In this document: positions 1 to 64,000 of the stretch, in pieces
Layout: every line of letters starts with the position of its first letter
How positions within the stretch are numbered: the first letter of the stretch is position 1
NCBI GenBank assembly: GCA_020137815.1
Contig: CM035352.1
Span: 2,914,001 to 2,978,000, forward strand
Source of the DNA: Hormiphora californensis
Taxonomy: Eukaryota > Animalia > Ctenophora
Length of the DNA stretch: 64,000 nucleotides
Reading direction: 5' to 3'
The notes under the pieces: model-generated
Told to the model about the DNA's origin: nothing
The model's input: the letters and a program-made list of their open reading frames with translations, nothing else
Database searches by the model: none
Program-made: the position numbers and the translations under genes

Positions 1-2205
1 CGATGTGTCATCAGACTGTCCACGATGTGTCCACGATGTGTCGGGTGTCCCCAATGTGTCCTTAATGTGTCCTCAAACGTTCCGTAGGCAGTATGTCATA
101 CTACCGAAGATCCAGCTATTGCGTAGCAGGCGATTGCTTAGGTGAAAGTGCCTGTGTTCAGCATGACCATAGCCCTCAGTCTGATTAGTGATTGGTCAAT
201 GACTTGCACGTTGTCTTAAAGAATTTGTGGGGGAAAGTTTTTGCTTACCGTTTTCTCCCTACAACCAGCCCTGTGTGTCTCTTCTCCTGAGCTGTCCTGA
301 GCTGATGCTCTTGCGAGGGCATCCTTACCAGGGCATCTTTGAGGGATTACATGTAACCACTGTATACACTTAATTGCAACTCAATGTGGATTTATAAAAC
401 TCAATACCGACATCAGTTTCCTATTTTGTAACTGGTCCCTTAGGGACTGATGTCGGTTTCCAGGTCCCGCGGTTGCCACTAGCAATACTGACACTACGTG
501 CAGCGCCTACTTTCAATGCAATTCACATCGAAATTCGGTCACGTGATCGTAGATGTCGTGCACATCTGGTTCACCAGGAGTGTCCCAGCTGCAAACTGGT
601 GTCAGTTTCCAACCTGATATCAGCTTCCAATGTGTAACTGGAGCGTAACAGAAGGGGAGAGAGATTGTGCAGTAGCGTCAACACGTTCTCTCTTGATGCC
701 CTAAGGTAGTTACCATTGTTCTGGTCTTCTTTTCAGACTTGTTGTTCCCACACACCGCAATTCAGAATTTATCATCTTTTATTTAAGCTCATCCATGATC
801 ACTGCTTTCCGATTTTCTTCTGCAGACAGTAGACACTCTTCTCTTTAAGATTACAGCCAGCCTTGAAGATGCACCAGCACATGACAATGGCTTGAAACTA
901 TCGCTCAGAAAAGACTTTTAAATATCGCTTCTCACTGTCTCAGATACAGCTTCATCTTGAAGCTGGATAATCTTCTTTTGAAGTTGGATGTTACCCCTTT
1001 CTGACACGTTCGTGGCTCCTTTTCCAGTCTTCATACTTGCTGATCATTCATCTCTTCTTCACTTCTATATACCGTAAGCCTGAATAACTGTACAGAAAAC
1101 CTTCCCCTGGGGGAGCACAGTAAATCACCAGGTTTAACTGTGGTGTAGTATTCAATATTTCAATGGGTATTCTATAGCATTCTGGTATTCTCTCTGTGTT
1201 TTTGCAGTTGATGTCTGTTGAATAACTTCTTACTCAACAAGTCTGGGAGAGATATGTAGACTGTAGTACATATCTCGAGATAATATCTCTGATCCCAGAG
1301 TTAATCCCAGATTTAATTTGTTGAGTACATATTATGTACGTGTCAATAATATTATTATTGCTACATAGTACCACCATAACTACATATATTGCAATTATTA
1401 TTAGTGCTATTATTAGAGTTCTTTAGAACTCGGAGGGGGTAACGGCTCTGATAGGTGTATCATGATCAGGCCACCCGCATAACTATTCAGAACCCGAGGT
1501 ATGCTCTGTCAGAGCATTGGCCTGACCCATTCTCGCGCGAGAACTGTGGTCAGAGCATTGGCCTGACAGGGTATGCTCCAGTTGCAGTTTTGGACCCTGC
1601 AATCTGTAACTGGTCCTTTATGCTCCTTTGAAAGCTACAACAGCTGCAAACATCCCATATAGCTATCACGGGGAAACAGTAAAATCTGTGATATTGCTAT
1701 CTAAAATTTCCCATGTTTGAAATCATGTGCTTTACAACCTAACTACTGCCTTGCCCGACAGAACAACCTAACTCCTAACCTTTCCTGGTTTTAACTATTC
1801 CTAGAATCTGTTAATACTTCTAGAATATTCCGGAGGGAAAGCTTACCAGTGATCATACAGTGACAATGGGGGAAGGGAGTAGGAAACGGTTAGACACAGG
1901 TGGAATAGAATTTTAGAAGAAATTGCGATTAAATGAATGATATCATGATAGTCTGATCAGATCGAGAAAAAAGAAGTAAGATTGAGAAATTTATAGCGAT
2001 AGAGCGGGCACTGCACCTCTCTATTACAGATTGCCTTTTCCCATGTTCAGTTCCTGAAAGGTGGGGCGCAACCAATGAGATTGGAGCATTCAGCATGACA
2101 GCTAAATCTACAACCACGGTGTAACACGTGCCCAAGTTAAAGAACCTTTTATGTCTAGCTGTCAATGTGCGGAGAGAATGGAAGCTGGTGAGAGATTTAA
2201 GCGAA

Positions 2206-2386
<181 letters not shown>

Positions 2387-2733
2387 TTGTTCGAGAAATA
2401 GATATGAGAACGAGAAGAGAGGGTGAGAGAGATCGATGGTTAAGGTGAAGACACGAGCACAAGAGAACTACTCTCATGCTTTATCTCTCTCTCTCTCTCT
2501 CTCTCTCCCCCCTCTCTCTCTCTTTCTCTCTCTCTCTCTCACTCTCTCTCTCTCCCCCTCTCTCTTTCACCTTTCAAGATTATTTCTCTCCACAATTAGA
2601 TGTGACGTGTTAAACGTTGTGCTCATGCTCCCTGGTTACTCGGTTACAGGTTGTCTCACGTGACAAGCTCTCTCCCTGTCACGGGGTATGCCACGTGCCT
2701 CGCCTGTCACCTCTCACTCGCCACCCGGGATCA

Positions 2734-2741
2734 TATAAAAG
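2734..2741 (+). promoter_or_regulatory. TATA box of the small secreted-peptide gene
   Basis: TATAAAAG about 105 nt upstream of CACCATG at 2846. Confidence 0.55.
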
Positions 2742-2845
2742 CACCCCAAATTGAGGTTATTTCTCAGTGCTTTTTATTTCAACACAACAACAACCACCTC
2801 CACCAGCTCTATACAGCTCCCGTCGCCACCGACCAAGGAATCACC

Positions 2846-3837
2846 ATGCTTCACCTTCTCGCCACCCTTCTTTTTGTGTAAGTATTCACAGAATCCATTT
2901 TGATTACTTAATTTTTGAGTAAGTAACCCCTTACTCAACAATTTTGTTCCACCACGTTACTCTGTTCCACGTTTCAGTTCGTTAGGATTCATTGATTCAT
3001 TGAGTATATGATTTCTAACACCCCCTCTTTCCTTCAGAGGCTGCATGTTCAACAATGTAGTGGAGGGCGAGGCCAGGGCAACCATCAACGATCTATCATC
3101 CGCATCATCAGCTGGTAAGAGAGAGACAGATACACTTCCCCATGATATCATTAACAATCCTTTCGAACTAAGCCAGATTTATAGAAGAACCCCCCCCCCC
3201 CCCCCGGCCCCCTCCTCCCCCCCCCCCCCCCCCCCCCCCCCCGCCCCCCGCTTAACCTCTCAATATTGGAGACCACCTATTAACAGTTTTAACAAGGATA
3301 TATCTTCCTATTCAGAGTTCGTTGAAGATCTGGGAGCGGTAGACAGCGCTGAGAAGTCATCCATTGTCTCAATGCACGAAGCAGAAGAGGGTAAATTAAC
3401 AAACATCCCATTTTACTTTACTCCTTAATTAATTGTTAATTATTTCGCATTATTAATCATCAGTTTGCATTTTCAAAGCCCCCTAGTTCATGCCCCTATA
3501 ACAACTCTTACCTGCTAATAATATTGACATCTTCTCCCAAACACCACCATCAAGGCCATCAAGCTAGCTACTACTTTTACCTATACCTATGAACCACTCC
3601 CTGTTTCATACATTCGATCACTATTCAAGTTGCACAAGATCATAGTTAAATTGTTCATACACAGTCTCAGCTGCGACTCAACATCTGAGAGGCAATCAAA
3701 TTATCTTCTAACTCCATTGATCTCCCATTGATCTATCACTCACGAGACCAACATGATATCAGAACAACACGTACCGTCATATTGGCTGACTCTAACCCCC
3801 ATATTCCCCCTGCTCAGGTGCCGTATACGGTCGCTAG
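2846..3837 (+). CDS. 67-aa secreted precursor, candidate amidated neuropeptide (4 exons: 2846-2877, 3038-3114, 3316-3390, 3818-3837)
   Basis: GT-AG introns with compatible phases give MLHLLATLLFVGCMFNNVVEGEARATINDLSSASSAEFVEDLGAVDSAEKSSIVSMHEAEEGAVYGR*. Hydrophobic N-terminus, acidic spacer, terminal Gly-Arg-stop. Confidence 0.7.
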
Positions 3838-5481
3838 ATACCATCATTGGCGTGATTTGCTTTTAACCCGTGTGGAGAGGAGGGCGATATATTTTCAATA
3901 CACACACACCCATATCACCCCGGCTCAAAAGGAAGGGTACCCCACGAACGCACACACTCACACATACTAAATTGTATCGACGGGAGATCAATTATTTTAA
4001 GTTCGGCACGTTTTATTCTGCACACACACACATACGAACACACACGAATTCAACGAACACGTGGCAATGGATGGCAGTGAGTGGACAACAACAATAACAA
4101 CATCATCTCGCCAGCCCCGAGAGAGTGTGTGTGGGGGGAACAACGTTTTATCGTGTTCAGCAACTCTCATTATACGGACAGTGTGTGTGTGTTTGAAACG
4201 TCTCACATTCTGAGCTGTTGCTGTATCTTTTATCTATATTTTTTGCAATGCACCAAAACTCGTTTATTTTTAAATGCCTTATCAAACTAAAACGGAAAGC
4301 GAGTAAATTGGAATTTGAATGTTAGTAATGTACTGTCTATGGTTGTTGTGTAACACTCACATGTTATGTTGATGGTGTTCAATGTTCTTAGTTGGCCGTC
4401 GGCCGATAATAAAATGATTGTTCTTGTCTGGGGAACGAGAAAATCTCGGCAATCTGTTAGGACTTGGGAGCTACTGTTACAGCTGTTATAGTATGGAGAA
4501 AGTGCGATCCACTTCCAATAGGAATTGTAATTGTTTGGTTTCTGTATAGTTTGCAGATACATGTATAAAGTCGGACCCGATTTACTCGACAGATTAAATT
4601 CCCCTAATATCGTAGTCCGTAGACTTACAATATTTCGCACCGAGATACCGGAATAATCCTTTCCCCCGAGCATCCCGGTAAATCCTGGTAGTTTAGCGTC
4701 TACTATAATAATAGTAGTTATAATAACAGACGATGTATTACTTCAATCCGGCTTGAAACGGGAAGTATGCAGTTTTTTAATCTCCTTGGTGATTATGAGC
4801 TCCTACAGGCGGTCGTGGTTATAACAGGCTACCTGTTCGTCTAGCTCTCTAAGTACTCTGTAAGGTGGACGGTGCACTTATGGAGAACTCGGCACGAGTA
4901 AACACAACTAGTATGATAGTGCATCCCAGTTGGTGACACAGTCACCCTTACATTAGGAGCTCACGGCCAGCTCCTCGTTCGAGGGTGTCCGTTGACACTG
5001 AACACTCCTTAAATGTAAGGATTTACATCATCCACTGAAATTGTTGCAGTCTTGGTCGAGCTAAGGCCGTGACAGAGATTTGGAGCTCGGCCCCAAAGCA
5101 GTCCCTTTAGATGAAGAGACTTATCTTCCCACGAGCGGGCTGATGTTGTTGTTTTTAGGATAGAAAGATACACCCTCAATTGGAGCCGAGAAGAGTTCTT
5201 CTCTTGGACGTTAAAAGATCGAAAGTCGTCCTGGTTTTCCCAAAGATCCTCAGGTCTTGGTTATGCCCCATGGGCTATAAGGTATGGATTGAATAACTTG
5301 GTCCGTATCCTTTCTTGTACGTTGCAGCTAAGTTGTTTCGTGTTTGACGGGTTCTTCCTTTATCTTCACGGCTGCAAAGACTCCCACCTCCCACCTCCCC
5401 ACATTCGTTCGGGGGTAGGGCGCTTTACTTAGCCGAAATGAGCTCCAAACCCTAACTTTTTCGCCTAAAATTATATGGGCT

Positions 5482-5543
5482 ATTCGAATTCGAGCGGAGC
5501 GAAAGCGTAGCCGGCTACGCTTTCGCTCCGCTCGAATTCGAAT
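5482..5543. repeat. Perfect 62-bp palindrome
   Basis: ATTCGAATTCGAGCGGAGCGAAAGCGTAGCC|GGCTACGCTTTCGCTCCGCTCGAATTCGAAT, no spacer. Confidence 0.95.
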
Positions 5544-6455
5544 TTTGCTCCCAAAAAGGTCATCCAAGAACTTTGCCACCCCCTGGCCCCTGGGCTGAGC
5601 CATCCGTCAAGCAAGTCAGTGGGTGTCCCGTGGTGAGGGGTGGCAGCTGCCAGCTCCGCCCTCCGATCAGCCTTCAGGGCGTGTGGTGTTGAAAGTTAAA
5701 AGTTTTAAAAGGGGGCGGAGAACCCCCAAGTAGGAGGTGACCCCGCAGGTTAGGTCCAGCCTTCGGGGGAGGGGGCACGGTTTAAAAACGATTTAAAAAA
5801 TCAGGGTGTCCTCCACGAACCGTACTAAACTTTTAGATCTCGACTAATTAGGCCTTTTGAGTGTGAAAATTGGAGAGCTCTATCGATTTCGTCCACGAAC
5901 TACAGAATTAGTGTTTGTTTTTTGTGCTTTGAGTAGGGTTTTAGAGAGGGATTAGTTCCATACTAAAACCCCCTCCACGTGGTACAAGTCACGTGATTTC
6001 ACGCCCCATTTCACACTGAACCCATATAAGCCCCACTAACATAACACTAAAATTTAGACTAAACAGGCTGAGAATTTAGCCAACCCAAAGGCTGTCTAAA
6101 TTGAAACTAAATTTTACTATTGTGGAAATGCGTTCCCAAAACGACCCCAAAATGACCCAAAATGGCCACGACTGTCTTTGACATACATGCTTACATGATG
6201 AACTTGAGATATTGAAATTGAAAAAATCATTTTAAACTTGAGATATTGAAATTGAAAAAATCATTTTAAAGGAACGAGATAAGAGGGAGATGTGCATATC
6301 CCAGAAATATGAGAGGATATATGAAAGAGTATAATTAGACAGTACTTCTCAAGATATGTACTAGGGGGCCAAAATGAAATATTATACCGGATAGAATTGC
6401 CTGTATTATGTTTAACTAGCAAAATCATAGCAAAAGTATCAAAAGTAAGTACATA

Positions 6456-7089
6456 CACGGTGTTCATTTTGGATCTTTACAAGCGTTGGGCTTCACCCAG
6501 AAAAAATTTGACAAGATTAGGTCATGAAACTTCATACTTGGACTATTCTATACCCTCATTCAAGGTTCCCGGTATTTTCGGAGCTCTAGCACCCCGGAAA
6601 TTGTGTTTTTGGCATCAAAACTACCAGAAGGAATTTTTTGCTGGTGCTGAGACTGTAAAATGTTTTTTGGGTATTTTCTATGTCAATCCCAAAGTTTTAT
6701 GATGATTGAATGTGTTTTTCGATGTCAAAATTTCGAAAAAAGTGGCTGGAAAGACTCAATTTTTGCCGTTTTTGAGCCGTTTTCGAGCCTTTCCAGCCAC
6801 TTTTTTCGAAATTTTGAGTCCGAAAAACAAATTCAATCATCATGAAACTTTGGAATTGACATATAAAATATCCAAAAAACATTTTAGCAAAGTCTCAGCA
6901 CCAGCAAAAAATTCCTTCTGGTAGTTTTGATGCCAAAAACACACTTCCCGGGGTGCTAGAGCTCCGAAAACACCGGGAACCTTGAATGAGGGTATAGAAT
7001 AGTCCAAGTATGAAGTTTCATGACCTTATCTTGTCAATTTTTTTCTGGGTGCAGCCCAACGCTTGTAAAGATCCAAAATGAACACCCTG
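6456..7089. mobile_element. Tc1/mariner-type palindromic MITE
   Basis: CA(C/G)GGTGTTC...GAACACCCTG termini, TA on both sides, arms of about 300 bp. Confidence 0.85.
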
Positions 7090-8557
7090 TATATCTCTTT
7101 TATAGTCTCTCTCTCCTTCTCTCATTCCCCTCTCATTCCTCTCTCTCCCAATCTCAGTCCCCCTCTCATTCTCCCCTCTCATTCCCTCTTCTCTCCCAAA
7201 CTCATTCCCATCTCTCATTCCCATCTCTCATTCCCCCTCTCATTCCCACTATATCCCAATCTTTCACTCCCCCGCTCATTATCCCCCTCTCATTCCCCCT
7301 CTAATTCCCCCCTCTCATTCTCCCCTCTTTCCCAAACTCATTCTCATATCTCATTCTCCATCTCTTTCCCTCCTATCTCCCAATCTCTCATTCCTGGTCG
7401 CCCCTTTTATTATGCCCATTGCCCCTCTCGTTATCCCCCTCTCAGGTGTGGCACTGGCTATTAATTATCGCACATTGAGAATCAAGTGTCCTGATTGGCC
7501 AGTGGATCTCTATCTCAATTCACACATTACGTTCCACGTTATTGTATGTCACGCTGATATCTTCACGTGATGGAAAAGAGAGAGTGCCCATTGGGCGTCG
7601 CATCCTATCACATGTATAACACCTCAGTATCACATGGGTCGGACCAAGCCTCGAAACATGTTGTTCGTGGACGGTTATCTAAAGTTTAGCGAGATATTAG
7701 TCGCTCACTAACTTGACTTCTAAATTTCAACACTAAACTGAATTTAGTTTCGTGGAGGACACCCAGGCCTTTTCCTAAAGTGCGTTTCAAACGACTTGAC
7801 CTGAGATTCCTGGAAATTCAAGATTTCCCCTTTGTAAATACACGCGCGATGCGCCGAATTCCAAGAATTCCGGGTCAAGTCGCTTGAAACCAGGGACGTC
7901 GCTGGGCCTTCGGCCCAGCGCGTACCTGTGCGTCCAGGGGCCTTGGGCGGTAGCCCGGGTCAGGGGGAGTGGGGGGGTTTCAAGTTGAAACGGACTTTAA
8001 AAAACCGGGAAAACGGGGAAAAAAGATTTTGATTGATGGCCGTGGATCGAAAGAAAAAACTGCACTGTGGCGCGCCGATAAACCCTTTATGCTCTGCCGT
8101 GCGTTTAAGACGCGCGCGTTGCACCGGCGCAAGTTTCAAAATTCAAAATTTTCTTGACTTCAAATTTGCATCGTTTTCGTTTTTTTTGTGTTTTTGTTCT
8201 TATTTCTCTCCTTCATTTCGGGCTTCCGCCTAGGTGTCTGCCGTCCGTGGACAAGGGACACCCACCAGCATCGTCCCTGGTACGCACTAGCACTCTCCGG
8301 TATTGGAGGTATGAACACGCGAGCAGTAGACTACAAAGCGGAATATTAAATATTTGTATGATGATGAGTACCACCTGGTTGGTGGTTGATCAGCAATGTC
8401 CCTGACGGCTGACATTCCCGGCCTGCTTGACCTGTTTTTGTGATCCGTAGTGACTGGTGTTCCATAGTTTTGCCCCAAGATACGAAAAGAAGTTTTCAAA
8501 CATAGTGGACACCGACTTTCAGTTATCAGCATCAAGATTTAAAGTTATGGAAGCACT

Positions 8558-9000
8558 CGTCCTATCCTCCACCATCTGTCCCAGTCTCCACCTTTCGTCC
8601 TATCCTTCACCATCCGTCCTATCCTCCACCATCCGTCCTATCCTCCACCATCCGTCCTATCATCCACCATGATCTGGAATATCCTCCACCACCATCTGTC
8701 GCATCCTTTCACCATTCGTCCTATCCTCGACCATCCGTCCTATCCTCCATCTTTCGTCAAACTTTCCACCACCCGTCCTATCCTCCACCATCTCTCCCAT
8801 CCTCCACCATCCGTCCAATCCCCCACCATCCGTCCAATCCCCCACCATCCTTCCTATCCCCCACCATCCTTCCTATCCTCCACCATCCATCCTTCACCAT
8901 CCATCCTATCCTCCATCATCCTGTTCCTATCCTCTATCAGCTGTCCTAGACAGTACCATCACTCCTATCCTCCACCATCCGTCCTACTTCACCACCATCC
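8558..9000. repeat. Degenerate ~19-bp minisatellite (CCACCATCCGTCCTATCCT)n
   Basis: Repeated unit seen directly. Confidence 0.85.
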
Positions 9001-9518
9001 CGAGTTAGGAGAGACGTCCTCCACATATTGTTCAGAGCTAGGGTTTTTTGAGTGCGTATTCTTGTTCGTTTGTGTGTGGTGGGTGTATGGGTTAGTAGGA
9101 TCTTGGCAACTGAGATGTGGAGTAGAGTCTGAGGGTAGTCGAGAATTGGCCGAGTATGGGCCAGGAGAAAACAGTTACAAGAAACGTGTACCGTTACGAA
9201 AACGGCTGAAAGTGCAGTTATTCCTGCAGACTGTAAATGAACACTTCGAAAGTGATGATAAGTATGTGTTTATCAATGACAATCTTACTATTTTTATGTA
9301 AACGATGTGTGCTGAACATGATTTACTGTTTCCAAGTAGTCTAGGTATGCTGTGTCCGTTTGTGTGTGCACCTCTGTGTTCTCTTGTGAGATGACCATTT
9401 TTTAATTAACTTATTTAACTTAACTTATTTGTGTTTTGTGTATGTCTTTATATTTTGGGTGTTGGGGTATAAGTGTGAGTGTGAGTGTGAGTTTGAGTGT
9501 GAGTTCTGTGTGTGTGTC

Positions 9519-9568
<50 letters not shown>

Positions 9569-10168
9569 GGTGTGTGTGTGTGTGTGTGTGTGTGAGTGTG
9601 TGTGTATGTGTGGTGGTGTTTTGTAACTACCGTATTTTTAACTAACTTATTCGCCTTTTTCTTTTCGATTTTAGTAATTTATTAAACCCGGTTAAATCTA
9701 TCTGTCCGTTTAGCTCTCAGCTCATTCAATGTCATTGTTACCCGTCTCATTGGTTCGTCTGTGTGTGTTTGTCCCGCTTTAGGTAACTGCTGTTGTGCTA
9801 TTAGCCTCGGCCTAGAAGCGTATATTAATGTACTTAATTTTTAACTATATTTTATACGTATAGTGTAAGAGCGGGAGAGTCATATATTTTCTTATATTGA
9901 CTTGATATAAATTGTGAAGTTCATATTCATATTCATATTCTCTCCCTTTAAAAATTAGGGATCATGATCGATCACTGCCCGTGGGGTGTTGTCAGTTGTT
10001 ACCAGGTTTTCTAGATTGTATGATACCAGATTTAATAAAATAAGAAGAGTTTCGGCAGGTGATTTTGATAAAACAACTTACCAAGAGTCGCCTTCCGATT
10101 TTAGTTTAGGCATCAATGGTCCCTTTTGATGTCGGTTGAACTGTGAGGAACTTAGAAGAGGAGTCGCA

Positions 10169-22264
<12,096 letters not shown>

Positions 22265-22945
22265 GATACTGCTGGTGTTATTATAGCAAAGACCTTGCAA
22301 GCTACTACCTGCGAAGTTATATTTGTGACAGAGACACTAATTCAGCTGGATTTACCAGCAATTCAATGGCGGAAGAACTTGCGTGAAAAAAGAAACATGG
22401 ATTTTATGTGTGTGCATATGTTTTTTTACCAAAATGACTTATTGTTTCCCCCTACCCTGACAGAGATTGCTCAATTTTTATTTGTAAGTACCTACTACTA
22501 AGACGGAGGGAAAGAAATAAAGAGAGAGAGGGAGGTTATGATTTGCTTCCTCTGGTGTCTTAGTAAGCAAGTGAATTAAAACTGCTGGAATTAAGCCACA
22601 CAGTGTGTGTGATGAAGTTTGACATGCTATGTGCCATTAGCCGGTCTGGTAATGGAGCGCGCGAGAATCAATCTTGAATGAAGAGTACAGTTTCAGCATT
22701 GAGTGTGAGTGCGCGGGATGATAGCCACACGCTTCATGCGCTGACAAGAGCTCCGAACCTTTCCGTATGTCTGGTACCGTCCAGACCGTGTCGGCGCCGC
22801 CAGACAGTCCACCATTGGATATAACGAAATCAAAGGCTTTGGATAAATCAATAACAAATGGGGCCTTTGTACAAGTGGTTCTTTATATAAAAAACAGGAG
22901 TAAAATCAGATACGCTTGGTTAATAAGGGCAGTTTAAAAGACAGT

Positions 22946-27817
<4,872 letters not shown>

Positions 27818-27998
27818 ACCATACATTTTCTAAAGCGAGAAAATTAGGGTGAAATAACTTAATCTTTAAACATATTCTTGCCTCAACCTTCTAAAAAGTT
27901 TCCCCCGCGTTTTGACAGTGACTCAACCGATCATAGCTCAATGGGCATCTTTTTACTTGTTGCCTATCTGGTGCCGCCTACCCCTGTCACACACACAG

Positions 27999-28108
27999 TG
28001 TAGACCCGTCTTAGAATACTTACTGTCAAACTGAGTTCAAATTGGGGTCTGGCGCCACCAGGAAAACAGAACGTCACCTCGTTATAAGTATTCTAAGACG
28101 GGTCTACA
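27999..28108. mobile_element. Small MITE/inverted repeat upstream of the zinc-finger gene
   Basis: 24-bp inverted repeat TGTAGACCCGTCTTAGAATACTTA. Confidence 0.55.
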
Positions 28109-29051
28109 GTATATGCTTCGGATTTATTAAAACTATTCGCCCACCCTCGAATTGGCACAATTTATATCTGAGATATCGCCAATTCCTAGTAAGGTAGATA
28201 CCCCAAATTTTGAGGTTGGGAAGAATTTGAAATTTTCTTACTAACCTACAAATTTAAAGTCTCTATCTTTATCAGAGGGTGGAGCTATGGCCTGTAGAAC
28301 AAAAAGAGAGCGGACAGTTTCATAGTAGAGTCGATAACTACATCGACCTCTCCCAATTGTTCCAGTTTTTGTCACATCTGTTTGGAGCCTCGACACGACC
28401 TCTAGACAGGTGTTACTTTTTCACAAACTGTTTTCATCTTGGTGTAATCAGCAGTTGAAATGTTGCTGATCATAACAAAAACCGGACTAAATTTTTTCAA
28501 CTTGGGGTAAAACCATGGGTGTCAAAAGTTAGCTCTAGGTCCCCTGAGTAACCATCCGGAGACTCTAAGAGATATTTCAAGCCGTTCTCCCGTAATCATT
28601 AATCCCGGTGGAGAAAAAAATACAATGCGGACGTACGTGAGCGCTGGCAGGCTGTTTACATGTTATTGTATGTCTCTCACTCTCTCTGGAAAAACCGCAC
28701 GTGCGGTTGCGCCGCGCGAGATAACTCCTTCTGAAGGGGGAGAAAAGAGAGAGACGCACATTAACGTTATACATTAAAGTTGAGGTTGTAGGCAATTGCA
28801 CGTACGTCCATACTCAAATATGTGCTCTACCGGGATTAATGATTACAGGAGAACGGCTTGAAATATCTCTTGGAGTCTCCGGATGGTTACTCAGGGGACC
28901 TAGAGCTAACTTTTGACACCCATGGTTTTACCCCAAGTTGAAAAAATTTAGTCAGGTTTTTGTTATGATCAACAAAATTTCAACTGCTGATTACACCAAG
29001 ATGAAAACAGTTTGTGAAAAAGTAACACCTGTTTAGAGGTCGTGTCGAGGC

Positions 29052-30287
29052 GGGGGGGTTCCAACCTATTTTTTTGTATTTTTTTGTATTTTTTTGTACG
29101 GACCATACATAAAAGTATCCAAAATTCCTGTTTTTTTCCATACAAACAATACAAAAAAATACAAAAAAATACAAAAAAATAATGAAGGATGTGGGTGCGT
29201 GAAAAAAGTATAAATAATACATGTACATGAACATAAACGGAACCCAGCTATACATAAACGGTAAGAAATTGCGATTCGGGGAAATTTCTCGCTTAGAAAA
29301 TACGATTCGGGAAAATTTTCTTGGTAAGAAATTGCGATTCGGGGAAATTTCTCGCTTAGAAAATACGATTCGAGAAAATTTTCTCGGTAAGAAATTGCGA
29401 TTCGAGGAAATTTCTCGCTTAGAAAATACTATTCGAGAAAATTTTCTCGGTAAGAATTTGCGATTCGAGGAAATTTCTCGCTTAGAAAATACGATTCGAG
29501 AAAATTTTCTCGGTAAGAAATTGCGATTCGGGGAAATTTCTCGCTTAGAAAATACGATTCGAGAAAATTTTCTCGGTAAGAAATTGCGATTCGGGGAAAT
29601 TTCTCGCTTAGAAAATACGATTCGGGAAAATTTTCTCGGTAGGAAATTGCGATTCGGGGAAATTTCTCGCTTAGAAAATACGATTCGAGAAAATTTTCTC
29701 GGTAAGAAATTGCGATTCGAGGAAATTTCTCGCTTAGAAAATACGATTCGAGAAAATTTTCTCGGTAAGAAATTGCGATTCGGGGAAATTTCTCGCTTAG
29801 AAAATACGATTCGGGAAAATTTTCTTGGTAAGAAATTGCGATTCGGGGAAATTCCTCGCTTAGAAAATACGATTCGGGAAAATTTTCTCGGTAAGAAATT
29901 GCGATTCGGGGAAATTTCTCGCTTAGAAAATACGATTCGAAAAAATTTTCTCGGTAAGAAATTGCGATTCGGGGAAATTTCTCGCTTAGAAAATACGATT
30001 CGAGAAAATTTTCTCGGTAAGAAATTGCGATTCGGGGAAATTTCTCTCGCGATTTTGGCATGCTACATATGTAAAATATGTATATTAAGCCAAAAACTAA
30101 TTGAAATTAGTTGGCGGGAAAGGTGACCCACTTACACCTTTTGCTCCTGCCGGGTATCACCACGAACTCTCATTCTATCCCTCGGTATCTCAATCTCATA
30201 TTTTTCGAGGGTAACTTATTCCTGTTCGTTCTATCCCTCTCTCTCCTCCCTGTCTCCCTGTCTCGCTCTCTCTCTCTCGCTCTCTCT

Positions 30288-30360
<73 letters not shown>

Positions 30361-31634
30361 ACTCTCTCTCACTCTATCACAGTCTTTCACTGTCTTATTC
30401 CATCCTGATCCCGGCAGCAGGCAAAGGTGTAAGTGGGTCACCTTTCCCGCCAACTAATTTCAATTAGTTTTTGGCTTAATTTAGGTCCCTTTTTGGTTTC
30501 TAATCGCAGCATGACATTATTTCATGATGTAATATTGTCGAAATGATGCGTTATATGAGAAACGAGACGAATTTCTGTGAAAATCGTATTTTAGACGTCA
30601 TAATGACGTCATTTGACGTAATCAGTGACGTCGTAACGACGTAATTGCATCACGATATATTTTGAATCAATACCCCAAAGGAGCTTGTAAAGTTTCATTG
30701 ACCACAGTGGTCAGGAAAGGGAGTTTTTGCTCGAAAAACGTTCAATTTGCTTAATTTTTCGTCAAATTTTTGACTTCCGACGCGATTTAAGGGCTCAAAA
30801 TGATAAGCTACGAAAATTCGCTATATAGTATCTGAAAGTTCAGACGATTTGCCGGTAACGATTTTTCGTCAAATCAGAAATCGGAACACGTCTTCAGGGT
30901 GCTAGAGGCGTTTGAAAAAATTTAGTCGGTCTCGCGCAATGACGTCACTCGTGACGTCATTGCGCGCGTCATAGGTAAGATGAAGAGTCGCCACCCAGAT
31001 GGGTACATGCACGAGACAATTATCTGTCGAATGCCGCTTGGTTTAAGGTCGTACGATGTCTGGTTCGTCTCAAACTGGGACCAAACGGATGGTAACAAAG
31101 CGTCTATACATGTATATATGTATCAACCTAGTTATCCCCACACTGAATTTTCTGTTTTGGGGGTGGTGTTATAACTTTTGAACAAAAAGAGCTAGCCACT
31201 TGAAATTTTAACCATCGATAGAGGTCTACAAGAAGCTTCTAAGTACAAAATTTCAGCTTCCTAGCTCTTCCGGTTCGGTAGTTATCTCATGTCAAAAAGT
31301 GCCAAAATGGGCTAAAAGTATGAAATAACTATATATACGCTGTGAGCAAGCGGGCCGTTTTTGGGGGAAATTTTTTTCGGGGGATGGATGGGGTCACCTT
31401 TGCGCTTGCCAGCGCAGTGATATTTTGTGCTAAATTGCGTGAAATAGCGTGGAAGAATGTTTAAAAACAGTAAAAGTTCGAACAATAATGGTAAATTACC
31501 ATATAAAACTGTTTTTATTTTTTTGTATTTTTTTGTACTTTTTTGTATTTTTTTGTATTTTTTTGTATTTTTTGTTTGAGGAAACCCGTGTTTTTTTCCG
31601 TACAAACGTACACGAAATAGGTTGGAACCCCCCC
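29052..31634. mobile_element. Second copy of the 63-bp-array transposon, itself interrupted at ~30085-31419
   Basis: Same G7/C7 termini, TSD GTCGAGGC, array at 29260-30046. Confidence 0.85.
30085..30479. mobile_element. TTAA-bounded inverted repeat (~57-bp arms) around a (CT)n spacer
   Basis: TTAAGCCAAAAACTAATTGAAATTAGTTGGCGGG...CCCGCCAACTAATTTCAATTAGTTTTTGGCTTAA. Confidence 0.65.
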
Positions 31635-31821
31635 GTCGAGGCTCCAAACTGATGTGACAAAAACTGGAACAATTGGGAGAGGTCGATGTAGTTATCGACT
31701 CTACTATCAAAAAAATCCCACTTTAAAAAGTTGCACAGATCAATGAAATAATAAAATTCAATTCACTCGTCTGCGCGGCGTCAAATCCAGAACGGCGCGG
31801 CTCCCTTTTTGCAGCGTTTTA

Positions 31822-32126
31822 AAGTCCATTTTTATTCAACTGTTCACCCCTCAACTCGTGCGCGTGCGATATTTTAATTTAAAGTCCATTTTTATTCAAC
31901 TGTTCACCCTCCAACTCGTGCGCGTGCAATATTTTAATTTACGCTGCGCGCGCTACACGTTAACATGTGATAGACGCGCAAAACAATTCCGCGCACGACT
32001 TTGGGGGGTGAACAGTTGAAAAAAAATGGAGTATACGCTGCGCGCGCTACACGTTAACATGTGATAAACGCGCAAAACAATTCCGCGCACGACTTTGGGG
32101 GGTGAACAGTTGAAAAAAAATGGACA
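31822..32126. repeat. MITE-like element with tandemly duplicated inverted ends
   Basis: GTCCATTTTTATTCAACTGTTCACCC twice on the left, GGGTGAACAGTTGAAAAAAAATGGA twice on the right. Confidence 0.6.
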
Positions 32127-32899
32127 TTAGTTGTTTAGCGGCGCCATACCCCATTTGATTCTCAGTGCGCTCAGATGGGTCGCGGCGCCAGACAGTTTAG
32201 CCGCGGCCGCTCAATTGAGTCAGATGTGTGAGCTACCCGCCACCCGGACTGTCATGGTTCCAAATATCGATGCCCTGACTCTGATCATATTCTTGGGCAC
32301 GTCGCGCCCTCTTTTTTCGCGCGCGATTTTTCGCGAACCCCTCACACAGAGGGCACAGTCACGACTAGAGCACTCGGAAAGTGCTTAGCTTCGCTAAACG
32401 GCGCTAGTTAGCGCTTTAATTTTTAGTTTTTCTGATTGGCACTATCTCAAACTGGTGCAACGTATTTGTCTCGATCTATAACTCTCAAAAACAGTGGCGT
32501 AATCGCCGATTTCTGTATACAGTTTTTTGGCGATTACGAGAGATTGAGGGATCTGACAAACACAAAATTCTGGATTTATAAACTTCAGACAATTTGCCAC
32601 CTTCCTACCAAAGGATTTTGTCTGGGGACTTCTGGCCTTTGATTGACAGCCAATTAAAAATATTTGTCCTGAATTTAGTGGGGCTAGTGTGCTAAACCAT
32701 GGCCTCTATTGCAGTAATCTCTTGTGTGTGATTGGCTGATGATGGAGTGAGGTCACGGGGACCCTTTTAATTGTACAACGTGGAACCCACGTTTGCTTGC
32801 TGTGGTGAGTCGTTACTACACGTGATCAATTAAAGGACCAATATCTGTAGCTTATCGGCCGATATAGCCGATCCGATATCGGTCATGTGGGACGCCTGG

Positions 32900-33290
32900 C
32901 ACGTGATTCGAGACCAAGTGAGGCACCCCGTTCTGGCCTCGATTGGTTATTGATGCAGTCATATGGTGATCACGTGTCCCATGTTATGACCAATATGGTA
33001 ATAGGTGGTTCACGTGATACGTTTGTTCTACCGAGATTGGTTTGGACCAAGTGAGGTACCTGTTCTGGCCTTGGTTGGCTGTTGACTGCAGGCAGTGAAA
33101 TCATGGACCCATGTTATAACCAATATGGTCAATTTACAGACGCATGTTATGACCATATGGTCAATACGTGGTTCACGTGATGCGTTTGTTCTGCTGTGGT
33201 TGGTTCGGACCAAGTGAGGCACCCGTTCCGACCTCTGATTGGCTGTTGACTGCAGTCACGTGGTGATCAGGTGACTGATTTTATGACCAT
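32900..33290. repeat. Three degenerate 130-165-bp direct repeats rich in CACGTG/ATTGG, left of the viral genes
   Basis: GACCAAGTGAGG(C/T)ACC at ~32912, ~33045 and ~33208. Confidence 0.7.
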
Positions 33291-33310
33291 ATATGAGAGG
33301 GAGAGAGAGA

Positions 33311-33398
<88 letters not shown>

Positions 33399-33504
33399 CA
33401 GAGAGAGACTGCTCACGACAGTCAACCGGAGAATGCGCGTCTCATGGGAGAGAAAGTTAAAATAAAACAAATTTATTTACCATGAAATATTAAAATGAAT
33501 CATT

Positions 33505-33939
33505 CTACATCATTCTATATACATCGAATCGAATACAAGCGAGACATTCAACTTGCCAGGCTGTTGACGGACGGGAGTTTCTCGCAATTTCTATTAGATC
33601 ATCTCGCTCAATATCACTTTTGATTTTCCTTGTGTCCGCTGGCGTGATTATAAGTCGAGCCGTATCAAAAACCATCGTGTTGTTTGAAGGATGATAAAAC
33701 TTCATATTATCGGTGGGAAGATGTCGCATGATGTATCCAAAGGCTACATTGAGCTTCACATGTTGTTTGTAGTTAGATAGAACTTCGTCCAGCTTACCAG
33801 ATATTTTATCTGTCAAGGACAACGGGAAATGATACACATCTTTCAACTTTCCTCTCTTAACACTTTTTTGAATTGGTGACCAATGTTGACGATAGATCCC
33901 CTGAAATTCTTCAGGGATAGATTCAATAAACGATTCCAT
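33505..33939 (-). CDS. Stand-alone homolog of the N-terminal (terminal-protein-like) region of Polinton pPolB
   Basis: Motifs YRQHW..I, KLNVAFGYIM, FYHPSNN..FD, DDLIE.AR..RPST.W.V, F.VY match my recollection of the pPolB segment preceding the vOTU domain. Stop is followed by AATAAA. Confidence 0.65.
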   Translation of the reverse strand: MESFIESIPEEFQGIYRQHWSPIQKSVKRGKLKDVYHFPLSLTDKISGKLDEVLSNYKQHVKLNVAFGYIMRHLPTDNMKFYHPSNNTMVFDTARLIITPADTRKIKSDIERDDLIEIARNSRPSTAWQVECLACIRFDVYRMM

Positions 33940-34032
33940 TCTAAAATTGAGTTGAAAAACGTTAGTTACTGAAACTTTAATATTAGTACACAGTAAGACA
34001 CATCTGATTCAATAATAAGGTTACAAATCATA

Positions 34033-34434
34033 CTAGTTTAGTTTTCTCTTCTTTGCAGGTGATTTATTGTAGATTAATTTATCAACTTCCTCGTTTACAT
34101 ATCTTCCATAGTAAATAGCCTCTGGGGTCACAGTTAAGATGAAACTTCGCCCGCACGAAATGTAACACTGACGATCCTCCTCTGGTTTGTCTGACTGGGG
34201 AAGTTTCGGTTTAAGAGTCTCGTACTCTTTTGAAAGTGTTCTGAGAAGTTCCCCTTGAGCAGTGAAGAAATGTTTCCCCAATTTATCCAGCAGAGAGTCC
34301 TGTTGACACATGTGTAGAATTGGTGACTTCAAACCAGCTTTGTGAGCTGGGCATGTTTTCTCCGATATCCTACAGACTTTCCGAACCATGCTATCACATA
34401 GTGCTGCAGTCCAAACATTCTCAAAATACAACAT
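34033..34434 (-). CDS. Viral hypothetical protein with C-terminal NLS-like PAKKRKLN
   Basis: 133-aa ATG ORF divergent from the integrase, sharing a TA-rich promoter region. Confidence 0.6.
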   Translation of the reverse strand: MLYFENVWTAALCDSMVRKVCRISEKTCPAHKAGLKSPILHMCQQDSLLDKLGKHFFTAQGELLRTLSKEYETLKPKLPQSDKPEEDRQCYISCGRSFILTVTPEAIYYGRYVNEEVDKLIYNKSPAKKRKLN

Positions 34435-34570
34435 ATTACAACTGTGATATAACAGGTGAATTTCAACTCGATCTTCCTATATATATATATATATATATAC
34501 TATATATAAGAGGTACTAGGCAAGTTCTACCCCTCTTATCGACGTGTTTATTTGTTTCATCCGCACAAGT

Positions 34571-35666
34571 ATGCCACGGAAAAAGGTCCGCAAAAAGTCG
34601 CAACCGAAAGACGACATCCAGAAATTGTACACAAATCCTAAATCTTCAGGAGCGTTTGCAGGCAAAGAAACATTTTATCGATCAGCAAGAGAGCAAAATA
34701 AAAGGTTGAAGAGAACGAATGTGAACAAGGCTCTTCTGAAAAGTGACCCATATACTCTCCATAAGCCGGTTCGAAAGCCGCGTCGTTATAGACGTATCTA
34801 CACCAAGGGTATAAACTATCATTTTCAAGCTGATCTTGTGGATATGAGTGCATACTCCAAGGAAAATGACGGGTACAGGTGGATACTTAATGTGATCGAT
34901 ACATTTAGTAAGAAACTGTGGGCATTTAGACTGAAGAACAAAACTGGTAAAAGTGTTTATGACGCTCTTGAACCGCTTCTTACTAAACTAAGACCTCAAA
35001 AATTTGAGACGGACGGAGGGGGAGAATTTAAAAACAAAAGACTACTGGATCTATTGAGCAAGCTTCTCATTGACCACTATACTGTCTACTCTGATCAAAA
35101 GTGTGCCGTGGTAGAGCGTTTGAACAGAACTATGAAAACTCGAATTTTTCGAGCCTTCACAGCCCAGGGCACACATCGATGGATCGACATACTAGACAAG
35201 TTGGTTCAAGGGTACAATAATAGCCATCATCATTCTATAAAAATGAAGCCGAGTCAAGTTAACAAGAAGAATGAAAATGTTGTACGCAGAACGCTGTTCC
35301 CCACCCGAACCACCTCCCCGTCCGCCAAAGCTCAAAGTTGGTGATACTGTCCGCGTCTCGGGGATTAAAGACGTCTTTCAGAAAGGTTACGAACAAACAT
35401 GGAGTTTTGAAGTGTTCACTATCGACGAAGTCAGAAATACTAATCCCGTTACCTATCGATTGAAAGATTTCGCTGGTGAGCAACTCCAAGGGAGTTTTTA
35501 CGAATCACAAGTTCAGGAGGTCGATAAGACAAATGAAATTTTTGCTGTTGACAAAGTGTTGAAAACAAGGAAACTGAGAGGTCGAGTTCAATATTTTGTT
35601 AGCTTTAGAGGTTACCCTGAATCAGAGAACAGGTGGGTGAATAAATCTGACATGTATGATGTATAA
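34571..35666 (+). pseudogene. Retroviral-type (rve, DDE) integrase with C-terminal chromodomain, +1 frameshift near 35299-35302
   Basis: YTLHKP, QADLVDM, IDTFSK, TDGGGEF, VERLNRTMK, YNNSHH.SIKMKP. The second frame continues KLKVGDTVR..KGYEQTWS.E.F and a chromodomain (VDKVLKTRK..QYFVSFRGYPESENRWV). Confidence 0.9.
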
Positions 35667-35698
35667 AAGTATGTTTTACACTTCTCATTTGATTCAAA

Positions 35699-36301
35699 AT
35701 GTTGCTTTTTGCAAACTCTAATATCCTTGTTATTGGTGCTAGTGGGAGTGGGAAAACAACCACAATCATGAAAATTGTGAGGGAAGAACTTATTTCCCCG
35801 ATGCCAAAGAAAATATTCTACTTGTATGCCGCCCATCAACCATTCATGGATACGTGGAACCAAGAAAACAAACAAAAGGTTGAGTTTGTGTATGGGTTAA
35901 AGCTTGATGTGATAGACAAATACGAGGAACCCAAACTCTTGATTCTAGACGATCTAATGCTTGAACTCAACAAGGATATGGCTCAACATTTCATAGCAGG
36001 CTCGCACCACAAACAAACGACAACTATTTTTGTGACACACAGTGTGTTTCTAAACAACGAGAACTATCGTCTGATAAGTCAGAACGCACAATACATGATC
36101 CTGTTTAAAAATAAAAGGAATCTCTCTCAAGTTAATACGCTAGCACGTCAAATTCTTGGGTCAGATAGTAGTAGACTCATGGAAGCCTATAAATACATTG
36201 GACCGTTCCAGTCTGTATTACTTTCCTTCCACCCACGTGTTCCAGAAGATTTACTGGTTACAACAGATTTCTTTACACCATGTCCAAGCGTGTTCCTGTA
36301 A
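35699..36301 (+). CDS. A32/FtsK-like DNA packaging ATPase
   Basis: Walker A GASGSGKTT, Walker B LLILDD, GSHH..TTIFVTH, RLISQNAQY..LFKN.R. Confidence 0.92.
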   Translation: MLLFANSNILVIGASGSGKTTTIMKIVREELISPMPKKIFYLYAAHQPFMDTWNQENKQKVEFVYGLKLDVIDKYEEPKLLILDDLMLELNKDMAQHFIAGSHHKQTTTIFVTHSVFLNNENYRLISQNAQYMILFKNKRNLSQVNTLARQILGSDSSRLMEAYKYIGPFQSVLLSFHPRVPEDLLVTTDFFTPCPSVFL

Positions 36302-36591
36302 CACTGAAAGCACACCACGGTGCATTAAAGCTTCTTTCGAAAAAGAACACTGCCCAAATACGAATTATTTTGGATAACACACCGTCACTTCGTAAAGCAC
36401 TCAAAATACTATTCAAAAGTATTTTGAGGGGGCATCTAAGTATGGAGAAGCGAGATTTGACCAAACTAAAGAGACACCGTTCCTTTATCAGAAAACACGC
36501 TCACGCACCTATAAAAGTCAACCAGAAAGGTGGTTCGATAATTCGCACCATTCTGCAGACTATACTTCCTCTGTTACCCGCAGTCCTATGA
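36280..36591 (+). CDS. Basic Polinton core-like protein with QKGG protease site and hydrophobic tail
   Basis: Lys/Arg-rich, ends NQKGGSIIRTILQTILPLLPAVL; overlaps the ATPase end. Confidence 0.75.
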   Translation: MSKRVPVTLKAHHGALKLLSKKNTAQIRIILDNTPSLRKALKILFKSILRGHLSMEKRDLTKLKRHRSFIRKHAHAPIKVNQKGGSIIRTILQTILPLLPAVL

Positions 36592-36797
36592 GGTACCATT
36601 TGGTAGAAGCTAACGGGAGTGTAAAAAAGGCTCTCACGATTCCTGCTGAAATTATTCCTTTAAAAGGACTGAGTAGAAAGTACAAGGAACCTAAACCAAA
36701 GCGGAACAAGAAGAGACGTGTTACAAAACGTTTACACTCTGCTAAAGCACTTGTTAATGGACATCATCGTTACAAGCAAAAACCAAAGACCAAATAA
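36588..36797 (+). CDS. Small highly basic protein (possible DNA-binding core protein)
   Basis: ATGA start/stop overlap with the previous ORF; KPKRNKKRRVTKR. Confidence 0.5.
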   Translation: MRYHLVEANGSVKKALTIPAEIIPLKGLSRKYKEPKPKRNKKRRVTKRLHSAKALVNGHHRYKQKPKTK

Positions 36798-37461
36798 CTT
36801 TTCTTCCAACTTCATTGACTCGATAAGCTTAGCCGACAATTTTGAAATCGCTGTAAAGGGTATATTTCATGGTCCAACGTTCAACATTACCGAACTAAAC
36901 AACACGTTTCGGATTTTTGATGGAACTGACTGTATAGCACGGTTGGAAATATCACCTGGATTTTATGCAAACACATGTGATCTGATCAAGGCAATCAACA
37001 ACGTATGTTTGGTGAACGAAATCAATACGAGTTATAAGATAAACTCAGGAAAAGTAACCCTAAAATTGCCAAAGAGTCATGCAATTGGAACTGGAGGTAA
37101 ACAGGACACACTGTTGAGTGTTTTGGGATTCTGTGAACATGGAGTTGATTCCACCCCTACCTATATTGGTCAGTTGGCGGTTGACAGTTATAGCCTGACA
37201 AATCAAAGTGAAATCGCCTTACTGTATTCATCGATTGTTAATAACATGCAAATTAACCAACAACACTCTCGTTTATTAGCATGTTTCCCTATTAAATCTG
37301 TTGAGGGTTATAATTATCATGAAGTAACAAACCCCATGTATCGACCACTAGCTGTGCATGCCTTTATCGACCTACATTTTCTTTTGACTGATATTGAGGG
37401 AAAATTGCTTGAATTTGCTGATTTACCTACTGTTATCATTTTAAATATTCGAAAAGTTTAG
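36757..37461 (+). CDS. Minor capsid protein (penton, single jelly-roll)
   Basis: N..F...I.L...FEIAV, PGFY, LYSSIV...SRLL, NPMYRPL, LTDIEGKLLEF, IILNIRK pattern of Polinton mCP. Confidence 0.85.
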   Translation: MDIIVTSKNQRPNNFSSNFIDSISLADNFEIAVKGIFHGPTFNITELNNTFRIFDGTDCIARLEISPGFYANTCDLIKAINNVCLVNEINTSYKINSGKVTLKLPKSHAIGTGGKQDTLLSVLGFCEHGVDSTPTYIGQLAVDSYSLTNQSEIALLYSSIVNNMQINQQHSRLLACFPIKSVEGYNYHEVTNPMYRPLAVHAFIDLHFLLTDIEGKLLEFADLPTVIILNIRKV

Positions 37462-37522
37462 CCATGTGTCGTTGTCGTTTACTATAAATATAAATACACC
37501 CACCCCTTCAAACCATTCAACC

Positions 37523-37834
37523 ATGCGACAATCGTATTACCCATCTGCACAGGTCAGAGCCGCTTTCGATCGTGCTCTTGACAGTGACCTTGGTGTCTAT
37601 CACAATCAAACTGGTGGGGGTATTGGTGGTTTCTTTAAAAAGTTGCTTCGAACTGTAGTTCCTATTGGAAAATCAGTTCTCCAGAAAGGTTTTGAAATTG
37701 CGAAACCTGGACTCCAGAGCGCTGGGAATGAATTAGTCAATGCTGCTAGCAAATATGCAACTAAACAAATCGAAACTGGTGCTTCAAAACTTTCTAACAA
37801 GATCGTTAAGCGAAAAAGGGACGCTCTCTCGTAG
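37523..37834 (+). CDS. Core/membrane-lytic-like protein with QTGG site followed by an amphipathic helix
   Basis: HNQTGGGIGGFFKKLLRTVVPIGKSVL; basic C-terminus KRKRD; TATAAATA ~40 nt upstream. Confidence 0.75.
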   Translation: MRQSYYPSAQVRAAFDRALDSDLGVYHNQTGGGIGGFFKKLLRTVVPIGKSVLQKGFEIAKPGLQSAGNELVNAASKYATKQIETGASKLSNKIVKRKRDALS

Positions 37835-37873
37835 GGTATAAAAGGCGAAGTTTAAGGGTTCATTTACAACACC

Positions 37874-39163
37874 ATGGCCAAGTACGTCCAGTCATCTGAG
37901 GGCTTACCCACACAACTTCACTTGTGGAGTCCCCTACCAACACAAACCGGGATCCTTGCGACAAAACTGATCGATGTTTACCCCAACAACTCAATCGACA
38001 GCTCTGACACAATTTCATTTACTATCCCTGCTCTGGAGCAACTTATGTTGGACTCCGTGGAGGTCTTTACTGAACTGAGGGTACTTACAAATGAAGGAGG
38101 AAACCCGGCTGCTAAGGCAAACGTGTCGACTGCCCCTCATCTTGGTGCTATATTGTGGAGGAACGTTGAAGTCTCGTCTGGTGGTGTTTCTCTAACTCAA
38201 TCCTACGACAATTCCTACGCGATGTTTAAGTTCTGGGATGATGCAATTCACCATGGTAGGGATGAAGAAGCCTTTCTTATGCGTAAGGAAGGTATGCTCC
38301 TTGATAGTGTCGGTGATAAGTCTGAGAGTGAGAGTGTTGTATTTTTCCCCGAAACTGGTACCCCGAAAAATACAAACGGACAATTGCGAGCCAAGAGGAT
38401 TTCCAAGGGCGAAAAAGTGTTTCTTTGCTCTAAATTGAACGTATCAATCTTTAATCAAGCGACTTTACTTCCCACAAATTTGGAGTTTCAAGTCCAGCTC
38501 ACAAAGAACTACAGCGAAGCAATCCTTCTGTCAGCCGCAAATGATACTTCGCAGGTTAAGTTTGATAGGGTATTTTTGAGGTGTAAATTTCAACAGCCAA
38601 GGGACGAAATTCTGAATATGCTCGAAGTTAAACTCGCCAAACGGAATGCTATATACCATGCTGACAAAATGCTGATGAACATCCACCCCATTAGCACCAA
38701 ATCGGTCACAATTGACAATTTATTCAACGGACCACTTCCCTACTTTTTCTACGTTGGAATACAGGATCGTAGTGCGTTTGGAAAAGCACGAAACAAAAAT
38801 CCTTTTTCCATTCACTTGATAGAAAGTGCCCAACTTTATGTAAACGGGGTGGAGTATTATCCACAGAAGCTTAAAATGACTGACCATGATGAAACTAACA
38901 TGGCAGTAGCTCTTGCAGAAGCGACAGGGTCTCGTAAAGACAACTTCATACTGCATCATTTCCGTGTGTACCCTGCTCTCGGTTTTGATTTGACACAAGA
39001 TAAGTCCCAGAATCAACATGGTATGAACTTGAACAGGACTGGTAATGTGCGAATTGTACTGGAGCAATTAAATGATGTTCGATTGGAAAAGGTTCTTTTC
39101 ACCCTTGCCTACTACGACCGGATTATAGAAATCGATAAAGATCGACGGCTTTTCGCTATATAA
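37874..39163 (+). CDS. Major capsid protein (double jelly-roll, Polinton PY/hexon)
   Basis: 429 aa; L.LW...PTQT.I, ISFTIP, LLPTNLEFQVQLTKN, NLFNGPLP, NPF, FDLT.D, GNVRI, IIEIDKDR. Confidence 0.9.
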   Translation: MAKYVQSSEGLPTQLHLWSPLPTQTGILATKLIDVYPNNSIDSSDTISFTIPALEQLMLDSVEVFTELRVLTNEGGNPAAKANVSTAPHLGAILWRNVEVSSGGVSLTQSYDNSYAMFKFWDDAIHHGRDEEAFLMRKEGMLLDSVGDKSESESVVFFPETGTPKNTNGQLRAKRISKGEKVFLCSKLNVSIFNQATLLPTNLEFQVQLTKNYSEAILLSAANDTSQVKFDRVFLRCKFQQPRDEILNMLEVKLAKRNAIYHADKMLMNIHPISTKSVTIDNLFNGPLPYFFYVGIQDRSAFGKARNKNPFSIHLIESAQLYVNGVEYYPQKLKMTDHDETNMAVALAEATGSRKDNFILHHFRVYPALGFDLTQDKSQNQHGMNLNRTGNVRIVLEQLNDVRLEKVLFTLAYYDRIIEIDKDRRLFAI

Positions 39164-39192
39164 GCTTCTAAATCAATGGTTTTCCTCCGGAA

Positions 39193-39615
39193 ATGAAGCA
39201 ACTAAAAACAAAGTCGTTCAATGAAATTGAGACAGACCGATTTAAAGGAGCGTTTGCATATGATGAAATACCAGAAGATCTGTCTGATAGTCAATGGAGT
39301 TTTGTTGTCAATACAGCTCCGTCTACCGATGTTGGTGAACATTGGATTGCTGTTATTTTCAAGGAAGGGGTGACATATTTCATGGACAGTTATGGTCGGC
39401 AGCTGAGTCGTAGAGAAGTCACGTTTACGCCAGCATTTGTGGATAAATTGAAAAGTGTTGTACGGGGACGTATAGTTAGCAACAAGAAAATTTTGCAGCA
39501 GCTAACTAGCAATGCATGTGGTTATTACGCTGTGTATTTTGTAGAGAGATTGTCTGTAGAAAGTTTGAGACAAACACTACAACCGTTTACAGGAAATTTA
39601 AAGCAGTCAGAATGA
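39193..39615 (+). CDS. Adenain-like cysteine protease (C-terminus probably frameshifted)
   Basis: VNT....GEHW, FMDSYG, QQLTSNACGYY give the His/Asp/Gln/Cys catalytic set. Confidence 0.9.
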   Translation: MKQLKTKSFNEIETDRFKGAFAYDEIPEDLSDSQWSFVVNTAPSTDVGEHWIAVIFKEGVTYFMDSYGRQLSRREVTFTPAFVDKLKSVVRGRIVSNKKILQQLTSNACGYYAVYFVERLSVESLRQTLQPFTGNLKQSE

Positions 39616-39680
39616 ATGTTTTGTTTTACAATATTGCTTTTCATAAATTGAGTTGTTTATCTTTACTAACTATGTCCACA

Positions 39681-39995
39681 TTAGCCACCCAAATCACATT
39701 CAATGTCCGCTGGATCAAAACTTTTCACGCTAATCGGAGAGGGTGGACCATAAACTGGTTGAACGCGTCTCACTGGTAGATCGAATATGGGATACCCATC
39801 TTCAAACTTAACTTTACGCTTTCTCTTCTTCTCTTCCAACTCCATTGTATACATCTTTTGGTTTGCCTCCTCAACACGTTGTTTGGCTTCTTGTTTTTCT
39901 ATGTAGGCATCTGCATGGGGTATTCGAGGAGGAGAGAGATTTTCCCATGATTCTTCATCAAATTCTATGTTATGCGAAGACCAGCACAGACCCAT
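39681..39995 (-). CDS. Viral hypothetical protein with N-terminal MGLCWS acylation-like motif
   Basis: 104-aa ATG ORF, upstream TATATAAAT, coiled segment and KKRKRK. Confidence 0.6.
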   Translation of the reverse strand: MGLCWSSHNIEFDEESWENLSPPRIPHADAYIEKQEAKQRVEEANQKMYTMELEEKKRKRKVKFEDGYPIFDLPVRRVQPVYGPPSPISVKSFDPADIECDLGG

Positions 39996-40155
39996 GACAA
40001 ACTAAAACACACGGTTTTGAGAAATGAAACAAAATAGTAGACAATGATTTATATAGCACACAATTCACAGTCACACATATCATAATCATCATCCGCTAAC
40101 TCATTCGCATTTGTTTTAAAGACTATAACACGGATAGAAGCTAACGAAATAATGT

Positions 40156-40500
40156 TCATCGAAGGCTGCTCCGGTTGAATAAGTTGTAGAACGGAACTAC
40201 CGGTTGCTTCTGCAACTGTAAGAAACCTTTGATGTGTGCGTTTAAACCACGTCGCAAGGTTTCTTGATCCTCCCAGAAATAACTGAGTTCAATTCTGATT
40301 GGTTGATCATCAATATAACGCCTGTCAACCCCAGAAACAATGGGAGGGATCTGTTCTGGTAGTGTTACTGGAAAGCGAAAGCTGTCTACAGTTAGACCAA
40401 TCTGTACATCATAGCTTAGATTGTTTCCGTAGCTCTCAATTAATGAACCAATCATATCCAAAGTATCCTCGTAAAATACAGTATCCTCGATGGCAACCAT
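40156..40500 (-). CDS. Viral hypothetical protein
   Basis: 114-aa ATG ORF with TATAAAAG ~35-40 nt upstream. Confidence 0.6.
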   Translation of the reverse strand: MVAIEDTVFYEDTLDMIGSLIESYGNNLSYDVQIGLTVDSFRFPVTLPEQIPPIVSGVDRRYIDDQPIRIELSYFWEDQETLRRGLNAHIKGFLQLQKQPVVPFYNLFNRSSLR

Positions 40501-40752
40501 TTTAGAAATGCCAAAATAAAAGATCGCGAACTCTTTTATAGGGGGTGTCTACGTCCTTGCTGATTACTGCAGTGGGTTATTTGATTTGGAGACTTTTGGT
40601 GAGGTAGTGTAATCAAAGTGTGCTTCAAACACCTGGTTAATATGGTACAGTTTTGACAAAAAATTCGCGACTGGGGCGGAGATGTTCGAGCAAAATAGGC
40701 TAGTAAATTACGAGTCTCCATGTCGATTGGAAGAGAAATGTTTCATCAGACT

Positions 40753-41320
40753 TTATATAGCTGTCTCCCGCTGCTCTTCATTATGATGATCGTTAAGAAC
40801 AAGTCGATACTTGGTCTTTATGAACTCGAAAACAGTTGGGGCTTTAACTCCAGTGAACAGGCATAAGATGATTACGAATGGGATACAATAAAGAGCGTAC
40901 ATTACATTACATACATAAACTTGTTGGCGTGCCGTAACGTTTACAGCGATACACTTTTTCTTCCGTGCCCTCGTCCACAAAACCCCCCTTGAAAGATTTT
41001 ATCTGACAAGTAACTATTAGTGTGTTGAACTTTAGCTGTTGCACTGACCCTTTGCTATCTATCAGGTTCATACCAACCCCGTTAACTGTTTTTGAAGGCC
41101 ATTGAAATGTAGAAATTGGGCTAGTTGAAGCAGTAAAGACTTGTACATTTTGAGATGTGTTGTACACCACAAGTTTTATCAGCTCCCCCTCTTTTGTAAG
41201 AAACGCACGTTTGTTATGACCTCCGGATAAAGAGAGAAAATTCGTACAATTCGTGTCACTAAACTCGACCAAGAATGAGTTGGTGATGAAAACTGAGGTG
41301 AAAAAAGCCGTCAAATTCAT
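40753..41320 (-). pseudogene. Type I membrane glycoprotein-like gene split by a frameshift at ~40899-40913
   Basis: Hydrophobic N-terminus, NCT/NTS sequons; TM-like MYALYCIPFVIILCLFTGV in the next frame after an (ATGTA)3 run. Confidence 0.55.
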
Positions 41321-41362
41321 TTTCTCGATTTCTTTTAGTTTGCTTTATTTTCTCTTTATAGC

Positions 41363-41466
41363 AAAAGTGGGGTGGACGGCCGGGAATGATGCGGTGGGAT
41401 TCGAACCCACGACTGCCACACTACTAAGTAGTTTCGGCACCTTAGGGGCCCGGCTATCCTCCCCGG
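41363..41466 (-). ncRNA. tRNA-Leu-derived Pol III-type small RNA (not a canonical tRNA)
   Basis: TAGCCGGGCCCCTAAGG (A-box/D-arm-like), perfect T-arm GTGGG-TTCGAAT-CCCAC, terminal stem CCGGGGA.GAT/ATC.TTCCCGG, TTTT 13 nt downstream of the stem. Confidence 0.6.
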
Positions 41467-42242
41467 TGTTAAAATGGAATTTTGTCTTTTAGAAACAGGT
41501 TGAGCTCTCTACATAGCGAACGTCGAGAGGAGATGAGGCGACGAGAGGGAGATGAGACCCACGACTGCACACTACAAGTAGTAGGGGCTAGTTACTCGAC
41601 AACTTAGGTCCTCTCTATTTCAGCTCTCTCGGTATCGAATTCTGCTCCGTTATCTACCCGGGAGAAATTAGAGAGTAAACCTAAGATATGATATATATAA
41701 GAAGAGACCGGAGAGGAGGAGAGAAGATGAGGCACTAAGCGATATATAGCTATATAAGGTACTCTATATACTCTCTCTCATTTCCCTATACCGTCGTCTC
41801 ATGTGCAGCCACAATGACCATCCTGGTTTGACCAGTGTAAATTAATCAAGCCAACGAGAATCCGAGAGTAGTAACGAAGGTAGTTCGACCGAAAAAAGTA
41901 GTTTTCAAAAACAATTGGTATATTCGCGGGCCCGAGGAACAACCACATATCACGAAGCCACGCTGGGATTTAACCCACCCAGTATCGTTCTCCTCCTGTC
42001 TTTTCCTCTTTGCAGACGCGTAAATTTATAATTAGTGTTGTTATATAATAACTTTCAAAATGATCACAAACTTCAGATCCAGCTCGAAGGATCACATATT
42101 ATTAGCTCGAGTAAGGAACAATTTAGACTAAAAGTGTTCCTGTGTAACCGCATGACACACCAATTTTCCAAAAGTCACACACACCACACACACACCCTAT
42201 AAATAGAGCTGTGTGACAGTAATACCTGATGTAATTCAGATC

Positions 42243-43050
42243 ATGTACGTTGTTGCTAGTAGTTACGGACAAAATCCAGGCAATTCATTTTACGCGCAAA
42301 GGAGAATTCACGATGTAATGTGAATACGAATATAACTACAAGGGTGTTGTGGTGTCAAAAGTGTGAGCCATGCTCCCTCGTCGTTTGCTAATGTTACAGA
42401 AGCTAACAGCTACTTCACAATTTTCAAAAACCCGCATGGTGATCGTCAAACCAGGATGTATTCAGTTCCACCAGGATTTTATCGAACTAGTGCAGAATTA
42501 TTACTGGCAATGCGAAAAGCTATCTCTGACAAAGAGCGGGAAAACCTGAGAGATGTGGATATTGATAATTGGGAGACTCCAGACTATATCGCTGATGAAA
42601 ATACACATACCTGTGCTTTGGTATATACTGCTAAATCTAAGTATGGTTTTCCGGCCAAAGACAGTGGAGTGATAAGATTTTTTAGGAAGTTCATGGAGCG
42701 AACATCTATTATAGATTTTCCCAGAAAACTTGCTGGTAAAATGGAACCTTTCGACATGCGTTGTCAACTTGGTTATATCTATTCAAATATTGTCCCTGAA
42801 ATACATACAATTAGTAATAACTCTTGACAAGGGTTGTAAGGGTTCTGCCCCCCTGTTCTTTTAACCAGCACAAGTGCGGTTACAATATTATGATTTTGTA
42901 ACCCATGTATTTCAAGTGAGTTTCCGTTTTTGGCTGAAATGCTACTTCAGTATCTCAGATAATATGGGACAACTTTTTGAATTTCATGAAGACGATGAAA
43001 CGAACTTTCCAACTATCATTGTATTACATTTTCGAAAAATATCTAACTGA
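42243..43050 (+). pseudogene. Second, divergent minor capsid (penton) paralog with several frameshifts
   Basis: MYVVASS.GQNPG, GVKSVSH, NVTEAN, VPPGFY, YIYSNIV, PMYF, ISDNMGQLFEF, PTIIVLHFRK parallel the 36757 ORF; TATAAATA at ~42198. Confidence 0.75.
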
Positions 43051-43228
43051 GATTCAAAAATAATTTAAAATAACCTGTGTTGTGATATTTTGTTAATTAT
43101 TCGAATGCACCACTCCTCCTTTCAAAAATCCTACTTATTGTCGTAGTTGTATGTCTTGTAGTTGTCTGTGTCTGTCTGTCTGTCTGTCTGTTCTGTCTGT
43201 GTTCTGTCTGTCTGCTGTCTGTCTGTCG

Positions 43229-43282
<54 letters not shown>

Positions 43283-44086
43283 ATGTCTGTTCTCTGTCTG
43301 TCCGGACAATGTTGAGTAGAGAGACCAGCCCCGTCCTGGATTTAAAGACTCCATCGTGGAGCAAAGTAACCACACCAACACACAGTCCTAAAACATCTGT
43401 CTCCAACCCCAAACGACCAGTAGCAGTAAGGAACAATCTGTTCAACTTTCCAGAACCTACAGAAGCTCAGGTCACGATGGTTGATTAGCATCCGGACTAG
43501 GGGTAACTTCAACTCCTTCGGTGACACAGACGATGAAGAGGAGGAGGAGAGACGTCCATCCCAGCTCCCCCTCCAGTCGCTGACAAACCACCTCCATCTC
43601 CTGATCTCCTAAGGAGGACACCATCGACTCATCTCCGTCAATTAGGCGGGGTACCCACTCGCGGAATGCTTCAGGAATATCTACACAAGCAGGAATCCTT
43701 CCACTGGTTAGATAAACAAACGCCAACCCCCCCTGGGTTGAGTTGGAACAAGAACATCTTCCTAGAGCACAGAGTCCAGTGATCAGGTTGCCTCGCTTAT
43801 CGGGTAATTTAGGTCCCTACTACTCGATATATACTACTAACGAGGGCAGGGTACAGACCCTGAGAAACAGATAAATAACGTGGATCCGGTATTAAAAACA
43901 CAATACAAAGCACTATACTAGCTAGAGAAAAACACAATTAGACTAACTTAATACACAATGGGAGGGAGATAGACAAGGGCTAGTTAAAATGCGAGTAAAC
44001 AAAAACGGGTTGAGAAAAGCTAGCCCTAGTCTAGGGGAGAACCAGGGAGGACTATAGGAATGACGAGCAGTGGTATGAACTTATAG

Positions 44087-44547
<461 letters not shown>

Positions 44548-47500
44548 GGAGATTGAGAGGAGAGAGATTGAGAGCGATCAAAAGACACTTGAAGCATGCC
44601 ACTGAGAAGTAGTATAATACCACCCCCCCCCCCCCGTCATCTATATAATATAAAGGAACCCCCGATATACCGTGCAAAATGACTCCCCCCCCCCCCCCCA
44701 TGGATCCTGGTATATCGGGGTCGGAATGTGATGAAGTATGTATCTCCACAAAACCTCCAGCATTCAAATTTGTCCTTAACCGTTTTATTTTCATCCAGAC
44801 GTTTCTACGAGATCATTTGGATCGGCCTTCCAGTCTCTTCGATAATATGTCTCCATTCCGTGAGATTGAAAATACAAGGTATAAAATGCTTTATATGGCA
44901 GTAGGAATTAATTAAAAAATAAATACATGCATATTAAGAACAAATTAGCTCAGTTTAGTTCATTGTCACAGTTAGTTATTCATACTTTAGTGATAGTTCA
45001 TTCTTAAAATGTCCATAACTTATTTATTATTACCACCCCTTTCTATTTAGGTACTGGAGTTATCCTTGTATGGGTCACTTTCTTGAGCCTCTACAGTGTA
45101 GAGTCTACACCTCCCCCTCCCCCATCCCTTCCCACTCTGTTCATGTTCACAGTCCGAGATATGAGGCTGCTCCACCCTCGGGATAGCCGCCAGTCCGCCA
45201 GGTATTTTCTACCCCCTCTCTTTAGTACTTCAATTTCCGTGACGAGGCTTTTGCAGTATTTTACTAGCCTTCTATCAGGTTTTCAGGGCCCCTTAGCTGC
45301 AGCAGACGCTGTGTGGGTCCCTAGTGTGTACGGATTTTATGTGTGTATTGAATTCCTTACCTTTGTATCATGTATGTACACCTAAACAGGGTCTGTCACC
45401 AGTGTCGCATCGTTTTGAAATTCTCCGCACAAACGACTAGCACAAAATGACAACATGCAAAGAATTGCTTGCTGCTCAGTTTGTTTTTATGTTAGCGACT
45501 TGAAACAAAGTACATCGTTTAGAGAATTAAATTGTCTATGTCTAGGTGAAAACTAGACGAAAAATGAGCAAGTACAGGAGTAACTAGAGAAATCTAAAAA
45601 GTGACCTCAAAAAACCGTCTTTTCGACCAAATATTTTGAAATCGCCATAGCTCTGGAAGTAGGGCTGATCTCAAAAATCGGTGAAGAGTAGGTCGAACAG
45701 TTTTGTCTGAATTTTCACGTAGTACCGGTTTTAACCTGATAGGACCAACCACCAATGAGCCTACCTCAAAAAACTTTGAAACAACCTGATTTTTTCAAAA
45801 TTTCGCTCTTCCCGAGAATTTTGGAAAAGTGTCGCATCATTTTCGCGATTTTGATACGACACTTTCCCCCTGCATATAAATGCCTATATCTCTCTTCCTC
45901 TCTAGTTTCTACGCCACGATCTCACTTTTCTAGTGTATCTAGGAGGTTACACTCACTGGGGAGGGGGGCTGCAGTTTTTGGTTGTGCTGCTGTAGAATAT
46001 CTGGCCAGGAATTGGCTAAATATGCAACTAATTGATATCAAATCAAAAATCACTCTACCCGACTAATTTCGATACGCTGAATCACGTGAGCAACTTTTTA
46101 AAGCCCACAGAGGCCGATAAAGTGCTCTAATTGGGCATAATTGGGTCTAATTGACCGAAATTACAACTTTTCTCCTGGAAACGCTATCATGACAAATTTA
46201 GGCACTTACCCCACTGATTTTGATACCCTGATTCACATGAGCATCTTTTATCAATGATGGATAAAATGCACGAATTGGACATAATTGGGTCTAATTGGCT
46301 AGCATAATTATAAATTTTCCTTGTAAACACATTTACTTCCTTTGAAGACACTTCCCCATTGATTTTGATACCCTGATTCATTATATCAGCAGGGCATCTA
46401 CATCTTAGTGGTGGGTGCTCTAATTGGGTCTAATTGATTGAAATTACAATTCTTTCCAAAAAAAATTACAAATAAATCCGTATGAGGGCACCTTCCCCAA
46501 TAATTTGGATACGCTGATTCGAATGAATAACTATTAACTATTATAAGCTCTAAGCAGCGGAGCCAATTCCCTAATTGAGTATAACTGGGTCTAATTGATC
46601 AAAATAATTACAATTATTTCCTGTTATGTATACATAGGGTGCACTTTACATAATGCTTCTCTCTCAAATCAGTGTAGTTAGTATCTCCAAAATCCAGGTG
46701 AACTTTTACAGGGAAAAGTTGTAATTATATTGCTCAATTAGACACAATCATGCTCATTTAGAGCATTTTTTCCACAATTTCGAGCTTAGAAAAGATACTC
46801 ATGTGATTCAGGGTATCGAAATTAGTGGGTTAAGTGCCTAAATTTGTCATGATAGCGTTTCCAGGCGAAAAGTTGTAATTTCGGTCAATTAGACCCAATT
46901 ATGCCCAATTAGAGCACTTTATCGGCCTCTGAGGGCTTTAAAAAGTTGCTCACGTGATTCAGCGTATCGAAATTAGTCGGGTAGAGTGATTTTTGATTTG
47001 ATATCAATTAGTTGCATATTTAGCCAATTCCTGGCCAGATATTTTACAGCAGCACAACCTTGGGCACGTCGCGCCCCCCATGTTCGCGCGCCCGTAGGGC
47101 GATCCCCTCACATAGGGGGCACAGTCACGACTAGGGCACTCGTAGAATGCTTCGTTCTGCTAAACGGCGCTAGTTAGCGTTTTAATTTTTGGATTTTCTG
47201 ATCGGTCATGTTCTAAATGAATGCAACGAACAGGTCTCGATTTGAAACTCTCAAAAACCGTGGCGTAATCGCCGATTTGCTCAAATCGGTTTTTTGGCAA
47301 TTACGGGAGAACGGAATATCCATAAAATCCCAAACTCTGGGATATGTTAGAGGAGACAATTTGACACCTTCGTGTCGAAGGATTTTTCTCTTATTCTTCT
47401 GGTCTTCAACTGACGGCCATTTGAATTAATTTGACCTCTCTTCCCCCGACCCTTAGTCCCACTAAACGACAGCTTTATAAGTAACCATCTTTTTTTCCCA

Positions 47501-48083
47501 GGTAGAGAATCCCTTGAACTGGTGCAACGTATAGGTGGATAAGCCAGAAACGATTTCTGGACAGAGGAATCGACTCTCAAAGTTGGATGATTTCAAACAG
47601 TGATTGGACTTTTTGGGACACTTTGACTTTAAAAAGAGTGATACATTTATCATTTTCCGACATAATTTTACCTAATTTGACCAACTAAAGTGTTTAATTA
47701 ATCGTTAATTGCTTAATTAAGAAAATCGGACGCGCAAATATACAAACGCGCTTGTTTTGGACAGAAATTGCGCGCGCTGAAGAATCTTCAAAGTGAATCG
47801 TGACGGCGCGAACTGAAAAAGTTGCGCGGTTTTTTTTTTCGAAACTCGAAAAGTCAAGAATAATTTGCGCACTATGCCACGGATCAGGACCCATCCTCTT
47901 AACCCATTCTAAGGGCCTGCAGCAAAGAGAAAACTTTTCCGGGACTATTGAAAATCTAAGCGATGAATTATTCTGAGGCTCGAGCGACCTATACACAGCG
48001 TATGGCGACATTTAAAGGATTCTTACCTGAAACGTCTACAGAAAGTTCAGAACGTCAGACGTCTACAGAAAGTTCAGAACAGT

Positions 48084-49630
48084 GCGACACGATACATATA
48101 TGGGAAAAGAGGAAAACGGGGTGTAACAAAACTTCGCATGAAATCACACTTCTTGCCTGTGAAACAGCGAATAGAGTACAAAATTTGCTTGATGGTATAC
48201 AAGATTCTTCATCTTCATGATCAATCACCTCCATACATGTCTGAGATGTTAGTGAAGTGGCCCCAGAAAGTGAAATCACTCCGAGTGGATAATGACGTCA
48301 CCGCTCTGAAAGAGGTGCGGAGGAGTGAGTACCACTACGAAAACACTAGAGGCGCTTTCAGTATTGCTGCACCTAAATTATGGAATCAGCTACCACGATC
48401 AATCCGGGACTCAGAATCCCTTACTACTTTTAAAACATCCCTGAAGACGCACTTGTTCTTTAGAGCATACAACCAATGACCGGCAAAATAATCCTCACTT
48501 CCCTACATCCACATGGATTCCTGAGTAACTACTGTCTCTAACTCCTATTCCTGATTCCTGGGCTCCCTTTTTCTCGTGTATTCCTTCACATCGATACCTG
48601 CATCCTTTCTCTCCTACATTATTCCATGTTGATCCCTGGGTCCTTTACTCCTACCTTGCTCCACATCGCTCCCTGGGTCCTTTCCCAACCTTACTTCATA
48701 TCGATCCCTGGGTCCTTTACTCCTACTTCCACTCCACATCGATCCCTGGGTCCTCTACTCCTACCTCCTCCACATCGATCCCTGGGTCCTTTACTCCTAC
48801 CTCCTCCACATCGATCCCTGGGTCCTCTACTCCTACCTCCTCCACATTGATCCCTGGGTCCTTTACTCCTACCTTACTTCACATCGATCCCTGGGTTCTT
48901 TACTCCTACTTCCACTCCACATCTATCCCTGGGTCCTTTACTCCTACCTCCTCCACATTGATCCCTGGGTCCTTTACTCCTACCTCCTCCACATTGATCC
49001 CTGGGTCCTTTACTCCAACCTCCTCCACATCGATTCCTGGGTCCTTTCCCTACCTTGCTCCACATCGATCCCTGGGTCCTTTCCAACCTCCTTCACATCG
49101 ATCCCTGGGTCCTTTACTCCTACCTCCTCCACATCAATTCCTGGGTCCTTTCCCTACCTTGCTCCACATCGATCCCTGGGTCCTTTCCCAACCTCCTTCA
49201 CATCAATCCCTGGGTCCTCTACTCCTACCTCCTCCACATCGATCCCTGGGTCCTTTACTCCTACCTCCTCCACACCGATCCCTGGGTCCTTTTCCTTGCG
49301 CTGCTCCATATCGAGCACATCCTCATTCCTCATTCTAAAAACTATTTACAACATCCCTTCTACACGCTACTCATCACCTCTTATCACGACAGTTGATTGA
49401 TTCGGTTTTTTGTACATACATATACACACTGTGAAGAGTGTTTGAATTAGACGAGATAACCCAGCTAGAGGTAGCTACGGGCGGAAACGTCCGCATGTTG
49501 GACATATATATTTTTTAATTTGTGAACCAATATGTTTAGTGTATTAGCGGGGTGTCAATAATTACATTTATTTAATTTATTGACATTATAAATATAATTT
49601 TAATCTTGTAATCTTGTAATCTTGTAATCC
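48084..49630 (+). mobile_element. 5'-truncated L2/CR1-group LINE (ORF2 C-terminus, stop at 48479, plus 3' UTR)
   Basis: HFLPVKQRIEYKI..., AFSIAAPKLWNQLP..IR....L.TFK..LKTHLF; probable (AATCTTGT)n tail at ~49602-49630. Confidence 0.8.
48588..49312. repeat. 36-bp minisatellite (~20 copies)
   Basis: TCCACATCGATCCCTGGGTCCTTTACTCCTACCTCC repeated. Confidence 0.9.
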
Positions 49631-51253
49631 ATTTCAACTGAGATAAAAATTTGGGGCTCAGGAAGATCATGTTTAGTTCTTATTCCTAAATGAGCTTTTT
49701 ATTTTTAAACATTGTAAACCTCTCTAGTGTGTTTCATGGCGAAACGAGGAAATCTGACGAGTGACGAAATGGATAAATCTGAATGAACGGTACAAAAACC
49801 CAGGATTTGATGCCCTCCAAACATCAATTTTATCACTTTTCTAATTGGATACTGCGTTCTGGATACTGTGTTTAGTATCCCATGCTTGGCACTCTCTCAG
49901 ATACTCAGCAGGTAAGATATGCTATCACCACGAGAAGTGGGGGACACAAAGTCATAACCCAATTTGATCCAAGCGACAGTGCGCTCAGATGGGGTCGGCG
50001 GCGCAAGGCAGCACCCTTGACCCGTGATAACAATCTCCCCTATTTCAGAGAACCACAGCAGTGAGTAGCTGCAAGATACTTCCCAGTTATTATTCAACGT
50101 ATCTTCCACAATGTCCACAGACCAGAACTTACAAGAAAGGAGAAGAAATTGAACAGCTACCATTACCCCCTGATCTCATCACCATCCCCTCACTCTGGTA
50201 GGTGATAGTTTTGTTTCTTAGTTAAAGTCCACCTGGAATTTGTACATAAACTAAAGATATATTAAACACTGCCATTACAACTATTTTAGAACCCCTTCTA
50301 CTCATCCCCTTGCCCTATCACCAGGTAAACAAACATGAGTTTAGAAATCTGGTGTTGAGGTGACATGACAGCTGTGAGATGACAAGAGGGAATGGTGGGT
50401 GTGCCAGTCTCATCTCTGTAAAACGGTAGGCACCACTGAAGTTATACCAAATTATATGTAATGCACAGTATTTTTACACAGTACAGTTATACACAGTATA
50501 ACAGTACACACATACGTCATACATGTATTACCAACACTGCGGGTTCGTCACCAAGGGAATCTCAAAACACAGTGGTTCACCAAGTTTACAACTGTTTCGG
50601 GAGATAGTTTTGGTGTGTATTTTGGGTGGGGTGATGTTCAAGAGGTCAGCCGAAATTTACACTGTAGTAGAGTCGATTAGCACACATGACTAGACTCTCG
50701 CAATTTTTACTGCCTCATCGTTATTGCCTGGCTCTATCCTCTTTCCGTGCGCCCCGCCCTCTTTTACAAATGTAAAGGAGAGTTATAACATCGTTATGGA
50801 TCTTACGCAGCATGTTGAGAATTTATATATATATTTGCCATTTGCCAACCTACTCTTGACGTTATATCTGTAACCCACACACTCAATTCCAGGTGTTCAA
50901 CGGTTGTCCTTCTCAAAAATAGTCCATCAGAGGATAACTACTATCTCAGACCCTGCTAGTTATTGATGGGAAAAGTGGTTATGTTGCATGTCACGCTCCT
51001 CTGCTCGCCGTCAAGTGGTTATGACATCGACATTATTTAAGGTGAGAGCAACCAGTAGTTTATACTTTGTAGTTCTCTATACTAGTAGTTGACAATTCAA
51101 AATATTTTAATTCTATATGTTTTCTCTCGCCCTACCTGCTACCATTCTATGAATCCTCTCTCTTTCACCCTCAGTAGCTGTCAGTCTCTCCCTCACTATC
51201 TCTCTAGCTCTATCTACCTCTCTCTCCGCCTCTCTCAATCCCCCCTCTCTTTC

Positions 51254-51292
51254 TTGCCCGCGTAGCGAACATGAGGGGCGCGACGTGCCCAA
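51254..51292 (-). mobile_element. 39-bp minimal element of the TTGGGCACG family
   Basis: Reverse complement TTGGGCACGTCGCGCCCCTCATGTTCGCTACGCGGGCAA; TSD CTCTCTTTC at 51245-51253 and 51293-51301. Confidence 0.8.
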
Positions 51293-52000
51293 CTCTCTTT
51301 CGTTGTAGTACTGGATTTAAGATATCTCACATGTGATCCCATCCTTCTAGTTGTGGGTGGTTGTCTTGCGGGTGGTTGTGTTGCGGGACCCGATCACTAG
51401 AATTTGCTGTTAGGTTTATCAATTGTTTAGCAGACATAGCCCCTGGCAACCGTGTATCTTCCCTGGGTGGTATTAATTCCACAACCTTCTTTTTCCATTT
51501 TTGGTGACCCCCTGAAATTTATAAAACTTTCCTAGTAACTCCGTAGGGCTATTCCCAAGATAGCAGAAATGAAATCTAACCTATTCTCTCTACAGGTAAC
51601 TTTACGATAAGAGAGTCGAAGGATATTTTAAACTGCACTAGGGAATCAATAATGAGTTGTCGAACCTAATGGTGAGTTTACAACCCTCTAACACTGTCCC
51701 CCTTTACCAACCCTCTAACACTGTTCCCTCTTTACCAACCCTCTAACACTGTTCCCACTTTACCAACCCTCTAACACCCCTTCCCTCTCAGGAAGGAGAT
51801 CTTGAAGAGGAACAGTCAGGCCCAGCTGCAGTCAAGAGATCCCCACTGGAAGCTATGACCCAGACTGATAAGGAGCTAGATCACATCTCGACCTGAAACT
51901 GATGATTTGGAGGATTACTGTGATAAGGTTTGTGTTCAGCTCTAACCCCATTTAGGTTGCTTTTCTCAATCCCCTAACTGCTAATTTACACTCCCGTGTA

Positions 52001-52894
52001 TGGTAAGCTGGGGTAAAAGTGGCCCATTTTTAATTTATACAGCAGGAAAAAAATGTATAGGCTACCCAATGAAACGTTTTCCTTTCAGCCGGGCTAAATT
52101 AAAAAAAAGCTCTATTTAATAGGTTAATTAATCAATTCAAATAATTTGGTGAGGCTTTTTTTTTGGAAAATTTGCACTTGGGCAAAGTGGCCCAAGCAAT
52201 AGCATTGCTCAATTTTATCACGTGACTGATGTTGTTAAAACACCGATAGTTGGGGCAAAGTGGCCCATGTTGTCTCCAGCAGCTTGCCCCAGTGCATTCC
52301 AATGTCACGTGGTATTTCATACTCCATTTTATTGGTTCTAGAGGTGGACCACTTTGCCCATGGGTTGACCGCTTTGCCCCAGTGAGTGGACCATATTTGC
52401 CCCAATTTGACTAATTTGACAATTTAATCAACTTAATATGTAGTGAGTTTTTTGAAAGAAATTTTATGTCTAGTTTTAGAAGAATAAAAAACCTAGCTGG
52501 CAGTTTTTGTTCATGTTGTGGAAAAGGCGGACGGGGTGATACATTGGAGTGTGGGGGACACGTCCGGGGCGTGGGAGGTCATACGAAGTCAGAACACGGT
52601 GGTTGGTGGTAGTGTTGAAAAGTTTCAGACTTTTCAACACTACTTTAAACAAATTAGTTTGAGCTGAAGAAGGGGCACAACCCCGAAACGTTCCAACCAA
52701 CCACCGTGTTTTGACTTCCCACGCCCCGGACGTGTCCCCCACACTCCAATGGCAGTTTTTGCAAATTTAAAATCGGCCAACTCAAACAAAAATCACAGCA
52801 GTTTTAAATAAAAAATCCGGAACAGAACGAGCAGGCCAATTTGCCCCATACATGGGCCACTTTACCCGATGGGCCAACTTGCCCCAGCTTACCT
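52001..52894. mobile_element. pogo-like MITE with nested inverted repeat (52542-52750)
   Basis: GGTAAGCTGGGG...CCCCAGCTTACC, TA flanks, repeated GGGCAAAGTGGCCC motifs. Confidence 0.65.
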
Positions 52895-53571
52895 TACTCG
52901 TATAATAGCCCATGTTATATCTAATCACTCAACTCCTGCTACCCAAACCGCAGTTTCCATATTTTATCGGTTATCCCACCCCAACACCCCTAACTCACCC
53001 CCTAATCAACCAGGCCCTAACACCCCATCTCCTCCTCTCCAGGACCACTCAGAGCCGGAATCCGAGTTGAATGTAACAAACTGCACCACATGTTATTATG
53101 ACGGCAACTGTGGCCTGTGGATGCTGTTGTGATGTGTGCTGTGATGTCAGGACATTGAAGAAAAAAATTCCTTACTCCCCTAACACTGCATACATCATCT
53201 ACTGACTGCAGTATTGATCCAGCTCCATTTTAGCTGTTTACATGGAATGGGAATAGAATTATAAATACAGTGAATGGACTCATTATAAACAATACCAAAT
53301 ATTGGAAGGATCCCGTGGTAGAAATATGACAGTGGACACTGGACACTCTTTGTTGGACGTGCACATTTTTTGGATCGAATAATTTTTGAGCGTCCCATGA
53401 GGTGTTTTAGGATGTTCTCAATTCTTACTCGGTGATATTAAAAACACAAATCTTAGGTATCCATTGCTATATATTACAGAGTGGATGGAAATTGGAAAAT
53501 TAGTTTTGAATACATAGAATTCATAAATATATTCCCCCCCCCCCCAAAAAAGTGTCATTTTTGCTAATATA

Positions 53572-53706
53572 CAGTCGGTTCCCGATTTACCGCGATGCTC
53601 GGGGGAAAGATATTGCCTGATAATTCGGGGTGCCCGGGTCAAATAATGTTAATTTCTTATCCCGGCTCGGGTATATATCAACGACCGGTAAATTGGGGTC
53701 CGACTG
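53572..53706. mobile_element. Tigger/pogo-like MITE
   Basis: TA-CAGTCGG...CCGACTG-TA. Confidence 0.75.
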
Positions 53707-54310
53707 TAACTTAATAAATAGTTCTTTGTCCATCACAATCTTTTAACACTTATTTCCAGGTACTGATCATTGAGTTTCGAACAATGCCGTGTAAACTGTC
53801 CTCTATCAAGAATTATGAAGCTCCCATCATCCGGTGTAGGACTTTTTCATGACAGAGGTATGGTATAATGTTAATTAACAATCAGGTCATTATCAGGTCA
53901 TCACAACACTTTAGGTTGTGGCAAACATATATTTGCCACAACCTAAAGTGTTTCAATTTGTATCCAGCTCCCTCTACACCCGGTCGAGCACTTTCGTGGC
54001 CGTCGCCGCCCCGTATTGTATATTTTCCAGTATAAATCCTAAATCGCATTCTCTCTTCACTCTAATTTAAAATTATATCTCTCTCACCTAGTTTGAATCG
54101 GTCCTGACCAAGATGTTAACGTTGGTACATATTTGTCCTTTTCCTTCTCAAGTTTCGAATAATGCCATGTGAACTGTCCTTTCATCCCGTTCCCGAAAAT
54201 GAGGTAACAAGATTTAAGTATTTATTTTATGAGTTTTGAATAATGTTTAAGGGGTCATCAATTCAGCCCTAAATTACAAATTGGCTTAATTCAGTTTTCA
54301 GATGGTGCTA

Positions 54311-54482
54311 CAGTCGGACCCCGATTTAGGGACACCCTCGGGGGAAAGGCTCTTGTCCACTAAATCGGGGTGTCCACTAAATCGGGGTCAAATAAGGTTA
54401 ATTTCCTATATCGGGGGAAATAAATCCTGTCCCTAAATCGGGGTGCCACTAAATCGGGGGCCCCTAAATCGGGGTCCGACTG
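54311..54482. mobile_element. Tigger/pogo-like MITE (same family as 53572)
   Basis: TA-CAGTCGGACCCCGATTTAG...CTAAATCGGGGTCCGACTG-TA. Confidence 0.8.
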
Positions 54483-55129
54483 TAAAATGAACATGGTGGC
54501 CACTTATGTCACACTTATACCCTAAGATTTAGTCGGGGCGCGCGCGGTTGTTTTTAAAATAAAAGTTGAAACGTGTCAGCAGTTCGTGGCGTGGTGTGTG
54601 TGTGCGCGTCTTAGCAACCCCTGAACTTACTGTGACAGCGGGCCTAGCCCCTACGGGGCTTGCCCGCTTCGCGGGCAAAGCACAACCAAAAACTGCAGCC
54701 CCCCCCCCCCTCTTCCCAGTGAGTGTAACCTCCTAGATACACTAGAAAAGTGAGATCGTGGCGTAGAAACTAGAGAGGAAGAGAGATACAGGCATTTATA
54801 TGCAGCGGGAAAGTGTCGTATTAAAATCGCGAAAATGATGCGACACTTTTCCAAAATTCTCGGGAAGAGCGAAATTTTGAAAAAATCAGGTTGTTTCAAA
54901 GTTTTTTGAGGTAGGCTCATTGGTGGTTGGTCCTATCAGGTTAAAACCGGTACTACGTGAAAATTCAGACAAAATTGTTCGACCGACTTTTCACCGATTT
55001 TTGAGATCAGCCCTACTTCCAGAGCTATGGCGATTTCAAAATATTTGGTCGAAAAGACGGTTTTTTGAGGTCACTTTTTAGATTTCTCTAGTTTCACCTG
55101 TACTTGCTCATTTTTCGTCTAGTTTTCAC

Positions 55130-55199
55130 TTGGGCACGTCGCGCCCTCTTTTTTCGCGAACCCCTCACACACCCTGCGGAGGGGCTGCTTCGCAGCCAA
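55130..55199 (+). mobile_element. 70-bp mini-element supplying the right end of the 22.9-kb composite
   Basis: Starts with a near-copy of the 32293 left end and ends GGCTGCTTCGCAGCCAA. Its own two flanks do not match; its right flank matches 32284-32292. Confidence 0.8.
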
Positions 55200-58100
55200 A
55201 TCATATTCATACCTTGCAATTGCATGCAGGCTCTTTTGGGGCAAACTTAAAGTTTAAGTTAAACAAAACAATTTAATTTTAAAACCATATCATTATCAAA
55301 ACCAAATCAAAACTATATCAAAAAACCATATCAAAACTGAAATACATAATTATGAAGTACAACAAGAATCATTGCATTATGTATTCATAATGCTGTGTTT
55401 CCCTGCCCTCCCGTTTCACGTGTCACTGTCAACAGGATCAAGGCTTGGTCATAATGTAATGTGAGATGCATACGATATAGCTGTCAGTATACTTCTCACA
55501 TAGCTTAGTTTACTCACATGACACTTGCTAACCAGCTTTTGACATTCCAACTTAACTACTTATCTAACCTCTCACACTCGACTCGCAAGATGACAATGTG
55601 TATGTAACACGCGAAACACGCGGCAGCGCTATTCATGTTTTGTTGAGTGGCGCGCGCATACACGTCCATCAAACTGTGCCATTGTAAGTTTTGATAAAGG
55701 AGCAACTTGTTGTTGTGTGCGCGGCTCAGTTGCTACGCTGAGTACACCGGGTGGTACCGGGTTGCCCCTCGCAACGAAAGTGTGACCAAAATGGTCCCTC
55801 TACCGATTAGTTAGTATACCAAAATGTCGTTTTCGAATTCTAACCCTGCTATGCCTTTTTACAAAGTAAAAAGGCATCCGGGTGGATGCCTTCGGCATCC
55901 ACCCGGGCAGGGAAAAAATGTATAATAATTAAATTTAAAACACCGAATCGGAATAAGAAATTTAAAACAAAATAGAGTCTCTGTAAGTTAACAACTAGAT
56001 GTCCCATTTTAAAAACTCCCGCTTCCGATTCCTCGGCATGATGCAACAGTTGAATGATTAATAGTCCTACAATTGGTTTGCCTAGCTCGACCCTCTCTTA
56101 CAAATGTAAAGGAAGGGTTAGACCCAGGTTAGAACATAACAACAATTGGTGTCACTCTCAGAAGGTTGAACTGTCACTGTCACTGTCACTGTCAATTACT
56201 TCTCATTGGGCGTCATACGGTGTCAGCGAAACACCACTCCTGTCATCACACAGCTACATAATGGAGTGGGAGATGTTTCCCCGGCCCTCTCTCCCCCGTC
56301 CCCGCGCTCCGGGGTTTGAACAAAACAAGTTCAACAGTTCAACAGAATTCTCTCTGACCTGGATAAAATTATGGATAGTTGTTACACTTGGGAGGTGTGT
56401 TTTAGCATGAAAGTTATGGTAACTGACTATTGTTGGACACAAAGTAAGAACTCATTCACATTTACCTGTTTATCTTGCTGTCTCTCTCTCCACCTAGGTT
56501 GTTGTACTCAACAGTTCAATACAGTAGGGACGCAATGGTCATCAGTCATGGTCATCAGTCAGACTTATCGAGAGGGAATAGCCTGAAGAATAAATCGTGT
56601 TATCAAATTGGAATTGGTGAAACAAGCTTGTGTAATTGTAAAGTGAGAATACAAAACTGTAAGGTGAAAACAAATGGAATGTACATTGTGTGACCGTGAG
56701 ATAAAGATCATGCTAAGTACAACATAAACATATTGTTCAATGTTCATTTAATAAGTGGCATTAAATAATATAATAGTAGTAGTTAGGGGGAAATAAAGTT
56801 GCTATTATTGTTATTTGCAGATATATGCAGTCGAATAATAACTGGTGAATGGAACTAAAACTATACTGTTTGGTATAGGACTCATTATTACGTTTGTTGC
56901 AATCACTATATAATATTGTTGAATACTCAACAAATTTAATATGTTTCTGCTGTCCCTGTAGAATATGGGCAGGATATAAGTGTGAGTATTATTATTATTA
57001 TTATTATTTATGTGACATAGGCACGAATACTATTATAGAATCTATAGAATCTATAAGTATACTTGGACGTCATGGCCAAGTTTAACAACTCATTTCAAGT
57101 AAAGTTCGAGATGCAGTTAAAGATATCATTAAAATATTGTGATGGTGAATTACAAAAACTAAATTCTAAATGGTTCAAATACAAAATATGTAGTTAGACT
57201 TGAAACAAAACTATAAATAAAGATTTAAATTGTGGTGGATTCATAATACCTGGTGAACAAGGCTCTGTTGATATAGGCTGAAGAGAGGAGTGTCACTACA
57301 ATTAGTGAATAAGGACATCGTTTTTAGTTGAAAAGAGATGGAAATCTCTGTCGCTCTCTATCGATACACTGCTGCTTGATAAGATTCACACGATATTAAC
57401 CTGCTAGACTGCTTTTAGAAAACCCCCTCCCCCAGTCATTCTGTCTTCCGTACTACTCAATACCCAACCCTGCACCCCACCCCTCCCCCTAGACAGAAGC
57501 AGCCTACGGAGTATTGAACAAAGTCGATAACTCGTACTCAGACCTGTTTCGAAGCGACTGGAGCGAAAGTTTAAAAGCGGCAAGCATAATAGACGTGACT
57601 CAGACTTTGGTAACTTTTACCGTTCATACTGCACATTCAGAAACATGTTGTTCCCTATTTCGGCGTTGATGACCGTCAGAACCTACCGGTTATTAACCGG
57701 TAACGTGGCGCCATAGGAGCCGGGTTTCAGGTGGTCGAGACTAACGGCCTCCCTTGCACCTCCGGAGATCTCCCGCGGACGTCCCCCATAGATCTCCCAG
57801 AAAATTAAAATTTCTTACTTTTTGTTTAAATTGGACAAATATCGGTTGTTACCGACTAATTTGGACCCGCTGAACACGATGCTGCCCACAGAAAAGCTCT
57901 CAAAAGTCAAGGGGAGACAAGCTAAACAAAAGAGGGCGCGCGCGTTTCGCGCTGCTCTCTCTAAGTTTGGGGCAGATATTTGCTAGTTGTTTTGGCGCTA
58001 ACTGCATGGTGCAATATGAGTGGAACTGACGCTCCACCAACAGACATAGTAACTTCCGGCTAGCAACTCAAATACCAAATAGTGAATACTACAACTATAG

Positions 58101-58697
58101 ACACGATATACTCGAACCAATCATGTAGAAATATTGCAAACATTTCGTAGTGACCGAATGAAATCTGTCACATCTCTACCAAAATTTAACAAAAAAGATC
58201 AATTTTGGGTCCGGGATTTCAATAAAACCTGGTCGTAACACTACTTCACACAAAACTTATCTCACGTCGTTAATATAAATATCAAATTAGGGCAGGTGAG
58301 AAAGAGCTCGGCCAGCGATCAGTGGGTCATTTATTACATATAACAGGGGTCATTATGGACTGCGCCACGAAAAGAAAGCCGCTTCTAGACTCTAGAATCT
58401 AGAGGAGGGACTAATATTGCAACACATTGGAATAACTGCATTCTGTATTGATTAATCGTTGATTAATCAATTATTAACTGAAAAGATGGGTGTTGGCATT
58501 CGATGTTCTTGATTAGTTTTACTAGCAAAACTGGGGCGATCGTACCGATCGCAAATCGAGGGGTCTGTTTTTCTCTCTGCCTGTTTGCTATATGCTATGT
58601 GATGTGATCCCTCTCTTTTTCTCTCTTTCTCTCCCTTTTATACATGTGATGTGACCCCTCAAGTCGCAAGCAGTTCTCAACACGTGTGATACGTGAT

Positions 58698-58790
58698 ACC
58701 TACGAATCACGTCGTCACACTGACGGATCATGTCGTCACGCTGACGAATCACGTCGTCACATTGACGGATCACGTCGTCACATTGACGAT
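58698..58790. repeat. 21-bp tandem repeat (~4 copies)
   Basis: GACGGATCACGTCGTCACATT-like unit. Confidence 0.75.
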
Positions 58791-60507
58791 AGGGTGTCAC
58801 ATTTCCGTGCAAATTTGCATTAGATATAGTTAGATATTTAGTATTAGGCGTTATTACAGTAACTCACTCTTTCAGGCACCCTCTATATCTAGAAACAGGA
58901 TGCAAGGTCTACAAGGCACAATCTACTGCATCCCTATTATGTGAGTGTCCGTTATTAAAATCCAGGAACCTCCCCTAGCCCTGGCCAGCTGACCCCGCCC
59001 CACCTCTCAAACCCTTCCCTCCTCCCCAACCCTCTTGTCTTATGTCTAGTCAGTCATCCATAAACCCTTTCCCCGCAAACACAAATTATAAAACACACAT
59101 CTAAAATGTTTAAATATGAAAATATAGAGGGAGATTAACACATTGGGTTTAAATATATTATATTGTCTACCTGGGGTCTGGAGTCAAAACATCATTGGCA
59201 CTGGGGGTACAGCTGACAAAGTAGCAACACACACATGATACACACCTTTTAAACATTGACTAGTGGACGTTCCCAGCAAACAGTTATACATAATATTATA
59301 TAGCACTATAATAGTGGTATACCACAGTAGTCAAGTAACTGGGAAATGAAAATAAGCAAACAAAATATCATGTTCTGTGTGGGCCACACTGTGTCCCAAA
59401 CTAAAAGATAAAATGGAGCGTTTTAGGAAATTCAGCAAAACATAAAGTATCTATAATTGGCAACCTGTAGGCTGTAGGCCGTAGGGCCTATAATTATAGG
59501 CGCCATTTTAAACAGGGTTTATTATAATGGTGTGTTAAAAATGTCCAGAGGAATATATAACGCCAGAGTTCCTCTCAGGGAAAAATCCCGCCATGGATAG
59601 GGGGAATAAAACATCATTTGCTAGGCAGACCTGCCAGAACTTACACACTCAATTGCCTCTCTCGGATAACTAGTTGAGTAATTACACACTCCCTCACCCT
59701 CTCCCACACACACTATCTATCTAGTATCTACGGCGCTTATCTCCGGGTCCCTCTCTCTCCATTCGTTGGGGTGTTCGCCTCATGTCCCCGCCGCCACCTG
59801 GGCCGCCCATTGGACGGGGGCTACCAAACTGAAATAACGGGTACACTGATTGGAACTGTTCTATAACTGGAAAGATCGGTTAGAAACATAAATAATAATT
59901 ACAATTCTGCTCAATTCAAAATGTGTTCTAGTTTTACAACTGAAACTTACAAATACTCCATAGTTTAGGGTACTGAGTACATTGGCCATGGCCCTATCAT
60001 GTATACTGTTTCTACTTAACTAAGGGGGTACAAGGTCGGAATTTGCAAAATTAAAATAAAACCTTCCAGCGAGTTCAAACTAAATTTTTGTTTGGCACAT
60101 TAGAAAATCGCAAAGTAATGTAACAAGTATGGGAGTTAAAACATTGTACGTGGTCAGAGTATATTATTTTGCTATTCACATTCCTCTTGTCTCTCCCTCC
60201 TATCGCTTCTAATATTATTATAGATGCTATAAGCAATAACTATGATTATCCCTCCCTCCGATCCTGGCTCCTATCGCTGCATATAATATTATAGATGCTG
60301 ATAATATTGCTATAACTATGATTGCCCCCGATTGTCCAAGAAAATGGGAGAGCTAAACAATGTGTTATATAGAGACAGGATTATATTTGCGGTAATACTG
60401 CTCTATAAACCAAGCGTTAGTTGTGATTCTCTTTTGCGATTCTTGAACATAGCGAATACCGGAATCCGAATACTGATTTTAGATTTAGATACACATCTCA
60501 TTACAAA

Positions 60508-61241
60508 ATGTTACTTTACTTGTTCCTGCTGATACACGCATCGGATACTTTGCAAGGTATGTTATAACACTACAAACATAGCATAATATTCGGTCATAAA
60601 TGTTAAAACATAGTCAGGCTAAAAGAAGAGTCGATTAATTTAAGTCCACTAAAAGCACAATATATCAACCCCAACCAACTTGAGCCAACACAGTGTCGAC
60701 TGTCGCCCCACAACTTTATAGCTTATATTGTAATCAGTAATCACCAACAACTTTATCATTATATCAGGACCTAAATTGAACTTGACTAGGAACCAGATAG
60801 TTCCTGAATCTGCTACTGTTTCAAATCTCTCAACTGGATCACTTGATAAACTATTAGACGAGGACCTCTCAACTTATGCTACATCGACCACTGAGAGTGA
60901 AACTGGCAAATCTTGGATTTCACTGGATTTAGGGGGGACATTGAACATTGAACGTATTGCTATCTACTTTATGTTCAGTGATGATTGGTTTACTGATGCA
61001 TACAACGATTGGTGTAAAAACCATTGGAGTCAATGTGTCGAGAAGGTAGGAAACTATACTGTGGAAATACAACAAGATGGAAGTACTATAAAGTACTGTG
61101 GTGATGTTGAACCGAGTGTTGATAAAGATACCCAGGAAGATAATATATTTGTGTTCGACTGTTCAGGAGCTGGTGATAGCTTATTTCTCTCGAAGAGCAC
61201 TGACAGAGTTGGATTCGCCGAGATTGTTGTTACTATTTCAG
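60508..61241 (+). CDS. Secreted protein with discoidin/F5-8C/fucolectin-like domain (partial; exons 60508-60556, 60768-61241)
   Basis: Signal-like MLLYLFLLIHASDTLQ; LLDEDLSTYA.S....SWISLDLG....IERIAIY...CG...F.C..GD...FAEIVV. Confidence 0.7.
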
Positions 61242-61516
61242 GTAATAATTAATATACAGGTATTATTTTATTCTGTCTTCCGTCCAATAACAATACATGT
61301 GTTTGTTACTGTAATGTTGTGTAATGTTGTATGCTAGTAAAAACGAATATTCAAGGAAATTGCTAAATTTATTCTGAGGTAAAGCCGAATAGTAATTAAC
61401 TGAGATATTCGAATTTATTAAAGGCAAATAATACAGTATGTGAATCAACTTAGATATGACAACTATAAAATACAACTAAAACACATGTTGCTAGTATGTA
61501 GTTTGAACTCGCTGCT

Positions 61517-62857
61517 CACGGCGTGCCTGGTGAAATTTTAACACGACCTAGCATGCAACGGGAAACCACCACTTGTACGTGGTAGCTGAGGGTCTACAGA
61601 ATGGCGCTACGGTGCGGGAAAAAAAAGTCCATGCCCTAAAATCGTTTTTTTTACTTTTATTTGATTTGGGTCAAAATTGGCTATATTAAACGTGGTCCCG
61701 AAAAATCCATAATGACTTAGCACACGAAATATGTCACCCCTACCTATTTTTGCACGTAGAATCGATTGCCGTTGAAGTCGAATCTCTAAAATGACTGTAA
61801 AATGGTCAAAAGTTGATTTTTTACCATTTTTTGGAGGTTTTTGGCCCCTAAACCATTGAAAACGTTGAGATAGGAATTTAAAACACGTGCCAATCGTTAA
61901 AATGGTCATTTTTCTACCAAGAACCAAGTTTTCGTGTATATCCGATTTATGGTTAGATTTGGGCAAATTGTTGTAATCTGCCAACTAGGAGAACCGTAAC
62001 TTGATTTTCTTGTTTTTTGGATTTTGGCATTTTTGACAAACTTCTGATTGAAATGGTCAATCGGGACCATGCTTAAGTTGTTTATGGGACAATTTTCGAC
62101 TAAAATCCAAGATTTCATACCAATCCAATAACAGATCGTTGATTTATAGAAAATTTAAGTAGGCAAAACGGTGAAAATAAGCAAGAAAAGTTGTCATTTT
62201 GACCGTTTTGCCTACTTAAATTTTCTATAAATCAACGATCTGTTATTGGATTGGTATGAAATCTTGGATTTTAGTCGAAAATTGTCCCATAAACAACTTA
62301 AGCATGGTCCCGATTGACCATTTCAATCAGAAGTTTGTCAAAAATGCCAAAATCCAAAAAACAAGAAAATCAAGTTACGGTTCTCCTAGTTGGCAGATTA
62401 CAACAATTTGCCCAAATCTAACCATAAATCGGATATACACGAAAACTTGGTTCTTGGTAGAAAAATGACCATTTTAACGATTGGCACGTGTTTTAAATTC
62501 CTATCTCAACGTTTTCAATGGTTTAGGGGCCAAAAACCTCCAAAAAATGGTAAAAAATCAACTTTTGACCATTTTACAGTCATTTTAGAGATTCGACTTC
62601 AACGGCAATCGATTCTACGTGCAAAAATAGGTAGGGGTGACATATTTCGTGTGCTAAGTCATTATGGATTTTTCGGGACCACGTTTAATATAGCCAATTT
62701 TGACCCAAATCAAATAAAAGTAAAAAAAACGATTTTAGGGCATGGACTTTTTTTTCCCGCACCGTAGCGCCATTCTGTAGACCCTCAGCTACCACGTACA
62801 AGTGGTGGTTTCCCGTTGCATGCTAGGTCGTGTTAAAATTTCACCAGGCACGCCGTG
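61517..62857. mobile_element. 1.34-kb perfect foldback with CAC..GTG ends and 4-bp TSD (Chapaev-like)
   Basis: CACGGCGTGCCTGGTG...CACCAGGCACGCCGTG, TGCT on both sides, ~655-bp identical arms. Confidence 0.85.
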
Positions 62858-63256
62858 TGCTTACTAAAATTATGATCCTTCCCATTTCCCATGTATTGTG
62901 GTTGAAAAAACTTAACTGTCTCTTTCCCAATTGAATAATGGACGACCTTGTACCCATCACAGCATTGTAATTTATATTGATAGAACATTGTACAACTCAT
63001 AGTTAGAAAACATTGGTTAGGCCTATTCTACAGATTATTACTGTTAGCCTTATACTTTGTAATGCTATTTACTAAACAATAGCCATTAGCCATACCATTT
63101 ACTATTCTAGGGTTCATTAATAGTACTGCTGCTATCATGTTATTCAAATCTAGCCCTATACTTTGTGATACTATTCACTAAACAATAGCATTTAATGAAT
63201 TATTATTAACTACCCTTTTTACGGGTATAGCACACCACAAACTACTTTCAACCTAC

Positions 63257-63879
<623 letters not shown>

Positions 63880-64000
63880 CTGGAGAGGTAGTAGGGTGGT
63901 TATTACATTTTACAAGTAGGATACACATTGCAATTCCCTAAAAGTGTACTCACAAACGCACATAAACACTCTCTGTCCAATCTCCATACATACCCTTTGA

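Follow-up and report, generated by a model that had tools for sequence, protein, structure and literature searches.

The polymerase gene pPolB is a defining gene of Polintons. The Polintons or Mavericks (adintoviruses, Polintoviricetes) share with the locus described here an rve integrase, a packaging ATPase, a putative penton protein, a major capsid protein (MCP) of the double jelly-roll type, and an adenain-type protease, but unlike this locus they carry vOTU, exonuclease, and polymerase domains. An excerpt of PMC10748475 gives them a length of 13 to 25 kb, terminal inverted repeats (TIRs) of 100 to 1500 bp, and a target duplication (TSD) of 5 to 8 bp, whereas the present block measures ~9.8 kb, with no such TIR found and no such TSD at the end positions tried. 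A separate terminal protein (TP) gene, as found here, is also present in an adintovirus of the coral Stylophora (Krupovic et al. 2024, 10.1101/2024.03.18.585575 / PMC11161782), the single example in that paper, but the coral element keeps a vOTU-pPolB gene, and no separate gene of this type was found in the 64-kb window. Polintons without polB have been described from insects, among them Pieris mannii (Pannagram, 10.1101/2025.02.07.637071), and are apparently still mobile. These are recent derivatives that have TIRs, carry LINE or LTR cargo, and closely resemble complete siblings, whereas the present block is free of cargo and its TP belongs to a dedicated family of old origin; the terminal protein is mentioned 0 times in that paper.

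Adenoviruses and PRD1-like tectiviruses likewise have a free, little-finger-like TP whose last strand is preceded by a loop bearing a hydroxyl residue. They differ in having their own cognate polymerase and no rve integrase, while the TP here is no more than the 144-aa core, which has a short helical part at its N terminus. Tlr1 and the Polinton-like viruses lacking classical pPolB are similar in their virion module, and Tlr1 also in its rve integrase, but they use a substitute replicase (pPolB-S1H, PolA-S3H, or AEP-S3H), none of which was found here. In the literature searched (Repbase and subscription journals were outside reach), no polymerase-less Polinton bearing a free TP was reported, nor any ctenophore Polinton.

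Extent and gene content of the block

The window, the whole 64-kb stretch of Hormiphora californensis DNA that was analyzed, contains a block of ~9.8 kb, with genes from 33505 to 43050, that is an endogenous Polinton-type virus. ORFs of at least 100 aa starting with ATG cover 71% of the block versus 12 to 13% of the flanks. The first-pass annotation had described ATPase, penton, core, and MCP ORFs as open and contiguous. This was borne out by the ORF calls for the ATPase, the penton, two small core-like ORFs, and the MCP, while the integrase, the protease, the second penton, and the GA and TGTC arrays had been left out of that inventory.

ORF2 (34033..34434, minus strand) encodes a 133-aa Cys/His-containing protein common to related Polintons, as deduced from 24 to 25% identity (E ~1e-8) to the ORFs upstream of the integrase at the related loci L012 and L019. 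The plus strand encodes an rve integrase with a C-terminal chromodomain (34571..35666; Pfam rve, E 4e-11; Chromo, E 4.5e-7). The integrase is frameshifted near 35.3 kb in the assembly, and since the contigs of all four runs differ there from the window by an indel, the break probably reflects misassembly or a private lesion. The packaging ATPase (35699..36301, plus strand) gave P-loop matches, including a weak one to Pox_A32 (E 0.014), and is 61 to 67% identical to the ATPases of L005, L012, and L019. The small basic protein encoded at 36280..36591 (plus strand), which is 32 to 53% identical to its syntenic homologues, was labeled core-like from synteny and from a Gly-Gly motif that we take to resemble a protease site. 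The putative minor capsid protein, or penton (36757..37461, plus strand), was labeled by its position and by homology to syntenic ORFs of MCP loci (30 to 40% identity). Upstream of the MCP, a small, putatively core or membrane-active-like protein (37523..37834, plus strand) was assigned from syntenic homologues of 35 to 51% identity.

The double jelly-roll MCP (37874..39163, plus strand) was deduced from its model (pLDDT 85.9), which matched the capsid proteins of PBCV-1, Sputnik, and mavirus at E values of 1e-16 to 1e-12 (Foldseek, E 4.7e-16 for PBCV-1 and 4.7e-15 for Sputnik). The adenain/Ulp1-type maturation protease (39193..39615, plus strand; Pfam Peptidase_C5, E 7e-4; C48, E 0.004) is disturbed in frame near its 3' end in the assembly, where the sequences of all four runs differ by indels. 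The region 39681..41320 (minus strand) holds three or four short accessory ORFs, one of them broken and with hydrophobic segments. They had no Pfam match under E 0.01 and no PHROG match, and each is too short to be a replicase; the largest unassigned ORF of the block has at most 170 aa. Beyond a noncoding, unstranded spacer (41321..42335), whose sequence holds degraded CT/GA/TA runs and TATA-like motifs, a second penton-like gene (42336..43050, plus strand; in pieces in the assembly) was matched by BLASTP to the first penton (E 3e-6) and to the pentons of related loci (best E 9e-10). The pentons, the MCP, and the TP were not recognized by Pfam or PHROGs. The TP and virion genes are present in contigs from two studies that share an organism label and in contigs filed under a second label. 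Among the 40 of 963 differences that were listed, third codon positions account for 10 of the 12 in core genes and for only 3 of the 6 in the TP.

The block is bounded by a GA-rich microsatellite on the left (33295..33408, plus strand) and a TGTC microsatellite on the right (43169..43302, plus strand), both detected by TRF and both candidate terminal repeats. The arrays lie ~100 bp and ~120 bp, respectively, outside the terminal stop codons and are of opposite polarity; long AG/CT arrays are frequent locally (11 in 64 kb). The X2 run contig starts 29 letters beyond 33411 and spans the TP and ORF2 to 34437, and in the X5 and X6 contigs a CTGT repeat begins directly past 43136. The right end of the element may alternatively lie in the spacer, where a loose contig end at 41486 leads into a CT repeat, and the flanking stretches at 32.7 to 33.3 kb and 43.3 to 44.4 kb may or may not be part of the element; the interval at ~41.5 to 41.9 kb is neither covered nor bridged by any run contig and carries no evidential weight. 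The absence of an inverted terminal pair, as claimed at first pass, was confirmed: self-BLAST found no such pair flanking the block, and the best inverted local alignment around it scored 27 versus a maximum of 26 in 30 shuffles. Neither a TIR of 100 to 1500 bp nor one of unique sequence was found around the block, whose ends pass into microsatellites, and a target duplication of 5 to 8 bp was absent at the end positions tried, which are provisional. Since no TIR or TSD marks the ends, the block may represent only an inner part of an element.

The stand-alone terminal protein

The 144-aa ORF at 33505..33939 (minus strand) is the TP (D1) domain that is ordinarily fused to pPolB. It matched the N terminus of the L027 pPolB by tblastn (E 5e-8; 25% identity) and positions 146 to 284 of 1567 in the pPolB profile (E 2.5e-31); an AATAAA motif lies ~25 nt past its stop codon. 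The model (pLDDT 94.4) adopts a PRD1-like D1 fold with a four- or five-stranded sheet and two helices. In the VIA search, the top match was the little finger of PolIV (4ir1; middling Z of 5.9, rmsd 2.8, 86 aligned), and Y-family polymerases made up 8 of the top 17 rows. The best viral match of the model was an adintovirus protein (E 2e-5), followed by bidna-like and MELD PolBs. Foldseek on the PDB gave nothing under E 0.001, and PDB sequence searches gave matches at chance level.

The predicted priming residue is Thr126, located in the loop before the last strand, two residues after Pro124. This position is Ser or Thr in 112 of 113 stand-alone and in 126 of 126 fused TPs, and the Arg-Pro-x-Thr-x-Trp loop with its predicted priming hydroxyl is conserved equally in both. 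This conservation argues against a spread independent of any polymerase, in which the element would be copied with the host chromosome and move by excision, packaging, and integration, the TP serving only in end binding, nuclear import, or packaging. The covalent linkage of a TP to DNA requires a protein-primed polymerase, a further point against such a spread, which we consider quite improbable. It is consistent with the likeness of the TP fold to a DNA-binding little-finger domain and with the polB-less Polintons of butterflies, which are reported to have stayed mobile by a mechanism that was left open (10.1101/2025.02.07.637071).

The TP profile matched 139 proteins of 79 to 310 aa among 613 candidates. 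Of the 120 listed among these 139, 109 are 130 to 159 aa long, and 119 have their C terminus 5 to 17 residues after Phe138 of the last strand. In the FastTree phylogeny, all 113 stand-alone TPs formed one clade (support 0.96) among 126 fused TP domains, and Cys135, Arg137, and Asp139 were each found in 112 of the 113 as a signature of the stand-alone form. The identity between stand-alone and fused TPs is ~25 to 35%; dS among the TPs was saturated, hence no ratio was obtained. A single-sequence search found no longer TP homologue among 186 candidates but was insensitive, as the profile later recovered fused TPs. An Atlas look-up gave leads only (scores of 0.77 to 0.80), one cluster having PF03175 on 24% of its members.

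At L023, a distant element, the TP (42% identity) and the protease run toward each other, their stop codons 33 bp apart, and the TP occupies the slot held by pPolB in L007, L009, L019, and L027. At L028, the TP lies behind a core gene and has its own TATA-like motif and ATG. An exon-end artefact as the source of the short TPs was ruled out by the spacing at L023 and by the lack of downstream exons in the window. Because of its homology to the N terminus of pPolB, its fold, and its conserved stand-alone family, the TP is well supported as a natural stand-alone gene rather than a chance stump, and the first-pass view of this neatly bounded gene as a natural organization was thereby upheld. A random deletion relic, left when an ordinary Polinton lost its fused pPolB from right behind the TP domain, would fit the missing TIRs and the assembly frameshifts in the integrase, protease, and second penton. 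However, the boundary recurs in 119 of the 120 listed homologues, the stand-alone TPs are a clade of their own, and the integrase and protease breaks are not common to the contigs of the four runs; we regard such a relic as barely credible.

Polymerase genes and related loci

The first-pass claim that the window holds no family-B polymerase was supported by a motif scan, tblastn, and a profile with working controls. In the six frames of the window, pPolB motifs A and C had no match, and motif B had only three chance matches of 5 residues. The TP ORF was the sole match in the window when 74 minus-strand ORFs of five related loci were used in tblastn, and again when a profile of 83 long pPolBs was run against the 64 kb. 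The same profile detected polymerase exons down to 30 aa in L007, L009, L019, and L027 and found no vOTU, exonuclease, or polymerase domain in the window. The Pfam DNA_pol_B_2 check suggested at first pass proved insensitive, as Pfam was blind to every pPolB exon supplied as a control, and Pfam negatives were not used for pPolB. For a substitute replicase, there was no Pfam match in 24 selected ORFs or in 104 of the 152 flank ORFs of at least 75 aa (48 low-complexity ones were dropped). Scans of viral contigs with the MCP, the TP, and the L027 polymerase gave no match, and neither did phage records.

The order of integrase, ATPase, penton, MCP, and protease is that of the pPolB-bearing loci L009, L019, and L027. 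The host group contains potential helpers: the MCP of L009 shares 88% identity with a protein of Mnemiopsis leidyi, and L009 and L027 carry a fused TP-vOTU-exo-pol. The virion genes of L023 compared with L008 are under purifying selection (dN/dS of 0.17 and 0.23).

The main alternative is an autonomous, adenovirus-like Polinton in which TP and vOTU-pPolB are separate genes, the present locus being truncated or internally deleted with loss of the polymerase gene and TIRs. The polymerase need not be missing where the TP is free, since the coral Polinton has its free TP beside a vOTU-pPolB, the published instance of such a split (10.1101/2024.03.18.585575). A split gene would account, with no helper needed, for purifying selection acting on every gene, and also for the missing TIR and TSD and for the distance between free and fused TPs, and 2 of the best 150 pPolB relatives (P0424 and P0451) start at the TP/vOTU border, as expected of a split polymerase. 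However, the TP in the window and that of L023 have no polymerase after them, and among loci with sequence downstream of the TP a polymerase is next in 0 of 2; L023 and L028 are short (1.8 and 0.7 kb), and a polymerase may still lie elsewhere in them. Also against the split, 127 of the best 150 pPolB relatives have a full fused TP, a count biased toward fused matches because the query included the TP, and the remaining 23 start at scattered, fragment-like points. Two 5848-bp records, which their shared length alone suggests to be the same contig, contain a TP of 88% identity together with an MCP from the closest cluster. The span from TP to MCP here is 5.66 kb, which fits these records, and a polymerase would not fit between. 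We judge the split-gene alternative possible but doubtful.

TP-polymerase pairs are usually cognate-specific, as known from work on phi29. This problem would be removed by a cognate partner if the block were one part of a bipartite virus, with virion genes, integrase, and TP here, a TP-less polymerase on a second molecule with matching ends, and mutual dependence of the two. The block is complete but for the catalytic polymerase, and an excerpt of PMC8502044 describes bidnaviruses with two-segment genomes and matching termini. Such an arrangement is nevertheless considered unlikely, as no second segment was seen and all four polymerase-bearing loci, of three families, carry virion genes too.

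A proposed satellite lineage and its significance

The first-pass annotation had offered either a satellite or a relic. The random relic proved very unlikely. The satellite remains the best reading, though a tentative one, while the option of a split TP and polymerase had been missed. We lean slightly toward the view that these are old, widespread satellite viruses of animals (or else a single segment of a bipartite Polinton) with their own virions, integrase, and free TP, that their polymerase comes from another Polinton, and that the TP gene is a module moving between capsid lineages. A natural lineage in which the element's own TP does the priming and pPolB is borrowed in trans is given roughly even chances.

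In the proposed mechanism, the satellite element would encode the capsid proteins, ATPase, protease, integrase, and free TP, and a helper Polinton would supply pPolB. After excision, Thr126 of the TP would accept the first nucleotide at the AG-rich ends, and elongation would be carried out by a TP-free polymerase, either released by the vOTU protease or encoded as a split gene. The element would then package itself and re-integrate, presumably using its own proteins. A TP of its own would allow it to mark its ends and prime them with no need to await the helper TP, which is made fused to the polymerase. Counted against the satellite reading were the ends undefined by TIR or TSD, the coral example of a free TP beside a polymerase gene, the shortness of L023 and L028, the starts of P0424 and P0451, the divergence between stand-alone and fused TPs, the usual cognate specificity of TP-polymerase pairs, the frequency of AG/CT arrays, and the share of third positions among the TP differences. 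The degraded state of 96% of vertebrate Mavericks (PMC8097293) was counted in the same way.

Surveys based on pPolB are blind to polymerase-less elements like this one. If the satellite reading is true, Polintons possess satellites with reversed dependence, in which the capsid stays with the parasite and it is the polymerase that is borrowed, and pPolB would be able to work in trans with a foreign TP. Even under the split-gene alternative, the free Polinton TPs make up a large family, for which Krupovic et al. 2024 gives one example, and they show the proposed starting state of adenovirus evolution. The small, well-folded 144-aa TP offers a practical handle for testing whether the Polinton D1 domain has its priming role, which is as yet a prediction.

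Gene content of the block and the search for a polymerase

The endogenous Polinton-type block at 33505-43050 has a coding density of 71% versus 12-13% in the flanks. Its left end carries two minus-strand ORFs, the 144-aa terminal protein (TP) ORF (33505..33939) and the 133-aa ORF2 (34033..34434), followed on the plus strand by integrase, ATPase, a small basic ORF, penton, a second small ORF, major capsid protein (MCP) and protease; to the right, a few small minus-strand ORFs and a spacer precede a second penton-like gene. The ATPase, penton and MCP reported in the first-pass annotation were confirmed in this gene-dense plus-strand run. The MCP was modeled as a double jelly roll, and the integrase, left unnamed in that annotation, carries rve and chromo domains. 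Frameshifts are present in the window assembly in the integrase, the protease end and the second penton. Compared with the window, contigs of four sequencing runs show indels where the integrase and protease are broken and many gaps in the second penton region; the breaks are therefore probably noise of the assembly or lesions private to it. A tandem pair of penton genes at 454-2075 of L004, a related metagenomic MCP locus, indicates that a second penton is not peculiar to the window element.

The absence of a family-B polymerase (pPolB) from the window, claimed at first pass, was supported by the following data. Motif scans of the window gave nothing credible, and tblastn of 74 minus-strand ORFs from five related loci against the window matched solely the 144-aa ORF. 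The same ORF was again the sole match (profile positions 146-284 of 1567) for a pPolB profile, built from 83 of 150 pPolB relatives (at least 1000 aa) and run on all six-frame peptides of at least 25 aa; as a control, polymerase exons, the smallest of 30 aa, were recovered by this profile from the loci L007, L009, L019 and L027. The DNA_pol_B_2 search proposed earlier is insensitive here: Pfam missed the control exons and was deemed unfit for the polymerase question. No substitute replicase was found in 24 selected ORFs or in 104 of 152 flanking ORFs.

The pPolB genes of the four control loci lie in exon-sized ORFs, with motifs divided between the pieces, and in this broken form escape Pfam; they are probably intron-containing viral polymerases. 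The L019 integrase is likewise in exon-sized ORFs. By contrast, vertebrate Mavericks that are intact are described as having no introns (PMC8097293).

Ends of the element and surrounding features

The claim that no paired TIRs surround the block also stood, as no unique-sequence inverted pair was found around it; no target duplication was found at the end positions tried. A GA array flanks the block at its left and a TGTC array at its right. Among the aligned contigs, one of run X2 reaches 29 letters past 33411, one record each of runs X5 and X6 overruns an end (the left end by inference), and after 43136 the X5 and X6 contigs pass into a CTGT repeat. Polintons typically have AG-type terminal repeats. 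Assignment of the GA array to this type is weak because the window contains 11 long AG/CT arrays. A loose contig end at 41486, running into a CT repeat, is a candidate alternative right end.

Three direct repeats of ~145 bp at 32700-33295, with abundant CACGTG and CCAAT motifs (of the 30 CACGTG in the window, 6 fall in 1 kb here), could be the subterminal region of the element; motifs resembling these precede pPolB in L027. Between the TGTC array and a GA array at 44427-44567 lie two convergent ORF-like stretches (43303-44426), both broken and without family matches, which may belong to the element or form a repeat of their own.

Elsewhere, long foldback elements lie at 6453-7092, 13130-16650, 23666-25063, 45546-55129 (45980-47059 nested) and 61514-62860, two of which stop exactly at the start of a repeat family also beginning at 32292. 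An element with a 63-bp tandem array is present in two copies, 97% identical, at 19735-20981 and 29050-31634, the latter interrupted by a nested insertion. Probable host exons encode a Sushi repeat (17008-17262, minus strand), a TRAFD1/UBZ zinc finger (26361-26657, minus strand) and an F5/8 type C domain (60734-61249, plus strand).

The free terminal protein and its relatives

The 144-aa ORF aligns to the N-terminal region of L027 pPolB and ends a few residues short of the linker to the vOTU domain. Among viral proteins, its confident structural model (pLDDT 94.4) was closest to one from an adintovirus (E 2e-5), with bidna-like and MELD polymerases next; among solved structures it matched best the PolIV little-finger domain (Z 5.9, rmsd 2.8, 86 aligned), a match that is middling alone. 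Krupovic et al. (10.1101/2024.03.18.585575) found the same relationship for the TP/D1 domain, and Thr126 is modeled in the loop to which they assign the linking residue. At 33940-33975 (minus strand), a branch-point-like motif, a T-rich tract and an AG immediately ahead of the start codon suggest possible expression of the TP through a spliced leader.

A TP profile search restricted to 79-310 aa gave matches to 139 proteins among 613 candidates. Among the 120 matches listed, 109 are 130-159 aa long and 119 end 5-17 residues past Phe138; P0189, one of the latter, is a TP of the fused type that has been truncated. A tree was built from 113 free TPs (after 8 of 121 were removed by length) and 126 fused TP domains from the N termini of pPolB (from 150 proteins). 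In it the free TPs formed a single clade (support 0.96); they shared no more than 42% identity with any fused TP in the set and had a private Cys-x-Arg-x-Asp signature. Position 126 was Ser/Thr in 112 of 113 free and all 126 fused TPs. The family is deduced to be old because its median internal identity is 47%; a free TP from Pleurobrachia bachei is 54% identical. The earlier view of the bounded TP-like gene as a natural organization is well supported by the recurrent size and end in the listed homologues and by their own clade, and we regard the family as very probably real. Judged from matching record sizes, the only basis here, a 156-aa free TP may sit together with MCPs on several large contigs, up to 11 for one TP sequence.

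A coral Polinton with separate TP and vOTU-pPolB genes has been described (10.1101/2024.03.18.585575). That the free TPs belong to this split type, the window being a copy that lost its polymerase, is the main rival reading and less likely than not; 2 of 150 pPolB relatives do begin at the vOTU border, but the 23 relatives without a full TP have scattered starts. Mobile polB-less Polintons carrying transposon cargo are reported from insects (10.1101/2025.02.07.637071). A free TP without polymerase is not described in the passages covered from PMC8502044, PMC10748475, PMC8097293, 10.1101/2023.10.06.561300 and 10.64898/2026.10.13.758929; such elements may be listed in Repbase or in supplements of the papers cited here.

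Capsid lineages and a possible mode of replication

Among 27 metagenomic MCP loci, most of those without pPolB being too short to judge, four (three families) have, downstream of the protease, an opposite-strand pPolB that is probably split by introns. In L023 a free TP occupies this slot, 33 bp from the protease stop, and in L028 one broken by a stop lies directly behind a core gene, giving, with the window, three gene orders. L028 is a Polinton fragment within the record of a bacterial MAG, where it is most likely viral DNA of eukaryotic origin that was binned in error. An MCP tree was built from 60 sequences (the window, loci and named proteins plus 45 of 86 search matches) and has weak support for its deep branches. 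The window was not sister to the L008/L023 family in it, and polymerase-bearing L007 and L009 fell among the lineages between them. This interleaving suggests that the TP gene either moves between capsid lineages or was repeatedly kept. The closest MCP cluster of the window includes a P. bachei protein, and several Mnemiopsis MCPs are of the L009 type; together with the P. bachei free TP, these matches make a ctenophore host likely. The pairs L009/L010 and L008/L023 are 92-95% identical across MCP and protease and diverge soon after, having polymerase or none and TP or a small ORF, respectively; judged from these sequences, the site after the protease behaves as a module-swap point.

The element has genes for virion building and integration and none for DNA polymerization, and it retains a TP with a predicted priming residue. 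It works like a Polinton and differs in lacking pPolB and paired TIRs. The satellite-like lineage proposed at first pass would prime with its own TP at the candidate ends, and the polymerase would arrive in trans from a putative helper. Polinton pPolB is predicted to release its TP through vOTU cleavage (10.1101/2024.03.18.585575); the catalytic part freed in this way would be open to recruitment by a foreign TP. Against this reading, the free TP is only distantly similar to the fused TPs of candidate helpers, the helper is only putative and the ends are only candidates. Of that proposal the natural, bounded TP gene stands and helper-dependent replication is evenly balanced; a polymerase-less way of life would, at about an even chance, be that of the lineage.

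Follow-up and report, generated by a model that had tools for sequence, protein, structure and literature searches.

The gene of interest lies on the minus strand at 33505..33939 of the window, by which is meant the whole 64-kb stretch of DNA analysed, and encodes a free-standing terminal protein (TP/D1) of 144 aa, reading from its own ATG at 33939 to a TAG stop. The frame is open over 167 aa and the ATG is the first Met within it; a splice acceptor 5′ of the ATG, pointing to an upstream exon, was not conserved (3 of 22 loci, against 2.0 in shuffles). A candidate polyadenylation signal, AATAAA, is found on the same strand at 33472..33477, 27 nt 3′ of the stop. An earlier, sequence-only reading of this DNA had described an ORF with its own ATG, a stop and a downstream AATAAA, and all three are present, the hexamer being weak evidence when taken alone since it occurred in 5.65% of shuffles of the 60 nt 3′ of the window stop. 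Among loci with a related free-standing gene, hereafter free TP, AATAAA was found 3′ of the gene in 9 of 21, against 4.4 in shuffles (9 was reached in 21 of 2000 shuffles). The stop is not an assembly error, since a single gapless short-read contig of run X3 spans 33411-34437 with one base different. Contigs of the seawater run X11 matched other parts of the element and not the TP gene, and have no bearing on expression. The ORF is more than a chance frame, as 20 of the 26 scored candidates of similar length were its relatives (44-88% identity, 119-175 aa). Reading on past the stop in any frame gave no vOTU-like sequence, and a profile search of the frames detected no vOTU, exonuclease or polymerase (post-TP pPolB) sequence within the 64 kb. 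The best of 2753 window frames of at least 15 aa scored 2.1 bits in this search, which as a control recovered six pieces of the intron-split pPolB gene of locus L022.

Within a Polinton-type block of genes, the free TP lies furthest to the left. The element is bounded on this side by a (GA)n microsatellite (33295..33409), past which come host repeats. On the other side follows a conserved Cys/His-rich gene of 133 aa (34033..34434, minus strand) without a Pfam family, which travels with the free TP and was found by tblastn in L011, L016, L019, L020, L021, L022, L023, L035 and L041; at about 130-180 aa, it accompanies the free TP in these nine loci and the window and is a second marker of the lineage. 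On the plus strand lie an rve integrase with a C-terminal chromodomain (34571..35666; Pfam rve E 4e-11, Chromo E 4e-07), in two frames in the assembly, and a P-loop packaging ATPase of A32/FtsK type (35699..36301), weakly matched by Pfam FtsK (E 0.003) and Pox_A32 (E 0.014) and 66-70% identical to those of L023 and L020. They are followed by a small basic protein (36280..36591), 49-54% identical to L023 and L020 and presumably a core-protein candidate from its motifs and gene order, and by a putative minor capsid gene (36757..37461) with homologs in L011 and L020, which on the same grounds we take to be penton-like. The major capsid protein (37874..39163, plus strand) is likely a double jelly-roll (DJR) protein; its model was of low confidence (pLDDT 44.6) and gave 33 rows at E≤0.001, many of them DJR major capsid proteins. 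An Adenain/Ulp1-like maturation protease (39193..39615, plus strand) matched Pfam Peptidase_C5 at E 7e-04, just under the curated cut-off. From the ORF list and similarity, three to four short ORFs occupy 39681..41344 on the minus strand, that at 40907-41320 having an L020 homolog. A second penton-like ORF (42336..42827, plus strand) matched the first by BLASTP at E 3e-06 and the second penton-like gene of L022 weakly (E 0.004), which suggests that the element reaches at least to this point. Two penton-like genes are apparently present in the window element and in L021-L023.

Of the genes by which a Polinton is recognised, the window copy holds the integrase with chromodomain together with the ATPase, protease and DJR capsid, each single match for the latter being weak or from a low-confidence model, and lacks a pPolB gene. 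A search of 32700-44500 for terminal inverted repeats gave nothing longer than 34 nt at 71%. The candidacy of the 150-bp repeats at 32870-33296 as a terminal repeat was dismissed, since they have no inverted partner in the window and show patchy depths unlike those of the element. At several sites in the element, three runs have contigs with small indels relative to the window, where the integrase is split, so some breaks may be assembly errors. The assembly of the right end is doubtful, since short-read contigs from runs X3 and X5 diverge from the window sequence at 41486 or 41896; the segment 41536-41860 had zero cover in all four runs. In organism B, DNA related to the element extends over much of 33411-41450, and the other genes of the window element look intact. 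The window copy is most likely truncated or non-autonomous.

The surroundings are repeat-rich animal DNA with host exons of a TRAFD1/XAF1 zinc-finger gene at 26361-27727 (minus strand) and a host exon with an F5/8 type C domain at 60734-61249 (plus strand). Two arrays of a 63-bp tandem repeat (19800-20900 and 29130-30170), with long open frames on both strands and shared T-rich flanks, likely belong to one host repeat family. Inverted-repeat pairs of 97-100% identity with arms of 430-670 bp, at 13136-16645, 23666-25063, 45539-55136 and 61514-62860, are likely non-autonomous DNA transposons. A short repeat at 32130-32207 displayed very high contig depth in all four runs and in both organisms and appears as an abundant small element.

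A profile built from 21 free proteins matched the domain directly before vOTU in long pPolBs at E 1.5e-18 to 1.6e-10 (three of the 7991 longer proteins scored), and in a 50%-identity library 1629 proteins matched the free-TP profile at E≤0.001. Pfam DNA_pol_B_2 was found on 2 of the 12 long profile matches that were scanned. The best 150 matches with 7 added pPolBs yielded 71 domains followed by a vOTU Cys motif, 32 short proteins and 45 that were left unclassified. A profile from 91 fused TP domains gave the window ORF 131 bits and the reversed ORF −0.7, a reciprocal score that is partly circular as the fused set was gathered with the free profile. The predicted structure of the free TP (pLDDT 94.7) has a core of strand-helix-strand-strand-helix-strand, the order by which PRD1-like TPs are described in Krupovic 2024 (bioRxiv 10.1101/2024.03.18.585575; PMC11161782). 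A Drosophila adintovirus protein was both the top viral fold match and the sole one at E≤0.001, and polymerases of densovirus/bidnavirus type and of MELD viruses were within the top seven viral fold matches of the model. Among PDB structures the best fold match was the Pol IV little finger 4IR1 (Z 5.9, rmsd 2.9, 86 aligned), a middling Z score tied with those of de novo designed proteins, and at least 9 of the top 17 PDB rows were little-finger domains of Y-family polymerases. 4IR1 is also the structure used for TP comparison in Krupovic 2024. The Y-family little-finger/PAD domain has the same four-strand, two-helix fold; it differs from the free TP in its 5-10% identity at Z below 6 and in being a domain of cellular polymerases without a priming role.

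Foldseek of the model against the PDB gave no match at E≤0.001, and no family was assigned to the ORF by Pfam and NCBIfam. An adenovirus TP was found neither among the Pfam matches of the ORF nor in its top 50 viral fold matches; a direct match to the adenovirus or PRD1 TP was not obtained, the link to these proteins coming through Krupovic 2024. Leads from the Atlas were all below 0.9, two of them pointing to Preplasmiviricota or DNA_pol_B_2. A TAF1 bromodomain retrieved by PDB sequence search (E 4e-05) covered 50 positions only, conflicts with the sheet-rich model and was dismissed as chance. IMG/VR, scanned with the ORF and its alignment as well as with the ATPase and the L017 polymerase, yielded no relatives, and a scan of prokaryote genomes gave a single match, L056, a 725-bp contig carrying a free-TP gene in a Cytophagales MAG, most simply explained as eukaryotic contamination. 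The free-TP ORF shares homology with the terminal-protein domain that precedes vOTU in Polinton pPolBs: this proposal of the sequence-only reading stood up, with the free profile, the fused profile and the predicted fold in agreement. The profile and structure comparisons it had called for bore out the likeness to the pPolB N-terminus, with adintovirus and little-finger folds in addition, and not a direct one to the adenovirus or PRD1 TP.

Metagenomes provided 55 loci, 27 of the free type and 28 others. Every free locus with a closed 3′ end (25/25) stops within 19 residues past the last aligned position, and 23 of these within nine. No polymerase sequence follows the stop in the free loci and no sister copy reads through to vOTU, so the view of the sequence-only reading that a free-standing gene ends where the polyprotein would continue, at a conserved stop, was confirmed. 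Among the 28 other loci, 25 run on into post-TP pPolB sequence. Start, length and stop of the free TP are kept over 33-88% identity. With near-identical copies left out, 18 of 22 free loci had the motif TATAWAW in the 100 nt upstream of the gene, against 3.3 in shuffles (0/2000); it was absent from the corresponding 100 nt of the window copy. All 171 pairs among 19 coding sequences had pN<pS, and dN/dS was 0.09-0.27 in the nine unsaturated pairs among the 16 closest. A core Polinton gene was found in 8 of the 27 free loci, and 13 either hold a polymerase or have some gene in common with the window element. These counts overstate independence, several loci being near-copies of one another.

That the ORF is a dead fragment of a pPolB gene could be argued from the window being without a polymerase and from the existence of degraded pPolB copies that stop at this very position (L044). 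Such a reading is refuted, and its probability is negligible, by ends conserved in start, length and stop over that range of identity, by the TATA boxes, by purifying selection, and by the free TPs forming a separate lineage with unrelated genes, not vOTU, downstream. The free TP is a gene of its own and not a broken polymerase.

A pPolB was found in three of the free-TP loci (L017, L022 and L026), never fused to the free gene, and no polymerase was seen in the other 24 of a set in which only 9 of 27 loci reach 3 kb. In L022 the pPolB (138-3460, minus strand) lies 3.6 kb from the free gene, runs in the opposite direction and begins with its own TP and vOTU; a 2.1-kb gene-free gap separates it from the next gene. 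It is interrupted by five GT..AG introns of 94-217 bp inside conserved motifs, and the related part in L017 is intron-free. L022 is the only contig in which the free and the fused TP were both seen directly. Contig L023, which agrees with L022 at 98% across an overlap of 3186 bp, also holds an integrase and an ATPase, the latter with 66% identity to its window counterpart. The L017 polymerase ends 253 bp before the free TP and has its N-terminus off the contig; its closest full-length relative, P0322 (1364 aa), is 88% identical over 711 residues and has a TP at 99-230 followed by vOTU. Only the C-terminus of the polymerase is on contig L026. vOTU Cys and His motifs were found in L022, P0322 and P0213, and the fused TPs of L022 and P0322 keep a Pro-x-Ser/Thr loop.

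Trees were built by quick searches from about 147 columns with SH-aLRT support only. In the 42-row tree of post-TP sequence, from which three short rows had been dropped, L022 and P0322 grouped with a Pleurobrachia-labelled pPolB (SH-aLRT 99), which indicates kinship among the polymerases that accompany free TPs. In the 93-row TP tree, with free rows thinned by hand and fused rows by similarity, 36 free proteins fell on one side of a branch with support 95, and 42 free proteins together with the long-branch fused P0023 on one side of a branch with support 90, P0023 sitting next to the wider free group. The fused TPs of L022 and P0322 were outside the free lineage, that of L022 on a long branch (1.5-2.1). 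Three short library proteins within the fused TPs are probably fragments. As the free TPs form a lineage apart from the fused ones, an old duplication is indicated and not a split. A relative at 54% identity is labelled Pleurobrachia bachei and forms a well-supported subclade with the window protein, and a protein labelled Mnemiopsis leidyi shares 50-86% identity with pieces of the L022 polymerase; by these database labels on its kin, the lineage likely has a ctenophore host.

A true adenovirus-like split, with a free TP and a polymerase starting at vOTU, has a precedent in print in the Stylophora pistillata polinton, which has a separate TP gene and a vOTU-fused polymerase (Krupovic 2024, section 10; PMC11161782), where the TP split is said to have arisen independently in several polintons. 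The L017 and L026 polymerase N-termini, off their contigs, would leave room for such an arrangement, and the long branch of the L022 fused TP could mean decay. However, L022 and P0322 keep the fused TP with its loop and the vOTU catalytic Cys/His motifs, the free TP has no long helical extensions, and P0202, with an apparently late start, is a shorter call of the P0322 cluster. A split of this kind is considered very improbable here, and the proposal of the sequence-only reading that the polymerase is encoded separately as in adenoviruses is not supported as a rule of the family. With a fused TP still on the polymerase near the free gene, the free TP is likely a spare primer and not a split-off half.

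In line with the outsourced polymerase of the sequence-only reading, it might also be that elements without a polymerase retain the TP to prime their ends while a helper Polinton provides its polymerase in trans, the window being such a satellite. Consistent with this, post-TP pPolB was absent from 64 kb in a search that recovered six pieces of the L022 gene as a control, the remaining element genes look intact, related DNA of organism B spans much of 33411-41450, and L011 has no polymerase in 10.6 kb of its 14.1-kb contig. The pPolB in 3 of 27 free-TP loci shows on the other hand that the gene did not originate with satellites, the window copy is not flanked by terminal inverted repeats, and its right-end assembly is placed in doubt by the contig departures at 41486 and 41896. 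As the explanation of the free TP the satellite is regarded as unlikely, and an outsourced polymerase may apply to the window copy alone.

In the predicted structure the loop between the last helix and the last strand reads R123-P124-S125-T126. Thr126 (33562..33564, minus strand) is the predicted DNA-linking residue by alignment, model and the placement rule of Krupovic 2024 (section 6). The loop has the hydroxyl expected of PRD1-like TPs, a Ser/Thr/Tyr with a nearby Pro or Gly before the last strand. A Ser or Thr occupies position 126 in 43 of the 44 free domains and in 89 of the 90 fused ones, and a Pro stands two residues before it in 84% of the free and 93% of the fused. Other residues are invariant in the free TPs and absent from the fused: H37 (44/44), P84 (44/44), C135 (43/43), and R137 and D139 (97%). 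Going by the alignment, these may reflect a new docking surface or, equally well, a change of function. The model has no long N- or C-terminal helical extensions, only short N-terminal helices common to fused domains. The net charge of the free TPs is modest (median +3). Complex prediction for the L017 polymerase fragment with the L017 free TP, run without alignments, was uninformative (score 0.00).

The free TP is a conserved paralog of the pPolB TP domain in likely ctenophore-associated Polintons that have a fused-TP polymerase; its homology, free-standing state, selection and occurrence on one contig with a TP-fused pPolB are shown. The reading we favour, at about even odds, is that it serves as an extra protein primer. 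Each molecule of the TP-vOTU-Exo-Pol polyprotein would supply a single primer. Once replication has been initiated, vOTU is predicted to sever the TP, which would stay on the 5′ end of the genome; priming by the fused TP and its predicted release by vOTU are the model of Krupovic 2024. Released in this way, the polymerase could take up the small TP, made from a transcript of its own, via Thr126 and start further rounds, and the supply of primer would become independent of the polymerase's long gene. The extra-primer model draws support from the conserved hydroxyl and Pro, from the promoter and from the selection, and is weakened by the lack of polymerase-binding extensions and by the new invariant residues.

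The same two of these features speak for a free TP that no longer primes. Its little-finger-like sheet would bind genome ends or duplex DNA, making it a helper for packaging, integration or nuclear delivery, or a competitor throttling replication. The fold is related to a DNA-binding domain, the invariant free-specific H37, C135, R137 and D139 are on the first and last strands, and extensions by which a polymerase might be bound are missing. The gene is moreover located among structural and accessory genes in variable position, and the polymerase already has its own primer. Yet the hydroxyl at the linking position is as well kept as in the fused domains (43/44 versus 89/90), and the modest charge is unlike that of a DNA-condensing core protein. 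A non-priming role is thought possible and somewhat doubtful. To a similarly tentative degree, a lineage of two-TP Polintons, in which the fused TP serves the first initiation and the free TP re-primes, may be a living duplication-first intermediate toward the adenovirus split, with polymerase-less copies keeping the primer and borrowing a helper polymerase.

Compared with the D1/TP domain of Polinton (Maverick, adintovirus) pPolBs as presented in PMC11161782, the free TP is alike in profile, in predicted fold and in the hydroxyl with nearby Pro between the last helix and the last strand; it differs in forming a gene by itself, for 144 aa and with a start and a stop of its own, and in its particular invariants H37, P84, C135, R137 and D139. 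The Stylophora pistillata polinton likewise has the TP as its own gene, whereas its polymerase, as described in section 10 of Krupovic 2024, starts with vOTU (a split) and the polymerases linked to the free TPs here keep a fused TP (a duplication). The adenovirus pTP and the phage PRD1 TP are, according to Krupovic 2024, also stand-alone PRD1-like TPs working with a protein-primed polymerase. They differ in having long helical extensions or an insertion and a TP-less polymerase, the adenovirus vOTU being inactive. The helical extensions are suggested there for polymerase binding by the PRD1 and adenovirus TPs.

A free TP in a polinton is already known from Krupovic 2024, and a second TP within one element would, judged from sequence, be the apparent novelty. 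The string 'duplicat' is absent from the main text of PMC11161782, and ctenophores are unmentioned in the main texts of Starrett et al. (PMC8502044), bioRxiv 10.1101/2024.03.25.586562 and bioRxiv 10.64898/2026.10.13.758929. Among the literature listings searched, with limited coverage of subscription papers, none pointed to an element in which a fused and a free TP occur together. Priming by the Polinton D1 is a structural prediction in Krupovic 2024, and a natural small single-domain TP with its natural partner polymerase makes priming directly testable without polyprotein processing. If the free TP primes, the TP would be detachable by duplication before loss of the fused copy and vOTU, so that the adenovirus layout could be reached step by step. 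A free TP without priming activity would instead be a TP recruited to a new job at DNA ends.

Several further arrangements of TP domains were encountered. A second, more divergent group of free TPs (L041, L042, P0063, P0076, P0084 and P0130; 146-155 aa) adjoins the main lineage in the tree. In P0066, a pPolB N-terminal fragment, two tandem TP-like domains precede vOTU as an in-frame duplication of the TP. A C2H2 zinc-finger-like ORF lies just 5′ of the free TP, on either strand, in L002, L004, L008, L009, L011 and L015, and many fused pPolBs bear C2H2 fingers before the TP. P0056, an 858-aa protein with the Lingula anatina label 'zinc finger protein 729', consists of two zinc-finger and TP units without vOTU and is possibly a Polinton TP captured by the host.

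Follow-up and report, generated by a model that had tools for sequence, protein, structure and literature searches.

Small RNAs that RNA polymerase III (Pol III) makes from viral genes are familiar in vertebrate viruses, in which they are taken to be antagonists of PKR. Whether an endogenous virus of an early-branching animal carries such a gene is the question raised by positions 41464-41363 on the minus strand of a ctenophore sequence (Hormiphora californensis, contig CM035352.1), where a TTTT run accompanies a B box and a weak A box inside a Polinton block. The window, meaning the whole 64,000-nt stretch analysed here, consists of repeat-rich animal DNA. A first-pass annotation of this DNA had proposed that the locus encodes a tRNA-Leu-derived, refolded and functional viral Pol III RNA, analogous to adenovirus VA RNA. 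We conclude that the ctenophore Polinton carries here a real Pol III-type RNA gene, which is probably functional and of which the expression is predicted, and we hold it to be fairly probable that this Pol III RNA gene is maintained by selection. The coordinates of its features and of the surrounding element are collected in Table 1.

Table 1. Features of the RNA gene, its neighbourhood and the host element, in window coordinates.
Feature	Position	Strand	Remarks	Basis
Compact viral block	~33.4-43.1 kb (33440-43100)		both sides run into microsatellites	
Polinton/adintovirus core block	34571-39615	+	rve integrase, chromodomain, packaging-type ATPase, capsid, protease	
Major capsid protein	37874-39163	+	429 aa, double-jelly-roll	structure model
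Predicted Pol III RNA gene	41363-41464	-	~102 nt	promoter boxes, fold, T-run
Terminal stem, 5' arm	41449-41464	-	overlaps the A box	pairing probabilities
A-box-like element	41446-41456	-	at +9, 3 mismatches to TRGYnnARBGG	
Likely class II tRNA D-arm remnant	A-box-like element extended to ~41439	-		D-arm motif
Central hairpin	41414-41439	-	in place of anticodon and variable arms	sequence and fold
B box, perfect	41397-41407	-	lies in the T-arm loop (T arm retained, 41395-41411)	
Terminal stem, 3' arm	41369-41384	-	beyond the old tRNA 3' end	fold, pairing probabilities
TTTT, predicted Pol III terminator	41363-41366	-		sequence
TATAAA-type box	41354-41360	-	directly 3' of the terminator; the next ORF has its ATG ~35 nt further on	
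ORF, 137 aa	40907-41320	-	directly downstream of the RNA gene; no significant Pfam match	
Degraded second copy	41557-41600	-	26/28 core matches, without B-box loop or stable fold (z -0.08)	

The host element

An rve integrase, a packaging ATPase, a double-jelly-roll capsid and an adenain-type protease, the proteins by which a Polinton/adintovirus-type element is recognised, are all present in the core block. Pfam returns rve (E 4e-11) and Peptidase_C5 (E 7e-4) together with weak P-loop and Pox_A32 matches, and the capsid model (pLDDT 86) matches the double-jelly-roll capsids of PBCV-1, Sputnik and adomavirus. A further protein of the block is presumably the penton, a name that we take from its position, and the block also contains small ORFs. 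Capsid searches yielded 86 relatives at E<=0.001; among the 10 of these 86 that were checked, the cluster to which the closest (93%) belongs includes a protein of Pleurobrachia bachei, and a cluster at 48% includes Mnemiopsis proteins. By these relatives, a pleurobrachiid ctenophore is the likely host. The same gene order was found in marine metagenome contigs, the capsid and the ATPase found no relatives in searches of viral contigs, and a search of a genome collection returned two short contigs that lack the downstream region. Presumed polymerase pieces of three metagenome contigs (L009, L015 and L021) have no match in the window, and Pfam gave no polymerase match for these pieces. No long inverted repeat occurs in 32.3-44.3 kb and terminal inverted repeats were not found. 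Because both the polymerase and the terminal repeats were not found, the copy in the window appears partial or non-autonomous and looks defective, with an intact-looking capsid block.

A broken frame at 42245-43040 (+) weakly resembles (E ~1e-4 to 8e-4) what is presumed to be the penton region in three metagenome contigs (L012, L016 and L019). It may represent a second minor-capsid gene; two such genes are present in L005 and in L021. Elsewhere in the window, a 63-bp tandem repeat forms two arrays with matching flanks (19800-20900 and 29100-30170), one of which yields a spurious ORF of 301 aa. Many long, near-perfect inverted repeats with arms of 200-670 bp were also seen, including those at 13136-16645, 23666-25063, 45539-55136 and 61514-62860, and are likely foldback or MITE-type DNA transposons.

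Promoter elements and predicted fold

The consensus sequences of the A and B boxes were taken from passages of PMC10137851. The B box matches GGTTCRAnYCY at 11/11 positions, which confirms the perfect T-arm/B box described in the first-pass annotation, and neither strand of the 64 kb contains another perfect B box; the sequence of T arm and B box on the minus strand is GTGGGTTCGAATCCCAC. The A-box-like 5' part described alongside it is also present, if weak in view of its three mismatches, and it ends 38 nt upstream of the B box. Two of these mismatches, at A-box positions 10 and 11, are the same C residues that are found at these positions in 4.5SH, a natural Pol III gene that is transcribed (passages of PMC10137851). 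No TATA box was found in the window sequence upstream of the RNA gene. The start at 41464 was inferred from the end of the terminal stem and the A-box spacing, and the TTTT run previously noted after the RNA is present at 41366-41363.

The 104-nt stretch folds with a minimum free energy (MFE) of -45.7 kcal/mol (z -3.4) and the ~102-nt gene (41363-41464) with -45.9 kcal/mol (z -3.9), none of 200 shuffles being as stable in either case, and the opposite strand folds more weakly (z -2.7). In the terminal stem (41464-41449/41369-41384), 14/16 positions are paired with probabilities of 0.95-1.0, and the stem closes two bases before TTTT. The predicted stems measure 16, 5+5 and 5+2 bp, and in the modelled RNA the terminal stem, the central hairpin and the T arm meet at a three-way junction. 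A different outer stem, pairing 41466-41456 with 41390-41380, had been drawn previously; its register is wrong, as the pairing probability is 0.0 at 11/11 positions and forcing it gives -35.5 instead of -45.7 kcal/mol, a cost of 10 kcal/mol. Two further structural statements of that annotation were borne out, namely that a hairpin replaces the anticodon/variable region, which can be read directly from the sequence, and that the canonical tRNA acceptor stem does not pair. The central palindrome resembles Polinton end motifs; a reading of it as a Polinton end junction was dropped because the palindrome differs in a paralogue of the gene.

tRNA ancestry

ARAGORN at its default setting calls no tRNA at the RNA gene; at a relaxed score of 85, it calls the gene, without an assigned isotype, together with two other weak calls in the window. 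Rfam gives no tRNA, VA or vault match at E<=10 for the gene, which does not form a cloverleaf, its acceptor stem being unpaired and its anticodon arm replaced. In isotype counts that were drawn from the tRNAs of viral contigs and not of ctenophores, the T-arm motif was found at at least 126 loci, at least 106 of them called tRNAs (61 Ser and 4 Leu, spread over 17 isotype classes, among the matches listed), and the D-arm motif was found in 20 tRNAs among 120 loci, 11 of them Leu and 9 Ser. One viral tRNA-Leu(TAA) carries both motifs, and blastn matches in phages are confined to the T arm of assorted tRNAs. These motifs suggest a class II tRNA as the likely ancestor, with Leu somewhat more likely than Ser. 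The proposed derivation from tRNA-Leu is thus retained in part: a class II origin is likely and Leu is favoured, but the T arm that had been used in support of Leu is not Leu-specific, because Ser tRNAs far exceed Leu tRNAs among the listed matches.

Copies in public contigs

Part of the viral block is present in 12 public runs from five studies, and 6/12 have at least half of its words. Four of 14 listed public runs were compared over 40700-42200, with runs X3 and X5 representing organism A and X11 organism B; the fourth, X14, presumed to be RNA, yielded no contig, which does not bear on expression. Contig depth is not usable as a copy number. In X3, a single contig of 3,915 nt spans the neighbouring ORF and the gene as far as 41486 without a break and with one differing letter, which speaks against a young, high-copy SINE, since such a SINE would be expected to break the contig. 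In X5, the gene is covered by several short contigs, therefore suggesting further near-identical copies there. Organism B is represented by two contigs, ~85-88% alike, that lead out of the adjacent ORF and enter or cross the RNA gene, of which the flanks differ by ~8-15%; because these contigs join ORF and gene, the position of the gene is conserved. Among the matches listed, both contigs of organism B share differences at four places in the adjacent 140 nt and at none in 41363-41448, a sparing that may be taken as a weak hint against neutral drift. The CGC after the T arm, which the first-pass annotation considered to be as in tRNA-Leu, varies between copies; an extra letter behind 41391 has 126.4/126.4 of the depth in X3 and 1608/2480 in X5, and is absent from the organism B contigs (0/39.1).

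A paralogue of the RNA gene is present in three DNA runs, on a contig of 452 nt without any other match in the compared stretch. The stem was compared across copies by eye, for the 3' arm of the paralogue and the 5' arm of organism B: the former is complementary to 16/16 positions of the window 5' arm, including two wobbles, and is directly followed by a T-run, and in the latter three changes, set against the window 3' arm, amount to one pair gained, one kept and one lost. The central hairpin of the paralogue, also judged by eye, is ~9 instead of 5 bp long, has the same loop and is still paired.

The degraded second copy, situated 90 nt upstream of the RNA gene, is the only other copy within the 64 kb, and the two copies possibly form a tandem pair like VA I/VA II. 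By eye, the degraded copy resembles the paralogue in hairpin length. The interval 41487-41895, within which this degraded copy lies, is covered by no contig of the three DNA runs, and the organism A contigs diverge at both of its edges. Here the assembly may be noisy or chimeric, or the interval may represent a divergent copy. Neither a SINE body, a tail nor a target-site duplication was seen by eye in the window, in which the upstream flank is poorly supported by contigs, and exact-pattern searches for the RNA gave no hit in viral contigs and none in metagenome contigs. Taken as sequence comparison, the pattern in public contigs appears unlike that of a SINE, and this alternative is disfavoured.

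Look-alikes in distant Polintons

A metagenome scan returned 29 loci, of which 18 gave a protease match that could be used, with 50-5,761 nt of sequence past the protease. Searches of these loci with nhmmer identified no homologue of the window RNA (best E 8.3, in L023). The same layout, in unrelated sequence, was found beyond the protease and on the same strand in 2/18 protease-matched contigs, L027 and L028, whose capsid segments are 37% and 39% identical to that of the window. In L027, a TATA box at ~-30 precedes positions 1606-1474 (-), which comprise a perfect B box next to a weak A box and a T5 run, and the sequence folds (z -8.3) into a 133-nt near-continuous rod ending at T5. Behind this RNA, as in the window, come a TATA box and then a small ORF, a 42% homologue of the window ORF 33505-33939; because L008, a close relative of L027, diverges shortly after the protease, RNA and ORF look like a swappable cassette. 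In L028, the corresponding 127 nt at 1057-931 (-), preceded by a TATA-like box, have an A box with two mismatches and a B box with one, and 15/16 terminal pairs before T5 (z -3.7); a short AT-rich tandem duplication lies in the middle, and no comparable ORF start is found in the 60 nt behind the T-run. The other 16/18 protease-matched contigs show no such RNA gene. Downstream DNA reaches at least the 1.75 kb of the window in 3/18 contigs, and these three have no RNA gene and presumably a polymerase instead.

Two stem-closed hairpins of L023 with imperfect B boxes, located beyond the protease at 1575-1490 and ~1380-1270 (-), were not counted: one (z -0.3) folds no better than shuffles and lacks a T-run, and in the other, possibly an inverted-repeat element, the ends of the folded segment were incomplete. 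The Rfam vault model gave no match at E<=10 for the window gene, L023, L027 or L028. As a separate observation, the presumed polymerase coding sequence beyond the protease of L006, L009 and L021, for which Pfam gave no match, appears split by AT-rich stretches, of which the GT..AG ends suggest spliceosomal introns.

The combination of B box, T4, at least 12/16 terminal pairs and A box, with criteria chosen after the three hits were known, occurs at three real sites in 153 kb as compared with 0.06 per shuffle (100 shuffles); with a looser B box, four real sites with an A box stand only slightly above the 1.0 per shuffle (10 shuffles). The pair count is permissive, because it is passed by 10/126 listed T-arm loci, 3/10 of them with an A box. 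Terminal duplex energies amount to -28.7 kcal/mol for the window gene, -34.8 for L028 and -23.1 for L027, whereas the best control duplexes reach -21.2 in a set of 525 shuffled B-box+T4 sites and -22.5 at the 32 such sites of the 126 listed loci. Duplex energy separates real from control sites better than the pair count, with a small margin for L027. In a capsid and protease tree of 19 rows, the branch leading to the window is long and its placement lacks resolution, and the tree does not discriminate a shared origin of the three genes.

With these results, part of the earlier proposal, a refolded Pol III-type RNA gene, and one that travels with the Polinton, is supported by the promoter boxes, the terminator, a stem above all controls, the synteny in organism B and the two distant look-alikes. 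The register of the stem and the basis for Leu had to be given up.

Proposed mechanism and alternative explanations

From these features, we infer a series of events in which the element would have taken up a tRNA of class II (Leu or Ser) and kept its promoter boxes, while the acceptor stem and the anticodon were lost and a 3' arm was gained that pairs over the A box. TFIIIC on the B box would then lead to Pol III transcription of an abundant ~100-nt RNA ending in U4, the terminal stem and short 3' tail of which would engage exportin-5, Dicer or other dsRNA-binding proteins. Engagement of exportin-5 or Dicer would, in turn, blunt silencing of the element. By analogy, we tentatively propose that the RNA acts on behalf of the element as a VA-like, Pol III-made dsRNA decoy against host RNA silencing. 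A stem of 16 bp is short for a Dicer substrate, and this length counts against a decoy role at Dicer. PKR is not known outside vertebrates, and it is therefore not a likely target in a ctenophore. Since Mnemiopsis has Dicer, Argonaute and exportin-5 and lacks Drosha, Pasha and miRNAs according to passages of PMC3563456, siRNA-type silencing would be a plausible target. The broader reading, that animal Polintons and adintoviruses repeatedly and independently made VA-like terminal-stem Pol III RNAs from host tRNA genes, is more doubtful, and so is its second part, by which these RNAs would represent an RNA-based counter-defence.

Instead of a decoy, the Pol III product could be the precursor of small guide RNAs, comparable to TMERs, BLV Pol III miRNAs and mivaRNAs, that would regulate transcripts of the element or of the host, which we consider unlikely. 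Pol III hairpins do not depend on Drosha, which would suit the absence of this enzyme in Mnemiopsis next to Dicer and Argonaute (PMC3563456, in part), mivaRNAs are derived from VA RNA terminal stems (passages of PMC7589676), and the L027 rod would be a good Dicer substrate. However, the stems of the window RNA are short, the three RNAs have no common sequence beyond the boxes (the best nhmmer E of 8.3 being that of L023) and miRNAs were not found in Mnemiopsis as far as covered by passages of PMC3563456. A role at the DNA level, in which the TFIIIC-bound B box serves as an insulator or as a promoter helper for the small ORF and the RNA is a by-product, seems quite improbable. It would agree with a perfect B box next to a weak A box and with the arrangement shared by the window and L027, where a TATA box comes no more than 2 nt behind the T-run and an ATG ~35 nt later. 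Insulators formed by tRNA genes are known. Such a role would not explain why a stem of 14-16 bp ends right at the terminator in each of three unrelated sequences, nor why the central hairpin of the paralogue is paired, and L028 has no ORF start at the corresponding place.

It is likewise improbable that the sequence is neutral cargo, a drifting SINE head, vault-like or other Pol III gene of the host of which the paralogue would be the source. Such an origin would be in keeping with the paralogue contig, which matches nothing else in the compared stretch, and with the degraded copy upstream; yet the 64 kb contain no copy other than this adjacent one, the X3 contig passes through the gene without branching, the gene is kept at the same site in organism B despite the divergence of its flanks, and Rfam finds no vault match. 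The independent look-alikes in other Polintons, and as a weak hint the placement of the shared organism B differences beside and not within 41363-41448 among the matches listed, also argue against it.

If the broader reading is true, the VA RNA strategy would be older than PKR and vertebrates and would act against Dicer-based silencing in one of the animal lineages that branched off earliest. A gene built in this way in a ctenophore Polinton, together with look-alikes in other marine Polintons, would mean that endogenous viruses carry non-coding RNA genes that are missed by protein-based annotation, ARAGORN and Rfam. Such an RNA gene would mark Polinton activity and would allow for a direct test of whether viral Pol III RNAs began as RNAi decoys, and the small, easily made RNA would be a probe for antiviral RNA sensing in ctenophores.

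Comparison with known systems

Searches of the open-access literature on Pol III, tRNA-like or non-coding RNAs in Polintons or adintoviruses, and on ctenophore Polintons, yielded reviews or unrelated work and no description of such an RNA among the items listed. The window gene shares with tRNA-derived SINEs a tRNA-derived head with A and B boxes, but it shows no body, tail or target-site duplication, reaches its terminator at once, has no dispersed copies in 64 kb and occupies a fixed place in the element. Gammaherpesvirus TMERs and the BLV Pol III miRNA cluster are small structured RNAs made from viral tRNA-type internal promoters, as would be the case here; in contrast to these, the window gene does not consist of an intact cloverleaf followed by pre-miRNA hairpins, and its 3' extension pairs to the 5' end. 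In EBER1/2 and vault RNAs, the 5' and 3' ends are paired in a terminal stem before the U-run. These are type 2 Pol III genes (passages of PMC10137851) and resemble the window gene in their A and B boxes and its predicted terminal stem before the U-run, and L027 and L028 in a TATA-like box near -30; the window gene differs by the absence of an Rfam match, by clear remnants of tRNA D and T arms and by its location in a Polinton. Closer to the host element, genes predicted to encode tRNAs were flagged by Starrett et al. in some MELD viruses that have other replicases (PMC8502044, in part); these are tRNA-type genes in relatives of adintoviruses. The window gene differs from these in not being called a tRNA at the ARAGORN default, and the main text of PMC8502044 contains neither 'VA RNA' nor 'non-coding'.

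The most extensive comparison can be drawn with adenovirus VA RNA I and II, for which a tRNA origin has been proposed and whose genes contain an internal Pol III promoter of type 2, as predicted for the window (passages of PMC7589676 and PMC6599070). The terminal stem of VA RNA holds box A, is bound by exportin-5 and is cut by Dicer (passages of PMC7589676); the window gene likewise has box A in its terminal stem, here a predicted one, and a U4 terminator. Box B of VA RNA is found in the apical stem-loop and that of the window gene in the T-arm loop, and both genes belong to double-jelly-roll viruses that encode an adenain-type protease. VA RNA differs in its length of 160 nt as compared to ~100 nt for the window gene, which has no Rfam match, and in its GGGU-ACCC central stem and long apical stem, neither of which is predicted here: GGGU and ACCC both occur in the window RNA, in the T arm and the terminal stem, but are unpaired with each other in the MFE and centroid structures. 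The host also differs, being a ctenophore that likely lacks a miRNA pathway. The window RNA is built like a VA RNA, but it is not a member of the VA RNA family.
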